Part shown: piece by piece, positions 1-64,000 of the stretch
How positions within the stretch are numbered: the stretch's first letter is position 1
Layout: the number at the start of each line of letters is the position of its first letter
Assembly: GCA_024639335.1 (NCBI GenBank)
Contig: JAHEIN010000001.1
Location: 1,408 to 65,407 of the forward strand
DNA: 64,000 nt
Source: a bacterium
GTDB taxonomy: Bacteria; Actinomycetota; Acidimicrobiia; Spongiisociales; ZC4RG35
Reading direction: 5' to 3'
Position numbers and translations under genes: made by a program
The notes under the pieces: model-generated
What the model was told of the DNA's origin: nothing
What the model saw: only the letters and a program-made list of their open reading frames with translations
Database searches by the model: none

Positions 1-144
1 GCACGATCGTCCCTGGCCCACGGCTCCTTGGGTACAACGACGTGGGCCACCTGAGACCGATTGCCAGCGACGACACACCGTACGCGCCCGTCGTGGGGGC
101 CCCGAGTCCCGACTCTCCGGCTCCGGGCATCTAGCATTGGTCCC

Positions 145-483
145 ATGAAAAAGGTTGGTCGTATCGTCGGATTCATCGGAGGGGCCGCCGCCATCCTGTG
201 GGCGATGCGTGACCGCCTCATCTCGATTACCGCCCCGGCGGAACCAGAGCCACCGCGTTTCCGAGTTGTCACACCCCCGGCGCCGATGCCGTCCACGGAC
301 AGCGTCACCGATGACCTGACCGTCGTCACCGGCATCGGGCCGGTCTTCGCCGCCCGCCTCAGGGCCGCAGGAATCGACACGTTCGCCAAACTGGCTGCCA
401 CGGACGACGCCCGGCTGGCCGAAGTGGCAGATGTTCCGATCTCGCGCGTCGAGGGGTGGCGAGACCAGGCGTCGAAGCGCTGA
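145..483 (+). CDS. Small membrane-associated protein with a helix-hairpin-helix motif (DUF4332-like)
   Basis: ORF 61..483 trimmed to the internal ATG at 145 (MKKVGRIVGFIGGAAAILWAM, a hydrophobic N-terminus). C-terminal TGIGPVFAARLRAAGIDTFAKLA is an HhH-like motif. The end abuts the rlmN start at 485, which suggests an operon. Confidence 0.45.
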   Translation: MKKVGRIVGFIGGAAAILWAMRDRLISITAPAEPEPPRFRVVTPPAPMPSTDSVTDDLTVVTGIGPVFAARLRAAGIDTFAKLAATDDARLAEVADVPISRVEGWRDQASKR

Positions 484-484
484 C

Positions 485-1564
485 GTGCCGTATCTCACAG
501 ATCCCCGCGAGTTGGGGAGCCTGATCGGCGATGAGCCGGGCTATCGGGCCGGACAACTGCACGACTGGTTGTACAAGACGCCGGTGCTCACCGCGGCCGA
601 GATGACCAGTCTCCCCCCGGCTCTACGGGAAAGCCTCGCCGACCGTCTGTGGCCGTTCACGGTCGAGACCGAACAGTCGGCCGATTCGGGCGCAACCCGC
701 AAGTGGCTCTTCCGGGCGCACGACGGGATGGCGATCGAAGCCGTGCTGATGGGCTACCACAACCGCACCACCTTGTGCGTCTCGAGCCAGGCCGGATGCG
801 CGCTCGGATGTACGTTCTGCGCAACCGGCCAGTTCGGCTTCGACCGCCACTTGGAGGCGGGAGAGATCGTTGCCCAGGTCCAGTACGCCAATGCCTGGCT
901 CCGGGCCAATCCGATACCTGGATCGCCTGGCCGGGTGACGAACATCGTGTTCATGGGGATGGGTGAGCCGCTCGCCAACTACGACAGGGTCCGCGAGTCG
1001 ATCCGCCGCATGATCGAGCACATCGGCATGGGTGCGCGGTCGATCACCGTGTCGACGGTCGGCATGGTGCCGGGGATGCTGCGCCTTGCAGATGAGCCTT
1101 GGCAGGTCAGTCTGGCGGTCAGCCTTCATGCCGCCGACGACGAGTTGCGCTCGTCGATCCTTCCCGTCAACAAGCGGTATCCGTTGGCCGAGGTGGAGTC
1201 TGCCGCCGTCCGTTACTTCGAAGCCAAGGGACGGCGGGTCTCGATCGAGTGGACGATGCTGGCGGGAGTCAACGACTCGATCGACCAGGCCGAGAAGCTC
1301 GCTCCCATCGCCCGCCGCCTGCATGCGCACGTCAACCTCATTGCAATGAACCCGACCCCGCTGTCCATCGACCAGCCGTCGAAACGGGCGGTGATCGAGC
1401 GGTTCGCTGCGACAATCGAGCGACTGGGCGTGAATGTCACGATCCGGAACACACGCGGCCAAGAGATCGATGCGGCCTGCGGGCAGCTGAGGGTGCGTGC
1501 GGCGTCCCCCACCCCGGCTGACGGGCGGATTCGAACGCCTCTGCGAGTCAGTACCACCGAGTAG
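485..1564 (+). CDS. rlmN: 23S rRNA (adenine2503-C2)-methyltransferase RlmN, radical SAM
   Basis: Radical-SAM CxxxCxxC motif (CALGCTFCATGQ). GMGEPLAN, and overall RlmN/Cfr-like layout over ~360 aa. In-frame GTG at 485 gives the N-terminus VPYLTDPRELGS. Confidence 0.85.
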   Translation: MPYLTDPRELGSLIGDEPGYRAGQLHDWLYKTPVLTAAEMTSLPPALRESLADRLWPFTVETEQSADSGATRKWLFRAHDGMAIEAVLMGYHNRTTLCVSSQAGCALGCTFCATGQFGFDRHLEAGEIVAQVQYANAWLRANPIPGSPGRVTNIVFMGMGEPLANYDRVRESIRRMIEHIGMGARSITVSTVGMVPGMLRLADEPWQVSLAVSLHAADDELRSSILPVNKRYPLAEVESAAVRYFEAKGRRVSIEWTMLAGVNDSIDQAEKLAPIARRLHAHVNLIAMNPTPLSIDQPSKRAVIERFAATIERLGVNVTIRNTRGQEIDAACGQLRVRAASPTPADGRIRTPLRVSTTE

Positions 1565-1643
1565 GCCACAAGCCGGGTTTTCGCGCGCTATGGTCGAAGC
1601 CAACAGCGGGCGCTGTCAGGGGCATTTCCAGGGGATCACGGAA

Positions 1644-2768
1644 ATGCCACACACAACTCAGCCGCCGAAGGCTCGACGTCTCATCACCTCGACGCTGGCA
1701 CTCGCCCTGTTCGTCTCGATGACGTCGATGGGGTACGACGTTCAACCTGGTGACACACTCGCTCAGATCGCCGCGGACCATGGCACGACTACGTCCGAGC
1801 TCGCAGCCGCCAACGACATCACCGACCCCGATTTGATCGTCATCGGCCAGACCCTCACGATTCCAGGAGCAGATTCGGCGGATCACACGGTGGCGCCGGG
1901 AGAGACACTCGGGCAGATCGCCGCGCTCTATGGCACGACCGTCGCAGATCTCATCGCAGCGAACGAGCTTTCGAATCCGAATCTCCTCGGAATCGGCCAG
2001 CTGATCTCGATCCCGGGCGAGCCCACTGTGGCGAGCGAAGCCGAACCCTCCATCATCGGTGCCCATATCGTTGCCGTAGGAGACACCCTCGCCTCGATCG
2101 CCATCCGATACGGCACGACGGTCGAGGCGATCGTCCAGGCAAACGGGATCACCGACCCATCGCAGATCTTCGTGGGCACCCGGCTGACCATCGCGGACGG
2201 CGTGACCACGTCGTCGGCCGTTTCATCGGAGCCGACCGGAACCTCGGTCCACACAGTTGCTGCCGGCGAAACGCTCGCCGTGATCGCGTCGCGGTTCGGA
2301 ACGACGGTGCAGTCCCTGGTCGCCACGAACTCCCTCGAAAACCCCGACGTGATCCGGCCCGGTGAGCAGCTGACCGTGCCGGCCGCCGGATGGATCTGTC
2401 CCGTCTCATCGGGTCGATACTTCAACGACTGGGGATTCCCGCGGAGTGGAGGCCGGTTCCACCAGGGCAACGACCTGTTCGCCCCACGGGGCACCGAGGT
2501 CTACGCCCCGGTGTCGGGATCCGTCGAGCTGAAGTCGGGTGTGGTCGGCGGCCTGCAATTCTGGCTGACGGGCGACGACGGACGTACGTACATCGGCACC
2601 CATCTCGATGGCTTCGCCCTCGCCGGCGACGTCCGGGCCGGCGCAGTGATCGGCTATGTCGGAGACAGCGGGAACGCCATCGGGTCCGACCCGCACCTCC
2701 ACTTCGAGATCCTGGTCGACGGATCGCCGATCAACCCCTATCCCATCCTCCGCGAGGCCGGCTGCTGA
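1644..2768 (+). CDS. Secreted LysM-repeat (x4) M23 family peptidase
   Basis: ATG at 1644 (MPHTTQ) followed by a signal/TM segment. Four LysM repeats (GDTLxxIAxxxGTTxxxLxxxN...I.GQxLxIP pattern). C-terminal M23 motifs (HQGNDLFAPRGTEVYAPVSG ... GDSGNAIGSDPHLHFEI). Confidence 0.85.
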   Translation: MPHTTQPPKARRLITSTLALALFVSMTSMGYDVQPGDTLAQIAADHGTTTSELAAANDITDPDLIVIGQTLTIPGADSADHTVAPGETLGQIAALYGTTVADLIAANELSNPNLLGIGQLISIPGEPTVASEAEPSIIGAHIVAVGDTLASIAIRYGTTVEAIVQANGITDPSQIFVGTRLTIADGVTTSSAVSSEPTGTSVHTVAAGETLAVIASRFGTTVQSLVATNSLENPDVIRPGEQLTVPAAGWICPVSSGRYFNDWGFPRSGGRFHQGNDLFAPRGTEVYAPVSGSVELKSGVVGGLQFWLTGDDGRTYIGTHLDGFALAGDVRAGAVIGYVGDSGNAIGSDPHLHFEILVDGSPINPYPILREAGC

Positions 2769-2958
2769 GGCCTGGCTCGCCTGACGGCTCACCTCGGGCG
2801 TTGTCGGTTCTCGGTGGTCGGACATCGGTCGCTGCCGCGAGGATGGTGGGCGCCCGTGGCGCAACATCCCCTCGACTCAGAATCGTCGGACCTCTTGCTG
2901 ACAACCGATGACTGACGACCGATGACGGACCCGTGGGAGCCGCTAGGCGAGCACGGGC

Positions 2959-3570
2959 CTACGAGGGGCGGTCGAGGGAGAAGAGGTCGTGGGTGCGGGT
3001 ATAGGTGGCGCCGCCCATGCGGCCGACTGCCCGAAGCGACTCTTGATCGATCCTCATCCCATCGAGGATCGCACCGTCGACATGAACCCGGACGACTTCG
3101 CCGATGACGACCGAGGCGGCCACCGGGCCATCGGTGCCGATCGGCACCACCTGGCTCAATCGACACTCGAGGTTCGACTTGGCCTCGCCGACCATCGGGG
3201 CGTCGACGACGGTACCGGGGACGCCCGCGAGCCCGGTCAGTTCGAACTCGTCCACTGACGGGGCGTATCGCCCTGCGGTGAGGTTCATGGCGTCCACGGT
3301 CTCCTCGGTGACGACGTTGACCGTGAATACCCCGGTCTCCTCGATGTTGGTGAGGGTGTCCTTTCTGGCCCCACCGGCCCGGATCGTCGAGAACAGCACC
3401 GTCGGCGGCGAAGCCGCTACGGCGTTGAAGAACGAGAACGGAGCGAGATTGCGCACGCCCTCTCTCGACATCGATCCGATCCAGCCGATCGGTCGGGGAA
3501 CGATCAACCCGATCAGCAGTTCGTAGATGTCGACGTCGTCGTGGTTCGCCGGATCGAAGCTCTGTTTCAC
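2959..3570 (-). CDS. Flavin reductase-like (FMN-binding split-barrel) domain protein
   Basis: GTG start. Conserved flavin-reductase family residues (PRPIGWIGS...NLAPFSFFN...PPTVLFS). 4-nt overlap with the downstream DUF885 gene. Confidence 0.7.
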   Translation of the reverse strand: MKQSFDPANHDDVDIYELLIGLIVPRPIGWIGSMSREGVRNLAPFSFFNAVAASPPTVLFSTIRAGGARKDTLTNIEETGVFTVNVVTEETVDAMNLTAGRYAPSVDEFELTGLAGVPGTVVDAPMVGEAKSNLECRLSQVVPIGTDGPVAASVVIGEVVRVHVDGAILDGMRIDQESLRAVGRMGGATYTRTHDLFSLDRPS

Positions 3571-5222
3571 GAGTCGAAGTCGCCTGCGACCACACGCCCG
3601 AGGAGCTCGAGGCCCATATCCCCGCTTCCGAGTACCCGTTCATGGAAGTCTTTGAGATCGAACCGGTGGCTCAGCCGGCGTCGTTCGGCTTCCCGCAGAC
3701 GCAGTATCTCGCGCTCTCCGATCTTGTACGAGATCGCCTGCCCGGGCCAACCGAGATACCGGATCACCTCGCTCCTGGCGTAGTCGGGTGGCTGGAGACC
3801 GATCTCGGTCATGAACCGCGTCGCCCTCCGAAAGTCCCACCGATCCCCAGGGAACAAGGGCGCTCCGGCGGGGATCTCGAACCCGAGATGGAGCCCGATG
3901 TCGGTGACCACACGAGCGGCACGGAAAATGTGCGAGGCCAACATCCCGAACACCCACTCGGGGCGCTCGAGGTATCCGAGCTCCTGCATGAGGCGCTCGA
4001 CGTACAAGGCCCAGCCTTCTCCGTACCCCGAGTACCAGATGAGCACGCGTTGCGCCCGACTGAGTCGCTCACGTGCGGCCATCGCCGTCGAGATCTGCAG
4101 ATGGTGCCCGGGAAAGCCCTCGTGATAGGCGGTCGAGACCTCCTGATAGAGCGGGAAGGTCTGTTGATCGCCGAGCGAGTAGTAGATCCCGCCGGGACGC
4201 GTGAAGTCCTCCGAGGGATCGCGGTAGTAGGCACCCAGCGCGCCGCCAGGCGGTGCGATCGCAACCGTCACATCGCGGAACTCATCCGCCAGATCGAAGT
4301 GCGAGCCCTCGAGATCCTCGATCGCCTGCCGCTGACGATCGGCCACGAACTCCACGAGTTCGTTTGGGCTGTCTACAGCGATGGTCGTGTCGGTTTCCAA
4401 CCGCCTGATGACACCGGCGAGATCGAGCGACGGATCGATCTCAGCGGCGACGGATCGCATCTCGGCTGTCAGCCGGTCGATCTCTCCCCATCCCCAGTCG
4501 TACATCTCCTCGGGTTGGACCTCCATCCCGAGGAAGGCTCGGGCGGCCCGCTCGTACCGATCACGTCCCACCCCATCCTCGGACCTTGCTTGGGGCAGGT
4601 ACTCGACGGCGAGGAACCCGGCGAATCCTGCCATCTCGCTCTTGGCGGTCTCAATCGCCTGTGCGACCTCGGTAGGGATCGGAGAGCCCTGCTCGAGCGA
4701 GTGCCACGGCGATGACGGGCCGACCAGACGCTCGGCCTGTGCGAGCACAGACTCGACCTGTCGCCGGGACGCCACCTCACCGACATCGAGTCCCCTGGCC
4801 AGCGTCTGGCGATATCCGAGCAGCGGTGTGCCGATCTTCCGAAGCCGTCTGGCGGCATCGGCAGCGGCCGCAGGGTCGGTGTGATCGACGAGCTCGAAGA
4901 TGTCTCGGAACGGCTGGAAGGGGCTGGACGTGTGAGCCAGGGCACGGAGATGGTGGAGACCTTCGTAGTCGTCGACCACGTACCCGGCGTATTCGGTCAC
5001 CACATGTGCTGCCAGCCGCTGAATGGGATCGGGGTGCGCCAGGTGCTGCTCCAGAGCGGCGCAGACCGCACGGGCCAGATCGGCCTTGGCCGCTTCACCA
5101 TCCGGGGAGAGATCGTCCCAATCGGCATCGTGCCCGGGCGCGCCGAGTGTGGTGGCGAACAACGGTGACAGAGCAACCAGCTCGTCGATGAGTCGTTCGG
5201 AAATCTCAAATGGAGTGGACAC
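3567..5222 (-). CDS. DUF885 family protein (putative metallo-hydrolase)
   Basis: 551 aa with the DUF885 hallmark HEGFPGHHLQ motif. Paralogous to the gene at 16286..17911. Confidence 0.8.
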   Translation of the reverse strand: MSTPFEISERLIDELVALSPLFATTLGAPGHDADWDDLSPDGEAAKADLARAVCAALEQHLAHPDPIQRLAAHVVTEYAGYVVDDYEGLHHLRALAHTSSPFQPFRDIFELVDHTDPAAAADAARRLRKIGTPLLGYRQTLARGLDVGEVASRRQVESVLAQAERLVGPSSPWHSLEQGSPIPTEVAQAIETAKSEMAGFAGFLAVEYLPQARSEDGVGRDRYERAARAFLGMEVQPEEMYDWGWGEIDRLTAEMRSVAAEIDPSLDLAGVIRRLETDTTIAVDSPNELVEFVADRQRQAIEDLEGSHFDLADEFRDVTVAIAPPGGALGAYYRDPSEDFTRPGGIYYSLGDQQTFPLYQEVSTAYHEGFPGHHLQISTAMAARERLSRAQRVLIWYSGYGEGWALYVERLMQELGYLERPEWVFGMLASHIFRAARVVTDIGLHLGFEIPAGAPLFPGDRWDFRRATRFMTEIGLQPPDYARSEVIRYLGWPGQAISYKIGEREILRLREAERRRLSHRFDLKDFHERVLGSGDMGLELLGRVVAGDFDS

Positions 5223-5279
5223 GCCGGATGATCGTACCGCCGGACCACCCGTTCCCGACGTGGGTTAGCCTCGACCACC

Positions 5280-6341
5280 ATGAGCGAAGTGCTGCCCGAG
5301 ACGATTCCGGTGAGACACGACGAGCGCATCGATGTCGGACACTTGATGACATGGCTCGGAGGGCGCCTACCTGGAGCCGACACGACGCCGCAGGTTTCAC
5401 AATTCTCTCGGGGCAAGGCAAACCTCACATACCTGCTCGACTTCGGTGACGGCAACGAATACGTGCTTCGAAGGCCGCCGCTCGGTCCTGTGGCGCCGGG
5501 GTCGCACGACATGGGCCGCGAGCACCGAGTGCTGTCGACGTTGTGGCGGGCCTTTCCGCTGGCACCTCGGTCCTATGTCTTCTGCGACGACGACTCGGTG
5601 ATCGGCGCACCGTTCTTCGTCATGGAGCGCCGCCACGGAATCGTCGTCCAGAACACGGTTCCGGACATCTTCGGTGGCGGCGACGAGCCGGTGGCGAACC
5701 GCAAACTGTCGGAAGTCGTGGTGGACACGCTTGCCGAGTTCCATGCCGTCGCTCCCGCCGAGGCCGGGCTGGCGGACCTCGGGCGCCCAGAGGGGTTCCT
5801 CGAGCGACAGGTGACCGGTTGGGCTCGTCGATGGGACGCTGCCAAACACGAGGACAATCCGCTGGCCGACGAACTGTCGCAGTGGCTGGTCGAGACGATG
5901 CCGCCGTCGCCACCTGCCTCCCTGCTACACAACGACTGGCGCCTCGACAACATGGCGGTGTCCGAGGAGGACCCCGGCGTGTGTGTCGCGGTCTACGACT
6001 GGGACATGTGCACACAGGGAGACCCGCTCGCCGACTTGGGGACGGTGATGGCGGTCTGGTACGACGACGGTGAGATGCCGTCGGCGCTCAACCCGATGCC
6101 GACGACGCGCCCAGGCTTCATGACCCGGGCCGAGGCGATTCAGCGGTATGCCGAGCGCTCGGGTGTCGAGGCCGCCGAGATCGGCTGGTACGTGGTGTTC
6201 GGGACGTTCAAGCTGGCCGGGGTGCTCCAGCAGATCTACATCCGCTGGCATCGGGGGCAGACCAAGGACGAGCGTTTCGCCCGATATGGGGAAGGCGCGG
6301 CGAGGCTGATCCAGCTCGCCGATGAGCGGCGCCGGAACTGA
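5280..6341 (+). CDS. Phosphotransferase family protein (APH/ChoK-like kinase fold)
   Basis: Conserved HNDWRLDNM catalytic loop and DWDMCTQGDPLADLG (DxD-like) motif typical of aminoglycoside phosphotransferase-like kinases. Confidence 0.8.
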   Translation: MSEVLPETIPVRHDERIDVGHLMTWLGGRLPGADTTPQVSQFSRGKANLTYLLDFGDGNEYVLRRPPLGPVAPGSHDMGREHRVLSTLWRAFPLAPRSYVFCDDDSVIGAPFFVMERRHGIVVQNTVPDIFGGGDEPVANRKLSEVVVDTLAEFHAVAPAEAGLADLGRPEGFLERQVTGWARRWDAAKHEDNPLADELSQWLVETMPPSPPASLLHNDWRLDNMAVSEEDPGVCVAVYDWDMCTQGDPLADLGTVMAVWYDDGEMPSALNPMPTTRPGFMTRAEAIQRYAERSGVEAAEIGWYVVFGTFKLAGVLQQIYIRWHRGQTKDERFARYGEGAARLIQLADERRRN

Positions 6342-6362
6342 GCGGCGGTACGCTGGCCGTCG

Positions 6363-6722
6363 ATGTCCTTCGACCACCTCAGCGCAGAACGTTTCATCAG
6401 CCTGGTCACCTTTCGCAGGTCGGGTCAAGGGGTGGCGACGCCTGTGTGGTTCGCCCTGGATGGCCCGTCTGTCGTGGTCGGCACCTTCGAAGACTCCGGA
6501 AAAGCCAAACGGCTGCGGTACACAGACAAAGTGGATATCGCCCCCTGCAACTTCCGCGGCCTGGTCAGAGGACCGTATGTGCCCGGCCACGCTTGCGTCC
6601 TCGACCCGACCGGCGCGATTCTGGCTGCGGCTGCTCTGAGCGACAAGTACGGGTGGCAGTGGGACATGTTCAGCCGAAAGGTCGACATGTACGTGTCCGT
6701 ACGACCTGCCGAAGACGCCTGA
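6363..6722 (+). CDS. PPOX class F420-dependent enzyme family protein (pyridoxamine 5-phosphate oxidase-like split barrel)
   Basis: 119 aa. Pattern ISLVTFRRSGQGVATPVWFALDGPSVVVGT is typical of small PNPOx-like/F420-binding proteins of actinobacteria. Confidence 0.6.
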   Translation: MSFDHLSAERFISLVTFRRSGQGVATPVWFALDGPSVVVGTFEDSGKAKRLRYTDKVDIAPCNFRGLVRGPYVPGHACVLDPTGAILAAAALSDKYGWQWDMFSRKVDMYVSVRPAEDA

Positions 6723-6803
6723 GGCGGCGTTCTCGGAGAACGGCCGTTGAGTCGAGTTTTGCTTCAATTTGTCAAGTATTAGGGTCCCTGGCAGGAGGCC
6801 CTG

Positions 6804-7784
6804 ATGACAACCAACATCGTCGACGTCCACGACGTCGTGCGCACCTTTGGTGAAGTGAAGGCGCTGGACGGCATGTCACTGAGCTTCGAGCCCGGAATCA
6901 TCTACGGTCTGCTCGGACCCAATGGAGCGGGCAAGACCACGCTCATCAGGGTGCTGGCGACGCTCTTGAAGCCGACCTCGGGCTCGGCAACGGTTGCCGG
7001 CATCGACGTCGTCGCGGACCCGGATGCCGTAAGGACCCGGATCGGGCTCGCCGGCCAGTTCGCCGCAGTCGACGCCTACCAGACCGGTCGGGAGAACGTC
7101 GAGATGGTGGGACGCCTCTACAACCTCTCGAAGCGTGAGGCCAGGCGCCGCACCGACGAAGTGCTCGAGCGGATCGACCTCATGGACGCCGCCGACCGCC
7201 AGGTCAAGACCTACTCCGGCGGCATGCGCCGGCGCCTCGACCTGGCCGCCTCGATGGTCGGTCGCCCCGAAGTGCTGTTCCTCGACGAGCCGACGGCGGG
7301 AATCGATCCTCGCAGCCGACTCGACATCTGGTCGCTGATCGAAGACCTCGTCGAAAGAGGCACGACCATCCTCCTGACGACCCAATACCTCGATGAGGCC
7401 GACCAATTGGCGGCGCGAATCGGCGTGATCGACCGTGGAACGATGATCGCCGAGGGGACGGCCGACGAACTCAAGGACATGGTTGGCGGTTCGGTCGTCC
7501 AGTTGACGGTGCCGCAGGAAAAGCAGTCCACGGTGGTCGGACTGCTGCGATCAGTCTCAGGTGATGAGCCAACCATCGACCAGTCGAACGGGCGAATGTC
7601 GATACCGGCATCGAGCGCACAGACGCTGTTGACGGTCGCCCGGAAGCTGGAGGAGGCGTCGATAACGCCTGACGACATCGGCCTCCGCAAGCCGACGCTC
7701 GACGACGTGTTCCTCTCCATCACCGGTCACGCAGCAGAGGTCGGAGAAGCCGGGCCGAAGCGACCTGCGAGGAGCAGAGAATGA
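6804..7784 (+). CDS. ABC transporter ATP-binding protein (DrrA-like, ABC-2 exporter)
   Basis: Walker A GPNGAGKTT, signature LSGGMRRRL, Walker B LFLDEPTAGID. Followed by a 4-nt-overlapping permease gene. Confidence 0.85.
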   Translation: MTTNIVDVHDVVRTFGEVKALDGMSLSFEPGIIYGLLGPNGAGKTTLIRVLATLLKPTSGSATVAGIDVVADPDAVRTRIGLAGQFAAVDAYQTGRENVEMVGRLYNLSKREARRRTDEVLERIDLMDAADRQVKTYSGGMRRRLDLAASMVGRPEVLFLDEPTAGIDPRSRLDIWSLIEDLVERGTTILLTTQYLDEADQLAARIGVIDRGTMIAEGTADELKDMVGGSVVQLTVPQEKQSTVVGLLRSVSGDEPTIDQSNGRMSIPASSAQTLLTVARKLEEASITPDDIGLRKPTLDDVFLSITGHAAEVGEAGPKRPARSRE

Positions 7785-8626
7785 CCGCCCTGACTGCTTC
7801 AGACGCCGAAACGACGATCACCTCTCCGCTCGGGAGGATGTTGCGTGACATCGGGGTCATCACGAAGCGCAACGTGCTGAGAAACGTCCGGCTGCCCCAG
7901 CTCCTCCTGTTCGCCACCATCCAGCCGGTGATGTTCCTCCTGCTGTTCAACTACGTGTTCGGCGGGTCGATCGGGAGGGCTCCCCAACTCGCCCAGTTCG
8001 GCAGCTACATCAACTGGTTGGTTCCGGGGATCATCATCCAGACCGCCACGTTCGGGTCGAGCCAGACCGCTGTAGGGCTCACCGAAGACCTCCAGGCCGG
8101 TGTGATCGACCGCTTCCGGTCGCTCCCGATGGCCCGCTCTGCGGTGCTCGCAGGCAGAACCATCTCCGACCTGATCAGGAATGCCTTCGTCTCGGGCCTG
8201 ATGTTGACGGTCGGTGCGCTCATCGGATTCAGGTACCAGACCTCGTTCCTGCAACTGGTGTTTGCGTTCTTGATCGCGATGGGTTTCGCGTTCTCCTTCA
8301 GCTGGGTGATGGCAGCCGTCGGTCTGGCCGTCAAGGACACCGAGACCGCCCAGACCGCCAGCTTCATCCCGCTGTTCCCGCTGGTGTTCGCCTCGTCTGT
8401 GTTCGTGTCGGTCGAATCGCTCCCCGATTGGCTACGGGTCTTCGCGGACCATCAGCCTGTGACGGTCATGGCGAACGCGATGCGCGGGCTCATGCTCGGG
8501 GAGGCGGCACTCCCTGCCGGCACGACCGTGGGGGGAACGGTCACGGCGTCGCTGGTGTGGATCGCAGTGATCTTGTTGATCTTCTTCCCGCTCAGCGTCC
8601 GCCTCTACCGCCGCGCTGCCGGCTGA
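7781..8626 (+). CDS. ABC-2 family transporter permease
   Basis: 281 aa with about 6 hydrophobic helices. Translationally coupled to the upstream ATPase (ATGA overlap). Confidence 0.8.
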   Translation: MTALTASDAETTITSPLGRMLRDIGVITKRNVLRNVRLPQLLLFATIQPVMFLLLFNYVFGGSIGRAPQLAQFGSYINWLVPGIIIQTATFGSSQTAVGLTEDLQAGVIDRFRSLPMARSAVLAGRTISDLIRNAFVSGLMLTVGALIGFRYQTSFLQLVFAFLIAMGFAFSFSWVMAAVGLAVKDTETAQTASFIPLFPLVFASSVFVSVESLPDWLRVFADHQPVTVMANAMRGLMLGEAALPAGTTVGGTVTASLVWIAVILLIFFPLSVRLYRRAAG

Positions 8627-8747
8627 CGTCGGACACAGGCAGCGTTCGGTGATCGGCTCGTCCGTTGCCCGCTCGTCGAGGGACGCAGTCGACGGGCGGG
8701 ATTCAGGACCGGATGGGACTCATCCGGGCTACTCGACGTCCATCGGT

Positions 8748-8858
8748 CTAGCGGAACCGCTTCCGGACGGTGTCGACGATCATGCCGCCCCCCAGGGCAA
8801 ACAGCGCAACGACGGGGATGGCGAGTTCCACGTCGACGACTTCCAATACCTCACGCAT
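8748..8858 (-). CDS. Putative 36-aa small membrane peptide (not in ORF track)
   Basis: Minus-strand ATG at 8858 preceded by AGGTGG 5 nt upstream. Encodes MREVLEVVDVELAIPVVALFALGGGMIVDTVRKRFR (one TM helix, basic C-tail). Lies in an otherwise empty 280-nt gap. Confidence 0.25.
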   Translation of the reverse strand: MREVLEVVDVELAIPVVALFALGGGMIVDTVRKRFR

Positions 8859-8935
8859 GGGGCCACCTTTGCGAGTCTGCGGAGAGAAGTCAACCGCGAT
8901 TCCCGGTGGTCGCGAAGAACGGCGATGCTTGGCTG

Positions 8936-10186
8936 ATGCGAACGACGATCTTCACCGTGGGCTCGCGTGGCGACGTGCAGCCGTATGTTGCGCTGGGGAC
9001 GGCACTTGCGCGTAGCGGGCTCGACGTCACGGTTGCCACTCATGAACCGTTCCGTGAGTTCGTCACAGATCGGGGCCTGACCTTCGCTCCTCTTCCCGGG
9101 GACCCCCGAGCGCTACTCGCCACCGAAGAGGCTCAAGAGCTGCTCCGCACCGGCCTGGGACTGATCCGGTTCGCCCGGCGCTTCGTGGCGATCCTCGAAC
9201 CGTGGTTCTGGAGGCTCGTCGACGCGATCACCCCTATCCACGAGCAATCAGACGCCGTGTTGTACTCGGCCCTGGCGTTTCCCACCTGGCATCTCGCTCA
9301 AGTCGACCGGACGCCGACCATCCAGCTCAGCCTTCAACCTCTCCTCCCCACCTCGTCGTTCCCGGCGATCACCACCGCGTTCCAGAGCTTGGGCCCCTTC
9401 GGCAACCGGATGACCCATGGCATCAACCAGCAGTTGTTCTGGCAGCCGCTGCGGACTGCGGTCGATCGGTGGCGAACGCGCGACCTCGGTCTCCCACCGC
9501 AGGGCCTCCGCGGTCCATATCGGGAGCTCTCGGCGAAACGAGAGCCCATCCTCCACGGTTTTTCGAGACACCTCGTCACTCCCCCATCGGACTGGCCCGA
9601 CCATGCCATCGTGACCGGGCCATGGCCCTTGAGCGATGGGCTTCCGCTCACCGAACAGACCGTCGCCTGGCTCGCCGACGGCCCCGCTCCCGTCTACGTC
9701 GGCTTCGGATCGATGCGGGACTCGGAATCGGAGCGGCTGGCCGACATCGCGCTCACCGCAGCCGAGCGAGCCGACGTCCGGCTGGTGCTCGACGCCGGAT
9801 GGACGGAACTGCAAGGGGTGTCCAGCGACAGGGTGCGGGTGGTTTCGGGCACCGACCACAGCCGGTTGTTTCCTCACATGTCCGCCGTCGTTCACCACGG
9901 CGGTGCCGGCACGACCCACACCGCCGCATCTGCAGGAGTGCCGTCGATGGCCATCCCTTACTTTGCGGACCAGCCCTTCTGGGGCAAGCGACTCGAGGCG
10001 GTCGGGATCGGCGCACCGCCGCTGCCGAGGCGTGAGCTCGACGCGACGGCGCTCACCGAGCGCATCTCCATCCTCGATCGGGACGCCCTGAGGGCACGGG
10101 CATCACAGATCGGCGAGGCAATGCGATCCGAGCGCGGCCTTGAAACGGCCACCGCCTTCGTCGTCCGTCGTCTCGGCCGAGCGTGA
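8936..10186 (+). CDS. Family-1 glycosyltransferase (UDP-glycosyltransferase/MGT type)
   Basis: N-terminal IFTVGSRGDVQPYVALGTAL and C-terminal UGT signature VVHHGGAGTTHTAASAGVPSMAIPYFADQPFWG. ATG at 8936; an alternative GTG at 8906. Confidence 0.8.
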   Translation: MRTTIFTVGSRGDVQPYVALGTALARSGLDVTVATHEPFREFVTDRGLTFAPLPGDPRALLATEEAQELLRTGLGLIRFARRFVAILEPWFWRLVDAITPIHEQSDAVLYSALAFPTWHLAQVDRTPTIQLSLQPLLPTSSFPAITTAFQSLGPFGNRMTHGINQQLFWQPLRTAVDRWRTRDLGLPPQGLRGPYRELSAKREPILHGFSRHLVTPPSDWPDHAIVTGPWPLSDGLPLTEQTVAWLADGPAPVYVGFGSMRDSESERLADIALTAAERADVRLVLDAGWTELQGVSSDRVRVVSGTDHSRLFPHMSAVVHHGGAGTTHTAASAGVPSMAIPYFADQPFWGKRLEAVGIGAPPLPRRELDATALTERISILDRDALRARASQIGEAMRSERGLETATAFVVRRLGRA

Positions 10187-10206
10187 GCCGGTGCGGCGCC
10201 TCCGGT

Positions 10207-10926
10207 TCAACTGCCGGCGCCCTCGAGGATCAGCCGTATTCGCTCGCGGAGGTCGTCGACATGTGTGCCCTCCCAATACACCCGCCGGCAGGTCGGACAC
10301 AGCCCGAAGCGGTCGTGGCGCACGGCCGCCGATGCGGGGACCCGATCGGCGACCTCCTCTCGCGACGCCGCAGAGAGCAGCTCGTTGCATTCGAGGCACC
10401 GGGTGAGCGGCTGTACCACGGTCGCGAGAGCGAACGACCGAACGACCTCGATCGCCTGATCCGTGGGCTCGACGCTCCGGATGAAGCGCCCATCCCGAAG
10501 CACGGCCCTCATGAGCAGACCACGATCGCGTGTCAGAAGCATCCGAGCTTCAGCCACCGATCGACGAGCGAGATCGGAGTCATCAGCGCCGACTTCGTGA
10601 TCGGCGTCGAAGCCGAGCATCCGCAAGTGCCTCGCGAGCTTTCCCAGGTGATCGTCGAGCAGGAACCGCGGATCGAGCCTCGGCGAGCCGAGCGGATAGC
10701 GCGCCCTCACGGAGATCTCGTCACCGTCGGCGACGTTGGAGCTCCAGGGCTTGGCCTCCCCGTTCACCGTCACCTCGCCGCATTCGACGTGGGGCACTCC
10801 CAGAGACTGCACGACATCGCGCAATCCGGCCGGCAACTCGAGTGTGAGCCTCACCACACCGTCCCGTGTTGCTCGATCGAGATGGTCCCGCAACTCGCCT
10901 GCGAATGAGACCGTGACGCAGAGCAT
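10207..10926 (-). CDS. Mut7-C RNase domain protein (DUF82) with N-terminal ubiquitin-like domain and C-terminal zinc ribbon
   Basis: ORF 10207..11121 trimmed to the ATG at 10926 (MLCVTVSF...). Conserved FLLDDHLGKLARHLRMLGFDA and CxxC...CxxC...YWEGTH zinc-ribbon tail. Confidence 0.7.
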   Translation of the reverse strand: MLCVTVSFAGELRDHLDRATRDGVVRLTLELPAGLRDVVQSLGVPHVECGEVTVNGEAKPWSSNVADGDEISVRARYPLGSPRLDPRFLLDDHLGKLARHLRMLGFDADHEVGADDSDLARRSVAEARMLLTRDRGLLMRAVLRDGRFIRSVEPTDQAIEVVRSFALATVVQPLTRCLECNELLSAASREEVADRVPASAAVRHDRFGLCPTCRRVYWEGTHVDDLRERIRLILEGAGS

Positions 10927-11032
10927 GGCAGTCCCTACCGGGAGCCGGTGACCGGCAGCCGCCACACAGGGGACCTGCGAAAGGTTGGGCAGTCGGTGAT
11001 CGGGATCCCCAGGAACGGCGAGTGATGGCACA

Positions 11033-11593
11033 TCATGACGGGTGATCGGGCTCGAGGCTGAGCCGATGTGTCCAATCGACCTTGACGACGTCGCCGTGGG
11101 AAGGGAATCCGTCGGCCCCACAGGCCCGACCGATCGCCCGAATCACCCCACCGTGGGCGAACACGACGTGCCGGCCAGGGATCAACTCGTCGAGGAAGCC
11201 GAACACGCGCTCGACGAAGTCGGCGGCCGACTCGCCGCCGGGCGATTGAAACGAGTCGAAGTCTCTGAGACCCACCCTGATCGCCTCGTCGAGCTCGCCC
11301 CAAACGGCTCCCTCCAACTCGCCGAAGTCCATCTCACGGAGCCGTCGGTCGATCGACGGCTCGCCGACGGCGATCCGCGCAGTGTCGACGGCACGCGAGA
11401 GGTCGGAGCTCCAGACGCCATCGAACTCGTAGTCGCCGAGGACTTCGCCGAGTCGATCGGCTTGTACCCGGCCGGTCTCGTTGAGCGGCACGTCGGTCCA
11501 TCCCTGGAAGCGCCCAGCGGCGTTCCATTCGGTCTCGCCGTGCCGGACGAGCCAGAGGATGACGGCGGCCGGGCCACTCACCGCAGGCCCCAC
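11033..11593 (-). CDS. Histidine phosphatase family protein (likely alpha-ribazole phosphatase CobC-like)
   Basis: RHG catalytic motif (LVRHGETEWN) and a second His (FAHGGVIR). Last gene of the cobT-cobO operon. The start may be the in-frame GTG at 11563, which would avoid a 16-nt overlap with cobT. Confidence 0.7.
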   Translation of the reverse strand: MGPAVSGPAAVILWLVRHGETEWNAAGRFQGWTDVPLNETGRVQADRLGEVLGDYEFDGVWSSDLSRAVDTARIAVGEPSIDRRLREMDFGELEGAVWGELDEAIRVGLRDFDSFQSPGGESAADFVERVFGFLDELIPGRHVVFAHGGVIRAIGRACGADGFPSHGDVVKVDWTHRLSLEPDHPS

Positions 11594-12567
11594 TCGTCGA
11601 CGGTGGCGACATCGCTCACGGCAACTGCGGCGGCACGGACGATCGGCAGCGCCACGAGCGCGCCGCTTCCCTCTCCGAAACGAAACCCCAGGTCGAGCAG
11701 GGGTGGCTTCGAGAGGATCTCGAGCAATCGACGGTGGCCCGGTTCGGTCGACACGTGGCTCGCAGTGGTGTGATCCAGGGCACCCGGCGTGAGTGCCTCC
11801 AAAACGGCAGCAGCCGCAGTGGTGACGAATCCATCCAGGAGAACGGGGATCGACCGAAGGCGGGCCTCGTAGACCGCCCCGGCGATTGCGGCCATCTCGG
11901 GCCCTCCCAACCGCCGAAGCGCCTCGAGAGGGCTCGTCGCGGCGACCCGGGCGACGGCGGCCGCCACGACCTCCGTCTTCCGCCGCTGCTGATCACCGTC
12001 GATTCCCGATCCGAGGCCGACCCACTCGGGGGCCTCTCCCCCGAAGACCGCATACGACACCGCCGCAGCCGCTGTCGTACTGCCGACACCGATGTCACCG
12101 ACGAGGAGCAGATCGGTGCCCATCGTGGCGGCGGCAACACGGCCTTCGCCGAACGCGCTCTCGAAACGGTCGACAGACATGGCGTCAGCGCCCGATATGT
12201 CCTCGGTGGGCCGCCCCGCTCCGACATCCACCAAGCGCATGGAGGCGCCGAGGTTCGCTGCGAGCACGGTGGACGTCGCAGCGCCGGCCCTCATGGCGTC
12301 GACGGCCGCGATCGTGAAATCCGGCCGCAGGGCGCTCACGCCGTGCTCGGCCACCCCATGGTCGGCGGCGGCGACGAGCAGACCGGGCGACTCGACATCT
12401 GGAGTATCGGTCCGCTGCCACGCTCCGAGCCACGCCGCCACCTCGTCGAGGCGACGGAGTGCGCCACTTGGCCGGAGGAGATTCGCTGCGCGATGCACGA
12501 GCGCAGTCCGGGCCAGAGAGTCCTCTCCCGGCGCTCCGGCCAGCCGGTCGGGCACATCGATCACCAC
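11578..12567 (-). CDS. cobT: Nicotinate-nucleotide--dimethylbenzimidazole phosphoribosyltransferase
   Basis: 329 aa with typical CobT features (AADHGV, GIDGD, LLDGFVT and a GEGSGA-like C-terminus). Confidence 0.85.
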   Translation of the reverse strand: MVIDVPDRLAGAPGEDSLARTALVHRAANLLRPSGALRRLDEVAAWLGAWQRTDTPDVESPGLLVAAADHGVAEHGVSALRPDFTIAAVDAMRAGAATSTVLAANLGASMRLVDVGAGRPTEDISGADAMSVDRFESAFGEGRVAAATMGTDLLLVGDIGVGSTTAAAAVSYAVFGGEAPEWVGLGSGIDGDQQRRKTEVVAAAVARVAATSPLEALRRLGGPEMAAIAGAVYEARLRSIPVLLDGFVTTAAAAVLEALTPGALDHTTASHVSTEPGHRRLLEILSKPPLLDLGFRFGEGSGALVALPIVRAAAVAVSDVATVDEWGLR

Positions 12568-12574
12568 GCCACGG

Positions 12575-13141
12575 TCAGAAATCGAGACCTCGGCGAGCCA
12601 TCACGCCGCGATCATATGCGTGTTTGACCTTTGCCATCTCGGTGACGGTATCGGCGATCTCGACGAGATCTCGTGGCGCGTCCCTTCCCGTGATGATCAC
12701 GTTGACGTGCGCCGGGCGGTTGCGGATCGTCTCGATCACACACGCAACGTCGATCCAAGCCCAGTTCAGCGGGTAGGTCATCTCGTCCAGGATGACGAGT
12801 TCGTATTCGCCGCCCTCGATCACCTCTGCAGCGAATCGCCACGCTTCGTTGGCGACTGCCTCGGACTCGGACATGTCGTCGCTGTCCCAGGTGAACCCGT
12901 CGCCGAGCGCCCACCAGTCGACGCCGAGCTGACGCCCGATCTTCTCTTCTCCGACTTTCCACTCGCCCGACTTGAGGAACTGCACGACCGACACCTTCCA
13001 GCCTCGTGCGAGTGCCCGAAGCATCGTCCCGAAGGCCGCTGTGGACTTGCCCTTGCCATCGCCGGTGTTGACGATGACCAACGATGGCTCGCGCACCGAG
13101 CCGGGATCGGGGGCACTGGTGGGTGGTTGGGTTTCCGACAT
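12575..13141 (-). CDS. cobO: Cob(I)yrinic acid a,c-diamide adenosyltransferase
   Basis: P-loop GDGKGKSTAAFG, KVSVVQFLK, ILDEMTYP and HAYDRGV motifs characteristic of CobO/BtuR. Confidence 0.85.
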   Translation of the reverse strand: MSETQPPTSAPDPGSVREPSLVIVNTGDGKGKSTAAFGTMLRALARGWKVSVVQFLKSGEWKVGEEKIGRQLGVDWWALGDGFTWDSDDMSESEAVANEAWRFAAEVIEGGEYELVILDEMTYPLNWAWIDVACVIETIRNRPAHVNVIITGRDAPRDLVEIADTVTEMAKVKHAYDRGVMARRGLDF

Positions 13142-13155
13142 CTCTTTCCTCGTGC

Positions 13156-13977
13156 TCAGCGGTGCGAAGCCATCCTTCCAGACCCACCGGCTTCTCGGGA
13201 ATCGCCCGTTCGGATCGGAATGACGATCAGGCCGTCGCCATCGGAGATCACCCGCACCCGTGCGCCGTAGTGGCGACGGATCGTGTCGGCCGTGAGCACG
13301 CCTTCGGCACTGCCCTGGGCGACGATCGATCCGCCTGACAGCATCACCAGACGGTCACAGAACTGCGCAGCGAGGGTGAGATCGTGAACCGCGGAGATCA
13401 CGGTGAGCCCGCAGCTCCTGCGGATCGCATCGATGTGGTCGAGGACTTCCATGCGCACGCCGACGTCGAGCGCGCTCGTCGGTTCGTCCAATAGCAACAC
13501 CGGGCTCGCCTGCGCAAGTGCTCGGGCGATCACCACCCGTTGGCGTTCGCCGCCCGACAACCTGTCGACAGGTGTGGTCGCATGGTCTGCGAGGTCGAGA
13601 TCGCAGATGGCGATGTTGGCGGCGACGACATCCTCGGTCGACTCGACCCCGAGTCGGGTGAGATACGGCGTCCTGCCCAGCATCACGTAGTCGATCACGG
13701 TCATACCAGCCGGGATCACCGGGTTCTGAGGGACCAGCGCAACACGTCGCGCCCGCTCCCTCGAACTCATCGACGCGATGGCCTCATCCCCGATGTCGAT
13801 CCGGCCGGTGCTTGCAACCAGACCGGCGATCGCCTCGAGCACGCTTGTTTTGCCGGCTCCATTCGGACCGATGAGCCCGAGCCACTCTCCATTGCCCAAC
13901 GAGAGATCGAGATCCTGGACAACCACCGACCCGCTGCGCTGAACGGTCAACCCCGAGATGTCCATCGCCCCGTTCAC
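13156..13977 (-). CDS. ABC transporter ATP-binding protein (FecE/BtuD-like)
   Basis: Walker A GPNGAGKTS, signature LSGGERQRV, Walker B LLLDEPTSALD. Directly downstream of a FecCD permease. Confidence 0.85.
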   Translation of the reverse strand: MNGAMDISGLTVQRSGSVVVQDLDLSLGNGEWLGLIGPNGAGKTSVLEAIAGLVASTGRIDIGDEAIASMSSRERARRVALVPQNPVIPAGMTVIDYVMLGRTPYLTRLGVESTEDVVAANIAICDLDLADHATTPVDRLSGGERQRVVIARALAQASPVLLLDEPTSALDVGVRMEVLDHIDAIRRSCGLTVISAVHDLTLAAQFCDRLVMLSGGSIVAQGSAEGVLTADTIRRHYGARVRVISDGDGLIVIPIRTGDSREAGGSGRMASHR

Positions 13978-15014
13978 AGGTTCCTCCTGGACGTCCGCAG
14001 CACGAGCACGAAGAACGGCGCGCCGAGGAACGACGTTACGACCCCGATCGGCAGCTCCGCCGGCGACATCAAACCTCTGGCTGCGATGTCGGCTGCGACG
14101 AGAAACCCGGCACCGCTGAGCAGCGAGAGCGGGAGCACGACGCGATAGCTGGTGCCGACGAAGAGGCGCACAGCATGAGGCACGATGATCCCGACGAACG
14201 CAATCAGGCCGCTGACGGCCACGGCTGCGGCGGTGCCTGCCGTTGCGGCCAACACGACCACGGTCCTGACGCGGTTCACATCGACTCCCAACGATGCCGC
14301 CTCGTCGTCACCCACGGCGAGCATGTCGAGGGTGCGTCGGTATCTGAGCATCACGAGCGTCGACACCACCGCATATGGGGCAAGCAGAGCGACCTCCGTC
14401 CACCCCGACGTGGACAGCCGGCCGAGGATCCAGGCGAACACCTCTCGTAGCGATTCTGAGTTCCGCTGCTGTACAAAAGTGGTAGCCGCCGTGAGAAACG
14501 ACGCAATGGCGACACCAGCGAGAATCAGCGTGGTGGCCGACCGGTCGCCCATCGTCCGGCCGAGTGCGAACGTCGCAACCACCGCTCCCACACCACCGAC
14601 GAATGCCGACGGCACCAGCAGCGCAGCGGGAAGCCCGGTGACGATCGCCAGGGTGGCACCAAGTGCTGCGCCGGCGGCGATCCCCAGGAGATACGGATCC
14701 GCCAGCGGATTGCGAAAGACGCCTTGATACGCTGCGCCCGACAGCGCCAGTGTGCCCCCGACCATCATGCCCAGCACAACGCGAGGGAATCGCCAAGACC
14801 AGAGAATGTCCCGCTGGATCTCCGTCAACTCGGATTCGACTCCCAGACCGGGAATGCGCGAGAGCACCTCGCCCAAGATCTGGGAAACCCCGATGTCTGC
14901 AGGTCCGAGGAGAGCACCTGTCACGAGCGCCGCAGCAACCAGGATCGCGACCACACCGACCGAGAACCAGCTCAGGCGGGTCGGCGTTGCGAGTCGTGTC
15001 GGAATTGCGGTCAT
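13974..15014 (-). CDS. FecCD-family ABC permease (BtuC-like)
   Basis: About 9 TM helices and a conserved FecCD signature region (LLGIAAGAALGA...). Start trimmed to the ATG at 15014 (MTAIPTRL), giving a 4-nt overlap with the upstream binding-protein gene. Confidence 0.8.
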   Translation of the reverse strand: MTAIPTRLATPTRLSWFSVGVVAILVAAALVTGALLGPADIGVSQILGEVLSRIPGLGVESELTEIQRDILWSWRFPRVVLGMMVGGTLALSGAAYQGVFRNPLADPYLLGIAAGAALGATLAIVTGLPAALLVPSAFVGGVGAVVATFALGRTMGDRSATTLILAGVAIASFLTAATTFVQQRNSESLREVFAWILGRLSTSGWTEVALLAPYAVVSTLVMLRYRRTLDMLAVGDDEAASLGVDVNRVRTVVVLAATAGTAAAVAVSGLIAFVGIIVPHAVRLFVGTSYRVVLPLSLLSGAGFLVAADIAARGLMSPAELPIGVVTSFLGAPFFVLVLRTSRRNL

Positions 15015-16021
15015 CCGTCCAGCCCCACGATCGCGTCGGATACGGCCCGGAAGAACTCGACGAGTCGCGGCCCCCACCTGGAGGACACGTCGTCGTCGAC
15101 GACCGTGATGGCCCCGCGGCCGACTGCAGAGACGTTGTCCCAGCCGGGCCGTTCGGCGACCGTCTCGGGCGTGTCGCCGCAGCAGTCGGTCACGAAGATC
15201 AGATCCGGATCGGCCTCGATCACGTACTCCGCCGACAGCTGGGGGTACCCGAAGCCGTCGACATCGGCCGGGTCGGCGATGTTCACGAGCCCGAACGCTG
15301 CGTACACCAGTCCGATGAAGGTCTCGGAGGTGATCGAATAGAGCGTCGGGTCCAGCTCGTGATAGACGGTGAGACCGTCGGCACGGGTCCCGGCGTCGTC
15401 GATGGCGGCCTGGATCTCGGCTTCGAGGACGGCTGCCGCGTCCTCGGCGGACTCCGCGCTGCCCGTCGCAGCGCCGAGGATTCGGAGCTGCTGATAGACG
15501 TCGGCGAACTCGGCCGCTGCGGGCAGCAACAGCACGGGGACACCGACTGTTTCGAGGGCACCCACGATGCCGTCGAGGTCGTTGGCGACGATGACGAGGT
15601 CCGGGGCGTAGGCGCCGATCGCCTCGAGGTTCGGTGTGAACCCGGAGAGTTCCGTCACCGGCGCCTCCTCTGGGTGATAGGAGAACTCGTCGACAGCCAC
15701 CACCTGATCACCCGCTCCGATCGCGAAGAGCATCTCGGTGGCGGTCGGAGAAAGCGAAACGATGGCCTCGGGCCGGGCGGGAACCTCCACTGTCCCGTTG
15801 GCCGCCTCGATCCGGGCGAATGGACGATCGAAGTCTGCAACCGCAGTGGTGGTCGTTTCGGGCTCCTGAGCGACGGTTGTCGCCGGCAGGGTCGTCGGAA
15901 CCTGGGCCTGTCCGGTTGACTCGACGGCGGTGTCGGTCGTCGTGTTTCCGCAGCCAGCCAGCGTGATCGCAAGAACGCCGAGGATGGCGGTCAGTCTCCC
16001 AAGGCGATTCGAGTCTTTCAC
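15011..16021 (-). CDS. Periplasmic-binding-protein (BtuF/FhuD-like) lipoprotein of the ABC importer
   Basis: GTG start at 16021 with GGAGGA 6 nt upstream. Lipobox LAITLAGCG. PBP type-III fold features. First gene downstream of the cobalamin riboswitch. Confidence 0.75.
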   Translation of the reverse strand: MKDSNRLGRLTAILGVLAITLAGCGNTTTDTAVESTGQAQVPTTLPATTVAQEPETTTTAVADFDRPFARIEAANGTVEVPARPEAIVSLSPTATEMLFAIGAGDQVVAVDEFSYHPEEAPVTELSGFTPNLEAIGAYAPDLVIVANDLDGIVGALETVGVPVLLLPAAAEFADVYQQLRILGAATGSAESAEDAAAVLEAEIQAAIDDAGTRADGLTVYHELDPTLYSITSETFIGLVYAAFGLVNIADPADVDGFGYPQLSAEYVIEADPDLIFVTDCCGDTPETVAERPGWDNVSAVGRGAITVVDDDVSSRWGPRLVEFFRAVSDAIVGLDG

Positions 16022-16099
16022 TGCGCATCCTCCGATGTTCGGAGGATGAAGGGGTGACACGCCAGGCCGAGGCCGGGAACGAGACAAGCCTTCATCCGA

Positions 16100-16285
16100 G
16101 GTTGTGATTCGTCACGGACGGCGAGGCGACCTGGCTCGGCCCTGAGGGGCTCCACAGTTGCGGGACAGCGCCGGGTTCACACCGGACTTCGCTCTCCGAC
16201 CGTGTCCGGCGGTAGTGCCGGATACCCGACACGCTAGCAACCATCACAGGCGGTTGCGCCGCACCCCGCACTACCGTTCTCGGCG
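16100..16285 (-). promoter_or_regulatory. Cobalamin (B12) riboswitch controlling the btuF-like/permease/ATPase/cobO/cobT/cobC operon
   Basis: Minus-strand RNA reads GAGAGCGAAGUCCGGUGUGAACCCGGCGCUGUCCCGCAACUGUGG (plus-strand core 16152..16190). This matches the aptamer core GGGAA-CCGGUG-GAA-CCGG-CUG-CCCGC-ACUGU including the B12 box. An 8-bp outer helix is formed by GGUAGUGC/GCACUACC. Downstream expression-platform helices overlap the SD. Confidence 0.75.
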
Positions 16286-17911
16286 ATGTCCCAGAGCTCC
16301 GAGTTCGCAGACGACTACCACCGATATCGCCAATCCACGGATCACTATCGCCTCCTGTGGGACGGCGATCTCGACCAGATCGAGCGCTGGGAGGACATCG
16401 CACCGGATGGGCTGGAGATGCGAATCGGCGAGCTACGGCGCTTCGCAGACGAGGCAGATCGCCTGGGGGCGAGCGACGCCGCGGAACAAGCGTTGACCGA
16501 GACGATCTCGTTCACGGCTCGGTCTGCCGCCAACCGGCTGATCTGGCGGAGCGAGTTGGAGTTTCCCAACCCGGCGATCGGGCTCATCCCGACGGTCCTC
16601 ACGTTCCTTCCCAGATACTCACTGGTGAGCGAAGACCATGGCGACCGGTATCACGAGAAGCTCCGTTCACTCCCGGCTTTCCTCGAAGCGGCGGGCGCCG
16701 CCCTGCGTGCAGACGATGGCCCGCTTCCGCTGAAACGCCACCTCACCGAGACGATCGCAGTGATCGATGCACAGTTGACGAGGGACGACTCGGCCAACCC
16801 GCTGATGGCTCAGCCACCGCCGACCGGTGCGTCCGCCGAGTACCGGGAGCGCTGGCAGCAAGAAAGCAATCGCCTGATCCACGAGAAAGTCCATCCGTCA
16901 CTGGGTCGCTATCGGGATGCGCTCGTATCGGCAGCCGATTTCGGGCGGGAAGACAGCCTGCCGGGGCTCTGCCACACAGAAGGTGGCGCCGACCTCTACC
17001 GCGACCTCATCTGGTCGCACACCTCGCTCGGGCTCTCAGGGGAAGAGGTGCACCAGATCGGTCTCGATCAGGTCGCCCGGCTCGAGGACGAGTACCGATC
17101 ACTCGCCGGCCCGATCCTGGAAACCCGGGACATCGGAGAGATCTACGCCCGCCTCAGAGACGATCCGGAGCTGACCTACCGGGATGGAGCGCAGCTCGTG
17201 GCCGATGCGTCGAGGGCCCTCGAGCGGGCTGCCGCCGCTGCCCCTGACTGGTTCGGGGCGCTCCCCGAGTCACCATGCATCGCCGAAGAGATCGCACAGG
17301 GCGGGCTGGCCTTCTACTCCAAGCCACTGCCGGAGGCCGCGAAGCCCGGACGCTTCTTCTTCAACACCTCAGACCCGTCTGCCTGGAAGACCTTCCAGCT
17401 CGAGGCAGTCACGTTCCACGAGTCGATCCCGGGCCACCATCTCCAGCTGGCACTGGTGGTCGAGACCGACGACATCCACGGAGTTCACACCGATCTCCCG
17501 GTCACCGTCTATGCCGAAGGCTGGGGGCTGTACACCGAACGGCTCGCCGACGAAATGGGTCTGTACTCGTCGGAGCTGAACCGGATCGGGATGCTCGCAG
17601 CGGACTCGATGCGGGCGTGCCGCCTCGTCACCGATACCGGGGTGCATGCGCTGGGATGGTCCAGAGACCAAGCGGTCGACTACGTGCTCGAACACTCACC
17701 GTTGAGCCGACGCATCGCAGAGGGCGAGATCGACCGGTACATCGGGATGCCAGGTCAGGCGCTGTCCTACATGATCGGTCGCCTCGAGATCGACCGTCTC
17801 CGGGCCGAAGCAGAGCAGCGCCCGGGCTTCGACATCAAAGCCTTCCATGACGCCGTGTTGGCGAAGGGAATGGTTCCGCTGGGCACCCTCAGGCGACTCG
17901 TGCTCGGCTGA
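16286..17911 (+). CDS. DUF885 family protein (paralog of 3567..5222)
   Basis: 541 aa with HESIPGHHLQ hallmark. Collinear similarity with the other DUF885 gene. Confidence 0.8.
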   Translation: MSQSSEFADDYHRYRQSTDHYRLLWDGDLDQIERWEDIAPDGLEMRIGELRRFADEADRLGASDAAEQALTETISFTARSAANRLIWRSELEFPNPAIGLIPTVLTFLPRYSLVSEDHGDRYHEKLRSLPAFLEAAGAALRADDGPLPLKRHLTETIAVIDAQLTRDDSANPLMAQPPPTGASAEYRERWQQESNRLIHEKVHPSLGRYRDALVSAADFGREDSLPGLCHTEGGADLYRDLIWSHTSLGLSGEEVHQIGLDQVARLEDEYRSLAGPILETRDIGEIYARLRDDPELTYRDGAQLVADASRALERAAAAAPDWFGALPESPCIAEEIAQGGLAFYSKPLPEAAKPGRFFFNTSDPSAWKTFQLEAVTFHESIPGHHLQLALVVETDDIHGVHTDLPVTVYAEGWGLYTERLADEMGLYSSELNRIGMLAADSMRACRLVTDTGVHALGWSRDQAVDYVLEHSPLSRRIAEGEIDRYIGMPGQALSYMIGRLEIDRLRAEAEQRPGFDIKAFHDAVLAKGMVPLGTLRRLVLG

Positions 17912-17984
17912 CCCGGCTGTCCGAAGAGCGCCATGCGCTCACCCGACTACCGATCACCGAGAGCTCAGACGCCAACCCCGGTGA

Positions 17985-19118
17985 TCAGCCCTGGTCGTCT
18001 CGGGCGCCGAGCTCGATGGCGAAGGTCTCCACACTGCCGTTCCGGTCGATCACCAGCTCGACCGAGTCGCCGGCTTCGAACGCTCTGACCTGCGCTCCGA
18101 GGTCGGCCGGCTCGGCGATCGGGACACCGTTGATTGAGAGCACCGTGTCACCGACACGAATCCCTGCCGCTGCGGCTGCGGTGCCTGCTGTGACCTCTGA
18201 AACGACGGCGCCCGCCGACAGATCTGAGGTGTTGTCCAGCCTGACGCCGAGGAATCCCGCCACGAACTCGCCACCCGAGACGAGCGCCTCGGAGACCCGG
18301 AACGCCCTGTCGATCGGGACGGCGAAGCCGACCCCGTCGTTCGCTCCCGAAGTGGAATAGATCGAGACGTTGATCCCGATCACCCGGCCCGACCGGTCGA
18401 CCAGCGGACCGCCCGAGTTGCCGGGATTGATGGACGCATCGGTCTGAAGCATCGAGCGAGGCACGCCTTGGCCGCTGAGGATGGTTCGATCCACTGCGGA
18501 CACGATTCCAGACGTGACAGTGGAGTCGAGGCCCCAGGGGCTCCCCAGGGCGATCGCTAGCGACCCCGGCCTGGGCTTGTCGTCGAGGGCGAGCGGGGCG
18601 GCGGAATAGGGGCCGCCGCCGATGGAGATCACAGCGATGTCGTTGTTGACGTCCTGGCCGATCACCTGGCCGACGACCTTGTTTCCATCAGAGAGGCGCA
18701 CCCGAACCTCGTCGAGCCCCTGAACGACATGTTCGGCGGTCATGATGAAGCCATTCGGGTCGTAGATCACGCCGGTGCCCACGCCTCGTTCGATGCCGTT
18801 GTTGACGACCTCGATCTGCACGACCGAAGGCAGCAGAGCCTCGGCAACATCGGCCACCGGCTCGTCCCCGGGAACGATCACGAGGGGATCGGTCTCCACA
18901 TCGACCGTCGATGACGGCCTGATGGTCGTGGTGGTGGTCGACTCGACGAAAGAGGCCGCAACTTCTGTGGGGGTCTCTGCGCTCTCATCGGAGGCGGGCT
19001 CGGTGAAGAGCCATCCGATGCCGATGCCCGACACGAAGAGGGCGACGGCAGTGAGGAGCGTGGCGATACGGCCTGCCCGGCGAGGTGGTTCGGAAGGGAT
19101 TGGATGATCCATGGTCAC
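17985..19118 (-). CDS. HtrA/DegP-family serine protease with C-terminal PDZ domain (PepD-like)
   Basis: N-terminal TM anchor. Catalytic triad contexts TAEHVV / DIAVI / GNSGGPLVD. C-terminal PDZ (LGVRLDN...VLSINGVPI). 6 nt downstream of the histidine kinase gene. Confidence 0.85.
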   Translation of the reverse strand: MTMDHPIPSEPPRRAGRIATLLTAVALFVSGIGIGWLFTEPASDESAETPTEVAASFVESTTTTTIRPSSTVDVETDPLVIVPGDEPVADVAEALLPSVVQIEVVNNGIERGVGTGVIYDPNGFIMTAEHVVQGLDEVRVRLSDGNKVVGQVIGQDVNNDIAVISIGGGPYSAAPLALDDKPRPGSLAIALGSPWGLDSTVTSGIVSAVDRTILSGQGVPRSMLQTDASINPGNSGGPLVDRSGRVIGINVSIYSTSGANDGVGFAVPIDRAFRVSEALVSGGEFVAGFLGVRLDNTSDLSAGAVVSEVTAGTAAAAAGIRVGDTVLSINGVPIAEPADLGAQVRAFEAGDSVELVIDRNGSVETFAIELGARDDQG

Positions 19119-19124
19119 TCGTCA

Positions 19125-20342
19125 TTACCTCGTGTCGTCGGTGGGCAAACCTGGTTCATGAGTACCCGGCGATCCGTAAAGCTCGAGTAAACGCTCTCCG
19201 CCGATCGGCGCGCTGGCTGGATCGGGATCGTCGGGCAACGCGATGGAGAGAACCGAGCCTCCTTCTGGTCGGACCACGGCCGAGAACCGACCTGCGTGTA
19301 TGGCGACGATCTGACGGACGATGCCAAGCCCCATTCCCCCATCACCGTTGTCGCCGTTCAAAGCAAGCTCCACATCTATACCGGGCCCTTCGTCGACCAC
19401 ACCGAGATAGGTCCAGTCGCCGACCCTTCTCAGAACGAGCGAAACCGCTCCCCCGGCAGGGCTCTCACGCACTGCGTTGTCGATCAGGTTTCCGAGCGCT
19501 CGCCGCAACATGTCCGGATCTGCCATGACCGTGATCGGGTCGGTAGGCATGTCCGATTCGATCACCACGCCATCCGACCTGGCGGTCGGTCCGAGGTCGG
19601 ACACGAGCTCGGTGACGATCTGCGCTGGATCGATCGCTGTCAGCGTCGCCCCGGCGAGTTCCTTGCGGGCGACGGCGAGGAGATCGTCGACCATGACCGA
19701 GATACGGTCGGCGGCACGCTCGACGACTTCGCCGGTCTGCCTCCAGTCCTCGAGGGTGGCCCCGGGGTCATTGGAGATCACGTCGAGGTTCGAGCGGATG
19801 ACGGCGAGGGGGGTCCGGAGATCGTGTGAGGTGTGGGCGAGGAAGCGCTGCTGGGATCGGAATGATCCGGACAGTCGATCGAGCATCGCATCGAAGGTGT
19901 TGGCCAATCGAGTGAGTTCGTCATCGGGCCCGTCGAGCCCGATCCTCCGATCGAGATCGGTCGCCTGGATGTCTCGCGCCACAGAGGTGATCTCGTCGAT
20001 CGGTCGGAGCGACCGGCTTGCGATGACCCAACCGACGATGAGCGAGAGTGCGAACAGTGCCAGCAGGATGCCAATGGTCCAGACGGCGAGCTGGTTGAGC
20101 ACCACTTCCTTGATCAGGCTCTCGATGGTTCGCATTTCCACCTGTGTCAAACGGACGGCGAGCCGCTCGCCGTCGATCAACACCGGCTCGAGGGTGCTTC
20201 CGGTGACGGTCAGCGACTGCACGGCTCGGAGGGTCACGTAGTAGATCACAGCCAGAGCCAGCCCGGCGACGCTGAAGACCAGCGCGGAGGTGAGACCCGA
20301 CAGTCGGAATCTCAGTGAACGTGTGACGGGCGGGAGCTGCAT
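19125..20342 (-). CDS. Sensor histidine kinase (MprB-like)
   Basis: Two TM segments, HAMP, H-box HDLRTPLAVI, and N/G1/G2 boxes (DNAVRESP...VDEGPGI...GGMGLGI). Confidence 0.85.
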   Translation of the reverse strand: MQLPPVTRSLRFRLSGLTSALVFSVAGLALAVIYYVTLRAVQSLTVTGSTLEPVLIDGERLAVRLTQVEMRTIESLIKEVVLNQLAVWTIGILLALFALSLIVGWVIASRSLRPIDEITSVARDIQATDLDRRIGLDGPDDELTRLANTFDAMLDRLSGSFRSQQRFLAHTSHDLRTPLAVIRSNLDVISNDPGATLEDWRQTGEVVERAADRISVMVDDLLAVARKELAGATLTAIDPAQIVTELVSDLGPTARSDGVVIESDMPTDPITVMADPDMLRRALGNLIDNAVRESPAGGAVSLVLRRVGDWTYLGVVDEGPGIDVELALNGDNGDGGMGLGIVRQIVAIHAGRFSAVVRPEGGSVLSIALPDDPDPASAPIGGERLLELYGSPGTHEPGLPTDDTR

Positions 20343-20383
20343 CGAGAGAGACGCTATCGGTCGGTCGTTAAGCGAAGGGTAAA

Positions 20384-21079
20384 TCAGCGCAAGACGTAGC
20401 CCCGACCGGGAACCGTCTCGATGGCTGACGGCTCGCCCAGCTTCTTGCGAAGGTTCGAGACCGTGACGCGCACCGTGTTCGTGAAGGGATCCGCCATCTC
20501 GTCCCAGACGTGCTCGAGCAAACGCTCCTGGCTGAGCACCTCGCCCCGATTCCGCATGAAGTACTCCAACAGCGCGAACTCCTTGACCGTCAGCGGCAGT
20601 GCTCGCCCGCTGCGAGTGGCCTGAAAAGCGGCCGGATCGAGGGTGAGATCTCCTACCGAGAGAACGGGGCTTCCCCCAGCGTCTCGACGAAGCAACGCCC
20701 GGACCCTCGCCTCGAGTTCGGCGAAGGCGAAGGGCTTGACCAGATAGTCGTCTGCACCGGCGTCGAGCCCCATGACGCGATCCTCGATCGAATCTCGTGC
20801 CGTGAGCATCAACACCTTCGGCTCGAGCGTGCCGAATGTCTCGACCTCACCAGAACGGATGCGAGAACAGAGATCGACCCCCCGGCCGTCGGGCAGATTC
20901 CAATCCAAGATCACCAGATCGTATTCGACTGTCGACACTGCGAGTTCCGCATCGATGACCGAAGCAGCCGAGTCGACCGCGTGGCCGCCGCGCACCAATC
21001 CGCGCACGATCGCAGAAGCGAGGTCGGGTTCGTCTTCGACAACCAGGAGCCGCATTCCCCGAACTGTATCGACACTCAA
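20384..21079 (-). CDS. OmpR/PhoB-family response regulator (MprA-like)
   Basis: Receiver domain (LLVVEDE...DLVILDWNLPDG...LMLTARD) plus winged-helix output (LTVKEFALLEYFM...GRGYVL). Confidence 0.9.
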   Translation of the reverse strand: MSVDTVRGMRLLVVEDEPDLASAIVRGLVRGGHAVDSAASVIDAELAVSTVEYDLVILDWNLPDGRGVDLCSRIRSGEVETFGTLEPKVLMLTARDSIEDRVMGLDAGADDYLVKPFAFAELEARVRALLRRDAGGSPVLSVGDLTLDPAAFQATRSGRALPLTVKEFALLEYFMRNRGEVLSQERLLEHVWDEMADPFTNTVRVTVSNLRKKLGEPSAIETVPGRGYVLR

Positions 21080-21164
21080 TGGCGTCGCATCGAAGCGCCG
21101 GGCAGATCAGACTTCCGCCGACACCGAGAGAGCGAGCAGTCGTCTGCTCACTACATTCGGAGCG

Positions 21165-23498
21165 ATGAAGAAGCGGACGCCCGTGCAATTGCCGGAAGAG
21201 ATCTATCCGGACGACCCGTGGGTTCTGCTCGAGGACCAGTTCGCTCCCGACTTTCTGTACCTGACCGAGACCATCTTCGCACTCACCAACGGCCGGATCG
21301 GAGTGCGAGGCTCACTCGACGAAGGCGAGCCGAATCACGTCGTCGGGATGTACATCAACGGGTTCCATGAGACCTGGCCGATCACGCACGCCGAGAAGGC
21401 CTACGGTCTCGCCGAAGTCGGCCAGACCATGGTCACCGTTCCTGACGGCACACTGATCGAGATCACCGTGGACGGCGAGGCGTTCAATCTCCCATCGGTC
21501 GAGATCATTCGCTGCAGGCGTTGGCTCGACATCCAACGCGGGATGCTGGAACGCGATATCGCCTGGAGGACGAAGTCCGGCGTCACCGTCGAGCTCCGCT
21601 TTCTGCGGTTCGTGTCACTGGACATGGCGGACCTGTTGGCCTCACGGCTGGAGATCTCGGTAGACCGTCCGGCTGAGGTCCGGGTGGTATCGCGTCTCCG
21701 CAACCGACTCGACGCCGGTGTGGGCGAAGGCGAGCCGGACGACCCTCGACGAGCGAAGCAGTTCACCCAACGGGTGTTGGAACCGAGAGCAGCCACCCTT
21801 GCCGATCTCCGGTTCGTCCAGGCTTGGGTGACGGCACACTCGAGGATGGGCCTGCTGTCGGGAATGGACCATCTGCTCTCCGGGCCGAAGCCGAGGATCT
21901 CCCTCGATCGCTCGGCGATGGACTTCGGTTTCGAGTTCGAGTGGAGTCTGACGCCCTACGCCGGCGCCACGATCGACAAATTCGTCGTCGCCTCGCACAA
22001 CGGCGACTCACCCGGGCTCGACGAACGTCAGGCGATCGGTGAGATCCTCGACAGAGCGATACAACGCGGGCTCCCAACCCTCGCAGCGGATCACGAAGCC
22101 AAGCTGAGGGAGTTCTGGAACGAGAACGACATCGTGGTCACCGGTGCCGGCATCGAGACCCAGCGGGCCATCCGGTGGACGCTCTTCCAGCTCCATTCGA
22201 ACTCGGCGTGTCTACAGAATGCCAGCATCCCGGCCAAGGGCCTCACCGGCCACGCCTACGACGGGCACTACTTCTGGGACACCGAGATCTACATCCTCCC
22301 CTTCCTCATCTACACCAACCCCGACGTCGCCAGGCGGGTGCTGTCGCATCGCTACGCGATGCTCGAGCATGCCCGGGAGCGGGCGCGGACGCTGTCACAC
22401 GACGGAATTCTCTTCCCGTGGCGGACGATCAACGGACATGAGGCTTCGGCGTATTTTCTGGCAGGGACCGCCCAATATCACATCAACGCCGACATCGTGT
22501 ACTCGATCCGCAAATACGTCCAGGTCACAGGAGACCGAGAGTTCCTCTGGGCCATGGGCGCAGAGATCGTCCTCGAGACCGCCAAGTTCTGGCACGATCT
22601 CGGGTTCTATCGGTCCGATCACTTCCACATCCACGGGGTCACCGGCCCAGACGAATACACCGCCCTCGTCGATGACAACGCCTACACCAACGCAATGGCT
22701 CGCATGAACCTGAGATACGCCTTCGAAGTGGCGTCTGAGTTGTCGGCCGAAGAGCCGGAACGGTGGGAAGCATTGAGGGAGCAGGTGGGGATCGCCGACG
22801 GGGAGACCATCGATTGGCGTCTCGCCGCCGATGCCATGTACATCCCGCATGATCGGGACCTGGGAATCACCCCTCAAGACGACGACTTCTTGGAGAAGGA
22901 GGCGTGGGACTTCGAGAGCACACCCGAATCGAAGTACCCGCTGCTGCTGCACTTCCACCCCCTCACCATCTACAGGTTCCAGGTTCTCAAACAGGCCGAC
23001 GTCGTGTTGGCCGACTTCCTGCTCGGGGAAGAATTCAACGACGAGCTCAAGCGCGCCAACTTCGACTTCTACGAGCCGCTCACCACCGGCGACTCCTCAC
23101 TGAGTGCCAGCATCCAGGCGATCATGTCGGCCGAGCTCGGATACCACAAGGCAGCGATGCGTCATTTCCACCATGCCCTCTTCATGGACCTGGGCGACAT
23201 CGCCGGCAACACCACCGACGGGGTTCACATGGCGTCGGCCGGCGGTGTGTGGATGGCGCTGGTGTACGGATTCGCGGGTATGCGAGACGTCCGTGGAACG
23301 ATCTCCTTCGATCCCCGAATGCCAAAGGAGTGGAGCGAGATGAAGTTCAGTCTTCACATACGCGACACGGTGCTGTCGGTCGGGCTGAGTCACGAGTCGA
23401 TCACTCTCGTCACGACCGAGCCGATCGAGGTCATCGTCGATGGCGAGACGCATTTGGTGGCTCCGGGTGGAGGCACCGTCGTCCGCTATCAGACTTGA
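21165..23498 (+). CDS. Glycoside hydrolase family 65 disaccharide phosphorylase (maltose/trehalose/kojibiose phosphorylase-like)
   Basis: ORF 20772..23498 trimmed to the ATG at 21165 (MKKRTPVQ), because the upstream part overlaps the response regulator on the other strand. 777 aa with GH65 N-terminal beta-sandwich, central (alpha/alpha)6 catalytic region (general-acid region FWDTEIYILPF) and C-terminal domain. Confidence 0.85.
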   Translation: MKKRTPVQLPEEIYPDDPWVLLEDQFAPDFLYLTETIFALTNGRIGVRGSLDEGEPNHVVGMYINGFHETWPITHAEKAYGLAEVGQTMVTVPDGTLIEITVDGEAFNLPSVEIIRCRRWLDIQRGMLERDIAWRTKSGVTVELRFLRFVSLDMADLLASRLEISVDRPAEVRVVSRLRNRLDAGVGEGEPDDPRRAKQFTQRVLEPRAATLADLRFVQAWVTAHSRMGLLSGMDHLLSGPKPRISLDRSAMDFGFEFEWSLTPYAGATIDKFVVASHNGDSPGLDERQAIGEILDRAIQRGLPTLAADHEAKLREFWNENDIVVTGAGIETQRAIRWTLFQLHSNSACLQNASIPAKGLTGHAYDGHYFWDTEIYILPFLIYTNPDVARRVLSHRYAMLEHARERARTLSHDGILFPWRTINGHEASAYFLAGTAQYHINADIVYSIRKYVQVTGDREFLWAMGAEIVLETAKFWHDLGFYRSDHFHIHGVTGPDEYTALVDDNAYTNAMARMNLRYAFEVASELSAEEPERWEALREQVGIADGETIDWRLAADAMYIPHDRDLGITPQDDDFLEKEAWDFESTPESKYPLLLHFHPLTIYRFQVLKQADVVLADFLLGEEFNDELKRANFDFYEPLTTGDSSLSASIQAIMSAELGYHKAAMRHFHHALFMDLGDIAGNTTDGVHMASAGGVWMALVYGFAGMRDVRGTISFDPRMPKEWSEMKFSLHIRDTVLSVGLSHESITLVTTEPIEVIVDGETHLVAPGGGTVVRYQT

Positions 23499-24847
23499 GG
23501 CGAGATGGTCAACCGCAGGACGAGGTCTTCTTGGTCGAAGAGCAGTCGATAGTCGACTCCATTCCGGCTGATCCTGCCATCGAGCCCTCCAAGTTGGGGG
23601 TCCCGGACGTTCAATCCCATCGCACCGAGCACCGCCCCGCGTTCGGCGGGCTCCAGTGATGGATCGGCTACGGCGATGGCGAGCCCGAGCGCCTGGATAC
23701 CGAGCTGGTCCGAAGAAGATGGCCCTGTCGGATCGACCTCGAGGGTGTACGCGGCGATGCCCTCGCCCTGGCCGTCGAAGCTCCCGATCATGGCGATGAA
23801 ACCCGTGAATCCAACCTCGAATTCACTGGCGGGCAGTGACGAGCGGAATCTGAGGTTCGGTGAGACCCCGGCAGCGTTTTCGTTCCATCGTTCCACGAAA
23901 GCGTCGGGTGCGAGATCGAAGACCAGTGGCGCACCGGCCACGGTCGAGTCGACCGTCGTTGGCGCAGTGGTTCCCGGCACGGTCGTCGGCGCCTGGGTCA
24001 CCGGCACGGTGGTCTGGACGACGGTTGCAGGAGTCGTTTCTTCCGAACCGGCGAAGAAGTCCAGCACTACCGGCACCGCAAAGGCCAATCCGGCGACGAC
24101 GGCGATCGCGACGACGGCGATCGCGATCGGCCTGAGTCGTGCCTTGTCGAAGCTCACGGACGTGGCGCTCCGCAGCGACCGCTGGCTCTCGAGAATCTCG
24201 TCCGCAACGGTGGACTCCCCCACCTCCTCGTCGAATTCGATGTCATGGTCTTCATCGGTGGGGAAGCTGTACCCCTCGTCACCCGGGATGACGAAGCCGC
24301 TCGACGAGGAGCGCTCACCAGGATCATCGGGTTCCTGATCGCCGTCTTCCGGCCCGTCTTCGGTCTGACGCTCGCGGAAGCCGCTCATCGCCGCAGCGAG
24401 ACGTTCCCGCGATGACGGCCCGAATCCGGATGCGCTCTCGGTCACAGCTTCGGACGCTTCGACCTCGGGCTCTGCCTGGCCGGCGGTCGGCGGATCTTCG
24501 TCGACGACAGGCAGGTCGGGGGCGGCCGACACGGGCGCAACGTGAATCTCTGGCTCTCTGTCACCACCGTCAACGAGCATCTCATCGACCGCTTCGGCGA
24601 ACGCTCCGGTGTCGGCGGGATAGAACGTCACCACGTCGTCCCCGACGGACAGCTCGTAGCCGCCGCTCGAGTTCGACTGAAAACGGATGGCGTCGCGGTC
24701 CCAGAGACCGATTTCGGCGAAAGGAGTCGCCAGTCTGATCTTCTCTGCCGCTATTTGGAGGTCTACATCGACCTCGTCACCCTCTAGGAGCACGATTCGC
24801 CCGGGGAACGTTCCGCTCATCTCTGGCCGTTTCTCGAGTGGATGCAT
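23489..24847 (-). CDS. Single-pass membrane protein, paralog A (cytoplasmic N-domain, acidic linker, TM, Pro/Thr-rich extracellular linker, conserved C-terminal domain)
   Basis: Start trimmed to the internal ATG at 24847 or 24820 by alignment with paralog B. TM segment IAIAVVAIAVVAGLAFAVPVVL. C-terminus ADPSLEPAERGAVLGAMGLNVRDPQLGGLDGRISRNGVDY aligns with paralog B. Confidence 0.55.
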   Translation of the reverse strand: MHPLEKRPEMSGTFPGRIVLLEGDEVDVDLQIAAEKIRLATPFAEIGLWDRDAIRFQSNSSGGYELSVGDDVVTFYPADTGAFAEAVDEMLVDGGDREPEIHVAPVSAAPDLPVVDEDPPTAGQAEPEVEASEAVTESASGFGPSSRERLAAAMSGFRERQTEDGPEDGDQEPDDPGERSSSSGFVIPGDEGYSFPTDEDHDIEFDEEVGESTVADEILESQRSLRSATSVSFDKARLRPIAIAVVAIAVVAGLAFAVPVVLDFFAGSEETTPATVVQTTVPVTQAPTTVPGTTAPTTVDSTVAGAPLVFDLAPDAFVERWNENAAGVSPNLRFRSSLPASEFEVGFTGFIAMIGSFDGQGEGIAAYTLEVDPTGPSSSDQLGIQALGLAIAVADPSLEPAERGAVLGAMGLNVRDPQLGGLDGRISRNGVDYRLLFDQEDLVLRLTISPQV

Positions 24848-24917
24848 GACACAGTATGTCGGCGGTGCACCCCACCTTCTTGAGTCCGAGGAGAATAATG
24901 GGCCGATCGGACCGGGC

Positions 24918-25562
24918 TCAGCCCCAACAGTGACGGCTGGGATTCCAGTGCGACCAGCCACCTCCCTCGTACACCAGCCACGCCGCCACGGCGACGTTCG
25001 CCGCCGGGTCGAAGATGTCCGACCCCGCCAGACCCGCCTTCACACTCCGCTGGGGCCAGAAGCGTCCGAGATGCTGGAACAGGCCGCTTGCCGACGAGCG
25101 CGGGTTCTTGGCGTTGGGGTCTCCCGACGACTCGCAACTGATGACGGCCAGCGCAAGGGCCACGTCATTCGGGGCGAAATGAGCCTCGACGAGCGGCCGC
25201 CACACCTCGACATCGCGGGGCGCCAGTTTCCTGGCGACCGGGGCGGGCGGTTGCGCCTGCACGCCTCGCTCGGAGACGACCGACTCTTCCGGCTCGGGGA
25301 AGTCGAGCCCTCCTGCGACGACCGTCGGGGCGCATCGAGCGCCAATCCGGGGAATGGCGCAGCCGGGGGGAAGCGTCGCCGTCGTCGTGGTCACCGGAAC
25401 GACGGCAGCGGAGAACCCGTCCGCCAATGCGAACGAGGCGTGGGCAGGGTTGACGGCGACCTCCCCCAGATTGGAGGTAGCGGGCGACGTCCACGCACCG
25501 CCGACGAACATCAGCGATGCGAGAAGGCCGAGCCCGGTGAGATATGACGCAAACGCGCGCAC
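24918..25562 (-). CDS. Secreted lytic transglycosylase-like protein (SLT domain)
   Basis: N-terminal signal peptide (LLASLMFVGGAWTSPA). C-terminal SLT catalytic region AVISCESSGDPNAKNPRSSASGLFQHL...W (E-S catalytic dyad context and GLFQ motif). Confidence 0.6.
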   Translation of the reverse strand: MRAFASYLTGLGLLASLMFVGGAWTSPATSNLGEVAVNPAHASFALADGFSAAVVPVTTTTATLPPGCAIPRIGARCAPTVVAGGLDFPEPEESVVSERGVQAQPPAPVARKLAPRDVEVWRPLVEAHFAPNDVALALAVISCESSGDPNAKNPRSSASGLFQHLGRFWPQRSVKAGLAGSDIFDPAANVAVAAWLVYEGGGWSHWNPSRHCWG

Positions 25563-25679
25563 GGAATGACCTCGCGGAATTGGGAATGCGCAACGATCAT
25601 CGCTGCGGGAGCCCTACGGTTGGGCTTCGGTGATGACAACGCTATTGGGGACCGCTCACGTTTGCAAGCGGGGAGGGTG

Positions 25680-26639
25680 TCACACCTCGGGCGCGATCGT
25701 GAGCAGCACCGAAGAGAACGACTGGAAGTACTTCATCGTGTAGCGAATCCCGTTCCGGGTCGTTTCCCCGTCGAGCCCTCCCAGCTGGGGCAATCTCACA
25801 TCGAGACCCATCTCTGCGAGGATCTCACGCCGGTCGGTCTCGTCGAGACTGGGATCGGCGACCGTGAGTGCGATGCCCCAGCTTGCGATCGTTGCCTGGT
25901 CACTGTCGGTATCCCCCGACGGATCTGCCACGACCACCAGCGACCGCACGTCGCCATCATCGTCGGTGGTTCCTTGGAGCGAGATCAGCGGCGCCAGCTG
26001 GGTGTCGAATGAGCCCCGCGGAAGGGCGTCGCGGATCAACAGTGGCGTCCCGAATTCGCGAGCCACCCGATTCCACTCGACCACCAGAAGCGAAGGATCG
26101 AGGTCGAAAGCGCTCACCGGCGGGACAGCGGCGCTCGCAGAGGTGCCCTCGAGTGAGACGGGCTCGACCGTTTCCGGCTCGTCGCCAAAGACCGTGTCGA
26201 CCACCCACACCCCTGCGAACACCATCACGACGACCGCAGCGAGCACCCCAAGCAGAGGCGACCTGAGGACGGAGAGGTCGACCGGGATCGTGGGCTTCGC
26301 AGCAGGCTCCTCATCGATCGATTCGTCGCCGTTCGATTCGACCGTCCGGACCACATTGATGCGGTCGGCGAGGCTCGAGGCCTTGAACCGCTGGGCGGCG
26401 ACGATGGCGAACTGCCTGGTGTCATCGGGTTCGAACGAGACGACCTCGCCGTCGACGCTGATGCGATAGGTGGACGCGTCCGTTTTGGAGACGCGGCAGT
26501 ACTTGATCGGCCACGTCCCGATCAGGACGCTGTCTGCGCGCAGCGTCAACGCGTCGGGCGATATCTCCAGGTCCACCGCCACGACATCCTGCTCGGGAAG
26601 CGTGAGCTTCCCGGAAAAGCGGTCGGCCACGAGGATCAC
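25680..26639 (-). CDS. Single-pass membrane protein, paralog B
   Basis: 319 aa with the same architecture as 23489..24847. N-domain aligns (GKLTLPEQDVVAVDLEI vs GRIVLLEGDEVDVDLQI). C-terminus ADPSLDETDRREILAEMGLDVRLPQLGGLDGETTRNGIRY aligns with paralog A. Confidence 0.55.
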   Translation of the reverse strand: MILVADRFSGKLTLPEQDVVAVDLEISPDALTLRADSVLIGTWPIKYCRVSKTDASTYRISVDGEVVSFEPDDTRQFAIVAAQRFKASSLADRINVVRTVESNGDESIDEEPAAKPTIPVDLSVLRSPLLGVLAAVVVMVFAGVWVVDTVFGDEPETVEPVSLEGTSASAAVPPVSAFDLDPSLLVVEWNRVAREFGTPLLIRDALPRGSFDTQLAPLISLQGTTDDDGDVRSLVVVADPSGDTDSDQATIASWGIALTVADPSLDETDRREILAEMGLDVRLPQLGGLDGETTRNGIRYTMKYFQSFSSVLLTIAPEV

Positions 26640-26749
26640 GGTACCTCACCTCGCGCGAGTTGTTCCAGCTTTCGTCACGGGCCCGGCGACTCATCTGGGA
26701 TTCGCCTTCGTGATTTCCTGGCACCGACACGACGGGCGACAATGCCGTC

Positions 26750-28198
26750 ATGGGTTCCAAGCTCGCCGGCACACTCGTCTTCTTCACCTCTGCAGCGGTT
26801 CTGATTCTCGAGATCCTGGCCGGACGTCTGTTGGCTCCCTATTCAGGAGTGACGCTCGAGACGTTCACTGCCATCATCGGCGTCGTCCTGGCAGGGATCG
26901 CTGTAGGAACATGGCTGGGAGGGCGTTATGCCGACCGGGCGGGGTCCCCCGTCGCGCTCATCGGTCCCGTATTGATCCTGGGCGGCGCGTTGGCGGCCTC
27001 CACCGTCCCGTTGGCACGCCTCCTCGGCCCATCGATGGGGACGGCCGGACTCGCCGGACTCGTCCTGTTGACCGCCATTGCCATCCTGCCCGCCACGGCT
27101 GTCCTCTCTGCAACTCCGCCGATCATCGTCAAGATCATCCTCGACGATCTCGGCACGACCGGCGCAACGGTGGGGCGGATCTCGGCCCTCGGGACCGCAG
27201 GAGCGCTGTTCGGCACATTCACGAGCGGGTTCGTGCTGGTGGCCACGCTTTCGACGTCGGTGATCGTCCTCACGGTTGCGGTCACCACCGCAATCGTCGG
27301 CATCGGCATGTGGATGCAGTATCGACCGGACAGCCATGCCCTCGGCACTTTCGCCCTGATCGGACTGCTCGCAGGGTCGACTCTGACAGCAGCGGTCCAG
27401 AGCCCATGTGATGTCGAGACCGCCTATTTCTGCGCCTCTGAGATCGTCGACCCCGAAGATCCGGACGCGTCGTTCCTCCTCCTGGACACCGTCACACACG
27501 CATACGTCGACAAAACCGACCCGACGAACCTGCGGTTCACTTCGATTCGCATGTTCGCCTCCGCCATCGATGCCATGACCACCGGCGAGATCGCTGCGCT
27601 CCACGTGGGGGGCGGCGGCTTGACGGTGGCGAGCTGGCTCACCGAGACACGTCCGGCATCGCGGAACGTCGTCCTGGAGCTCGACGGCGCCCTCGTCGAG
27701 TTCGTCGCGGAGCGATTCGATCCGGCGCCCGTCGACCTGACCATCATCGGCGACGCCCGGGTGTCACTCGAAGCGGCAGGCGATGGATTCGATGTCGTGA
27801 TCGGCGACGCATTCGGTGGCCTGGCCGTGCCGTGGCACCTGACCACGGTGGAGTTCTTCGAAGAGATCTCCGGGGCACTGGTCGACGACGGCTTCTACCT
27901 CATGAACCTCATCGATCACGGAGATCTCGACTTCCTGCGGGCCGAGGTCGCAACCGCCACCGCGGTCTTCCCCTCCGTCGGCGTGGTGACACTGCCAGAG
28001 CGATTCGATACGGGCGGCAACTTCATGCTCATGGCGTCGAAACAGCCGATCCCCGCCGATCGCATCGTGGCGGAGGCGTCGGCGCTCGATCTCGAGGTGA
28101 GGGTCCTGACGGGGAGCGAACTCCAGGAGTTCGTCGACGCTGCAGAGATCCTGACCGACGACTTCGCTCCCGTCGATCAGCTCTTGGCCACCTCCTGA
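26750..28198 (+). CDS. Fused membrane domain / spermidine synthase-like aminopropyltransferase
   Basis: About 7 N-terminal TM helices followed by a SpeE-like Rossmann domain (VGGGGLTVASWL...VIGDAFGGLAVPWHL). Confidence 0.7.
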   Translation: MGSKLAGTLVFFTSAAVLILEILAGRLLAPYSGVTLETFTAIIGVVLAGIAVGTWLGGRYADRAGSPVALIGPVLILGGALAASTVPLARLLGPSMGTAGLAGLVLLTAIAILPATAVLSATPPIIVKIILDDLGTTGATVGRISALGTAGALFGTFTSGFVLVATLSTSVIVLTVAVTTAIVGIGMWMQYRPDSHALGTFALIGLLAGSTLTAAVQSPCDVETAYFCASEIVDPEDPDASFLLLDTVTHAYVDKTDPTNLRFTSIRMFASAIDAMTTGEIAALHVGGGGLTVASWLTETRPASRNVVLELDGALVEFVAERFDPAPVDLTIIGDARVSLEAAGDGFDVVIGDAFGGLAVPWHLTTVEFFEEISGALVDDGFYLMNLIDHGDLDFLRAEVATATAVFPSVGVVTLPERFDTGGNFMLMASKQPIPADRIVAEASALDLEVRVLTGSELQEFVDAAEILTDDFAPVDQLLATS

Positions 28199-28241
28199 GC
28201 GGCCGACGGTCTCGCCTGGCGACCGACCCCTCCCTGGCCCC

Positions 28242-29258
28242 CTAGACGAGGCCGGCCATCGCCTCGAGCCGTTGTGGCGGTCCCGAGATCGCCATGGTCG
28301 TGACCAGCGATTCGTCCCACCTGGCGAGATCGTCGCGGATCCGGTCGACGGAGCCCACCAAAGCGACGTCGGACACCATCTCGACAGGGATCGCCGCCGC
28401 TGCCTCGGTTCTCCGGCCGTCGAGATACAGGTCTTGGACTCGCTCACAGACGGACTCCCAGCCCATTCGGGCGAGAACCTCGAAGTGGAAGTTCGCTCCT
28501 TTGGCTCCCATGCCACCGACATAGAGCGCCAACATGGGCCTGACCCGGTCTGCGGCGCGCTCGATGTCGTCGTCGACGACCACCGGAACCGGACAAACGA
28601 CCTCGAAATCGGCCGGGGTGTCGCCCCTGCGGTCGAATCCCTCCGAAAGGGCCCGTCTATAGAAGTCGTCGGACTTCGGGGAGAACCAGAACGGGAGCCA
28701 GCCGTCGCACAGCTCGGCTGCCAGAGCGACGTTCTTCGGGCCCTCTGCGGCGAGGTAGATCGGGAGGTCGGCGCGATATGGGTGGATGGTGGATTTGAGC
28801 GGCTTCCCGAGCCCGGTGTCACCATCGAGCGGGAGACGATGGTGTTCACCGTCGTAGCTGACCGGACCGTCTCGCCGGATCACTGCCCTGACGATCTCGA
28901 TGTACTCGCGACTGCGAGCGAGCGGTTTCGCATAGGGCTGTCCATACCACCCCTCCACCACTTGCGGACCGGAGACTCCGAGCCCGAGGATGAATCGACC
29001 CCCGCTCAGATGGTCCATGGTCATCGCAGCCATCGCTGTAGCGGCAGGTGTCCGAGCCGCCATCTGGAGGATGCCGGTACCGAGTTTGATTCGTTCAGTC
29101 GAGCTGCCCCACCACGCCAGTGGCGTGAGGGCGTCGGAGCCGTACGCCTCGGCGGTCCATACCGAATCGAAGCCGAGTCGCTCCGCGACCTGAACGAGCT
29201 CGGCTGCACCTTCGGGTGGGCCTGCACCCCAGTATCCGATACTCAACGCCAGTTTCAC
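28242..29258 (-). CDS. LLM-class F420-dependent oxidoreductase (luciferase-like monooxygenase fold)
   Basis: 338 aa. N-terminus MKLALSIGYWGAG...LGFDSVWTAEAYGSD and C-terminal region typical of the LLM F420 subgroup. Confidence 0.8.
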   Translation of the reverse strand: MKLALSIGYWGAGPPEGAAELVQVAERLGFDSVWTAEAYGSDALTPLAWWGSSTERIKLGTGILQMAARTPAATAMAAMTMDHLSGGRFILGLGVSGPQVVEGWYGQPYAKPLARSREYIEIVRAVIRRDGPVSYDGEHHRLPLDGDTGLGKPLKSTIHPYRADLPIYLAAEGPKNVALAAELCDGWLPFWFSPKSDDFYRRALSEGFDRRGDTPADFEVVCPVPVVVDDDIERAADRVRPMLALYVGGMGAKGANFHFEVLARMGWESVCERVQDLYLDGRRTEAAAAIPVEMVSDVALVGSVDRIRDDLARWDESLVTTMAISGPPQRLEAMAGLV

Positions 29259-29351
29259 CGTGCGTCCTCTCCCGAGCGGACTCTATTCCTCATCGGGGCG
29301 CCCGGAGCTCGAGACCCGCCATATGATCGGTTTCCCCGAACGGAGAACGAC

Positions 29352-30902
29352 TTGATCCACACCAGCACGCTCCCGACCGTCGAAATCCCGCCAACGGCCA
29401 TCACCCCCTACGTGCTGAGGATGGTGCCCGAGCTCGCCGACCATCCCGCAATGATCGATGGGCCGACAGGACGCACCTACACCTATTGCCAGCTCGCCGA
29501 TGGCACAGCACGCGTGGCAGGTGGGCTCGCCTCTCGTGGCTTCGGACGGGGATCGACGTTGGGCGTGATGCTGCCGAACCTCCCCGAGTACTTCCTCGCC
29601 TTCCACGGTGCTGCGATGGCGGGTGGAACGGTGACCACGATCAACCCCACCTACGGACCCTCGGAGGTCCACCATCAGCTCGTCGACTCCGGAGCCGGCT
29701 CACTGATCACAATCCCGATGTTCGTCGAAACCGCGAAGGAAGCCGCCGAGGGCACCGGCGTCGAGACGATCTGGGTCGTCGGCGACGCACCGGATGGGAC
29801 ACTTCCATTCGCCGACCTCATGGGCGCCGAGCCACTTCGCGAACAGGCCGAGGTCGATGTGCACGGAGACGTGATGGTGCTGCCCTACTCGTCCGGGACC
29901 ACGGGCCTGCCGAAGGGAGTCATGCTGACTCACTTCAACCTGGTCGCCAACATCGCCCAGACCGAGCCGGTGCTCGAGGTCAAGGCCGGGGAAGAGCGCG
30001 TGATCGCCGTGCTGCCGTTTTTCCACATCTACGGGATGCAGGTGTTGATGAACGCCGTCATCACCCGTGGCGGGACGGTGGTCACGATGCCGAGATTCGA
30101 CCTCGAGGGCTTTCTCGGCCTCGTGCAGGACCAGAAGATCACCATCGCCTACCTGGTCCCGCCGATCGTGCTGGCGTTGGCGAAGCATCCGCTGGTCGAC
30201 CAGTTCGACCTGTCGTCCCTCCGCCTCGTCTTCTCGGGTGCGGCGCCGCTCGGCGCGGAGGTGGCGCTGGAGGCAGCCGAACGCATCGGATGCGACGTGG
30301 TTCAGGGATACGGAATGACGGAACTGTCGCCCGTGACGCACGCGACCCCGATGGGTGAGTTCAAGCCGGGGTCGATCGGGCTCACCATCTCGAACACCGA
30401 GGTTCGGGTCGTCGATCCGGCCACCGGTGAGGACGTCGGTATCGCCGAAGATGGGGAACTGTGGATCCGGGGACCGCAAGTGATGAAGGGGTACCTCAAC
30501 AATCCCGGGGCCACCGCCGCCACGATCGATGAAGAGGGTTGGCTGCACACCGGCGACATAGGGCATTCCGACGGCGACGGACATTTCTACATCGTGGATC
30601 GGCTCAAGGAGCTGATCAAATACAAGGGCTTCCAGGTTCCGCCCGCGGAGCTGGAGGCGTTGCTGTTGACACACCCTGCGGTGGCGGACGCTGCAGTGAT
30701 CGGCGTGCCGGATGAGGAGGCCGGTGAGCTGCCGAAGGGCTTCGTGGTGCTGAAGCCCGGCGCCGACGCCACCGAGGACGACATCAAGTCGTTCGTGGCC
30801 GACTCCGTCGCCCGCTACAAGCAGCTTCGGATCGTCGAGTTCATCGACTCAGTCCCGAAGTCGGCGAGCGGCAAGATCCTGCGCCGAGAGCTTCGCAGCT
30901 GA
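29352..30902 (+). CDS. AMP-dependent synthetase/ligase (4-coumarate--CoA ligase-like acyl-CoA synthetase)
   Basis: ORF 28272..30902 trimmed. N-terminal IHTSTLPTVEIPP matches the 4CL N-terminus. AMP-binding motif LPYSSGTTGLPKGVMLTH. Motifs GYGMTE and GWLHTGDIG, and the C-terminal lysine region. The start is probably the TTG at 29352 (GGAGAA upstream); the first ATG is at 29421. Confidence 0.8.
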   Translation: MIHTSTLPTVEIPPTAITPYVLRMVPELADHPAMIDGPTGRTYTYCQLADGTARVAGGLASRGFGRGSTLGVMLPNLPEYFLAFHGAAMAGGTVTTINPTYGPSEVHHQLVDSGAGSLITIPMFVETAKEAAEGTGVETIWVVGDAPDGTLPFADLMGAEPLREQAEVDVHGDVMVLPYSSGTTGLPKGVMLTHFNLVANIAQTEPVLEVKAGEERVIAVLPFFHIYGMQVLMNAVITRGGTVVTMPRFDLEGFLGLVQDQKITIAYLVPPIVLALAKHPLVDQFDLSSLRLVFSGAAPLGAEVALEAAERIGCDVVQGYGMTELSPVTHATPMGEFKPGSIGLTISNTEVRVVDPATGEDVGIAEDGELWIRGPQVMKGYLNNPGATAATIDEEGWLHTGDIGHSDGDGHFYIVDRLKELIKYKGFQVPPAELEALLLTHPAVADAAVIGVPDEEAGELPKGFVVLKPGADATEDDIKSFVADSVARYKQLRIVEFIDSVPKSASGKILRRELRS

Positions 30903-30908
30903 CGGCGC

Positions 30909-31331
30909 TCAGCTCGTTTCGCCCGCGGACACACCGAGTTCGGACAGCAGGCCGCGCACTCGACGCTGGATCTCGTCGCGCACCGGCCTGACCTGCTCGA
31001 CCCCCTTGCCGGCCGGGTCCTCCAGCTCCCAGTCCAGGTAGCGCTTGCCTGGGTAGACCGGACAAGTGTCGCCGCAGCCCATGGTGATGACGACATCGGC
31101 GACCTCGAGATCGGCATCCGTCCAGCGGTGCGGCTGCTGTGCCGAGATGTCGATTCCGATCTCGGCCATGGCTGCCACGGCCGCCGGGTTCACCGACGCG
31201 GCAGGCTCGGAGCCTCCGGACAACACGGTCACCGAGTCACCTCCGAGCTCTCTGGCGAAACCCGCCGCCATCTGGGATCGACCTGCGTTGTGGACACACA
31301 AGAACAGGATCGATGAGCGTGTATCAGGCAT
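30909..31331 (-). CDS. arsC: Arsenate reductase, LMW-PTPase family (thioredoxin-coupled ArsC)
   Basis: Minus-strand translation from ATG 31331 gives MPDTRSSILFLCVHNAGRSQMA (CX5R P-loop) ... GCGDTCP. The ORF track labels this +, but the plus-strand frame does not encode this peptide. Confidence 0.8.
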   Translation of the reverse strand: MPDTRSSILFLCVHNAGRSQMAAGFARELGGDSVTVLSGGSEPAASVNPAAVAAMAEIGIDISAQQPHRWTDADLEVADVVITMGCGDTCPVYPGKRYLDWELEDPAGKGVEQVRPVRDEIQRRVRGLLSELGVSAGETS

Positions 31332-31995
31332 GGATGTTCTTCCTCTCGATGGTCAATACTCGTGCTGCACCGACGGCCAGCAGTGATCCGAGTAGTTGCG
31401 CAAACACGAACGCCGGGACCGCCGCCAGTTCGATCCCGGTGTAGCTGTCGGTGAATGCTCGGGCGATGGTCACGACTGGATTGGCGAAGCCGGTCGAAAC
31501 GGTAGCCACGATGATCGTCGTGACCCAGGCACCGACGGCAGCCGGGATCGCTGCCTCACGGCCGGTGTCGATCAGAACCAGGATCACGAGCACGAGGCCG
31601 AAGGTGGCGAACACCTCCCCGGCGAATCGGCCGACGCCACCTCGGTCGATCGACGACATGGACACGAGTTCCGAGGCATAGGTGAAATTGGCGAGCATCA
31701 ACCCGGCGAAACCTCCGGCAAGCTGTGCAATCACGATCTGCGCCGCCGCTCCGGCATCGAGCTGCCGCCGAAGCACGAGCGCAAGCGTGACCGCCGGGTT
31801 GAACTGCGCACCGCTGAACGGGATGAAGACCAGGATCGCCACAGTGAGGCCCGCGCCCACGATCACGGCGTGGATGAACAGTTGTGAGGCCGAATCCGCT
31901 CCCAGCTGCTGAACGGCCCAGCCGCTCCCGACGATCACCGCGAGGAGGAAGCCGGTGCCGAGCGCCTCGGACAGAAATGTGGACCGCGAAATCAC
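31324..31995 (-). CDS. MIP-family aquaglyceroporin (arsenite/glycerol channel)
   Basis: Two NPA motifs (FNPAVTL, NPVVTIA) and 6 TM helices. Start trimmed from 32142; I propose the GTG at 31995, but the exact start is uncertain. 8-nt overlap with arsC. Confidence 0.7.
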   Translation of the reverse strand: MISRSTFLSEALGTGFLLAVIVGSGWAVQQLGADSASQLFIHAVIVGAGLTVAILVFIPFSGAQFNPAVTLALVLRRQLDAGAAAQIVIAQLAGGFAGLMLANFTYASELVSMSSIDRGGVGRFAGEVFATFGLVLVILVLIDTGREAAIPAAVGAWVTTIIVATVSTGFANPVVTIARAFTDSYTGIELAAVPAFVFAQLLGSLLAVGAARVLTIERKNIHA

Positions 31996-32038
31996 GTCCA
32001 GATCGTACGGCAACTCGATGAACAGGAGGTAACCACGA

Positions 32039-32713
32039 TCAGCTGTCGGCGATGACTTCGACGAGGACCTGGGCCAGCGGCTTGCGGGTGATGTCGGGGA
32101 CCTCGCAGTCGTCGGCGGGGTAGCCGACCGGGACCAAGACAAAAGGCCGCTCGTTCTCAGGCCGTCCGAGCAGATCGCCGAGGAACCTCATCGGCGAAGG
32201 CGTGTGTGTGAGGCTCGCGAGACCCATGCGATGCAGGGCGGAGAGGAGCATGCCCGTGGCGATGCCGACGCTCTCCTTGACGTAGTAGTTGTGGATCCGC
32301 TCACCCTGGTCGGTGAGGCCGTAGCGTTGCTCGAAGACCACGACGATCCAGGGAACGGTTTCGAGGAATGGTTTGCGCCAATCCGTGCCCAATGGCGTGA
32401 GCGCGGCCTGCCACTCCTCGTTCATCCGACCACCGAGATAGTTCTCCTGCTCTTCGGCTTCTGCAGCCTCCCGTATCCGACGCTTCAGCACGGGGTCACC
32501 GACGAGCACGAACGTCCATGGCTGTCGGTGCGCCCCCGACGGAGCGGTGGATGCGGCCTCGACGGCCAGTTCGATCAGACGCCTCGGGACAGGGCGATCC
32601 GAGAAGTCCCGGACACTCCGTCGCGCTGCGTGTTCGGCGACGATTCTCTCCCCGGCTGCCTCGGGGTCTTCCACTTCGAGGGGCCGATACGCAACGGTGT
32701 CAGGATCGGACAT
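32039..32713 (-). CDS. Nitroreductase family protein
   Basis: Start trimmed to the ATG at 32713 (MSDPDTVAY). Conserved RRSVRDF FMN-binding N-terminal motif and nitroreductase fold length (~224 aa). Confidence 0.75.
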   Translation of the reverse strand: MSDPDTVAYRPLEVEDPEAAGERIVAEHAARRSVRDFSDRPVPRRLIELAVEAASTAPSGAHRQPWTFVLVGDPVLKRRIREAAEAEEQENYLGGRMNEEWQAALTPLGTDWRKPFLETVPWIVVVFEQRYGLTDQGERIHNYYVKESVGIATGMLLSALHRMGLASLTHTPSPMRFLGDLLGRPENERPFVLVPVGYPADDCEVPDITRKPLAQVLVEVIADS

Positions 32714-32724
32714 CTCGGTGGAAT

Positions 32725-33915
32725 CTACCGGTTCGTGGTGACGCCGACGATCGATCCGTCGTTGCTTCCGAGCACGACCATCGAGCCCGACACGGCAGGT
32801 GTAGACGCCATGTAGTTGCCCACCTCCCCTACCCCGACGCTCCATCGCTCTTCACCCGAGTCGGCCTCCAACGCGAAGAGTGTTCCGTTTTCGGCGGTGG
32901 CAAGCACGATCTCCCCGACCAGGACCGGGGATGAATAGGCGGCATCACCGAGGTCGGCGGACCAGAGGACGTCGCCCGTGTCGAGATCGAAGGCGACGAG
33001 CTCACCTGACCCCGTCGGAACGAAGCCGGCGCCGTCGCCGACAGCAACCGCCCCATAGATGGGCGACCCGATGTCCACCATCCATTCGATCTCACCCGTC
33101 ACCGACGCTGACGCGAGCATCCCGGCCGTCGACCCGACGAATACCGAACCGTCGGAGATGGCAGGCGTTGCCGCTACGCCCTCGGCGTATGTGGTCACGC
33201 CCTCGCCGGGGTCAGGAAATGGGATGGTTGCGACCGACATCGTCGTCCGGTCGACGAAGGCCAGCACGTTTGCGCGGGTCCCGATGACGATGACGCCGCC
33301 TGCCACCGCGGGCGAAGAATCTGCGCGCGCACCGAGCTCGACCGACTCGATCCGGACGCCCGAGTTCGGGTCCAGACCGACCAGTTCCTCTCCGACCGCC
33401 ACCCACAGTTCCCCGTCGAACAGAATCGGGCTCGACCGGGCGAAGCCGTCGAGATCTGTCTGCCACTCGACCGTTCCTGAGCCGGAATCGTGGCGACGCA
33501 CGACCCCGGCCGACGACACCGAGAAGATCGAATCGGACGACGCCACCACCGAGGCCTCGGCGTCACCGACCCGAGCGCGCCAGCGGACGGCACCGGTGGA
33601 GACCTCGAAGGCGACGAGATCACCGGATCCGTCCGGGACGAAGCCGGTATCGCCGACCAGCACCGGCGAGGCAATCACGGGATCTGTGCCATCGATGCGG
33701 TACGCCACCCCGGGAGCGTCACCGACGGCGCCCTGGGCGCGGCCGGTGCGGCCGGCATCGGATCGATAGGCTCCTGCCAACGACGTGTCGGCCTCTCGGA
33801 CCTCGAACGCGATCTCCTCGGGTGCGCACGCTGCAACGAGGACGCCCACCAACACGACGGCGATCGCCTGCGATGTCCGAGTGCTCACAGCACCCGGGAA
33901 AGCAGCGGCGTCCAT
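32725..33915 (-). CDS. PQQ-like beta-propeller repeat lipoprotein
   Basis: Start trimmed to the ATG at 33915 (MDAAAF...VAACAPE lipobox). Repeated motifs with the pattern G.V.A.D..TG...W. The upstream 159 aa of the ORF are Arg-rich and non-protein-like. Confidence 0.65.
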   Translation of the reverse strand: MDAAAFPGAVSTRTSQAIAVVLVGVLVAACAPEEIAFEVREADTSLAGAYRSDAGRTGRAQGAVGDAPGVAYRIDGTDPVIASPVLVGDTGFVPDGSGDLVAFEVSTGAVRWRARVGDAEASVVASSDSIFSVSSAGVVRRHDSGSGTVEWQTDLDGFARSSPILFDGELWVAVGEELVGLDPNSGVRIESVELGARADSSPAVAGGVIVIGTRANVLAFVDRTTMSVATIPFPDPGEGVTTYAEGVAATPAISDGSVFVGSTAGMLASASVTGEIEWMVDIGSPIYGAVAVGDGAGFVPTGSGELVAFDLDTGDVLWSADLGDAAYSSPVLVGEIVLATAENGTLFALEADSGEERWSVGVGEVGNYMASTPAVSGSMVVLGSNDGSIVGVTTNR

Positions 33916-35261
33916 ACTTCGGAATGGGTCGGGAACGGGGCTATCGCATGCCGAAGCTGCTCGATCGTCATCTGTCCGACGATTGCAACGGTGGCGGCGT
34001 GCACCATTTCGCCGGCCTCCGGCGAGACGAACGTCGCTCCGACGAGTCGCCTGCTCGAGGCGTCGAATACCAGCTTCGCCCAGCCGGGATGCTCGTGCCC
34101 GTGACTGTACGGGGCAGCGGTGTCCGCCAGGTCCCATTCGGAGGCCAGCACGTCGACACCTCGATCCCGGGCCTCGGCCTCGGTCAACCCGACGGCTGCG
34201 AGGTTGGGGACGGTGAACATCACTCTGGGGGTCGCGTCGGTGTCGCCACTCGCACCGCCGGACGCCGTGTCGCCCAGGAGATGCTCGGTGATGATCGCCC
34301 CGTGGTAGTTGGCGCCATGGGTGTACGGGGCCCGGCCATTCACGTCGCCGATCGCATAGAGCCAGCCCTGTGCACCTCTCACCCGGAGCCATTCGTCGGT
34401 TGCCAGCCGGCTCGGATCGATCCCGACGGAGTCCAGACCGATCGCAGACACCCTCGGGCGACGTCCGACTGCGACGAGGACGTGGTCTGCGGTCAGAGAC
34501 CCGCTGTGCTCGAGCGTGACTTCGACATGATCGTCGCCGTCCTCGAACCCTCGAGCGGACTCCGAGAATCTGAACTCGATGCCGAGGCGCTCGAGAGCCT
34601 GGCGGATCCGGTTGGATCCTTCCGGCTCTTCGGCCGGGACTGCTCGCTCGGCGAGGTCGATGACCGTCACCTGCGAGCCGAGGATCGCGAACGCCTGCGC
34701 CAGCTCACATCCGATCACGCCTGCTCCGATGGCGACGAGACGCTCGGGAACCGATTGAACCGTTGTCAGGTCTGCGGCCGGCCCAACACGTGGGCCGTCG
34801 ATCCCGGGGAGATCGGGCATCACTGGCTCTGCTCCGGTCGCGACGACCACCGCGAGCCGAGCCTCTACGGTCCGGCTCTCTTCGACCAACTCGACAGTCC
34901 TCTCACCGGTGATGCGGCCGTGAGATCGAGACAGCCGTACCCCCGCATCGGTGAGCGAAGCGACGTGCTCGGCGTCGGAACCTCCGGCCGTGACCCGATC
35001 TCGGAGCCTGAACACCTCGGCGGCATCGACATCAGGTGTGGAAACGCCCTGACTCTGGGCCGCCAGGTGCATCGCTTTGGCGGGAGTCAGGAGTGCCTTC
35101 GACGGAATGCATGCAGTGAATGGACACTCCCCTCCGACATCGCCGGGCTCGAGGATCAGCACCTCCATACCGGCTTCCGCCAGGCGGGGTGCCGAGGCCT
35201 CTGCGGCCGAGCCTCCCCCGACGAAGACGACATCGAACTCCGATGGGGTGGAATGGCTCAT
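33885..35261 (-). CDS. FAD-dependent pyridine nucleotide-disulfide oxidoreductase (dihydrolipoamide dehydrogenase/mycothione reductase-like)
   Basis: GGGSAAEASA FAD motif, redox-active CPFTACIPSKAL disulfide, second Rossmann GAGVIGCELA, and C-terminal dimerisation HPT motif. Confidence 0.85.
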   Translation of the reverse strand: MSHSTPSEFDVVFVGGGSAAEASAPRLAEAGMEVLILEPGDVGGECPFTACIPSKALLTPAKAMHLAAQSQGVSTPDVDAAEVFRLRDRVTAGGSDAEHVASLTDAGVRLSRSHGRITGERTVELVEESRTVEARLAVVVATGAEPVMPDLPGIDGPRVGPAADLTTVQSVPERLVAIGAGVIGCELAQAFAILGSQVTVIDLAERAVPAEEPEGSNRIRQALERLGIEFRFSESARGFEDGDDHVEVTLEHSGSLTADHVLVAVGRRPRVSAIGLDSVGIDPSRLATDEWLRVRGAQGWLYAIGDVNGRAPYTHGANYHGAIITEHLLGDTASGGASGDTDATPRVMFTVPNLAAVGLTEAEARDRGVDVLASEWDLADTAAPYSHGHEHPGWAKLVFDASSRRLVGATFVSPEAGEMVHAATVAIVGQMTIEQLRHAIAPFPTHSEVWTPLLSRVL

Positions 35262-35300
35262 GAGAGCGAACCTACCCGCTCGCCGGTGTATGAACCGACG

Positions 35301-37367
35301 TCACCCCACCCCGGCGGCCGATCGTGAGCCGATCGCCTCGGGCACCAGATGTCCTCGTCTGCCGGCCTTTCGCAGGGTCAGTACGAACGCGTTGGTGTCT
35401 TCCGTCCGCTTCAGCGCGAGTGAGCCATCCTGGAGTTCGGCCAGGACCCGGCTGATCGCCAGACCGAGACCAATTGAAGACGGCATCGTCTCGATTCCAT
35501 CCATCCGTTGATACGGCAGGAAGATCGAACGAGCCTTCTCCGGGGGGAGCTCCGGCCCGGAGTCGTGTACCTCGACGCGGACGTCGTCTTCGCTCTCCTT
35601 CACGATGACGAAGACCTCATCGCCTCCGTAGCGATATGCATTGGTGACGAGGTTGCGCAGGATCTGACGAACGCGTACCGGATCGGCAATGACATCGACC
35701 CGGGGAGCTTCACCATCGATCTTCGCGTGTGAGTGAGGGAGCGATCGGAGTGTCCGCTCGACCAGCCAGCCGATGTCAAATGGCTCGAAATTGATCGTGA
35801 CCTCACCGACGTCCGATCTCGACCACACCAGCAGATCCTCGATGATGTGACTCATCTCGATGGCGTGGTGCTCGATCAGTTCCCGGAACTCATCGAGTTC
35901 TGCCTCCGTGTAGAACGAGGACTCGTTGCGCATTTCGTGGCTGAAGCCGAGCACCGCAGTGAGCGGTGTCCGCAGCTCGTGAGAGATCGACGCGATGAAC
36001 CGGTTCTGTGATTCCAGAGTCGCTTCGACATGCTGACGTGCGACGGTCAACTCCGTGACGTCCTGCAATGCGACGTAAACGTTGGAATAGTCCGGCTGAC
36101 CAATCGTGCCGGCTGCATGCCACCTCACGACGAGCTCGATCGGCTGCCCGTCGATGTCGATGTCAGAAGCGGTGTGCTCGGCGACCAGATCGCCATCGGA
36201 AACAGCCATGACGCCGGCGAGCAGCGACTCGATCGACCGGTCGTTCAGGCGGTCCGCGAGCTTCCGTGATTCGTCGCCCAGCCCGAGCCTTCGAGCCAGC
36301 TGCTGCGCGGCGGGATTCGTGTCGGTGATGGTCACCTCCGAGAGGATGGACGCCAGCTCGTGAGGATTGGCGAGCAGGTGTTCACGAACGTCGTGGACGC
36401 CCTGCGCCCTGAGTTCGGCGATTCGCGCCTCGACCCCAGAGTGATCCTCGCGATGAATGGGCACCGGCGTCGCGTCGAAGAGGGCGCGATGGCTGCGTTC
36501 CACCGAGGTGAGCTCATCTACGACACGGAGCCGCTCCGCCTGGAGCTCGTCAGGCCGAATCAACAGCCCGCGTACGTACAGGCCCCCCAGAACGGCGAGT
36601 CCAATCCCGAGCACCCAGATCAGCGTCGAGAGCTCCGAGGACCTGGGCCAACCGGCAATGGGGGCTACCGCGACGGTCCACGGAAGCGGCAGTCGATCTG
36701 CGCCGACGGAGCGAAGCACCGGCTCCTCCAGCGGTCGCTCTCCGATGATGAGCGATCGATCGTGGTCTCGCACGATGACGTCGAACCCGCTGGAGGATTC
36801 GGCGATCGTGCTGCTCTCGATCAGTTGATCCCAATCGACGATGACAGCCGCGAAGCCCCACGGTGCACCGGTGTCGTCGAAGATGGGGCGTCTGATCGCC
36901 AGCCCTCGACCGCCTTGCACGAGTTGGAACGGGCCTTCCAGGGTCGTCTCGCCCGTATCGAACGATCGTTCAAGGAGCCTCCTGCGAGTGTCATCGGCGA
37001 AGAGTTCGAGGCCAATCGCGGCCTCGTTGCCACTGATCGGGTAGACGACCTCGATCCGACTGGCAACGACGATCTGAACCGACTTGACAGCCACGGTCGA
37101 CTCGACCAACGATTCGGCGTACGAGTCGAACCTCGTCTCGATCGAGGCCCAATCCCGGCCGTGCGAGGCGATGAATGCCGTGAGGCCGTCGGCGGCCGAG
37201 ACGTACAGCAACAGTGTCTGTTCCAGCTCTCGAGCCTCGGACTCGGCGACCTGTGTTGCCTCCGACTCGATCGAGAGACGCGCGGACGTCGTCGCCAACT
37301 GGTCAACCAGCGTCGCAGCGGCCAGCAGGCCCACGGCAACCAGCAGCGGGATCAATGCGCGTCTCAC
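35301..37367 (-). CDS. Orphan sensor histidine kinase with extracytoplasmic sensor domain and PAS-like domain
   Basis: ORF 35301..38297 trimmed to the GTG at 37367 (VRRALIPLLVAVGLLAAATL; GAGGAA upstream). Second TM, PAS-like region, H-box SISHELRTPLTAV, HATPase N/G boxes. No adjacent response regulator. Confidence 0.7.
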   Translation of the reverse strand: MRRALIPLLVAVGLLAAATLVDQLATTSARLSIESEATQVAESEARELEQTLLLYVSAADGLTAFIASHGRDWASIETRFDSYAESLVESTVAVKSVQIVVASRIEVVYPISGNEAAIGLELFADDTRRRLLERSFDTGETTLEGPFQLVQGGRGLAIRRPIFDDTGAPWGFAAVIVDWDQLIESSTIAESSSGFDVIVRDHDRSLIIGERPLEEPVLRSVGADRLPLPWTVAVAPIAGWPRSSELSTLIWVLGIGLAVLGGLYVRGLLIRPDELQAERLRVVDELTSVERSHRALFDATPVPIHREDHSGVEARIAELRAQGVHDVREHLLANPHELASILSEVTITDTNPAAQQLARRLGLGDESRKLADRLNDRSIESLLAGVMAVSDGDLVAEHTASDIDIDGQPIELVVRWHAAGTIGQPDYSNVYVALQDVTELTVARQHVEATLESQNRFIASISHELRTPLTAVLGFSHEMRNESSFYTEAELDEFRELIEHHAIEMSHIIEDLLVWSRSDVGEVTINFEPFDIGWLVERTLRSLPHSHAKIDGEAPRVDVIADPVRVRQILRNLVTNAYRYGGDEVFVIVKESEDDVRVEVHDSGPELPPEKARSIFLPYQRMDGIETMPSSIGLGLAISRVLAELQDGSLALKRTEDTNAFVLTLRKAGRRGHLVPEAIGSRSAAGVG

Positions 37368-37472
37368 GGTCGGTGATTCCTCATCCGACCCAACCTGTCG
37401 GCACGGGCGTGGTGCAACTAAGCGGCTCGACGACGCAGCTTCGGGAACGCTCGAGCTGTCTAGGGTTCGGTC

Positions 37473-38681
37473 ATGGCTCGAAACGCTTACATCACCTCCT
37501 ACGTCCGAACTCCGATCGGTCGCTACGGGGGCAGTCTGGCACCGGTGCGCACCGACGATCTGGCCGCAATCCCGATCCGGACGCTGATCGGACGCCATCC
37601 CGACCTGGACCCTGCATCGATCGACGACGTCATTCTCGGTGCGACGAATCAGGCGGGAGAGGACAACCGCAACGTCGCCCGGATGGCATCGTTGCTGGCG
37701 GGGCTGCCGGACACCGTGCCCGGAACCACCGTCAACCGGCTCTGTGGCTCGGGGATGCAAGCGGTGATCGACGCCGCCCGGGCGATCCGCAGCTCGGACG
37801 CCGACCTGGTCATCGCGGGTGGCGTCGAATCGATGTCCCGGGCCCCGTTCGTGGTGCCGAAGGCCGACCGCGCGTTCCCTACTCAGTCGGACATCGTGAG
37901 CACGACCCTCGGGTGGCGGCTGGTGAACCCCCGGTTGAAAGAACTGGGGCACACCGAGTCGCTCGGCATGACCGCCGAGAACGTCGCTGCCGAGTACGAC
38001 GTCAGCCGAGAGGATCAGGATCTCTTCGCATTGTCGAGTCAGGAGAAGGCGGCGAAGGCGATGACAGACGGCCGACTCACAGATGAGATCGCCACGGTGT
38101 CCGTGCCTCGGAGGAAGGGACCGCCAGTCGACGTCTCCAAGGACGAGCATCCGCGCGCGGACTCGAGTATCGAGGCCCTCACCCGGCTGAGGCCGGCCTT
38201 CGCCGACGGCGGGACGGTCACCGCCGGCAACGCCTCCGGCATCAACGACGGCGCCGCAGCCCTGCTGATCGCCTCCGACGCAGCAATCGAGGAGCACGGT
38301 CTGAAGCCCATCGCCCGCATCGTGAGCTCAGCGGTGGCGGGTGTGGCTCCCCGCATCATGGGTGTCGGCCCGATCCCGGCGGTCCAGAAGCTGGAGTCGC
38401 GGACCGGCGTGGCGATCGGTGCTGTCGATGTCGTGGAGTTGAACGAAGCCTTCGCCTCCCAGGCACTGGCCTGTCTGCGGGCCTTCGGGCTCACCGACGA
38501 CGCCGAGCATGTCAACCCGAACGGGGGCGCAATCGCACTTGGTCACCCGACCGGGATGAGCGGAGCCCGGATCACCGGAACGGCGGCTCTCGAGATGGCT
38601 CGCCGCAACGGTTCCAACGCCATCGCCACGATGTGCATCGGCGTCGGCCAGGGCATCGCCGTCCTGCTCGAACAGCCGTAG
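37473..38681 (+). CDS. Acetyl-CoA C-acyltransferase (thiolase II)
   Basis: N-terminal YVRTPIGRYGG, active-site Cys context NRLCGSGMQAV, C-terminal GHPTGMSGARI and CIGVGQG. Confidence 0.9.
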   Translation: MARNAYITSYVRTPIGRYGGSLAPVRTDDLAAIPIRTLIGRHPDLDPASIDDVILGATNQAGEDNRNVARMASLLAGLPDTVPGTTVNRLCGSGMQAVIDAARAIRSSDADLVIAGGVESMSRAPFVVPKADRAFPTQSDIVSTTLGWRLVNPRLKELGHTESLGMTAENVAAEYDVSREDQDLFALSSQEKAAKAMTDGRLTDEIATVSVPRRKGPPVDVSKDEHPRADSSIEALTRLRPAFADGGTVTAGNASGINDGAAALLIASDAAIEEHGLKPIARIVSSAVAGVAPRIMGVGPIPAVQKLESRTGVAIGAVDVVELNEAFASQALACLRAFGLTDDAEHVNPNGGAIALGHPTGMSGARITGTAALEMARRNGSNAIATMCIGVGQGIAVLLEQP

Positions 38682-38764
38682 CGCCCAGTTCCACGTCTCT
38701 CGTCAGGGCATCGGTGAAGCCGCTTCGATATCGGTGACGTGGCGGTCCTCGAGGCACCCACCAG

Positions 38765-38805
38765 CAGGCGGTTGCCGAACGGTTCGACGGTTCAGCAACC
38801 GCCTG
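38765..38805. terminator. Candidate bidirectional hairpin between convergent thiolase and DUF1059 genes
   Basis: Perfect 11-bp inverted repeat CAGGCGGTTGC...GCAACCGCCTG with a 19-nt loop, followed by GGTTTTC. Confidence 0.3.
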
Positions 38806-38812
38806 ACGGTTT

Positions 38813-38962
38813 TCAGGCCGGTTTCGCCATCGCGAGCGCCTGCTCGCGTGTGACATCCATCCCGTGGACCGCTCCGGCATGGTCCTTCACCTTGTCGAAG
38901 ATCTCATCGTCTGACTCGCCGACGAGGCTGACACCACATTCACAATCGACCTTCTTGGCCAT
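38813..38962 (-). CDS. DUF1059-family small metal-binding protein (49 aa; not in ORF track)
   Basis: ATG at 38962 with perfect AGGAGG 6 nt upstream. MAKKVDCECGVSLVGESDDEIFDKVKDHAGAVHGMDVTREQALAMAKPA matches the DUF1059 pattern (MAK..C..CG......eE.....H....HG). Confidence 0.55.
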   Translation of the reverse strand: MAKKVDCECGVSLVGESDDEIFDKVKDHAGAVHGMDVTREQALAMAKPA

Positions 38963-39039
38963 CGGGCACCTCCTATCGTCTGTCCCGTGATAGGACAGTA
39001 CGCGTCGAGGATTGGTGGCGGCTTGGGAACGGTTTGGCC

Positions 39040-39786
39040 ATGAATTCGATTCGCCTCTATCTCACGGGTGAGCCGACCATCGAGACTCCGACAGCCGTGG
39101 TACGGCCGGCCGATCTCGCCGGGCGTCAGGGACGTCTGGTCTTCGCTCTGCTGGCATGGCGACACCTGAGCCCTGTGCCCCGCGGGGAGGTGGCGGGGGT
39201 GCTCTGGCCGGCCGACCCTCCCGGGTCGTGGGAGACGACTCTGTCAGCCGTGGTCAGCAACCTCCGCAAGGGCCTGGGGTCAGGCGTCGGGATCGAGCAT
39301 GCCGTCGGCTGCTATCGGCTCGAGGTGCCACCCGACGTGTGGATCGACGTCGAAGCGGCCTACGGCGCCGTTCACGAAGCTGAAGGCGCGATCAGGAAAG
39401 GCGAGATGGGCCCGGTGTACGCCTGGTCGGGCGTGGCGACCGCGATCACCCGCAGAGCGTTTCTCGCAGGTGAAGACGGCGCATGGGTAGATGCGCGCCG
39501 TCGCGAGCTGGCTGCACTGCGGATCCGGGCACTCGAGGCTGCCATCGAGTTCTGCGTCTGGAACGGCGAGCGGGGACCGGCAACCCGGTATGCAGAGTCG
39601 CTGATCGAGATGGACCCGCTGCGTGAGTCGTCGTACCGCAGGCTCATGTCGGCGGCAGCGGCAGCGGGTGACCGATCGGCGGCGGCCAGGGCGTACGAAC
39701 GCTGTCGCACGGTGCTCGCCGACGAGCTCGGGATCTTCCCCCACCCCGACACCGAGGCTCTCTACGACGACATCCTCCGTGCCTGA
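39040..39786 (+). CDS. SARP/AfsR-family transcriptional regulator (OmpR-type winged helix + BTAD domain)
   Basis: N-terminal winged-helix DNA-binding region and C-terminal BTAD (ESSYRRLMSAAAAAGDRSAAARAYERCRTVLADELGIFP). Confidence 0.7.
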   Translation: MNSIRLYLTGEPTIETPTAVVRPADLAGRQGRLVFALLAWRHLSPVPRGEVAGVLWPADPPGSWETTLSAVVSNLRKGLGSGVGIEHAVGCYRLEVPPDVWIDVEAAYGAVHEAEGAIRKGEMGPVYAWSGVATAITRRAFLAGEDGAWVDARRRELAALRIRALEAAIEFCVWNGERGPATRYAESLIEMDPLRESSYRRLMSAAAAAGDRSAAARAYERCRTVLADELGIFPHPDTEALYDDILRA

Positions 39787-39893
39787 CGCGAAGCGAACGG
39801 AAGATCGACGGTTGTGCCCGCCTACCTCAATAGCTGGGCAAGCCCGGGCTCACCCACGTCCGAAGGTTCGATCAGACGATATCCACTTAGCCG

Positions 39894-40286
39894 TCAGCCG
39901 GCGGCGAGCTTCTCCATCGCAGCCCTGATCAACGTCTCGGCCTCGGCAGCGATCGGAGCGATGTCCTCCTCACCGGTCACCTGCGACATCAGCCCCGGGT
40001 CCATCGCCTCCACCAGCACCCCATGGTCCGCCTTTCGCACCACGACGTTGCACGGCAACAAGGAGCCGATGCGACGTTGCACGTCGAGCGCCCGGCCCGC
40101 CAGGTTCGGGTTGCAGGCGCCGATGATCACGTAAGGCTCGATCTTCTTGCCGATCTTCGCTTCGAGCGTCGCGCGAACGTCGATCTCGGTCAACGTACCG
40201 AATCCTTGCTCCGCCAACGCAGCCTTCACCACGGGCAGCGCCTCTTCGAACGCCATGTCCAAGGTGACCGCAGGTTCCAGAATCAT
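39894..40286 (-). CDS. DUF302 domain protein
   Basis: 130 aa with the DUF302 pattern (FEEALPVVKAALAEQGFGTLTEIDV...YVIIGACNP). Confidence 0.7.
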   Translation of the reverse strand: MILEPAVTLDMAFEEALPVVKAALAEQGFGTLTEIDVRATLEAKIGKKIEPYVIIGACNPNLAGRALDVQRRIGSLLPCNVVVRKADHGVLVEAMDPGLMSQVTGEEDIAPIAAEAETLIRAAMEKLAAG

Positions 40287-40581
40287 GAGACTCCTCTCTT
40301 CATCCCGAACGCTACACCCCCGGTCGGTGCGCTCGGTCGGAGCCCGCGTGTTGGTCGATCAGGCGGGCCAACCAGATGTCTATTTGAACTGGCGGACACG
40401 GTTCCGCCTTTCGATGCCTCAACGCCCCCATCGAACACTCCCAGGTCCGCTCGGATTCTGTCCAACCTTCGGTCTGACGACGGTTGCATTGGACGGTGGT
40501 ACAGCCGTAACGTCTCGCTGTGCCTCGAATGCCCTCACCTGCCGTAGTCCGGCCGAGAACCGGATCGCACGTGTCGGCCCG

Positions 40582-41622
40582 ATGACGACCATCTGGCACC
40601 TCGCTGCGTTTCTGTTTGGGCTGGCCATCGTCGCCGCGACGGTCATGTCGGCGGTCCGGACGATCGTCCTCCCACACGGGAGATCGGCAAACCTGACCCG
40701 ATTCCTCTTCGTGACCGTTCGCAGTGTGCTCTCAGTTCGCAGGTTCTTGCCCGTGTCCGATGGCAGCCACCACGAACTGCAGTCGCTCTACGCTCCACTC
40801 ACGCTCGTGATGCTCCCGCTCGTCTGGATCACCACATCGCTGGCGGGCTTCACTCTGATCTTCTGGTCGCTGGGGATCGATGACGTCACGACCGCCTTCA
40901 AGTACGCAGGCTCGGCGATGTTGACGATCGGCTTCGCCGACACCGACCAGCTATCGCTTCTGATCGCCACGTTCACCGCTGCGGGGCTCACGATCTCGCT
41001 CTTTGCGCTGCTCCTCGTGACGTACCTTCCAACCATGTATCAGGCGTATTCCTCCCGGGAGACGGCGTTGGCAGCGCTGGAGACGTTCGCCGGTGAGCCG
41101 GCCGACCCCGGCGCTCTCATCATCCGCCATCACCGGATCGGAGCGCTCGACCGCCTCGACCAGCTGTGGACCGAGTGGCAAGGACACTTCTTCGAGTTGC
41201 GCGAGACTCACACGGCACTTCCTGCCGTTGCCCTCTTCCGGTCCTCGACGCCAGAGCGTCACTGGGTGCGGTCGGCCGAGGCACTCTTGGACGCTGCGTC
41301 CCTGTGGAATTCGGCTTGCATCCCGGACGAGGATCCCGAAGCCAGTCTCTGCATCCGCGCCGGGTCCCTGGCCTTGGCGGACATCGCCAGATTCTTCCGG
41401 ATCGACGTCCCGCACAAGTACACGAAAGGGGACCCGATCTCCGTCGATCGCAAGCACTTCGACCATCTGATCGAACGACTCCAACGCGCCGGTGTACCCC
41501 TCGTGGCAGATCTCGACGCAGCGTGGGAGGATTGGGCCGGCTGGCGCGTGAACTACGACTCGGCGGTGATTGCGCTGTCGAACGTGACATCCGCTCCCGC
41601 CAACGGCCGAGATCGGGACTGA
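40582..41622 (+). CDS. Ion-channel-like membrane protein (3 TM with pore-helix/filter-like segment TIGFAD) plus cytoplasmic domain
   Basis: ORF 40147..41622 trimmed to the ATG at 40582 because the upstream part overlaps DUF302 on the other strand. TM-pore-TM arrangement with AMLTIGFADTD resembling the K-channel TxGYGD filter. Confidence 0.5.
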   Translation: MTTIWHLAAFLFGLAIVAATVMSAVRTIVLPHGRSANLTRFLFVTVRSVLSVRRFLPVSDGSHHELQSLYAPLTLVMLPLVWITTSLAGFTLIFWSLGIDDVTTAFKYAGSAMLTIGFADTDQLSLLIATFTAAGLTISLFALLLVTYLPTMYQAYSSRETALAALETFAGEPADPGALIIRHHRIGALDRLDQLWTEWQGHFFELRETHTALPAVALFRSSTPERHWVRSAEALLDAASLWNSACIPDEDPEASLCIRAGSLALADIARFFRIDVPHKYTKGDPISVDRKHFDHLIERLQRAGVPLVADLDAAWEDWAGWRVNYDSAVIALSNVTSAPANGRDRD

Positions 41623-41768
41623 AGCGCTCCCTTCATCCGGCTGCGCCGGCCGGATGTGGACCCCAGACCACCAAGGGCTCGTCAAGCCGGGCCCGCGCCG
41701 ATCAATCACCCTCGGAAGCTGACCTTCGGCACTTGGAAAGAGGTCTTCAACGATCGACGCTCGGGAAC

Positions 41769-43217
41769 ATGGGGCGGCTCGTTGCGACGACTGTTGCAGT
41801 CGCGGTCGGCTTGTCGTCGTGTGCGACCCCGGCAGCCGACCCGATGGCCGGCGCCCTTTGGGCCGCAGAGGCCGAGGTCGTGGCCTCGCTCCTCGAAGCC
41901 GCCTACGACACCGGAGACCCCTACGAGATGGCTCGGTTCTTCACCGCCGGCGGCACGCTCGATCTGACCGCATGGGGACTTGGACTGGCGACAACTCCAA
42001 GCGAGGTGGTGAGCATGATGGAAGAAGACGCGCTTCCCACGGGGTGCGATGTCGACCTCCAGCACCTGTTCGTCGGACTCGATGGGGCGGCGATCTGGTG
42101 GTACTCGTATGACGAGAACGTGACCCGCGACTGGATCCAGACCTACACATTCGGTGACCACAGCCGGGCTGCATCTCGTGCGTTCCGACCTCTGGGCGCT
42201 CCGCATCGACCGCCGGCGCTCGAGGAGCACACGGTGCTGACATTGATCGACCGGTACCTCGAGGCCTGGAACGGAGGGGATCCGGCTGCACTCGAGGACG
42301 TCTACTCCACCAGCGCGGTGGTCATCGATGACATTCGCCGGACCGTGTGGCGCGGGCTCGACGAGATCACGAACCGCATCGGCGATGACGCACCCGTCCA
42401 ACTCGGTCCATGGCCGAGTGTGTTCACGTACCGCTCCGGCGCACAGGTGGAGGCCATCGTGGTGCTCCAAACCGACGGGGCGTGCCCGATGCTCGAGGCG
42501 AGCCGATGGTCGCTCGACGGCGACCACATCGCCTTCGAGTCGACGTACATCCACGTCCCCTCCGCTCGTCGATGCCTGAACGACCTCGAAGACGGGTGGT
42601 GGGCGACGTTCGAGCTCGGCCCGTCACTCGACGAGAACGTGACCGGGATCCTCGACAGTGGCGGGCTGCGAGTCGACCTCGTCAACGCCAGCGCTTCACA
42701 GATGGCCTTCGCAAGATGGATGGTGGATCGTTTCCGGAGCGCCGGGCTCGGTGTGCCCGAGGTGCGGGCGATCTGGTTCCCACCATCACCGGATTGCCAT
42801 GGTCGGGCGGGTCTTGCAATCGAGTCAGATGAGCGGTACCGCGGACTCCACACCATTCGCGTCTGCACCGATCGGATCGCCGATGACGAGACCTTGTCGG
42901 GGTGGGCGCCGTCCGCCATCGCATACGGGCTCCATGAGATCGCCCACGTATGGATGCTCGATCATCTCGATGATTCGATCAGAACCGAGTTCCTCGACCG
43001 CTCCGGCCTCGAGATATGGCGCGGAAGCGAAGCCGACTGGCATGAGCGCGGCGTCGAGCACGCCGCCTTCACGATCGCATGGGGACTCACCGGTACCGAG
43101 GACGCCACGTATCCGATCCGTCCTACACCTGACTGCGATGAGCTCGCCGAGCGATTCGAGCTGTTGACGGGGCACGCGCCGATCACTCGCTGCATCGAGA
43201 TCGAGGGGTCGGAATGA
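41769..43217 (+). CDS. Lipoprotein with HExxH motif (putative zinc metallopeptidase-like)
   Basis: ORF 41166..43217 trimmed to the ATG at 41769. Signal/lipobox VAVGLSSCA. GLHEIAHVWMLDH motif in the C-terminal third. No other recognisable family. Confidence 0.5.
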   Translation: MGRLVATTVAVAVGLSSCATPAADPMAGALWAAEAEVVASLLEAAYDTGDPYEMARFFTAGGTLDLTAWGLGLATTPSEVVSMMEEDALPTGCDVDLQHLFVGLDGAAIWWYSYDENVTRDWIQTYTFGDHSRAASRAFRPLGAPHRPPALEEHTVLTLIDRYLEAWNGGDPAALEDVYSTSAVVIDDIRRTVWRGLDEITNRIGDDAPVQLGPWPSVFTYRSGAQVEAIVVLQTDGACPMLEASRWSLDGDHIAFESTYIHVPSARRCLNDLEDGWWATFELGPSLDENVTGILDSGGLRVDLVNASASQMAFARWMVDRFRSAGLGVPEVRAIWFPPSPDCHGRAGLAIESDERYRGLHTIRVCTDRIADDETLSGWAPSAIAYGLHEIAHVWMLDHLDDSIRTEFLDRSGLEIWRGSEADWHERGVEHAAFTIAWGLTGTEDATYPIRPTPDCDELAERFELLTGHAPITRCIEIEGSE

Positions 43218-43690
43218 CCGGCCTCGGCCGCATGCTCGCGATGTTCCTCACCATCTCCGTCGGTATTCCGGCCTGCTCGGGTTCGGCGGGCGAGGCATCG
43301 AGGTCGCCGCTTGCGATCGAACTGCAGATCGGGGGTGGCCAGCGGTGGTCGGCATCCGGGGAATCGATAAGGGCCGAGGTGTTGTGTGAGGAGGGATTTC
43401 ATCGTTGGGTCGGCTACCGGGCGCACGGAGGCTCACCGATCGAGTACGGCGAGGCGGCAGCGATGAAGCGAGTGGAGCCCGACTCGGTGCTTCTCGAAAC
43501 CCAGCTCGGATGCTCGGACGGGACAGGCTGGATCTCGATCGCATGGGAACCCGATCACGACGAGAACTGGATCATCGTTGGCGGCTCCGGGGCGTATGCC
43601 GGGTCGAGTGGCGGCGGTCTGTTGACGCGTGGGACCGGAGATGCCGGCGGATCATCGGTGACCTTGACAGGCGACATCGCTCGGGGCTGA
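43214..43690 (+). CDS. Hypothetical lipoprotein
   Basis: ATGA overlap with the upstream gene. Signal/lipobox ISVGIPACSG. 158 aa with a Gly/Ser-rich C-terminus. Confidence 0.45.
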   Translation: MTGLGRMLAMFLTISVGIPACSGSAGEASRSPLAIELQIGGGQRWSASGESIRAEVLCEEGFHRWVGYRAHGGSPIEYGEAAAMKRVEPDSVLLETQLGCSDGTGWISIAWEPDHDENWIIVGGSGAYAGSSGGGLLTRGTGDAGGSSVTLTGDIARG

Positions 43691-43704
43691 CGTCCGACGA
43701 CCTC

Positions 43705-45213
43705 CTAGATGCGCCCGTCCCGGATTCCCCGTTTCACCGTGTCAGCGCGGTCTCGGACCTCGTCGATGTCCGACAGGCGGTCGAGGTTCGCCAGTGGGCG
43801 ACCCATTCGATGACTCGATTCGAGCCGGGCCCGATGCCGGTCGAGGAAGTCCCAGTACAGCGTCGTGAACGGGCACGCGTCTTCTCCGACGCGATTCTTC
43901 GGGTTGTATCGGCAGTCCGAGCAGTAGTCGCTCATCCGGTTGATGTAAGCGCCACCTGAGACATAGGGCTTGGTCGCCATCCGGCCCCCATCGGCCCACA
44001 AGGCCATTCCCATCACGTTGGGGACCATCACCCACTCCGCGCCGTCGATGTACTGATCCAGCATCCAGTCCATCAGCCTGCGGGGGTGGATTCCATAGAG
44101 GTTCGCGAAGTTGGACAACACCATGAGACGAGGGATGTGGTGGACCCACGCCCGTTCCCGGAGGCCGTCGAGAGTGTCGGCGAGGCACGCCATGTCCGTG
44201 GTGGCCTCGCCGGTGAACGCGGGCGGGACATGGCGCCGATGATCCAGGACGTTCGAGTCGATGTGGTCGGGCCAGAGCCAATAGAGCCCCCATACGTACT
44301 CGCGCCAGCCGACGACCTGGCGGATGAAGCCTTCGGCGGAGTTGATCGGGACGTCTCCGTGACGGAAGGCCTCCTCGACGCGATCGCACACTTCATCAGG
44401 CATGAGCAAGCCGAGGTTGAGATAGGGACTGAGGACCGAGTGCGCGAGGTTCCATGATCCCGAAGTCATGGCGTCCTCGTAGGGACCGAAACGACCCAGC
44501 TCGTACTTCACGAAGTGATCGAGCCGCGCGAGTGCGGCCCGCCGGCTCGTCGCCCAGATTCCGATCGGCTGCTCACCATGGGTCTCGGGCAAGGATTCGA
44601 GGACTTCGTGATCGAGATCGTCCAGCTCGGAGGTCGGCGGGGTCGTGAAGATCGACGGATCGTCTGGCGGTGGTTGCCGGTTCTCTGCGTCGAAGTTCCA
44701 ACGGCCCCCGACCGGCTCACCTTTGCCGTCCATCAGGTATCCCAGCCGGTCACGGGTCCAGCGGTAGAAGGTCTCCATCTTCATGGACTTGCGGCCCTCG
44801 GCCCACGCCTCGAACTCAGAGTGGTGGCAGAGAAACTGGTTGGACCGGACCTGTGTGATGCCGAGGTCCTCGCACAAGCGTCGGGCAGCGCGGGAGTTCG
44901 GCTCGGTGGCGATGATCTCGTCGGGCTCGTGCTCATTGCGGTGTGCATCGATCCCGGCCCGAATGGTGTCGGCACGGCGATGATCCACCTCGAATCCGAC
45001 CTGCTCGAGCTCGGCGGCGAACCTGCGCATCGCTGCGACCACGAAATGATTGCGCTGGACGTGACGGCTTCGATTCAGGAGCCCCGCGCTCTCGACCAGG
45101 AGCACCCTCGTCGAGTCGGGGTCGGCGTCGGCGAGGGCACCGATTCTTCGGTTGAGTTGGTCACCGAACACGACAACAGTCTGCACGCAGCTCTGGTTCC
45201 CGTTCCACGGCAT
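43705..45213 (-). CDS. FeS-BCP family cryptochrome/photolyase (PhrB/CryB-like (6-4) photolyase)
   Basis: Start trimmed to the ATG at 45213. Photolyase N-terminal alpha/beta domain. C-terminal four-Cys cluster (CLADTLD ... CSDCRYNPKNRVGEDACPF) diagnostic of the iron-sulfur bacterial cryptochrome/photolyase clade. Confidence 0.8.
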   Translation of the reverse strand: MPWNGNQSCVQTVVVFGDQLNRRIGALADADPDSTRVLLVESAGLLNRSRHVQRNHFVVAAMRRFAAELEQVGFEVDHRRADTIRAGIDAHRNEHEPDEIIATEPNSRAARRLCEDLGITQVRSNQFLCHHSEFEAWAEGRKSMKMETFYRWTRDRLGYLMDGKGEPVGGRWNFDAENRQPPPDDPSIFTTPPTSELDDLDHEVLESLPETHGEQPIGIWATSRRAALARLDHFVKYELGRFGPYEDAMTSGSWNLAHSVLSPYLNLGLLMPDEVCDRVEEAFRHGDVPINSAEGFIRQVVGWREYVWGLYWLWPDHIDSNVLDHRRHVPPAFTGEATTDMACLADTLDGLRERAWVHHIPRLMVLSNFANLYGIHPRRLMDWMLDQYIDGAEWVMVPNVMGMALWADGGRMATKPYVSGGAYINRMSDYCSDCRYNPKNRVGEDACPFTTLYWDFLDRHRARLESSHRMGRPLANLDRLSDIDEVRDRADTVKRGIRDGRI

Positions 45214-45413
45214 TTCAAACAGCCTGTTCCGTACCCGGACTCTGGACTCATTCGTTGCTGACCTGCGACCCTGGCGCTTTCCACCTGAGCATGATCGACT
45301 CCGTCCAGGGGTCGTCGGCTGCTTGAATCGAGTTCGACCAGGAGGCATCGATGCGCAACCGAATGAGAGCTCTCCGACGCGTCGATCGCCCGTTTCTCGG
45401 GCCGGACGGCTGA

Positions 45414-47486
45414 ATGGCAACCAGCCTCTACATCGCTTCCCTGGAACCGAGGGCCGGCAAGTCCGTGGTCGCGCTCGGCTTGATGGAGCTCCTGAGCGCC
45501 CGAATCGAGCGACTCGCCTATTTTCGGCCGGTCGTGCCAGACCTATCGGACGTTCGGAGCGAACTCATTCGGGCGCGATTCCCCGGCGCCGAGGTCGCCC
45601 ACGCCTACACCGTCGAGGAGGTCGAGGTGCTGCTCGCCGACGGCCGCAACGAGGACGTCTATCGCGGGGTCCTCGAGAGGTTCCGTTCGCTGACCCGAGC
45701 AGCCGACTTCGTGCTGTGTGACGGCACCGACTACACGGGGGTCTCGGCGACCTACGAGTTCAGCTTCAATGCCGAGCTCGCCAACCATCTCGGCGCACCG
45801 GTGGTGATCCTCATCAACGGCCACGGGCGAGAGGCGGAAGACGTCGTTGAGAGCGCAAAGGTCGCCCGCGAGTCCCTCATGCGCGAGGGCTGCACACTGG
45901 CCGCGACGATCGTCAACCGGGTCGAGGCCGGCGACATCGACGCCATCTCGGCCGCTCTCGGCACGGTGCGGGGTCACGAACCCGAGTTCACGATCCCCGA
46001 GACGTCGCTGCTGGGAATGCCGACGTTTGCCGAAGTGGTCGAAGCGCTCGATGCGATCCCCGTGATCCCATCGGGCGAGGCCGAGCAGAACCGCGAGATC
46101 ACGGCCTACAAGATCGCCGCCATGTCTCTTCCGAACTTCCTCGACCACGTGGGCGACGGCTATCTCGTGATGGTGCCGGGTGACCGATCGGATCTGATCG
46201 TCGGCGCGGTGGCAAGCCGGATGTCCAACACCTACGCGAACCTCGCCGGCCTCATCCTCACCGGCGGGTTGGAACCGGCGCACGAGGTGCTGCACCTCAT
46301 CGAAGGCATCGAAGAGGCTCGCCTGCCGATCTATGCCGTCGACACCGACACCTTCCAGACCGCCCAGGATGTCGCTGCGGTGACCGCAGTGATGCGGCCG
46401 TCGAGTGAGCGCAAGATCTCGGCCGCACTGGGCCTCTTCGAACGGCATGTCGACGCCGAACTCCTCGCAAAACAGATCGACATCACCAGATCCGATCGAG
46501 TCACGCCTCTCATGTTCGAATACGACCTGATCGAACGGGCGAGAGCAGCGGACAAGCACATCGTCCTGCCCGAAGGCACCGACGACCGCATCCTCGACGC
46601 CGCCGAGATCCTCATCCGACGGGACGTCGTGAAGCTGACGTTGCTCGGGGAAGTCGACCGCGTCGCTCCCAGGATCGCCGAGCGCGGCCTGCCTCCGGGA
46701 TCGGTGAAGATCATCGACCCGGCGACGTCTTCGCTCCGGGATCCACTGGCGCACCGCTACCAGGAGTTGCGATCTCACCGGGGCATCGCGTTGGAGAACG
46801 CTCTCGATGTGATGCTCGACGTCAACCAGTTCGGCACGATGATGGTCGAGACCGGACTCGTCGATGGGATGGTGTCCGGAGCCGCCCACACGACCCAGGC
46901 CACGGTGCGCCCCGCTCTCCAGGTGATCAAGACGCGGCCGGGTGTGAGCATCGTCTCCTCGGTGTTCCTGATGCTGTTGGCCGACCGGGTGCTCGTGTAC
47001 GGCGACTGCGCCGTGAACCCGAATCCCAACGCCGAGCAACTCGCCGACATCGCCATCAGTTCGGCGGAGACGGCCGAGCGTTTCGGGATCGATCCGGTGG
47101 TTGCCATGCTGTCGTACTCGACCGGTGAATCCGGAACGGGGGAAGACGTGCAACGCGTTCGGGAGGCGACCGGGCTCGCCAGGGAACGCCGACCCGACCT
47201 TCGAATCGATGGGCCGATCCAGTACGACGCCGCCATCGACGCCTCCGTCGGAAGCAAGAAGCTGCCCGAGTCGAGCGTGGCCGGGCAGGCGACCGTGTTC
47301 ATCTTCCCCGACCTCAACACGGGCAACAACACCTACAAGGCCGTCCAGCGCTCGGCCGGCGCCATCGCCGTCGGCCCGGTTCTGCAGGGCCTCAACAAAC
47401 CGGTCAATGACCTGTCGCGAGGATGCGAGGTGGCCGACATCGTCAACACCGTTGCGATCACAGCGATCCAGGCGGAGGAAAGCTGA
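45414..47486 (+). CDS. pta: Phosphate acetyltransferase (long form with N-terminal DRTGG/P-loop domain)
   Basis: 690 aa. N-terminal LYIASLEPRAGKS. C-terminal PTA_PTB domain (SGAAHTT...GDCAVNPNP...DLSRG). Confidence 0.9.
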   Translation: MATSLYIASLEPRAGKSVVALGLMELLSARIERLAYFRPVVPDLSDVRSELIRARFPGAEVAHAYTVEEVEVLLADGRNEDVYRGVLERFRSLTRAADFVLCDGTDYTGVSATYEFSFNAELANHLGAPVVILINGHGREAEDVVESAKVARESLMREGCTLAATIVNRVEAGDIDAISAALGTVRGHEPEFTIPETSLLGMPTFAEVVEALDAIPVIPSGEAEQNREITAYKIAAMSLPNFLDHVGDGYLVMVPGDRSDLIVGAVASRMSNTYANLAGLILTGGLEPAHEVLHLIEGIEEARLPIYAVDTDTFQTAQDVAAVTAVMRPSSERKISAALGLFERHVDAELLAKQIDITRSDRVTPLMFEYDLIERARAADKHIVLPEGTDDRILDAAEILIRRDVVKLTLLGEVDRVAPRIAERGLPPGSVKIIDPATSSLRDPLAHRYQELRSHRGIALENALDVMLDVNQFGTMMVETGLVDGMVSGAAHTTQATVRPALQVIKTRPGVSIVSSVFLMLLADRVLVYGDCAVNPNPNAEQLADIAISSAETAERFGIDPVVAMLSYSTGESGTGEDVQRVREATGLARERRPDLRIDGPIQYDAAIDASVGSKKLPESSVAGQATVFIFPDLNTGNNTYKAVQRSAGAIAVGPVLQGLNKPVNDLSRGCEVADIVNTVAITAIQAEES

Positions 47487-47487
47487 C

Positions 47488-48624
47488 GTGCGGACCCTGG
47501 TACTCAACTGTGGCAGCTCATCGATCAAGTACCGGCTCTTCGACGGGGAGCGAAGCGTGACAAAGGGCATCGTGGAGCGAATCGGTCAGGATGACGGCGA
47601 CGTCACCGACCACCGGATCGGGCTCGAACGCGTCATGCGGGAGCTGGACCCGCACCTCGCCGATGGCGGCCTGGACGCAATCGGGCACCGAGTCGTTCAC
47701 GGCGGCGAGGAGTTCGTCGAGCCCACACGGATCGACGCCGACGTCATCGAGCGAATTCGCGCCCAGATCCCGCTCGCCCCGCTCCACAACCCCGCCAATC
47801 TGCTTGGCGTCGAGGTGTCGGTCGAGCTCGAACCCGATCTGCCGCAGGTCGCAGTGTTCGACACCGCCTTCCACCGCACGCTTCCACCCCACGCCTACCG
47901 ATACGCCGTGCCAGAGGAGATGTACCGCGAGCACGGCGTGAGACGCTATGGCTTCCACGGGACGTCACATGGCCACGTCGCTCAGCTCGCGGCCGAACAC
48001 CTCGGTGAGTCGTTGGACGACCTGAACCTGATCACATTCCACCTCGGGAACGGGGCGAGCGCCACCGCGATCGAACGGGGACGTAGCGTCGACACGTCGA
48101 TGGGCCTGTCGCCGCTCGAAGGCCTCGTGATGGGGAGCCGGTCCGGCGACATCGACCCGGCGATCGTCTTCCACCTGGAACGCTCTGCAGGACTCACCAT
48201 CGACGAGGTCGAATCCATGTTGAATCGCCGAAGCGGCATGCTCGGGCTGTGCGGGGACATGGACCTGCGTGAGGTGGAGCGACGCGCCGAGGATGGTGAC
48301 GCTTCAGCCCGGCTCGCCCTCGACGTGTACGGATATCGCATCAAGAAATACTTGGGTGCCTATTTCGCAGCGCTGGGATCCGTCGATGCGATCGTGTTCA
48401 CCGGCGGTGTCGGCGAGAACCAACCCGACATCAGGCGGAGAGCGGTCGACGGTCTCGAGCGGCTCGGCATCGATCTCGACGACGAACTCAATCGGCGGGC
48501 CGACCCGAGCGACGGCCCGTCCGTCATCCACTCCACCTCGAGCAGCGTGTCGGTACTGGTGATCGCGACGAACGAAGAACTCGAGATCGTCCGGCAGGTT
48601 CGACACGTCGTCGGGGCGAGCTGA
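47488..48624 (+). CDS. ackA: Acetate kinase
   Basis: GTG at 47488 (GGAGGA 9 nt upstream, 1 nt after the pta stop). VLNCGSSSIKY, HRVVHGG, FDTAFH, GFHGTSH and GNGAS motifs. Confidence 0.9.
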   Translation: MRTLVLNCGSSSIKYRLFDGERSVTKGIVERIGQDDGDVTDHRIGLERVMRELDPHLADGGLDAIGHRVVHGGEEFVEPTRIDADVIERIRAQIPLAPLHNPANLLGVEVSVELEPDLPQVAVFDTAFHRTLPPHAYRYAVPEEMYREHGVRRYGFHGTSHGHVAQLAAEHLGESLDDLNLITFHLGNGASATAIERGRSVDTSMGLSPLEGLVMGSRSGDIDPAIVFHLERSAGLTIDEVESMLNRRSGMLGLCGDMDLREVERRAEDGDASARLALDVYGYRIKKYLGAYFAALGSVDAIVFTGGVGENQPDIRRRAVDGLERLGIDLDDELNRRADPSDGPSVIHSTSSSVSVLVIATNEELEIVRQVRHVVGAS

Positions 48625-48635
48625 CGGTCGTCTCA

Positions 48636-49049
48636 TCAGCCGGCGCCGATCACCCGATCGATCGACGCCTTCCAATCCGCCGGCGCGGCCACGTTGAGCA
48701 GAACCCGATCCCGTGCGCCGGCTGGCGCACCGGACACGAGAAAGCGGGCGAATCGACTCCACCTCGCCCCGGTGAAGCGAACCTCGACGAACTGTGACGA
48801 ATCGCCAGTGAGCCGCGAAGCGGTCAGGCCTGCGGACGCGATCCTGAGATGAGCGACTCCCGAAAGCCTTCCTCTCACGGTGAGACCTTCGGCCGACAGA
48901 TCGAGCCTCGCCAACGACATCCCTGCCTTCACGTCCGCGACCGACCCCTTGCCCGTGAGCGCTCGGGTGTGCGACTTCTCGATGTCGAATGGGAAGAGCA
49001 CGAGCGGCCAGAACCAATGAGTCTCAGTCAGGATCGGCTCGCTCTCCAT
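48636..49049 (-). CDS. Hypothetical protein (possible bacterial PH-like domain)
   Basis: 137-aa minus-strand ORF filling an otherwise gene-free 525-nt gap. Protein-like composition. No family assigned. Confidence 0.3.
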   Translation of the reverse strand: MESEPILTETHWFWPLVLFPFDIEKSHTRALTGKGSVADVKAGMSLARLDLSAEGLTVRGRLSGVAHLRIASAGLTASRLTGDSSQFVEVRFTGARWSRFARFLVSGAPAGARDRVLLNVAAPADWKASIDRVIGAG

Positions 49050-49148
49050 GGTTGGAGACTACGGATCGATCCGGCACAGGAGGCCGAACATGACGATCGG
49101 CCCTGTGACTCGACACCCGTTTGGACCCACGCTCGCCTCAGGGACCAC

Positions 49149-50093
49149 ATGGGCGAAACGGAACGCATCACCACAGACCTCGATGACCACATACCCGTCG
49201 CGCTCGAGGTCTCGAATCTACGCAAGACGTATGCGGATCTGGTCGCCGTCGACGGGATCAGCTTCACTGTGCGCCGGGGCGAGATCTTCGGCCTGCTGGG
49301 CCCGAACGGCGCCGGCAAGACCACCACGCTCGAATGCCTCGAGGGACTCCGCCGGGCAGACGCCGGAAGGCTCGACGTGCTCGGCGTCGATCCCACCAAC
49401 GACCCGAGCCGGCTGAACAAGCTGATCGGCGTGCAGCTCCAGGCTTCCGGCCTCCCGTCGACCATGTCATGCGCCGACGCCATGCGGTTCTTCTGCTCGT
49501 ATCACGGTGTGGAGCCGAGATGGGACCTCCTGGAGGCATTCGGCTTGCTCGAGCACGAGGCCAACAGATACGACGAGCTGTCCACCGGACTGCAGCGCCG
49601 CCTTGCGCTGACGCTGGCGATCGCCCACGAGCCGCAGGTGCTCATCCTCGACGAGCCGACGGCCGGTCTCGACGTGGCCTCTCGCACAGAGCTCCACCGG
49701 GTCGTTCGAGAGCTCAGCGACCAGGGCACGACGGTCCTGCTCGCCACCCACGACATGGCAGAGGCTGAGCGCATGACCGATCGAGTCGCCATCATGCTCC
49801 GCGGCCAGATCGTCGCCACCGGAAGCCCGCGGGATCTCACCGCAACCGCCGACGGCCTGACCAAGGTCTCGGTGCGGAGCGAACGCAACACTCTGTTCGA
49901 CGACCTCGACCTGCCGGCCGTCGTTCAGCACTCCGCCTCCGACGGCTATGCGGTGGTCTTCACCGCCGACATCGCTGCGACCGTCACATCGATTATCGAC
50001 GCACTGGACGCCGCCGGCGATCCCCTGATCGATCTCCGGGTGGAGCGGCCATCCCTGGAAGAACGGTTCCTCGAGCTCACGAGCGTCCCATGA
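49149..50093 (+). CDS. ABC transporter ATP-binding protein (ABC-2 exporter type)
   Basis: ORF 48849..50093 trimmed to the ATG at 49149. Walker A GPNGAGKTT, signature LSTGLQRRL, Walker B LILDEPTAGLD. Confidence 0.85.
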   Translation: MGETERITTDLDDHIPVALEVSNLRKTYADLVAVDGISFTVRRGEIFGLLGPNGAGKTTTLECLEGLRRADAGRLDVLGVDPTNDPSRLNKLIGVQLQASGLPSTMSCADAMRFFCSYHGVEPRWDLLEAFGLLEHEANRYDELSTGLQRRLALTLAIAHEPQVLILDEPTAGLDVASRTELHRVVRELSDQGTTVLLATHDMAEAERMTDRVAIMLRGQIVATGSPRDLTATADGLTKVSVRSERNTLFDDLDLPAVVQHSASDGYAVVFTADIAATVTSIIDALDAAGDPLIDLRVERPSLEERFLELTSVP

Positions 50094-50899
50094 CAGCATT
50101 CGTCAACCACCTCGGCTTCGAGTTCAGGAGCGGCCTCAAGAGCGCAACGTCGATGCTGATGTTCTATCTGTTCCCGATCGGGTTCTATGCCTTGATGGGC
50201 CTGGTGATGGTGGAGATCAACCCCGACTTCGCCGAACTGCTCATCCCGTCGATGGTCCTGGTGACGCTGATGGCCGGGACGCTGCTCGGGCTTCCTGCCC
50301 AATTCGTGGAGGCACGCGAAGCGGGGATCTATCGAAGCTTCAAGGTGAACGGCGTCCCGGCAACTTCGATCGTCGCCATCCCCGTGGTGGCGAGCGCCTT
50401 CCACGGTGTCATCGGTTCTGCCTTCATCGCTTCCACCGCAGGAGCATTCTTCGGGGCGGTTGTCCCGGTCGATTGGATGGCCTTCTCGCTGCTCACCGTG
50501 TTGAGCGCGTTCGTGTTCGGGGCCCTGGCCGCACTCATCGGCGTCGTGTCGACCAGCGGTCGAGCCACCGTGCTGTGGTCTCAGTTGGTCTTCTTGCCAT
50601 CGATGCTCATCGGCGGTCTCATGCTGGATCTCGAACTCATCCCCGAAGGGATGCGTTGGTTCTCGAAGCTCCTGCCCACTACCTACGCCATGCAGGCATA
50701 CCGTGGGCTGGCCTTCGACTCGTCGACGGTGATCGACGGCCCGATGTCGGCAGGCGTGCTCGCCGCCGGCGGCGGCCTGGCCGCCGGCCTCGCCGTGGCG
50801 TTGTTCAGCTGGGACCGCAAGAACGCCACCCAGAGGTTCCACCCCGCTTGGGCAGTCGTGGCGATCCTCCCGTATCTCGCCGGGGCGTTCCTGACCTGA
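50090..50899 (+). CDS. ABC-2 family transporter permease
   Basis: ATGA-coupled to the upstream ATPase. 6 predicted TM helices. Confidence 0.75.
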   Translation: MTAFVNHLGFEFRSGLKSATSMLMFYLFPIGFYALMGLVMVEINPDFAELLIPSMVLVTLMAGTLLGLPAQFVEAREAGIYRSFKVNGVPATSIVAIPVVASAFHGVIGSAFIASTAGAFFGAVVPVDWMAFSLLTVLSAFVFGALAALIGVVSTSGRATVLWSQLVFLPSMLIGGLMLDLELIPEGMRWFSKLLPTTYAMQAYRGLAFDSSTVIDGPMSAGVLAAGGGLAAGLAVALFSWDRKNATQRFHPAWAVVAILPYLAGAFLT

Positions 50900-51240
50900 G
50901 AGTCGCCGCGCCGTCGCCGATGATCTCCGCTCTGACAGCAACGCCGGGCACATTGCACGGCAATTGGCACCAACACCCGGACCACCGGTGGGCGGGTTCC
51001 GTCCGTGCAACATCGGGAGGCTCTTGAGGTTTCTCTAACCATCTTCGAACCGACCCCTAAGCAATGTCGAGGCACGATGATCGCATGTCCGTTTCTTGGT
51101 GCCCAGACAAGCCCCGTCGGCAATCTGCCCTTCGTTACACAAGCCCGCATGCCCGTAGGTCGTGGCCACGAGGCGGGAACGTTCGCGCAAGTACCACCAC
51201 CCTCGCAAGAGGAAGTCGGCTGAGGCTTCTCGTCTCCAAG

Positions 51241-53445
51241 ATGTCGATGGCGGCGCTCGCCTTTCTCCTCATCGCCCTGAGCCCCGGGATCGCCGGTGCG
51301 CTGGCGGGGGCACCGGTCACCATCAGCATCGGGGCCACTCTCGATCCGAGCTCGGTCACGATCGAGCCCGGTACCAGCGTCACCTGGGTGAACGCCGATT
51401 CCGAGCGCCATCGGATGGCGTCACAGTCCGGACCCGAGCGATTCGACTCCGGCAACCTGGACCCCGGCCAGTCCTTCACGATGACCTTCGACCTCGAAGG
51501 CTCCTACTCCTACCTCGACGACCGCAACGACGAGAACAGCGCATACTTCGGGACGATCATCGTCTCGTCCGGCGCACCCTCCACACCGCCGCCTGGCGGT
51601 GGTGGCGGTGGAGGGCCGATGACCATCGATGTCGGCGATCGCATCTATCGACCCGCCTCGGTCACGGTCAGCCCCGGCACGACGATCACCTGGAGAAACA
51701 TCGACGACCGACCCCACACGGTCACCGATCGGGCCGACTCGTTCGACTCAGGCATCTTCGACACCGGCGGCACCTATAACCGAACGTTCGACACCCCGGG
51801 GACGTTCCAGTACTTCTGCACACTGCATCCGGACATGGTGGGGACTGTCTCGGTCACGGACGCAGACGGTGGTGCGCCACCGCCCCCCGATTCGACGCCT
51901 CCACCGACCACGACGCCGCCACCACCGCCACCGCCGCCCGCCACGCCGGGTTCGGTGACGATCTTCGACAATGGCTACACCCCGGCGGCGTTGTCCATTG
52001 CCGAAGGAAGCACCGTCACGTGGACGAACACGGGAGCCGCTCCTCACACGGCTACGGACCGGAGCGGACGATTCGACTCCGGCTTTCTCATGACCGGTGA
52101 CAGCTTCAGCCAGACGTTCACCGCGGCGGGCACCTACGAGTACTTCTGCACGATCCATCCCGAGATGGTCGCGACCGTCACGGTCACAGGATCCGGAGGG
52201 GAACCTCCACCACCACCACCGCCGCCACCGCCACCGCCTCCGCCGCCAACCACAGATCCGGCGCCGCCACCTCCAGTGACGGTGTCTCCGGCGTCAGGAG
52301 GGATCGAGATAGTCGACAACGCCTTCCGCCCAGCGACACGGCAGGTCTCGGTCGGAACGACACTTGCATGGACCAACACCGGAGCACTCCCGCACACCGT
52401 GACAGATAGGGCGGCTCGGTTCGACTCGGGACTGCTCATGAGCGGCGACACCTATCGACGCACGTTCGACAGCGCAGGGACCTTTGAGTACTACTGCACG
52501 CTCCATCCCGAGATGGTCGGCACGATCGTTGTCAGCACCGGTGATGGCGCCGCACCGCCCCCTCCGCCTCCGGCCGCGCCCACGCCTCCTGCGCCAACCG
52601 GATCCTCAGCATCCCCGACCGGCTCGGCGGAAGCGACCGGGAGCGGCGACGTGCAGGTCGTCGACAACGCCTACCTCCCGGAAACGATCACCGTCGCGAG
52701 GGGTTCGACACTCACGTTTGCGAACACCGGAGCACTCCCCCACACGGTCACGGATCGGGCAGGTGCGTTCGATTCAGGGATCGTGATGCCCGGCGACTCC
52801 TACCGTCGTTCGTTCGGGTCGGCGGGAACTTTCGAGTACTACTGCACGATCCATCCAGAGATGACCGGAACGGTCGTCGTCACGGCGTCCGGCACACCGG
52901 TCGGAAGCGCTTCCAACGGAGGCGACGGGCTCGTCGACGAGACGGTCGAAGAATCCACCACGACGACTTCGCTTGCCGAGTCGGAGCCGGCGGATGCCAG
53001 ACCGGCCCGGGCTTCGATCGACGTCATCGACAACGACTTCGACCCGGATCCCCTCAGGATCTCCGTCGGCGGCACCGTCGAATGGTCGAACGTCGGCGAT
53101 CTCCCGCACACCGTCACCGCCGATGAATTCGACTCGGGCATCATGAGCCCGGGAGACGCCTTCGAGTGGACCTTCGAGGAGGAGGGCAGGTACGAATACG
53201 TGTGCACGCTCCATCCGGGCATGGCGGGCACCATCATCGTCGAGGCTGCCGCCGCCGAGGTGGAAACGGCACTCGGTCTGACAGGCGACGACGTCGCTGC
53301 ATCGGGAAGCAGCGAATCTGCGTCCCCGGGCAACTCCGTCGCCTTCGCAGTGTTCATGGCCGCCGGGCTCGCCGTGGCGGGAGTGGGGATGGCGGTCGGC
53401 GTCGGTCGCTTCACCAGGGCCATCGACAACGGCACAATCGGGTGA
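51241..53445 (+). CDS. Membrane-anchored extracytoplasmic poly-cupredoxin protein (six tandem plastocyanin/amicyanin-like domains, five with complete type-1 Cu ligand sets)
   Basis: Signal peptide MSMAALAFLLIALSPGIAGA. Six repeats of about 100 aa each follow the pattern V.V.G.T..W.N....PHTVTD....FDSG.......Y..TF...G..EYYCT.HP.M.GT..V. The His/Cys/His/Met copper ligands are present in repeats 2-6. Poly-Pro linkers join the repeats. C-terminal TM helix VAFAVFMAAGLAVAGVGMAVGVG. Confidence 0.8.
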   Translation: MSMAALAFLLIALSPGIAGALAGAPVTISIGATLDPSSVTIEPGTSVTWVNADSERHRMASQSGPERFDSGNLDPGQSFTMTFDLEGSYSYLDDRNDENSAYFGTIIVSSGAPSTPPPGGGGGGGPMTIDVGDRIYRPASVTVSPGTTITWRNIDDRPHTVTDRADSFDSGIFDTGGTYNRTFDTPGTFQYFCTLHPDMVGTVSVTDADGGAPPPPDSTPPPTTTPPPPPPPPATPGSVTIFDNGYTPAALSIAEGSTVTWTNTGAAPHTATDRSGRFDSGFLMTGDSFSQTFTAAGTYEYFCTIHPEMVATVTVTGSGGEPPPPPPPPPPPPPPPTTDPAPPPPVTVSPASGGIEIVDNAFRPATRQVSVGTTLAWTNTGALPHTVTDRAARFDSGLLMSGDTYRRTFDSAGTFEYYCTLHPEMVGTIVVSTGDGAAPPPPPPAAPTPPAPTGSSASPTGSAEATGSGDVQVVDNAYLPETITVARGSTLTFANTGALPHTVTDRAGAFDSGIVMPGDSYRRSFGSAGTFEYYCTIHPEMTGTVVVTASGTPVGSASNGGDGLVDETVEESTTTTSLAESEPADARPARASIDVIDNDFDPDPLRISVGGTVEWSNVGDLPHTVTADEFDSGIMSPGDAFEWTFEEEGRYEYVCTLHPGMAGTIIVEAAAAEVETALGLTGDDVAASGSSESASPGNSVAFAVFMAAGLAVAGVGMAVGVGRFTRAIDNGTIG
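51590..53230 (+). repeat. Intragenic tandem repeats (~330-nt units encoding cupredoxin domains) with GC-rich poly-proline linker tracts
   Basis: Recurrent DNA blocks such as CCGCACACCGTCACCGATCGGGC and TACTGCACGCTCCATCCCGAGATGGTCGGCAC appear at about 330-nt periodicity. CCACCACCACCGCCGCC tracts lie between the units. Confidence 0.7.
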
Positions 53446-53450
53446 GAGCC

Positions 53451-54296
53451 ATGGCCAGGCTCCTCGGAAGGCTGATCGGGCTCATGGCCTGCCTGATCGT
53501 GGTCGCAGCGTGCTCGAGCGAGACGAGCCCGTTTCCCGATGGCAGCTTTGCAGTGGTTGCCAACGCCGACATCGGAACCGGAGCGTCGCGAATTCAGGTC
53601 GGTGTCGTCGGTCCGGACGGCGATCGGCTGGGCGGGCCCGATGTTCCGGTGTCGCTACGGATTGCGCCCGGCGACGGCGGCGAGGTGGTCGCATACGACG
53701 CCGAGTGGATCTGGCTGATCCAGGACATCGTGGGCCTCTACAAGACCGAAGCGGTCTTCGATGCCCCGGGAGTCTGGACGGTGTCGGTTGCGCCGGGGAG
53801 CGGTTCCGCCCTGCCGGCTACAGGCTTTCAGGTGCTCGATCCGACGTTCGCACCGGACGTGGGCGACGCCGCTCCGATCGCCCCGATCGACACCTTGGCC
53901 ACCAAACCCTTGGATCATCTGACGACCGACCCGAATCCCGACACCGACTTCTATCAGCTCACGCTGGAGGAGGCGTTCAGCTCGGGGCGGGAGTCGGTGG
54001 TGGTTTTCTCGACTCCGGCGTTCTGCAGAACGGCGACCTGCGGGCCGACGCTCGACATCGTCAAGGATGTCAAACCGGAGTATCCCGACGTCAACTTCGT
54101 CCACGTCGAGGTCTACACCGATATGCAGAGCCCTGATTTTGCCCCGACGCCGGAGTTTCTCGCGCCTGCGCTCGGTCCGGAGTTCTGGAACCTCCCGACC
54201 GAGCCCTGGGTGTTCGTTGTCGACGCGAATGGGGTCGTCACCGCCCGGTTCGAGGGAACGGCGACAGCCGAGGATCTCCGTACCAGCCTCGGCTGA
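53451..54296 (+). CDS. Lipoprotein with thioredoxin/SCO-like CxxxxC segment (putative copper-handling partner of the poly-cupredoxin)
   Basis: Starts 5 nt after the cupredoxin gene. Lipobox VVAACSS. C-terminal VVVFSTPAFCRTATCGPTL resembles the SCO1/SenC FGYTHCPDVCPTTL metal-binding strand-loop. Confidence 0.5.
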   Translation: MARLLGRLIGLMACLIVVAACSSETSPFPDGSFAVVANADIGTGASRIQVGVVGPDGDRLGGPDVPVSLRIAPGDGGEVVAYDAEWIWLIQDIVGLYKTEAVFDAPGVWTVSVAPGSGSALPATGFQVLDPTFAPDVGDAAPIAPIDTLATKPLDHLTTDPNPDTDFYQLTLEEAFSSGRESVVVFSTPAFCRTATCGPTLDIVKDVKPEYPDVNFVHVEVYTDMQSPDFAPTPEFLAPALGPEFWNLPTEPWVFVVDANGVVTARFEGTATAEDLRTSLG

Positions 54297-54336
54297 CCGT
54301 CGAGAGCGACGCCCGTCCCCGAACAGCGGGAGCCGG

Positions 54337-54690
54337 CTAGTTGCGGCTGTCGCACCAGGCGGCGACCACGGCCCGGACGTCGTCGGCGGCGGTAGCCACG
54401 TCGTCGAGATCGGCGAACGTCATGTACCGGGCGGTCTCCCCTCCCCCGGTGAGCCGAGGGTGATCACCGGGGAGCGAGGCGCCGGTGTGGAGCATCAGGC
54501 TGGCGTGTTTCTTCGAGTTGGGGTTGAAGCTCGCCATATTGCCCTCGTACATGAACGTCGGCGACTTCCACTTGATCGTTTCCGTGATCCGTTCGTCTTC
54601 GAGGATGATCTCCCTGACGGCCAACACGACGTCCTTCATCGGGTTGTCGTACTCCGCGAACCAGGCGTCGACTTCTGCGCTGTGCCTCAT
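54337..54690 (-). CDS. DUF1801 (YdhG-like) domain protein
   Basis: 117 aa with a DUF1801-like pattern (AEVDAWFAEY...KWKSPTFMYEGNMASF). Confidence 0.6.
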   Translation of the reverse strand: MRHSAEVDAWFAEYDNPMKDVVLAVREIILEDERITETIKWKSPTFMYEGNMASFNPNSKKHASLMLHTGASLPGDHPRLTGGGETARYMTFADLDDVATAADDVRAVVAAWCDSRN

Positions 54691-54752
54691 GAAGAGACCG
54701 TATCGCGCCGACGCGGCTGATGGCGGCGAAACATCGCTCTAGCCTCCGGCAG

Positions 54753-55220
54753 ATGGATGTACATCCCGCCCTCGCTCCGTTGATGTTCCTCACGGGAACC
54801 TGGGTCGGGAGCGGTCGTGGCGACTACCCGACGATCCAGGCCTTCGCCTACGACGAGGAGATCTCGATCGTCCCGTTGGGCGCCAAGCCGATGCTCAGGT
54901 ACTCACAGTCGACATGGAGGGCCGGTACGAAAGAACCGCTCCACACCGAGTTCGGCTACTTCCGACCGGCGGGTACCGACGCAGCCGAGCTCGTGATCGC
55001 ACAGCCCACCGGGATCACGGAGATCCACACCGGAGGAATCGACGGCCGAGGTGTGGTCTTCCGCTCAGTGTCGGTCGAACGGGCTCCGACCGCCAGGGAG
55101 GTCGCCACGGTGGAACGCCGGATCGCAGTGGATGGGGATCGCCTCACCTACGAGCTGTTGATGGGAGCGGTGGGCCAACCCCACCAGCTCCATCTGGAGG
55201 CGACGCTGCACCGCTCGTAG
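54753..55220 (+). CDS. Nitrobindin-like (THAP4/DUF1794 heme-binding beta-barrel) protein
   Basis: N-terminal LAPLMFLTGTWVGSGRGDYPTI matches the nitrobindin family signature. Start set to the second ATG at 54753; the ORF track starts at 54720. Confidence 0.65.
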   Translation: MDVHPALAPLMFLTGTWVGSGRGDYPTIQAFAYDEEISIVPLGAKPMLRYSQSTWRAGTKEPLHTEFGYFRPAGTDAAELVIAQPTGITEIHTGGIDGRGVVFRSVSVERAPTAREVATVERRIAVDGDRLTYELLMGAVGQPHQLHLEATLHRS

Positions 55221-55223
55221 AGA

Positions 55224-56558
55224 TCAGCTCGGGTCGGTGACCTGGCCGAGGAAGAGCATTTCGCCGGTCGAGCCGTGCTCGATCCAGAACAGGAACGGGC
55301 GGTCGGCGGTGAAGGTCGCAGGCTGGGGTGCGGACTCGAGCCCGATGATGATCGCCGTCGCTGCGGCGGCCTCGGTGCCTTCCTCGTCCAACGCGATGAA
55401 TGTCTTGTGGAACGCATCGGTCACGAAGAGCTCGCGGACCTCGGTGATCCCGGTGAAGTCTGCACCGTCACCCACCGGCCGCTCGAATGCGGCACGCATC
55501 CCGAGCGCCTGGAGTGCCGGCTTGAGAGAGATCTCGGCTTCGAATTCGAAGGACGGGAGCGTCAGGTCCACGATGTGCTCCTGCCAGGCGATGTCCAGAT
55601 CGCTCACATCCAACGCCGCTGCCAACTCCGCAGGCGATCCCGTGGTGGGGAGCAACACGACCATGGCGGCGTCGCCGGCATATGGCAGCCGGACCGCCTG
55701 GAACCGATCGGTCTCGGCGTACCCGGTCCGCAGGTCGGCATGCATGAGTGGCGTCTCGACCCCGGTGTCGTCGAGCCGCGTGAACGTGCCGGGCTCGGTC
55801 CGCTCGGGGTCGAACGGCTCGAACCAGTTCGCCTTGAACCAGATGGCATTGACCAGTGAAAGCCGAGTGTCAACGGTGATCGCGCCCTCTGGGATGAGAT
55901 CTTGGATTCGATCTTCGGTGGCATCCTCGACCCATTCGTTGATGACCTGACGCGAGCCTTCCGTGTCGCCGACGTAGTCGACGATCCGGAGCCCGGCGCC
56001 GTAGTTCTCGGCCAGCGTCAAGAGATAGCCGTCCAGGAAGGGGTAGCCGCCCTGGCCCCAGGCCGAGTTGGCCGGTCGGATCGTGAACGGCGCGCGGGTG
56101 TCGTCCTCACCCATCGGGGGCGGGGTATCCCCAAGGCGTGCGTCGATGGCGTTTCGGACCTGATGGAGGGTGGCATCGTCGACCGAGAGATGCAGCACAT
56201 CTGCGATCTCGGCTGCGGTGTCACCTCGCGCACCTGGATACAGCATCGAGAGCGCGGTTGCGATCGAGTACGGAGACAGCATCACGTTGTCGTCACCGGC
56301 CACCACCTCGAAGACGTCGAGCCCGAACCGGGCGTCCGCCGCAGCGACCTCCTCGATGTCTTCGTCGTCGACGGTCGGCGTCACCCGAGCCACCTCGACG
56401 CTGATCACCTCACCGGGAGTGAACCCACCCGGATCGGTACCGCCGTTGGTTGTGGTGGGAGTCTGCGGAGTTGTGGTGATCGCGGTATCTCCTCCCCCGC
56501 ACGCGGCGAGGATCAAGGCAAGGACAACGATCAAACCTGTCAGTCGTGTCGTCCTCAT
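55224..56558 (-). CDS. Serpin-family serine protease inhibitor, lipoprotein
   Basis: Start trimmed to the ATG at 56558 (MRTTRLTGLIVVLALILAACGG lipobox). Serpin N-terminal helix region LSPYSIATALSMLYPGARGDTAAEI. C-terminal serpin signature FTADRPFLFWIEH after a reactive-centre-loop-like segment (GTEAAAATAIIIGLESAPQ). Confidence 0.85.
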   Translation of the reverse strand: MRTTRLTGLIVVLALILAACGGGDTAITTTPQTPTTTNGGTDPGGFTPGEVISVEVARVTPTVDDEDIEEVAAADARFGLDVFEVVAGDDNVMLSPYSIATALSMLYPGARGDTAAEIADVLHLSVDDATLHQVRNAIDARLGDTPPPMGEDDTRAPFTIRPANSAWGQGGYPFLDGYLLTLAENYGAGLRIVDYVGDTEGSRQVINEWVEDATEDRIQDLIPEGAITVDTRLSLVNAIWFKANWFEPFDPERTEPGTFTRLDDTGVETPLMHADLRTGYAETDRFQAVRLPYAGDAAMVVLLPTTGSPAELAAALDVSDLDIAWQEHIVDLTLPSFEFEAEISLKPALQALGMRAAFERPVGDGADFTGITEVRELFVTDAFHKTFIALDEEGTEAAAATAIIIGLESAPQPATFTADRPFLFWIEHGSTGEMLFLGQVTDPS

Positions 56559-56595
56559 GTCGATGTGACGATTCTGCGAACGATCGGGTTCCAGC

Positions 56596-57711
56596 TCATG
56601 CCGACGGAAGCACGAATGTGAAGGTCGCGCCCTGGCGGGGGCCGTCACTGCTCGCCATGAGATCACCTCCGTGGAGGCGGGCGAGCGTCCGGGCGATGTT
56701 GAGACCGATCCCCGTCCCGGGCGATTCCGGTTCGAGGCGTGTGAATCGCTCGAAGATGACTTGGATCTGGTCGGGCCGCAGCCCGATTCCGGTGTCCTCG
56801 ACCTCGATCCGAAGGGTCGACCCGTCGACGCTGCCTCGGATCGTCACCGATCCGCCCAAGGGTGTGTGCGTGAGTGCGTTGCCCACGACGTTCATCACCG
56901 CTTGGGTGAGTCGGTCCCGATCAGCCATCACGACCAGACCGTCACGGATCTCGATCACGAGATCCACGCCCTTCATCTCGTACTGCGAGCGCAGCCGATC
57001 GGATACCACACCGATGATCTCGGCCAGATCGACGCGCTCGAGATCCAGGTCGAGCGCTCCTTCCTGTGCTCTGGAGAGCAAGGAGAGGTCCTGCGTGAGC
57101 CGACCGAGACGATTGGCCTCGGCTGCGACCGTCGTGAACGTCTCGGTGTCAGGCGGCAGTACTCCATCGATGAGGCCCTCCATGTATCCCTCGATGGTGG
57201 AGAGCGGATTGCGCAACTCGTGGGCAAGGTCAGAGACCAGTTGGGCTCTCGCCAGCTCGGTGTCGGCCAGTTCGGCGCCAAGAGCGTTGATGGACCGGCC
57301 GAGATCGGCGAGCTCGGCTTCGGACGCCAACTCGACCGCATGCCGGTAGTCCCCGGCCGCCATCCGCTCGGTGGCGGCTCGCATTTCGGTGAGTTGACGC
57401 AACATGCGCCTGCTGAGCCAGAACGCCAGCGCCACGGCGAGCACGAGCCCGATCGCTCCAGCGACGAGCAGTCCGTTTGTGAGTGCTTCTCGCCAGGCCT
57501 CGTCGGCCTCAGAAGGAACGGCAACAGACTGACTCGCTCGACCGGGCCCGGCTCCCCGACCGGCCCCCTGTTGGAGTCCCTGTTGGAGACGCTGCTGAGC
57601 GATGTTGGGCGTGAGCACGGTGACCGTCACGGCGGCCACTGCCATCACGGTGACAACGATCCCGACGTAGGTGACGGCCAAGCGCGAACGCAGCGTGGGT
57701 CGGAAGGTCAC
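56596..57711 (-). CDS. Sensor histidine kinase
   Basis: Two TM segments, HAMP, H-box AHELRNPLSTI, HATPase N/G boxes. 4-nt overlap with the upstream response regulator. Confidence 0.85.
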   Translation of the reverse strand: MTFRPTLRSRLAVTYVGIVVTVMAVAAVTVTVLTPNIAQQRLQQGLQQGAGRGAGPGRASQSVAVPSEADEAWREALTNGLLVAGAIGLVLAVALAFWLSRRMLRQLTEMRAATERMAAGDYRHAVELASEAELADLGRSINALGAELADTELARAQLVSDLAHELRNPLSTIEGYMEGLIDGVLPPDTETFTTVAAEANRLGRLTQDLSLLSRAQEGALDLDLERVDLAEIIGVVSDRLRSQYEMKGVDLVIEIRDGLVVMADRDRLTQAVMNVVGNALTHTPLGGSVTIRGSVDGSTLRIEVEDTGIGLRPDQIQVIFERFTRLEPESPGTGIGLNIARTLARLHGGDLMASSDGPRQGATFTFVLPSA

Positions 57712-58406
57712 TGTGGATCCGCCAGGAAGCGATAGCCCACACCACGGACGGTTCCAACCAGGTCGGGATCGGATGCATCGTCATCGAGCGCCCGTCTCAG
57801 GTTCCGGATGTGCACATCGACGACCCGTTCGTCCCCGACGAAGTCCCACCCCCACACCGCCTCGAGCAACTGACGGCGGGAGAAGACCCGACCGGGCTGC
57901 GAGGCGAGCTTCGCCAGCAGATCGAACTCGAGGGCCGTGAGCTCGCACACTTTGTCGTTTCGCTCGACGTGCCTTCGAGCAAGATCGATCTCGAGCTGCT
58001 CGAACACGAGGAGGTCGTCGTCGGCCGGACGGGCGCTGCGCGCTCTCCGGAGCACGGCCTTGACGCGGGCGATCAGCTCACGAGGGCTGAACGGCTTCGA
58101 CAGGTAGTCGTCCGCTCCAACCGAGAGACCGATCACCTTGTCCGTCTCCTCGGCCCGTGCTGTGAGCATGATCACATAGACATCGGAGAAGCGTCGGATC
58201 TCGCGAAGCGCTTCGATCCCGTCGAGCACCGGCATCTTGACGTCGAGAATCACGAGGTCCGGCTCTCGACGTCGGACCTGTTCCACGGCCTGGTCACCGT
58301 CGGCCGCCTCGATGACCTCGAACCCCTCAGCTCGCAGGTACGAGCCGACGAGGTTGCGGAGGTTCGCTTCGTCATCGACGACGAGGATCTTCGGGGAAGC
58401 CCTCAT
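57708..58406 (-). CDS. OmpR/PhoB-family response regulator
   Basis: Start trimmed to the ATG at 58406 (MRASPKILVVDDE). Receiver plus winged-helix output (LTALEFDLL...GVGYRF). Confidence 0.9.
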   Translation of the reverse strand: MRASPKILVVDDEANLRNLVGSYLRAEGFEVIEAADGDQAVEQVRRREPDLVILDVKMPVLDGIEALREIRRFSDVYVIMLTARAEETDKVIGLSVGADDYLSKPFSPRELIARVKAVLRRARSARPADDDLLVFEQLEIDLARRHVERNDKVCELTALEFDLLAKLASQPGRVFSRRQLLEAVWGWDFVGDERVVDVHIRNLRRALDDDASDPDLVGTVRGVGYRFLADPQ

Positions 58407-58494
58407 GAAGGCAATGCTACGAGCAAAGGGGGCGCCGGTCTGGCGCCCCCTTCGGCTGCAGGGTCCCAGTTGCGGTCCCCACTCGGCTGAACGA

Positions 58495-59022
58495 TCACCG
58501 ACCGCCCCGACCGAGCTGGTTTCCGGTCCCATCTTCGGGGCCTTCATGCAGCGGACCGTTTCCGGCTTCGGAGCCCGGGCCGTAGCCCTGTTGCTCACCT
58601 TGCGGCTCGGCGAGTTTCAGCTGTTGCTGTGCCTCGGTCCGCACCTGCTCGCGCTGTTGGAGCCCGTCGCCGTCGCAGTTGGCCTGATCGCGCACTTGTT
58701 CGCGCTCACGGGTCTGGACCTGTTCCCCGGCCTGGTCAGAAGCGGGGTCATGGATCCGGAGCTGCTTGAGCTCCTGGATCTCCTCACGGTCGACGTCCGG
58801 AGCGTTCGTGCGATCCTGGTCTCGACCACGGATCTGGTCGCGCTCGGCAACCACCGAGTCGTACCCGCACTCTGCGCAATCGCGATCTTGTGCTTGCTCG
58901 CGCACTTGCTCGGCTGTCATCGATCCGCTGTCGAAGTCGGGTCCGCTCGAAGCCACAGCCATGACAGCTGGGATGACGAGCAATAGTGACAGAGCAAGGA
59001 TCAGCAGTGTTCTGCGCCTCAT
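58495..59022 (-). CDS. Secreted low-complexity Gln/Glu/Arg/Asp-rich protein
   Basis: ATG at 59022 with AAGGAGG 6 nt upstream. Signal peptide MRRRTLLILALSLLLVIPAVMAVASS. The remainder is a charged low-complexity sequence with paired Cys (CAEC). Confidence 0.5.
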   Translation of the reverse strand: MRRRTLLILALSLLLVIPAVMAVASSGPDFDSGSMTAEQVREQAQDRDCAECGYDSVVAERDQIRGRDQDRTNAPDVDREEIQELKQLRIHDPASDQAGEQVQTREREQVRDQANCDGDGLQQREQVRTEAQQQLKLAEPQGEQQGYGPGSEAGNGPLHEGPEDGTGNQLGRGGR

Positions 59023-59115
59023 GTTCGAGCCTCCTTTCTTGGTCTCACACATACATGAGACCTCCCCGGCATGAAGGCAACGAACGCAACTCCGTGAAGC
59101 TTGCATGAAGCTGGA

Positions 59116-59334
59116 TCAGGAAACGAGCAACTCTGCGAGGATCAACCCGACCCCGACGAGCGCAACGACCAATCCCACGAACCGCACCAAGAACTCGTAG
59201 GACGCCATGGCCTCGGCGCCCCGCCGATCGAGGGGACGGGGCCAAACCCGCACGGCGCGCTCGACGACGTGCAACGAATTGGTGGCCGCGAGTACCCCGA
59301 GCGCCGCCAACACCACTCCAAGGAACAGGTACAT
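59116..59334 (-). CDS. Small two-TM membrane protein
   Basis: Second ATG at 59334 has AGGAGG 8 nt upstream. Two hydrophobic helices (LFLGVVLAALGVLAA, FVGLVVALVGVGLILAELLV). Confidence 0.4.
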   Translation of the reverse strand: MYLFLGVVLAALGVLAATNSLHVVERAVRVWPRPLDRRGAEAMASYEFLVRFVGLVVALVGVGLILAELLVS

Positions 59335-59503
59335 CGAGAAGCTCCTCCTCATATGATCCCGCTCGTGTCATGCCGGCGACAGAGCAGTTGTAGCCACCGA
59401 CACCACGATGCGGAACACATGGCCGGATCTCGAGGTTTCGTTCCCGGTCGAGGGCCGCGCGCTTGGCGGTCCCGGTAGGTTTGCCGAGTCGGAAGGGAGC
59501 GAG

Positions 59504-61915
59504 ATGAGGGACCAGTACCGGGTGGTTGTGATCGGTGGCGGTGTCGTCGGTGCCAGCGTGCTCTATCACCTCGCAAAGCTCGGCTGGACCGATGTCGCCA
59601 TCCTCGAGCGCAGCGTCCTTACCGCCGGTTCGAGCTGGCACGCCGCCGGTGGCGTCCACGCCCTCAACGCCGATCCGAACATCGCCGCCCTCCAGACCTA
59701 CACCATCGATCTCCTGTCGGAGATCGAGGCCGAATCCGGCCACGACATCAGCCTGCACATGACCGGCGGAATCTCGGTGGCCTCTGCACCGGAGCGATGG
59801 GAGTGGCTCCAGGCGACGTACCGCATCTACCAGACGATGGGGATCGAAGACTGTCATCTGATGACGCCTGATGAGATCGCCGATCGCTGCCCGATCATCA
59901 ACACCGAAGGGGTGCTGGGCGGGCTCTGGGCCGATCGGGAAGGTCACATCGACCCATCGGCAGTCGTACACGCTTATGCCAAGGCGGCTCGTCAACGTGG
60001 GGCTGAGGTGATCGAGCACAACCGGGTGGTGGAGCTGAACCACCGACCCGACGGCAGCTGGGACGTCGCCACCGAGAAGGGGACGATCCACGCCGAGCAC
60101 GTCGTGAACGCTGCCGGCCTCTGGGCGAAACAGGTGGGCCGCATGGTCGGCGTGGAACTGCCGGTGTCACCCCTCGCCCACCACTATCTGGTCACCGATT
60201 CGATCCCTGAGCTGGAAGCCGCGGATGCGGAGATGCCGATGATGATCGACCTCGAAGGCTTCACCTACATGCGGCAGGAACGCACGGGTGTGCTGGTTGG
60301 CATCTACGAGATCGACCACAAGCACTGGAGCGTCGACGGCGCTCCCTGGGACTACGGGATCGAGTTGCTCCAGCCCGAGGTCGACCGGATCTCCGACGAG
60401 CTCTCCATGGCGATGACCCGCTATCCGGTGCTGGAGAACACACCGATCAACACATGGGTGAACGGAGCGTTCACATTCTCTCCCGACGGCAACCCGCTGG
60501 TCGGACCAGTCCCAGGTGTGAAGAACTACTGGTCTGCGTGTGCCGTGATGGCCGGTTTCCTCCAAGGCGGCGGCGTGGGCAAGTCCCTGGCCGAATGGAT
60601 GATCGAGGGCGAGACGGAAGAGGACATCTACGGCATGGACGTCGCCAGGTTCGGGTCATATGCCGAGAACCGGCAGTACATCAAGGAGAAGACAGGCCAG
60701 TTCTACTCGCGCCGCTTCGTGATGACCTACCCGAACGAGCAGCTGTGGGAAACCAGACCACTCAAGACGCCCCCGGCGTACGAGTCGATGACCGGCGACG
60801 GCGCCAACTGGGGTGAGATGTATGGGCTCGAGATCCCCATCTACTTCGCCTCGACCGGCTTCGAGGAGACTCCCACCCTGCGCCGCTCGAATGCTTTCGA
60901 CATCGTGGGCGAAGAGTGCCGACGGGTCCGGGACGGCGTCGGAATCATCGACATCACCGGCTTCTCGCGCTACGAGGTCACCGGGCCCAACGCCGAGGCC
61001 TGGCTCGACCATCTCATGTCTGCCAAGCTTCCCGGCGCCGGCAGGATTCGGTTGTCGCCGATGCTCGGGCACGACGGCCGACTCAAAGGTGACCTCACCG
61101 TGCTGAACTGGGGCGACGGCGCCTGGTGGATCATGGGCTCGTACTACCTGCGTGCCTGGCACATGCGTTGGTTCACCGACCATCTGGGCGAAGGAGTCTC
61201 AGTCCGCGACATCTCCGACGCGGTCGTCGGCTTCGGGCTCTCTGGGCCGCGGTCCCGACATTTGATGGAACTGTTGACCAACGACGACGTGTCGGCCGAG
61301 GCCTTCCGCTTCATGCAGTGCCGGACCATGGACGTCGGGCCGATTCGAGCGAAGGTGGGACGGATCTCGGTGACCGGTGAGCTGGGATACGAGATTCACT
61401 GCGACGCCACCGAGCACATCGCCCTCCGCCGGGCGCTGCTCGAAGCGGGTCGTGAGGTGGAGGCAATCGAATACGGCTTCAACGCCATGGGCTCGCTCCG
61501 GATGGAGAAGAGCTTCGGAATCTGGTCCAAGGAGTTCCGCCAGGAGTACACACCCGGTATGACCGGCATGGACCGGTGGATCGAGTGGTCGAAGGACTTC
61601 ATCGGTGCCGACGCCGCCCGCCGTGAACGGGATGAAGACTCGGCCCCGATGAGGCTGGTGACACTGGAGATCGACGCCACCGACGCCGACGGATCCGAAT
61701 ACGAGCCCGTGTGGCGCGATGGGCGACGAGTGGGATACATCACATCAGGTGAATACGGGCACGTCGTGGGGAAGAGCCTGGCGCTGGCACTGATCGACCG
61801 AGAGCACGAGGCGGTCGGCACCGAATTGACCGCCCATATCGTCGGCGAGGAGCGCCCCGCCCGGATCATCGCCGACTCCCCCCATGATCCCACCGGCTCT
61901 GCGATGCGGGCATGA
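59504..61915 (+). CDS. Dimethylglycine/sarcosine dehydrogenase-family protein (FAD-dependent oxidoreductase fused to GcvT-like folate-binding aminomethyltransferase domain)
   Basis: 803 aa. N-terminal VVVIGGGVVGASVLYHLAK FAD motif and covalent-FAD region SSWHAAGGV. C-terminal GcvT-like domain (GELGYEIH...). Confidence 0.85.
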   Translation: MRDQYRVVVIGGGVVGASVLYHLAKLGWTDVAILERSVLTAGSSWHAAGGVHALNADPNIAALQTYTIDLLSEIEAESGHDISLHMTGGISVASAPERWEWLQATYRIYQTMGIEDCHLMTPDEIADRCPIINTEGVLGGLWADREGHIDPSAVVHAYAKAARQRGAEVIEHNRVVELNHRPDGSWDVATEKGTIHAEHVVNAAGLWAKQVGRMVGVELPVSPLAHHYLVTDSIPELEAADAEMPMMIDLEGFTYMRQERTGVLVGIYEIDHKHWSVDGAPWDYGIELLQPEVDRISDELSMAMTRYPVLENTPINTWVNGAFTFSPDGNPLVGPVPGVKNYWSACAVMAGFLQGGGVGKSLAEWMIEGETEEDIYGMDVARFGSYAENRQYIKEKTGQFYSRRFVMTYPNEQLWETRPLKTPPAYESMTGDGANWGEMYGLEIPIYFASTGFEETPTLRRSNAFDIVGEECRRVRDGVGIIDITGFSRYEVTGPNAEAWLDHLMSAKLPGAGRIRLSPMLGHDGRLKGDLTVLNWGDGAWWIMGSYYLRAWHMRWFTDHLGEGVSVRDISDAVVGFGLSGPRSRHLMELLTNDDVSAEAFRFMQCRTMDVGPIRAKVGRISVTGELGYEIHCDATEHIALRRALLEAGREVEAIEYGFNAMGSLRMEKSFGIWSKEFRQEYTPGMTGMDRWIEWSKDFIGADAARRERDEDSAPMRLVTLEIDATDADGSEYEPVWRDGRRVGYITSGEYGHVVGKSLALALIDREHEAVGTELTAHIVGEERPARIIADSPHDPTGSAMRA

Positions 61916-62081
61916 AGTCCGCTGCACGCCACGCGTTGCACACTCTGTGCCGTGCGCCTTGCGCCCAGTTCACCGCCCGCAACCCGCATGGGTGTAGGGC
62001 GATGTTCACACTGCCCGCGACGCACCTCGGGAGGACCGTAGAGCACCCGCGGGCGGGGACTCGGCCGGAATCGGTCGACAC

Positions 62082-63713
62082 GTGATACGAAGGAGCCACG
62101 ACAACCCTCGGGCCGCCCAAGGAGCGGACAAACAACGACCGTGGAGTCACGAGATCCCGGATGGGCCGTGGGATGCGATCGTCATCGGCTCGGGGATGGG
62201 TGGGATGACGACGGCAGCGACGCTGGCGAAGCTCGGCCGGCGGGTCCTCGTGCTCGAACAGCACGTCATCCCGGGAGGATTCACCCAGACCTTCAAACGT
62301 CCCGGACATCACTGGGACGTCGGGGTCCACATCGTCGGGGAGATGACCGAACGCAGCTTCGCCGGACGCCTCCTCGCAGACCTCACCGATGGGCGACTCG
62401 CGTGGGAGTCGGTGGGCCCGGTCTACGACGAATTCAATTTCCCAGATGGCTTCACCATCCAGTTCCCCGACTCGCCCGAGGCCTTCCGCGAGACGCTCAT
62501 CGAGTTCTTCCCACACCAGCGGCAGGGCATCGACGAATACCTGTCCCTCGTTCGCCGAGCCTCACGGGCTTCAGGGCAGAACTTCCAGATGAGGGCACTT
62601 CCCCGGTACCTCGCATCGGGCAGAAGGCAGAGAGCGGCCGATGCAGCCCATCCACACGTGTCGGCCACCACCCAGAGCGTGCTGGAGTCGCTGGTCGACG
62701 ACCCCCAGCTCCGCTCGGTGTTGGCCGCCCAGTGGGGGTACTACGGCGTACCTCCCTCGCGTTCGTCGTTCGCCATGCACGCCCTGATGGTCCGGCACTT
62801 CCTCCACGGTGCCTACTACCCGGTCGGATCGGCAGCGAGTATGGCTCCGGCGTTGCTGCAGACCGTGGCAGACGCAAGCGGCTGGACTGCGGTTCGCCGG
62901 ACGGTGGAACGAATCGATGTCAAGCGCCGGCGGGTGGCCGGCGTGACGCTCGACGATGGCACCACGATCGAATCGAGGCAGGTGTTCAGCGCGGCGGGCG
63001 CGATCCCGACCGCTTCGATGCTCGGCGATGATGCTCCGGATGCCTGGTCCGACGCGTATCGGGAGCCGGGCCCCGCTCATCTCAGCCTCTACCTCGGCTT
63101 CTCCGGTGTGGACGTCGCATCCAACGGAGCGAAGCGGTACTGCCAGTGGTACTACGAATCGTGGGACACCGAGACGATCGGCTGGGACATCGCACCCGAC
63201 CGAGAACTGGGTAGCGCACCTGTCTTGTTCTGCAGCTTTCCTTCGATCAAAGACCCACAGCATGATCCCGGACCGGATCAGCGGCACACAGGCGAGGCGA
63301 TCACGTTCGTGCCGTGGGAGCCGTTCTCGGCGTGGAAGGACTCCCGCTGGCAGCGACGCGGGCCCGAGTACGACGAGTTCAAGGCGCGCCTCACCGATGC
63401 GCTGCTCGGCCAGTACCGGGACTCGTACCCTGGGCTCGCCCCTCACGTCCAGCACGCCGAGCTGTCCACCCCGGTTTCCACTCACCACTTCACGTACGCG
63501 CCGCACGGCTCGATATACGGTCTGTCCACCGAGCCGGAACGGTTCGGTGATGACACTCTGCTGCCCGCAACCTCGATCTCGGGCCTGTATCTGTCAGGCG
63601 CCGATGTCAGCACCCCGGGCATCGCCGGTGCTCTGATGGGAGGTCTGGTGGCGGCAGTCGCGGCTTCGCCGTTCGCGGGTGGACGGTATGTCCGCGCAGT
63701 GATGGCTCGATGA
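62082..63713 (+). CDS. FAD/NAD(P)-binding oxidoreductase, phytoene-desaturase (CrtI)/retinol-saturase-like
   Basis: AIVIGSGMGGMTTAATLAK dinucleotide-binding motif, followed by LVLEQHVIPGG. The start is uncertain (GTG at 62082; no in-frame ATG upstream of the Rossmann motif). Confidence 0.7.
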   Translation: MIRRSHDNPRAAQGADKQRPWSHEIPDGPWDAIVIGSGMGGMTTAATLAKLGRRVLVLEQHVIPGGFTQTFKRPGHHWDVGVHIVGEMTERSFAGRLLADLTDGRLAWESVGPVYDEFNFPDGFTIQFPDSPEAFRETLIEFFPHQRQGIDEYLSLVRRASRASGQNFQMRALPRYLASGRRQRAADAAHPHVSATTQSVLESLVDDPQLRSVLAAQWGYYGVPPSRSSFAMHALMVRHFLHGAYYPVGSAASMAPALLQTVADASGWTAVRRTVERIDVKRRRVAGVTLDDGTTIESRQVFSAAGAIPTASMLGDDAPDAWSDAYREPGPAHLSLYLGFSGVDVASNGAKRYCQWYYESWDTETIGWDIAPDRELGSAPVLFCSFPSIKDPQHDPGPDQRHTGEAITFVPWEPFSAWKDSRWQRRGPEYDEFKARLTDALLGQYRDSYPGLAPHVQHAELSTPVSTHHFTYAPHGSIYGLSTEPERFGDDTLLPATSISGLYLSGADVSTPGIAGALMGGLVAAVAASPFAGGRYVRAVMAR

Positions 63714-63881
63714 CGGCCGACGGACCAAGCGACGTGCCGGTGTTGGCTGTCGGCAACAAGAACGGCGGAAAGACCTACGCGTCTACCGGCCCGGCTCGGC
63801 GCGCCGCCCGGGCATTTCAGCGGCGACTGAGCTGCCTCGACCAACCAGCTCACGTATCGTGCATGCCGTGAGGTTCAAAGA

Positions 63882-64000
63882 GTGCTGACCGTCGACATCG
63901 ACGGCATCGAGATCGCCTACGACCGAGTCGGGAGTGGACCGCCCCTCCTGTTGCTCACTGGGCTCGGGGGCGTCGGCCGGGCCTGGGGCTCGCAGATCGA
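63882..64000 (+). CDS. Alpha/beta hydrolase fold protein (5-prime partial, runs off window)
   Basis: GTG start. N-terminus IEIAYDRVGSGPPLLLLTGLGG is typical of enol-lactonase/epoxide-hydrolase-like a/b hydrolases. Confidence 0.45.
   Translation, partial: MLTVDIDGIEIAYDRVGSGPPLLLLTGLGGVGRAWGSQI

Follow-up and report, generated by a model that had tools for sequence, protein, structure and literature searches.

Gene Models and Layout of the Cluster

The minus strand of the analysed stretch of DNA, a window of 64,000 nt, carries three open reading frames, namely gene B (25680..26639), the gene of an SLT-type lytic transglycosylase (24918..25562) and gene A (23489..24820); all further features located below lie on the same strand. 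Both B and its paralogue A encode bitopic membrane proteins, and the middle gene encodes a protein of 214 aa that is matched by the Pfam family SLT. The reading frame of gene B from GTG 26639 corresponds to 319 aa, and the true start is probably GTG 26630, giving 316 aa. The latter is the sole start codon conserved across lineages, a GTG just before (A/x)-D-x-F. The 44 homologues of B, ranging from close to distant, are all unnamed. Gene A starts at ATG 24820 (MSGTFPGR, 443 aa) and not at GTG 24961, as seen when it is aligned with four orthologues, and the 47 codons upstream of ATG 24820 are absent from all A orthologues. With this start, the A and SLT genes do not overlap. The spacers between the three genes measure 97-117 nt.

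Architecture and Predicted Folds of A and B

The initial annotation had proposed that A and B are paralogues, and their similarity is significant in BLASTP: the region comprising the transmembrane helix, the spacer and the C-terminal domain shows 35% identity over 223 aa (E=2e-31), and the N-terminal domain 29% identity over 125 aa (E=2e-08). An HMM from the B N-domain matches A-type proteins at 1e-8 to 1e-18, and matches of the C-domain HMM reach 1e-29 to 1e-40. The common architecture, an N-domain, one hydrophobic helix and a C-domain in that order, is present in 159 of the 194 family proteins examined. In B, the transmembrane helix is located at aa 127-147 (26199..26261, hydropathy 2.43; helix of the model at 128-151), with two K+R before it, none after it and five D+E after it. 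The corresponding helix of A occupies aa 232-252 (24065..24127, hydropathy 2.86), with four K+R before and none after. By the positive-inside rule, both proteins are oriented N-in/C-out, in agreement with the cytoplasmic N-domain originally assigned to them. The acidic tract and the Pro/Thr-rich spacer noted earlier are likewise real; A carries a long acidic linker, with 27% D+E across residues 80-225, and the flexible spacer contains 38% P+T. The conserved C-terminal module, once put at about 60 aa, is actually about 145 aa in size.

Within the C-domain, identity is 0.45 among A proteins, 0.43 among B proteins and 0.33 between the two types, and in 49/49 cases a protein has its nearest neighbour within its own type. 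A and B are two separate, ancient clades retained together, an arrangement that fits non-redundant partner subunits. C-domain identity between orthologues drops to about 25%. The family comprises about 500 sequence clusters, which are unannotated. As anticipated, neither paralogue belongs to a named family, with no matches in Pfam, NCBIfam, PHROGs or the PDB sequences. In Pfam, bPH_1-6 included, no family is matched by A at E<=1, and B yields two sub-threshold unrelated matches only.

The cytoplasmic N-domain of B (aa 6-100, 26340..26624) displays a PH-like fold in the AF2 model, followed by the conserved helix AAQRF(R/K)ASSLADRINV(I/V)R, and about 27 residues of this part are invariant in 16 orthologues. 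The model contains seven strands and a C-terminal helix with pLDDT 85-89 (DSSP of the predicted structure: E6-13, 19-26, 30-35, 38-44, 48-52, 58-62, 65-71, H74-84). In Foldseek searches against the PDB, the top 50 matches are all PH/PTB/FERM-F3/EVH1-type domains, the best at E 7.6e-04 with a TM on the target of about 0.6. The homologous N-domain of A is located at aa 4-77 (24590..24811). The N-domain of both proteins is thus predicted to be PH-like, a seven-stranded beta sandwich capped by a C-terminal helix. This predicted sandwich and helix are shared with PH/PTB/FERM-F3 and bacterial PH-like domains, whereas sequence identity is 5-17% and lipid- or peptide-binding residues are not assignable. 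The PH-like fold is a generic docking module. A relationship to RseA-like anti-sigma factors was rejected: the match (E=0.073, 12.5 bits versus a cut-off of 263) is confined to the linker/TM region, and the modelled N-domain is a beta-sandwich rather than helical.

The extracytoplasmic C-domain of B (aa 173-318, 25686..26123) was modelled with AF2 at pLDDT 93.7 and pTM 0.89, and shows the order alpha-beta3-alpha-alpha-beta3; its homologue in A spans aa 297-441 (23498..23932). The B model retrieved nothing from the PDB at E<=1e-3, the best match being ExsC at 0.011, and its weak matches in BFVD are uncharacterised proteins only. No recognisable hydrolase-binding relative occurs among the PDB and BFVD structural matches, a point against the adaptor reading set out below. 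The closest weak neighbours are the type III secretion class I chaperones ExsC and SchA and DUF4309 (YjgB), which have the alpha-beta3-alpha...beta order in common with the C-domain. Nevertheless, E is 0.011-0.04 and TM about 0.3, and the C-domain lies outside the membrane, so that on the models we treat these proteins as having no established relationship to it. Going by the model, the outer domain is a compact, previously undescribed alpha/beta domain that has no relative in Pfam, NCBIfam or the PDB.

The Lytic Transglycosylase

The assignment of the middle gene to the SLT type is borne out by the profile search, in which PF01464 reaches 29.3 bits (gathering score 21.3; E=7e-07, aa 133-197) and SLT_3 reaches 25.8. 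Weak matches to phiKZ gp144 and EmtA were obtained in the PDB profile search, and the PHROGs matches are transglycosylase domains. The protein consists of a hydrophobic N-terminal segment (aa 3-23), an additional conserved Cys-containing N-terminal region (PPGC..C) and, spanning roughly aa 117-214, the catalytic domain. All 57 of 57 relatives carry E144-S145 and G160-L161-x-Q163 unchanged. These correspond to the E-S and GLxQ motifs of the family 1 lytic transglycosylases (PF01464/GH23), and the third motif is unusual: A-Y-N-x-G is absent and the conserved AAWLVYEGGGWSHW stands in its place, a subfamily variant that SLT_3-like domains also show. The protein can therefore be regarded as a small, putative SLT/GH23-type enzyme with catalytic motifs intact across the 57 relatives.

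C143 and C212 are conserved in at least 52 of the 57 relatives. A Cys beside the catalytic Glu and a second, C-terminal Cys are arranged as in the Rpf disulfide. Membership of the Rpf family was rejected, with no PF06737 match at E<=1 and only the C143, C212 arrangement resembling Rpf. In one rearranged locus (L066), a DsbA gene is located directly upstream of the SLT gene, which together with the conserved cysteines fits an extracytoplasmic location. The initial annotation described a signal-peptide protein. Neither a lipobox nor a clear AXA site can be read from the sequence, and the hydrophobic N-terminus may instead stay uncleaved and serve as an anchor.

Conservation of the Gene Order

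That the three genes form a unit conserved elsewhere is seen in 11 of the 12 GTDB species loci, all from Acidimicrobiia MAGs, where B-SLT-A persists at identities as low as about 33% (33-35%); L019 and SLT-anchored metagenome loci show this order too. Between lineages, the genes that precede B are completely different while B-SLT-A is retained. Reduced forms also occur, namely B-SLT (rearranged loci L025, L027 and L029), SLT-A (rearranged locus L066) and B-A (L018). The rearranged loci keep the enzyme beside one paralogue and are counted in favour of a functional linkage of A/B with SLT. Several loci count against A and B being adaptors of the enzyme, the reading set out below. L018 holds B-A and no SLT gene, so A and B can stay together in the absence of the enzyme; in L041 the SLT gene adjoins GH65 with neither A nor B; 30 of the 45 SLT-anchored loci have no A/B neighbour; and distant family members stand alone in L020 and L067.

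It should be noted that the genomes with the cluster all come from one class, and part of the synteny could be plain inheritance. Taken further, the arrangement would be inherited synteny with no functional coupling, A and B being unrelated to peptidoglycan cleavage and SLT a housekeeping autolysin. The restriction of the matches to Acidimicrobiia, the separate promoter of each gene, the loci L018 and L041, and the equal synteny of GH65, which has no obvious link to the wall, and of the two-component and HtrA genes described below are all in line with such a history. We nevertheless hold it to be improbable: the triad outlives the full turnover upstream of B, the reduced forms hold SLT beside one paralogue in varied new contexts, and C-domain identity has fallen to a level at which unselected adjacency would usually decay.

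The wider neighbourhood contains genes for an OmpR-type response regulator, a HAMP histidine kinase and an HtrA protease as conserved neighbours in every long locus. A and B might be envelope signalling or accessory proteins of this system, acting as co-sensors or kinase modulators, with the transglycosylase merely a co-located regulon member or signal source and not their client. In addition to this constant adjacency, the three genes follow B-SLT directly on the same strand in L027 and L029, with neither GH65 nor A between them, and accessory sensors are often built in this way, as bitopic proteins that combine a docking domain in the cytoplasm with an outer domain. TapA/SteA and LpqB act on MtrB as co-sensors or kinase modulators. 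Activation of MtrB by TapA in mycobacteria offers a precedent (PMC12818412). Against such a role, a convergent GH65 gene, in some cases together with a HAD gene, lies between the triad and the two-component genes in most lineages; no two-component system is found around the solo members of L020 and L067 or the SLT-A pair of L066; and the tightest and most persistent linkage of A/B is with the SLT gene, not with the kinase. A signalling role of this kind is given a low probability.

Predicted Promoters and Leader Elements

B, SLT and A look separately promoted, and these apparent promoters together with the spacers of 97-117 nt indicate that the cluster is not a tight operon, which likewise speaks against the adaptor reading. 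For B, an extended -10 box, GGTACCGT (26638..26645), has its end 7 nt ahead of GTG 26630, so that the mRNA would be leaderless. Of 17 unique B upstream regions, 15 have G-n-TAnnnT placed 7-10 nt ahead of the conserved GTG, and B looks leaderless. The B-SLT spacer contains a sigma-70-like promoter for SLT (25639..25667; TTGCAA, 17 nt, TAGCGT), conserved in the alignment of close relatives, with TT[GC]nnn-16..18-TAnnnT at a comparable position in 20/21 unique spacers. Two GC-rich hairpins (25589..25626) are located in the presumed SLT leader. Both stems keep their pairing through compensatory changes in five relatives, and every lineage has at least one hairpin at this position; the MFE z-scores are not significant, and RNAalifold gave no consensus structure with distant sequences. 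Alternatively, the hairpins could represent a terminator of B that lacks a U-tract.

Upstream of A, a WhiG2/sigma-28-type motif, TCAA-N16-GCCGA (TCAAGAAGGTGGGGTGCACCGCCGAcat, 24859..24883), is located 38 nt before ATG 24820. Among 28 unique A-type upstream regions, 22 carry the exact motif and six carry it with one mismatch, at a near-fixed distance to the start, compared with 19 matches in 2000 random windows. No other intergenic sequence of the 64-kb window matches this motif, and the upstream regions of B and SLT contain no WhiG motif. In other Actinomycetota, falling c-di-GMP frees WhiG2 from the anti-sigma factor RsiG. Sigma-28-family control of autolysins is classic in B. subtilis; in contrast to the sigma-D-dependent Bacillus autolysins, the sigma-28-type promoter is located here on the neighbouring gene A and not on the enzyme. 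The published search consensus, as given in the regulon survey, is T(A/C)AA-N16-GCCGA(TAA) with the central CGA intact and within 200 bp of the start codon (PMC12871210; for the consensus see also PMC8325347). The motif of A equals this consensus with its CGA intact, whereas the last three -10 bases are CAT/TGG here and TAA in that survey's consensus (PMC12871210). RsiG has been reported in 3/4 Acidimicrobiales species (PMC8325347). The main text of the survey makes no mention of Acidimicrobiia, transglycosylases or peptidoglycan (PMC12871210). WhiG, a lifestyle-switch sigma factor, is hence a candidate for reading the A promoter.

Such a promoter would also suit a different function, in which SLT opens the wall locally to make space for an envelope-spanning machine under WhiG control, for instance type IV pili or flagella, and A and B tether it to the cytoplasmic base of the machine via their PH-like domains. 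Dedicated SLT-type enzymes that open the wall for machines are known, namely FlgJ/SltF, VirB1 and EtgA. The two promoter studies predict that WhiG homologues of other Actinomycetota govern chemotaxis, flagella and type IV pili (PMC12871210; PMC8325347). Despite this, none of the loci examined has pilus, flagellar or secretion genes within 7-10 kb of the triad, B and SLT are devoid of the WhiG motif, and the 64-kb window holds no further intergenic WhiG-type site. We consider this function quite unlikely.

Proposed Mechanism and Comparison with Known Systems

We favour the explanation that A and B, which probably form a heteromer, serve the transglycosylase as transmembrane adaptors and that WhiG controls A. 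SLT, membrane-anchored or secreted, would cut the glycan strands of peptidoglycan. The outer domains of A and B would bind, position or gate it at the interface between membrane and wall, while their PH-like domains, docked to a partner in the cytoplasm, would determine the place and timing of cleavage. Housekeeping-type promoters appear to serve B and the enzyme, and A would be the conditional subunit, supplied while WhiG is active. The physical contact of A, B and SLT, their heteromer, the cytoplasmic partner and the use of the promoter by WhiG are elements that we infer. This adaptor explanation has, in our estimate, about an even chance of being correct, and the same balanced estimate applies to the cluster being, as a whole, a conserved cell-wall remodelling module of Acidimicrobiia. 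A more specific version, in which a heteromeric A/B switch gates a dedicated SLT and converts second-messenger status into local wall cleavage for cell separation or envelope remodelling in Acidimicrobiia, is rather doubtful; if true, autolysins would here be controlled in a way unrelated to FtsEX, SteAB or LytM-type activators. The proposal of the initial annotation that the triad couples cytoplasmic input to peptidoglycan cleavage fits the topology, the predicted PH-like domain and the gene linkage, and would hold to the extent that the adaptor explanation does. The specific roles suggested for it, in the divisome, in septal remodelling or in the assembly of a secretion apparatus, lack direct support, and the adjacent genes include none for such an apparatus.

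Peptidoglycan hydrolases are controlled from inside the cell by FtsEX with EnvC, RipC, PcsB or CwlO and by SteAB with RipA. To our knowledge, such intracellular control proceeds through few systems, none of them described for the Acidimicrobiia, which are abundant and almost uncultured. The SteAB-RipA system of Mycobacteriales (Rv1697/Rv1698) follows the same design principle as that proposed for A/B (PMC12977500, PMC12818412). It is a transmembrane complex from adjacent genes, the outer part of which binds and positions the hydrolase (PMC12977500), and its cytoplasmic part is a ligand- or partner-binding domain linked to the MtrAB two-component system (PMC12977500, PMC12818412). The differences are considerable. 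No sequence or detectable fold relationship exists between SteAB and A/B. SteA is cytoplasmic and TPK-like, and SteB, which is bitopic, is of a different kind; unlike A and B, the two are not mutual paralogues. The client of SteAB is an NlpC/P60 endopeptidase with a coiled coil, whereas the candidate client of A/B is SLT. Finally, the interaction of SteAB with its hydrolase has been demonstrated, whereas that of A/B with SLT is deduced here from gene linkage. Homology of A/B to SteA/SteB or FtsE/FtsX was rejected, the family profile having no PDB sequence matches and NCBIfam giving none, and neither SteB nor FtsX is among the listed fold matches of the A/B domains.

A and B are a previously undescribed family in a known kind of system, and the combination of B-SLT-A with a WhiG-type promoter on A suggests a new way of controlling cell-wall cleavage. 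If the adaptor explanation is true, the controllers of hydrolases would gain an unrelated family whose inner domain is PH-like and whose outer domain lacks structural relatives in the PDB. WhiG-type sigma factors of Actinomycetota would be tied to wall cleavage, a target unmentioned in the main text of the regulon survey, and the about 500 sequence clusters of the unannotated family would acquire a role that can be tested. Should the adaptor inference fail, a new domain family would still stand, well defined and with a regulatory signature that is clear. The initial annotation had missed the PH-like fold, the full length of the C-domain, the apparently separate promoters, the WhiG/sigma-28-type promoter of A and the conserved two-component/HtrA neighbourhood.

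Gene models, paralogy and topology

The triad comprises three minus-strand genes in the order B-SLT-A, in which the gene of an SLT-type lytic transglycosylase (SLT) lies between those of two paralogous single-pass membrane proteins, B and A. The open reading frames occupy 25680-26639 (B, 319 aa), 24918-25562 (SLT, 214 aa) and 23489-24961 (A, 490 aa as an ORF). The observation in the initial annotation that tandem paralogues flank an SLT enzyme was confirmed, with corrections. Alignment with orthologues from four other contigs places the true start of A at ATG 24820 (MSGTFPGR, 443 aa), since the 47 codons upstream have no counterpart in them. For B, the sole start codon kept across all lineages is GTG 26630, 9 nt downstream of the first GTG of the ORF. 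A conserved extended -10 box, GGTACCGT (26645-26638, minus strand), ends 7 nt before this codon in the window, and the distance is 7-10 nt in the orthologue comparison. Such a spacing before the conserved GTG points to a leaderless mRNA, from which a 316-aa protein is probably translated.

By BLASTP, A and B share 35% identity over 223 aa across the membrane helix, spacer and C-terminal domain (E=2e-31), and 29% over 125 aa of the N-terminal domain (E=2e-08). The conserved C-terminal module, previously described as about 60 aa long, in fact extends over about 145 aa. Each protein contains one strongly hydrophobic helix and no N-terminal signal sequence, with basic residues on the N-terminal and acidic residues on the C-terminal side of the helix; these three features together indicate an N-in/C-out topology. 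The order N-domain, helix, C-domain was found in 159 of the 194 proteins examined. P0174 (309 aa), a truncated N-domain fused to the C-terminal half of an ABC ATPase, was rejected as a genuine alternative architecture and is probably an assembly chimera or rearrangement. Judged from C-domain identity (0.45 within A, 0.43 within B, 0.33 between them) and from the nearest neighbour, which was of the same type in 49 of 49 sequences, A and B fall into separate clades, both of them old.

In A, the helix is preceded by a 146-aa linker containing 27% Asp+Glu and followed by a Pro/Thr-rich spacer; the linkers of orthologues range in length from about 130 aa to over 500 aa. Within this acidic linker, short conserved islands can be observed at residues 130-225 (about 24146-24433, minus strand), namely GFGPSSRERLAAAMSGFRERQ, GF(V/M)IPGD.GY and TVAD.ILESQRSLRS, which may serve for docking or form amphipathic helices next to the membrane. 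A helix resembling them, SSLADRINV(I/V)R, follows the N-terminal domain of B.

Predicted folds and the transglycosylase

An AlphaFold2 model of B, built on 16 orthologues, displayed a confident N-domain of seven strands and a capping helix, the membrane helix, and a C-domain whose pLDDT exceeded 90. In a Foldseek comparison with the PDB, the top 50 matches were all to PH, PTB, FERM-F3 and EVH1-type domains (best E 7.6e-04, TM on target about 0.6, identity 5-17%), and the cytoplasmic domain is therefore considered PH-like. The C-domain modelled alone reached pLDDT 93.7 and pTM 0.89, with the order alpha-beta3-alpha-alpha-beta3. None of its PDB matches reached E<=1e-3: the strongest were to the type III chaperone ExsC (0.011) and the DUF4309 protein YjgB (0.026), at TM about 0.3. 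Its matches in BFVD were weak and to uncharacterised phage proteins.

The SLT enzyme belongs to a known family and is unexceptional within it. It scores 29.3 bits with Pfam SLT, above the threshold of 21.3, and falls just short of the SLT_3 threshold, while its profile gave weak PDB matches to phiKZ gp144 and EmtA. All 57 relatives compared share E144-S145 and G160-L161-x-Q163, and nearly all have C143 and C212. The N-terminus is hydrophobic, without a lipobox, and ahead of the catalytic domain lies a conserved stretch that contains Cys. In one comparison locus (L066, 5798-6352), a DsbA gene lies directly upstream of the SLT gene.

Family size and distribution

Searches of A and B against Pfam, NCBIfam, PHROGs and PDB sequences returned nothing usable. 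When 1.84 billion cluster representatives were searched exhaustively with a profile, 525 proteins matched at E<=1e-3, 87 of them at E<=1e-30; a second, word-indexed homologue search with a divergent alignment added two proteins and zero new taxa. In a pattern scan, B was present in 12 of 185,579 species genomes, all of them uncultured Acidimicrobiia or unclassified MAGs. The named relatives are all "Acidimicrobiia bacterium" MAGs, and look-ups of the clusters yielded hardly any other name. An identity with RseA or IcmG/DotF was discarded, the weak NCBIfam matches (E=0.07) falling within the low-complexity linker only. A phage or plasmid origin was likewise rejected, as A and B had no PHROGs match and neither a plasmid tblastn match nor a relative on a viral contig was obtained. 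A literature search found no description of PH-domain membrane proteins in combination with lytic transglycosylases. The family that A and B constitute is previously undescribed, and its outer domain is new.

Gene linkage and proposed function

The order B-SLT-A is kept on the same strand in 11 of 12 species loci, and also in L019 and many SLT-anchored metagenome contigs. It persists down to 33-35% B identity, and the genes upstream of B are wholly different between lineages. Reduced arrangements also occur: B-SLT followed directly by a regulator, kinase and HtrA (L025, L027, L029), DsbA-SLT-A (L066), B-A without SLT (L018), SLT alone beside GH65 (L041) and solo family members (L020, L067). 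Furthermore, 30 of 45 SLT-anchored loci have no A/B neighbours; these are mostly distant enzymes matching in the catalytic domain only, with near full-length matches in L034, L036 and L041. Given these reduced arrangements and loci, the linkage is strong, not absolute. Plain inherited synteny is regarded as an unlikely account of the gene order. In L018, from one Acidimicrobiia MAG, the 408-nt B-A gap (7966-8375) holds no SLT remnant and retains the WhiG-type motif before A.

The best-supported reading, to which we give roughly an even chance, is that the triad forms a cell-wall remodelling module with A and B as membrane-spanning adaptors for the transglycosylase. Flexible spacers would place the outer domains at the membrane-wall interface, the PH-like domains would dock to a cytoplasmic partner, and A would be supplied conditionally through WhiG, a sigma-28-family sigma factor of Actinomycetota. 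The initial proposal that cytoplasmic input is coupled to extracellular peptidoglycan cleavage is supported in part. SteAB-RipA of Mycobacteriales, in which a transmembrane complex brings a wall hydrolase into position (PMC12977500), is the nearest working parallel; it is non-homologous to A or B. At the system level, transmembrane control of an autolysin is already known, and the triad would be a variant of that kind.

The conserved neighbours of the triad are a convergent GH65 phosphorylase gene and then genes for an OmpR-family response regulator (20384-21079), a HAMP histidine kinase (19125-20342) and an HtrA/PDZ protease (17985-19118), all three on the minus strand; none reached the cut-off of an NCBIfam equivalog. 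This regulator-kinase-HtrA group (17985-21079) neighbours the triad in every long locus, and in L027 and L029 it follows B-SLT directly on the same strand. A and B could be accessory to the two-component/HtrA system, a reading we regard as unlikely beside that of adaptors for the transglycosylase. The GH65 glycoside phosphorylase/hydrolase gene (21162-23498, plus strand) converges on A, with a 10-nt overlap of the two 3' ends (23489-23498). Almost every locus retains it in synteny, frequently together with a HAD (beta-phosphoglucomutase-like) gene, and it has no evident connection to the wall module. About 110 nt from B, and divergently oriented to it, lies a fused MFS/spermidine-synthase gene (26750-28198, plus strand; NF037959, 313.8 bits), whose adjacency to the triad is lost in distant lineages.

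Promoter and leader signals

A simple promoter/terminator scan found nothing, including no consensus terminator, and the promoter motifs emerged solely from comparison of orthologous spacers. Upstream of A-type genes, TCAA-N16-GCCGA is present in every lineage, and its distance to the start codon hardly varies; the copy in the window is TCAAGAAGGTGGGGTGCACCGCCGA (24859-24883, minus strand), 38 nt before the ATG. The motif is exact in 22 of 28 unique A-type upstream regions, solo members included, and has one mismatch in the other 6, whereas 19 of 2000 random windows contain a match. It matches exactly the WhiG2/sigma-28 consensus T(A/C)AA-N16-GCCGA, reported as T(A/C)AA, N16 and GCCGATAA with a critical central CGA and variable last three bases (PMC12871210; PMC8325347). 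The cognate anti-sigma factor, RsiG, is reported in 3/4 Acidimicrobiales species (PMC8325347). The motif of A is the sole intergenic match in the 64-kb window, where G+C is about 65%; TMAA-N16-GCCGA matches at 1167 and 1269 were taken as chance, lying inside long overlapping ORFs (431-1564, plus; 623-1603, minus). On spacer comparison, A-type genes bear a clear WhiG-type regulatory signature. Such a signature would also suit a module that makes room for a pilus or flagellum under WhiG control, a reading to which we assign a low probability.

Before SLT, a promoter-like element TTGCAA-17-TAGCGT (25667-25639, minus strand) has an equivalent in 20 of 21 unique spacers. With distinct motifs before B, SLT and A, the three genes look separately transcribed, with an alternative sigma factor for A alone. 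One or two GC-rich hairpins lie 3' of the SLT element across lineages, two of them in the window (spacer features 25589-25667), and in close relatives compensatory changes preserve their pairing. The MFE z-scores of single sequences did not stand out, and RNAalifold gave no consensus structure for the spacers of distant relatives, whose hairpins do not align; the observation of leader hairpins is therefore a weak one. They could be an SLT mRNA leader structure or a B terminator without a U-tract. No Rfam family matched at E<=1 across 23000-27200, and the presence of a riboswitch or another known RNA in the spacers was rejected. In L019 (5493-6293), an EAL (c-di-GMP phosphodiesterase) gene lies directly upstream of B, which merits attention given the link between WhiG, RsiG and c-di-GMP.

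Follow-up and report, generated by a model that had tools for sequence, protein, structure and literature searches.

Bacterial serpins are still poorly understood beyond gut and oral bacteria. Miropin of Tannerella forsythia is associated with the cell surface. Extracts of PMC8201313 describe miropin as guarding against several endogenous and exogenous proteases by means of at least two bonds in its reactive-centre loop. Regulation of a serpin by a two-component system is already known in B. breve UCC2003, in which the serpin operon is regulated by an adjacent, protease-inducible two-component system (Alvarez-Martin et al. 2012, according to extracts of PMC8012564 and PMC8201313).

We analyzed a 64-kb stretch of actinobacterial DNA (the window) in which genes encoding a response regulator, a sensor histidine kinase, and a serpin follow each other (Table 1). 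The sequence-only reading of this DNA had reported that the three genes are collinear on the minus strand with junctions of 4 and 37 nucleotides, and all positions proved correct: the stop codon of the regulator overlaps the GTG start of the kinase by 4 nt (GTGA), and 37 nt separate the kinase stop (56596-56598) from the serpin ATG at 56558. That reading had further proposed a dedicated two-component system wired to the serpin. We favor, with a probability of about 0.65, two independent envelope modules lying side by side, namely a serpin with its own ECF-type promoter and a separate sensor cassette. The modules appear to be two ordinary ones rather than a dedicated circuit because the serpin has a promoter-like element of its own and because adjacency to the cassette is confined to a narrow group of Acidimicrobiia.

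Table 1. Position of the features discussed in the text.
Feature	Coordinates	Strand	Basis or remark
Lipoprotein serpin CDS, 444 aa	55224-56558	minus	Pfam Serpin
Reactive-centre loop, residues 394-415, GTEAAAATAIIIGLE/SAPQPAT	55314-55379	minus	Hinge count and alignment
Signal peptide and lipobox LAAC; Cys20 at 56499-56501	56499-56558	minus	Read from sequence
Predicted ECF-sigma-type promoter, GGAACC-N16-CGTC	56567-56592	minus	Conservation and consensus
Sensor histidine kinase, 371 aa	56596-57711	minus	Pfam HAMP, HisKA, HATPase_c
OmpR/PhoB-type response regulator, 232 aa	57708-58406	minus	Pfam
TAGCAT, -10-like hexamer	58414-58419	minus	7 nt before regulator ATG
GC-rich hairpin, ~12-bp stem, terminator- or attenuator-like	58426-58452	minus	Between secreted-protein and regulator genes
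Small secreted protein, 175 aa	58495-59022	minus	Homologue upstream of regulator-kinase in all cassettes examined
Three GCTTCAY direct repeats, putative OmpR-type regulator boxes	59071-59110	minus	Conserved spacing
72-aa ORF, predicted membrane protein, two transmembrane helices	59116-59334	minus	Head of cassette
Comparison set: regulator (20384-21079), kinase (19125-20342), HtrA-type protease (17985-19118)	17985-21079	minus	ORFs

The serpin call was upheld by a profile search, Pfam Serpin (PF00079) matching over the full length (E = 5.4e-94; 315.9 bits for a cut-off of 27; profile positions 3-370 of 370). At E ≤ 1e-3, 197 solved serpin structures matched the protein, the top matches being serpins, such as 8gxv (2.4e-60) and SERPINB1 (4ga7; 3.9e-57). 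The C-terminal signature noticed earlier, FTADRPFLFWI at residues 416-426, is a match to the regular expression of PROSITE PS00284. The assignment to lipoproteins with a signal peptide likewise stood: the N-terminus (MRTTRLTGLIVVLALILAAC) contains a lipobox with Cys20 as the predicted lipidated residue, and MRTTRLTGLIVVLALI-LAAC matched the regular expression [LVI][ASTVI][GAS]C used for bacterial lipoproteins. A Thr/Pro/Gly-rich linker of ~55 residues directly follows the signal peptide. At least 120 clusters of serpin orthologues share 59-100% identity with it, those bearing names coming mostly from metagenome-assembled genomes of Acidimicrobiia, and the lipobox was present in 107 of the 120 orthologues listed. 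This lipoprotein serpin family is therefore widespread in environmental Acidimicrobiia.

The hinge of inhibitory serpins consists of small residues (P15 Gly, P14 Thr or Ser, and Ala, Gly, or Ser at P12 to P9) that permit loop insertion. The corresponding sequence, GTEAAAATA, is of this type and is identical in 112 of the 120 orthologues listed. Hinge counting and equal-length alignment to SERPINB1 and 8gxv led to the assignment of Glu408 (55335-55337) as the predicted P1 residue, between Leu407 (P2) and Ser409 (P1'). Of the 120 orthologues listed, 56 have Thr and 51 have Glu at P1, 77 share Leu at P2, and 114 share Ser at P1'. We propose that this inhibitory-type serpin is anchored by lipidation of Cys20 on the outer face of the membrane, at a distance kept by the flexible Thr/Pro linker. 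Its targets would be serine proteases at the cell surface, trapped by the suicide-substrate mechanism following cleavage that most likely occurs around Leu407-Glu408-Ser409.

The 37-nt gap between the kinase and serpin genes would be filled by an ECF-sigma-type promoter directing synthesis of a leaderless serpin mRNA. The candidate element comprises a -35 block, GGAACC, at 56587-56592, a 16-nt spacer, and a -10 block, CGTC, at 56567-56570. The serpin ATG lies 8 nt downstream of CGTC, so that element and start codon together occupy positions 56556-56592, and a leaderless mRNA is therefore predicted from this distance. Of 31 related loci, 29 have the motif GGAACC-N16/17-CGTC ahead of the orthologous serpin, independently of the upstream gene, where ~1.6% of 150-nt segments would match by chance; the other two harbor one-base or spacing variants. 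The spacer sequence is not conserved across these loci. In 21 of the 30 loci scored, the start codon lies 8 nt from CGTC, a number that rises to approximately 24 after correction of start codons. The GGAAC in the -35 block, the 16-nt spacer, and the CGT in the -10 block are those of ECF promoters. Extracts of PMC10012870 give GGAAC-N17-18-cGTT as the sigma-E/sigma-H consensus of C. glutamicum and mycobacteria and report leaderless ECF cases, cg3344 and P1clgR, in which the start codon is 0-1 nt away. For sigma-E of S. coelicolor, extracts of PMC6767563 indicate a -35 region with AAC and a -10 region with TC. A keyword search of the extracts of both articles revealed no serpin in the ECF regulons, and no sigma-factor gene was found in the 64-kb window.

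Within the window, the serpin gap holds the sole match to GGAACC-N15/16-CGTC, for 0.74 expected by chance, and this lone match is insignificant by itself. It could accordingly be argued that GGAACC and CGTC belong to another type of cis element, for instance one bound by a repressor or located in an mRNA leader, and that the serpin is transcribed from further upstream. We regard this as very improbable. The two blocks are found at a fixed spacing of 16 or 17 nt, and at 8 nt from the start codon, whatever the upstream gene, and they fit the ECF consensus in the extracts of PMC10012870 and PMC6767563. Dozens of lipoprotein genes, and one ECF sigma gene, are also preceded by the same architecture. 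A metagenome scan for the motif followed by ATG returned at least 120 matches; among the 120 listed, 84 begin long ORFs and 70 have lipobox signal peptides, against a lipobox frequency of 4.1% at random ATGs of the same contigs. In one case, the motif lies in front of an ECF sigma gene, downstream of which an anti-sigma-factor-like protein is encoded; this suggests autoregulation. These sequence matches suggest that the serpin belongs to a large class of lipoprotein genes under this type of promoter in Actinobacteria, a class that may aid regulon annotation there. Control of the serpin family by a leaderless ECF-type promoter, and not by the adjoining two-component system, is a testable prediction.

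Several features of the locus are those expected if the regulator, kinase, and serpin genes formed a single operon through which the two-component system raised the level of the inhibitor under envelope or protease stress, in the manner of SerRK-SerU of B. breve. The precedent of B. breve (extracts of PMC8012564) argues for this organization, as do the common strand, the 4-nt overlap, and the 37-nt gap. A consensus scan of positions 54500-59500 detected neither a sigma-70-like promoter nor an intrinsic terminator, and the kinase-serpin junction had no unusual RNA structure (fold z = +0.9). Since no terminator separates the two genes, read-through from the kinase into the serpin is probable. 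The order regulator-kinase-serpin is kept in the closest relatives (L001, L032, and L033/L034, with serpins 77-88% identical) and probably also in three further contigs, as deduced from the lists of serpin and kinase matches. It has persisted despite a change of the left flank (L033 versus the window) and 12-23% divergence of the serpin, which could reflect selection for linkage.

Against this organization, the gap contains the conserved promoter-like element described above, and a Shine-Dalgarno sequence for internal initiation is missing in front of the serpin ATG in three of the four loci bearing the two-component system. The tight same-strand gap does not imply an operon because an unrelated protease gene stops 5 nt ahead of the serpin -35 block in L041 and L010. 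Synteny, which the sequence-only reading had put forward as a check, held in the nearest relatives but not beyond them: the two-component system lies upstream of the serpin in only one of ~25 informative species-level loci and is missing at the other ~24. Both the left and the right flank of the window recur in L002, which lacks the two-component system. Conversely, the five more distant cassettes (kinases 53-59% identical) all retain the secreted protein, the regulator, and the kinase, and none has a serpin. Finally, the putative regulator boxes precede the secreted-protein gene and not the serpin. A single operon is consequently an unlikely, if credible, organization of the locus. More generally, a short same-strand gap can conceal a complete promoter in Actinobacteria, which are rich in leaderless genes, and caution is warranted in reading such gaps.

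The separate sensor cassette contains a bona fide two-component system. The regulator harbors a receiver domain (Response_reg, 3e-33), with the phospho-acceptor Asp55 in LVILD, and a Trans_reg_C domain (2e-28), as expected for the OmpR/PhoB type. The kinase combines HisKA and HATPase_c domains, with His164 of the H-box in AHELRNP, and two transmembrane helices delimiting a ~45-aa extracytoplasmic loop rich in Gln and Gly. Comparison of this pair with NCBIfam equivalogs (MtrA, BaeSR, CseBC, and others) provided no match at cut-off, the best being MtrA for the regulator (246 bits versus 300) and a BaeS-like model for the kinase (201 bits versus 500).

From head to tail, the cassette would comprise the membrane ORF, the three GCTTCAY repeats, the acidic secreted protein, the hairpin, the regulator, and the kinase. 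The membrane ORF displays 75-77% amino-acid identity in L001, L033, and L034, and was not found in the distant cassettes. The secreted protein has a signal peptide, acidic Asp/Arg/Gln-rich repeats, a conserved HDPA, and a C-terminal GPLHEGPxDGTGN; its gene is preceded by a strong Shine-Dalgarno sequence (AAAGGAGG). It matched no Pfam or NCBIfam family and had only 32 relatives in the database. Upstream from this gene, the GCTTCAY repeats (59105-59110, 59094-59099, and 59071-59076; starts 11 nt and 23 nt apart) occur with identical spacing in all eight two-component loci examined, including the distant L035, L037, L038, and L039, which have kinases of 53-57% identity. The window contains only one exact match to CTTCAY-N5-CTTCAY, at this position, and no match with up to one mismatch was found near the serpin. 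We infer that the repeats are the binding site of the regulator; the target of the cassette would be the promoter of its own secreted protein.

Downstream from the secreted-protein gene, the 101-nt segment containing the hairpin folds with -48.5 kcal/mol (z = -2.3), and compensatory changes preserve the stem in L032, L033, L001, L035, and L039. The hexamer TAGCAT is invariant in four close loci, and CTAGCAT-N7-ATG is also present in the distant cassettes L035 and L039; it may act as a promoter, from which a leaderless regulator-kinase transcript is predicted. By parsimony, the cassette was probably inserted between a dimethylglycine-oxidase-like gene and the serpin promoter, and would in this way have become the upstream neighbor of the serpin in one genus-level clade. 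This conserved and uncharacterized assembly of regulator boxes, secreted protein, hairpin, regulator, and kinase may also assist regulon annotation.

The sequence-only reading had paired the serpin with an HtrA protease encoded 36 kb away, the two being placed under sister two-component systems in a protease/anti-protease balance. The second regulator-kinase-HtrA set does exist, and its protease matched a Do-family peptidase model (7.6e-75). Both proteins are predicted to be extracytoplasmic and are encoded downstream of OmpR-type two-component systems, and HtrA is the only serine protease recognized in the window. However, the supposed close paralogy was not found, the regulators being 38% and the kinases 27% identical. 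Such values would be about those expected for any two OmpR-family systems. In addition, the serpin and the HtrA unit did not co-occur in related loci, apart from one weak HtrA-like match in L004; the protease adjacent to the serpin in L041 and L010 is a lipoprotein of the Trypsin_2 type that has no copy in the window; and the variable P1 (Thr or Glu) gives no pointer to HtrA. The proposed balance is thus hardly tenable. The HtrA-side two-component unit reached no NCBIfam equivalog cut-off and matched no MprAB model. In Mycobacterium tuberculosis, mprA-mprB-pepD encodes an OmpR-type regulator, a kinase, and an HtrA-family protease. The HtrA-side unit has the same gene order, by which alone it is likened to mprA-mprB-pepD, and this MprAB-PepD-like unit has no specific relation to the serpin-side two-component system.

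Together, the promoter-like element in the gap, the absence of synteny in most relatives, the partnership of the cassette with a secreted protein, and the lack of close paralogy led us to abandon the idea of dedicated wiring in favor of two independent modules. It is conceivable, albeit rather improbable, that the serpin belongs to the core outputs of an ECF-sigma envelope regulon made up of leaderless lipoprotein genes and that one clade captured the cassette, read-through supplying an additional input. Extracellular proteolysis could then be reported to the kinase by the secreted protein, acting as a protease-sensitive bait. If so, the locus would be a protease-sensing inhibitor circuit, operating by another logic than the one first proposed.

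Among described serpins, SERPINB1 (4ga7) has a reactive-centre loop of the same length, in which Glu408 aligns with the P1 Cys and Leu407 with the alternative P1 Phe, although the human protein is just ~30-35% identical overall to this prokaryotic lipoprotein. SERPINB9 has an acidic P1. By analogy, an acidic P1 would suggest a Glu/Asp-specific target, but P1 varies among the orthologues. A conserved P2 Leu with a variable P1 (Thr or Glu) would fit multi-site use as in miropin, which belongs to another phylum and has an unrelated loop sequence. The serpin element shares with actinobacterial sigma-E/sigma-H promoters the -35 GGAAC, the spacer length, a CGT-containing -10, and a probable association with envelope or stress genes; it differs by a -10 block ending in C (CGTC, extended to CGTCAYA) instead of T. 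As in B. breve, a cell-associated actinobacterial serpin, which may similarly protect from proteases, is encoded next to a two-component system. In contrast to an arrangement of the B. breve type, this adjacency does not extend across the serpin-carrying lineage and is limited to the narrow, nearest clade. No putative regulator site was found in the serpin promoter. Instead, the present serpin keeps its own predicted ECF-type promoter, and the regulator-box-like GCTTCAY repeats are found only before another gene, that of the secreted protein.

The regulator, kinase and serpin genes are collinear on the minus strand (55224-58406), and each was confirmed by its domains, the serpin call passing a full-length profile search. 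The stop codon of the regulator gene overlaps the GTG start codon of the kinase gene within GTGA, and 37 nt separate the kinase stop codon from the serpin ATG. The serpin N-terminus, MRTTRLTGLIVVLALILAAC, is a lipoprotein signal peptide with a lipobox (Cys20), followed by a Thr/Pro/Gly-rich linker, and the C-terminal signature FTADRPFLFWIEH fits PS00284. All of this agrees with the sequence-only reading. The GC content of the window is ~65% and even throughout, and nothing points to a foreign island. An exact-sequence look-up of the window serpin found no record.

Coordinates of the features discussed. Loci designated L are related or metagenome loci; the remaining positions refer to the window.
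Feature	Coordinates	Strand	Remarks
OmpR/PhoB-type response regulator	57708-58406	minus	Response_reg 3e-33, Trans_reg_C 2e-28
HAMP-HisKA-HATPase_c histidine kinase	56596-57711	minus	Pfam domains
Serpin	55224-56558	minus	PF00079, 315.9 bits, E=5.4e-94, profile 3-370 of 370
Secreted-protein region of cassette	58495-59334	minus	conserved
Same region, related cassettes	L035:3664-4205, L037:3772-4233, L039:3587-4155		conserved
Cupredoxin-repeat protein and the lipoprotein after it	51064-54296	plus	cupredoxin-repeat protein 793 aa, secreted
Second regulator-kinase-HtrA set	17985-21079	minus	
LysM/M23 protein	1491-2768	plus	
Large histidine kinase	35301-38327	minus	~1000 aa, CHASE sensor domain
Related cassette	L043:2757-5516		
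Trypsin-like lipoprotein	L041:5378-6961, L010:1252-2643		527 aa, Trypsin/Trypsin_2 domains
Second lipoprotein	L027:1999-3047		
Beta-propeller lipoprotein	L080:296-1870		525 aa, PD40 repeats
Example motif-led loci	L047:328-1329, L127:4902-5927, L109:10515-11096	minus, plus, minus	metagenome scan

To place these genes in relatives, one genome of each species was scanned by pattern. This yielded 31 serpin loci, the neighbors of which were identified by tblastn with the window proteins and from pre-called genes, GC3 gene calling being too noisy. In this set, tblastn detected an orthologous regulator-kinase pair directly upstream of the serpin only in the closest locus, L001. No orthologous two-component system was present in about 24 further loci for which 2 kb or more of upstream sequence was available. 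Exact-protein look-ups revealed the order small protein-regulator-kinase-serpin in L032 (serpin 88% identical) and L033/L034 (77%). Since the order was seen only in L001, L032, and L033/L034, the linkage proposed by the sequence-only reading exists and is limited to a shallow clade. Locus L002 is decisive in this respect. It retains the left neighbor of the window, a dimethylglycine-oxidase-like gene, and the right neighbors (nitrobindin-like gene, DUF1801, lipoprotein, and cupredoxin-repeat protein), and its serpin gene directly follows the oxidase-like gene with no two-component system between them. Elsewhere, the gene upstream of the serpin encodes a GSDH-family protein (L040), a carbonic anhydrase (L042), or a trypsin-like lipoprotein protease immediately adjacent to it (L041 and L010). 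The latter enzyme, of which the window contains no copy, is a candidate cognate protease of the serpin. L017 was rejected as a second association, since its upstream kinase is an orphan with multiple transmembrane segments, followed by a DUF3159-like membrane protein, and does not belong to this cassette.

Alignment of the kinase-serpin junctions with the region upstream of the L002 serpin revealed two common blocks, GGAACC and CGTC. Of the 31 loci, 29 have GGAAC-N16-18-CGTC directly before the serpin and the other two have near-variants; the spacer sequences were not conserved. The start codon was scored in 30 loci; its computed distance from CGTC is 8 nt in 21 of them, and in about 24 when obvious start-codon mis-picks are corrected. 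The background rate of chance matches was ~1.6% per 150 nt. The single GGAACC-N15/16-CGTC match of the window is the serpin gap, and 27 of 29 matches combining the motif, a start codon, and an open frame in the ~0.5 Mb of sequence examined are serpin starts. The motif is in line with the sigma-E/sigma-H consensus of actinobacteria, GGAAC-N17-18-cGTT, which has documented leaderless cases (PMC10012870), and with the AAC/TC rule of S. coelicolor sigma-E (PMC6767563). No ECF sigma gene was detected among ~40 ORFs of the window by regular expression and Pfam searches. In L027, a serpin locus, a second lipoprotein gene (~335 aa from the picked Val start) located ~1 kb downstream of the serpin carries the same motif, with the start codon 8 nt after CGTC.

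The sequence-only reading had regarded the serpin as directly coupled to the two-component system. The gap contains a conserved promoter-like motif and no terminator; a consensus scan of 54500-59500, uninformative on non-sigma-70 promoters, found neither a sigma-70 promoter nor an intrinsic terminator. Read-through from the two-component genes could therefore add to serpin expression, and a two-component system beside a serpin has a precedent in B. breve (PMC8012564). We consider such a contribution rather unlikely. The Shine-Dalgarno sequence is missing before the serpin ATG in three of the four junctions with a two-component system upstream, which fits leaderless translation and speaks against ribosomes initiating efficiently within a read-through transcript. 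The tight gap is no indicator of an operon here, since the unrelated protease gene of L041, like that of L010, ends 5 nt before the same -35 element.

Kinase homologues fell into two groups, with at least 70% identity (the serpin-linked clade) versus at most 60%. In the latter group, five cassettes (L035, L037/38, L039, L043/44, and L045/46) end with the kinase gene, followed by convergent unrelated genes, and the serpin was absent from all five. A small secreted protein is encoded upstream of the regulator in this group wherever the contig extends far enough, and those of L035, L037, and L039 are homologous to that of the window (58495-59022), as seen in A1, the alignment of the secreted-protein homologues. 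This small acidic protein contains the motifs HDPA and GPLHEGPxDGTGN, belongs to no Pfam or NCBIfam family, and retrieved only 32 relatives, none of them named, in a profile search. In every cassette examined, three GCTTCAY direct repeats precede its gene, with starts exactly 11 and 23 nt apart; in our judgement, a site bound by an OmpR/PhoB-type regulator would have this layout. The window contains one exact match to the two-repeat pattern, at this site, and the window scan found no such pattern with one mismatch or fewer near the serpin. The secreted-protein and regulator genes are separated by a GC-rich hairpin that shows compensatory changes from cassette to cassette; after it, 7 nt before the regulator ATG, comes an invariant TAGCAT. 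The shared secreted protein, boxes, hairpin, and TAGCAT mark the cassette as a self-contained, conserved unit, with the secreted-protein promoter as the predicted direct target. The secreted protein may be an accessory protein of the sensor or its main output. Within the 3' end of the kinase coding region, a TTCAC-like sequence was discarded as a regulator box: its spacing is 13 nt, its second copy reads CTTCC, and it codes for the common C-terminal TFTF motif of kinases. A generic repeat search of 55100-59600 returned only coding-sequence noise.

The simplest reading is that two modules under separate control came to be neighbors in one clade. A four-gene cassette (72-aa membrane ORF, secreted protein, regulator, and kinase) would have come between the oxidase-like gene and a pre-existing serpin promoter in that clade; parsimony argues for insertion, not loss, as the direction of the event.

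Near the serpin, the window encodes a protein with about six cupredoxin/Copper-bind repeats and poly-Pro linkers and, after it, a lipoprotein containing a CxxxC motif. The related cassette of L043 is found beside genes for an ECF sigma factor, an LpqE-like protein, SCO1/SenC, and cytochrome c. A copper or redox theme is possible for the cassette.

Searching metagenomes with GGAACC-N16/17-CGTCAYA-N5-ATG gave at least 120 matches. Among the matches listed, 95 are in contigs with a GC content of 60% or more and 84 begin a long ORF; 70 of these 84 ORFs start with a lipobox signal peptide, compared to 4.1% of 5591 random ATGs from the same contigs. The products among the matches listed are mainly DUF4349 lipoproteins, together with beta-propeller, VWA, META, and SIMPL proteins, several ORFs of ~96-99 aa of unknown family (one of which, L076, has no Pfam match), and one ECF sigma factor followed by a membrane protein resembling an anti-sigma factor. 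The motif was absent from the ECF sigma genes located near serpin or two-component genes in L042 and L043. A literature search for DUF4349 together with sigma factors retrieved nothing relevant. Judged from its sequence context, the element behaves as a genuine ECF-type promoter class, largely for exported lipoproteins, serpin included; it is probably autoregulated, and its distribution looks like an undescribed ECF regulon signature.

A sister two-component system coupled to HtrA had also been proposed, with a balance between this protease and the serpin. The second set is present and comprises an OmpR-type regulator, a kinase, and a single-PDZ HtrA, the start of which lies 6 nt after the kinase stop codon. 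The sister relation is weak because identity is 38% for the regulators and 27% for the kinases, and no NCBIfam model reached the equivalog cut-off for either system, neither of which was assigned a name. The gene order is that of mprA-mprB-pepD, a known mycobacterial arrangement. We found no evidence for a protease/anti-protease link between the serpin and HtrA. The only other peptidase recognized in the window is of the cell-wall hydrolase type, with four LysM repeats and a C-terminal M23 domain.

The top solved-structure matches of the serpin are serpins (8gxv, 2.4e-60; SERPINB1, 3.9e-57). Its hinge, GTEAAAATA, is a canonical hinge of inhibitory serpins and is unchanged in 112 of the 120 orthologues. 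Counting from the hinge, P2, P1, and P1' are Leu407, Glu408, and Ser409. The equal-length alignment with SERPINB1 gives the same P1, Glu408 facing the P1 Cys and Leu407 the alternative P1 Phe. Across these orthologues, P2 is conserved as Leu (77) and P1' as Ser (114), while P1 is mostly either Thr (56) or Glu (51), and the class of the target protease therefore cannot be read from it. Use of several loop bonds by the Acidimicrobiia serpin is plausible by analogy with miropin, for which more than one is described (PMC8201313). The family comprises at least 120 clusters (59-100% identity), nearly all with a lipobox, and those with a named source are mostly from Acidimicrobiia metagenome-assembled genomes; it is not rare within its lineage. 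The L080 lipoprotein, which has the promoter motif of the serpin upstream, matches only the first ~70 serpin-profile positions with its N-terminal stretch (E=1e-9) and could represent the fusion of a serpin fragment with a propeller.

The predicted control of the serpin and the unnamed cassette are useful, yet no surprise to a specialist. Bacterial serpins, cell-surface-associated serpins, and two-component systems beside a serpin are known kinds. What is new is predicted: a widespread family of Acidimicrobiia serpins under ECF-type leaderless control, and an unnamed conserved cassette of regulator boxes, secreted protein, regulator, and kinase.
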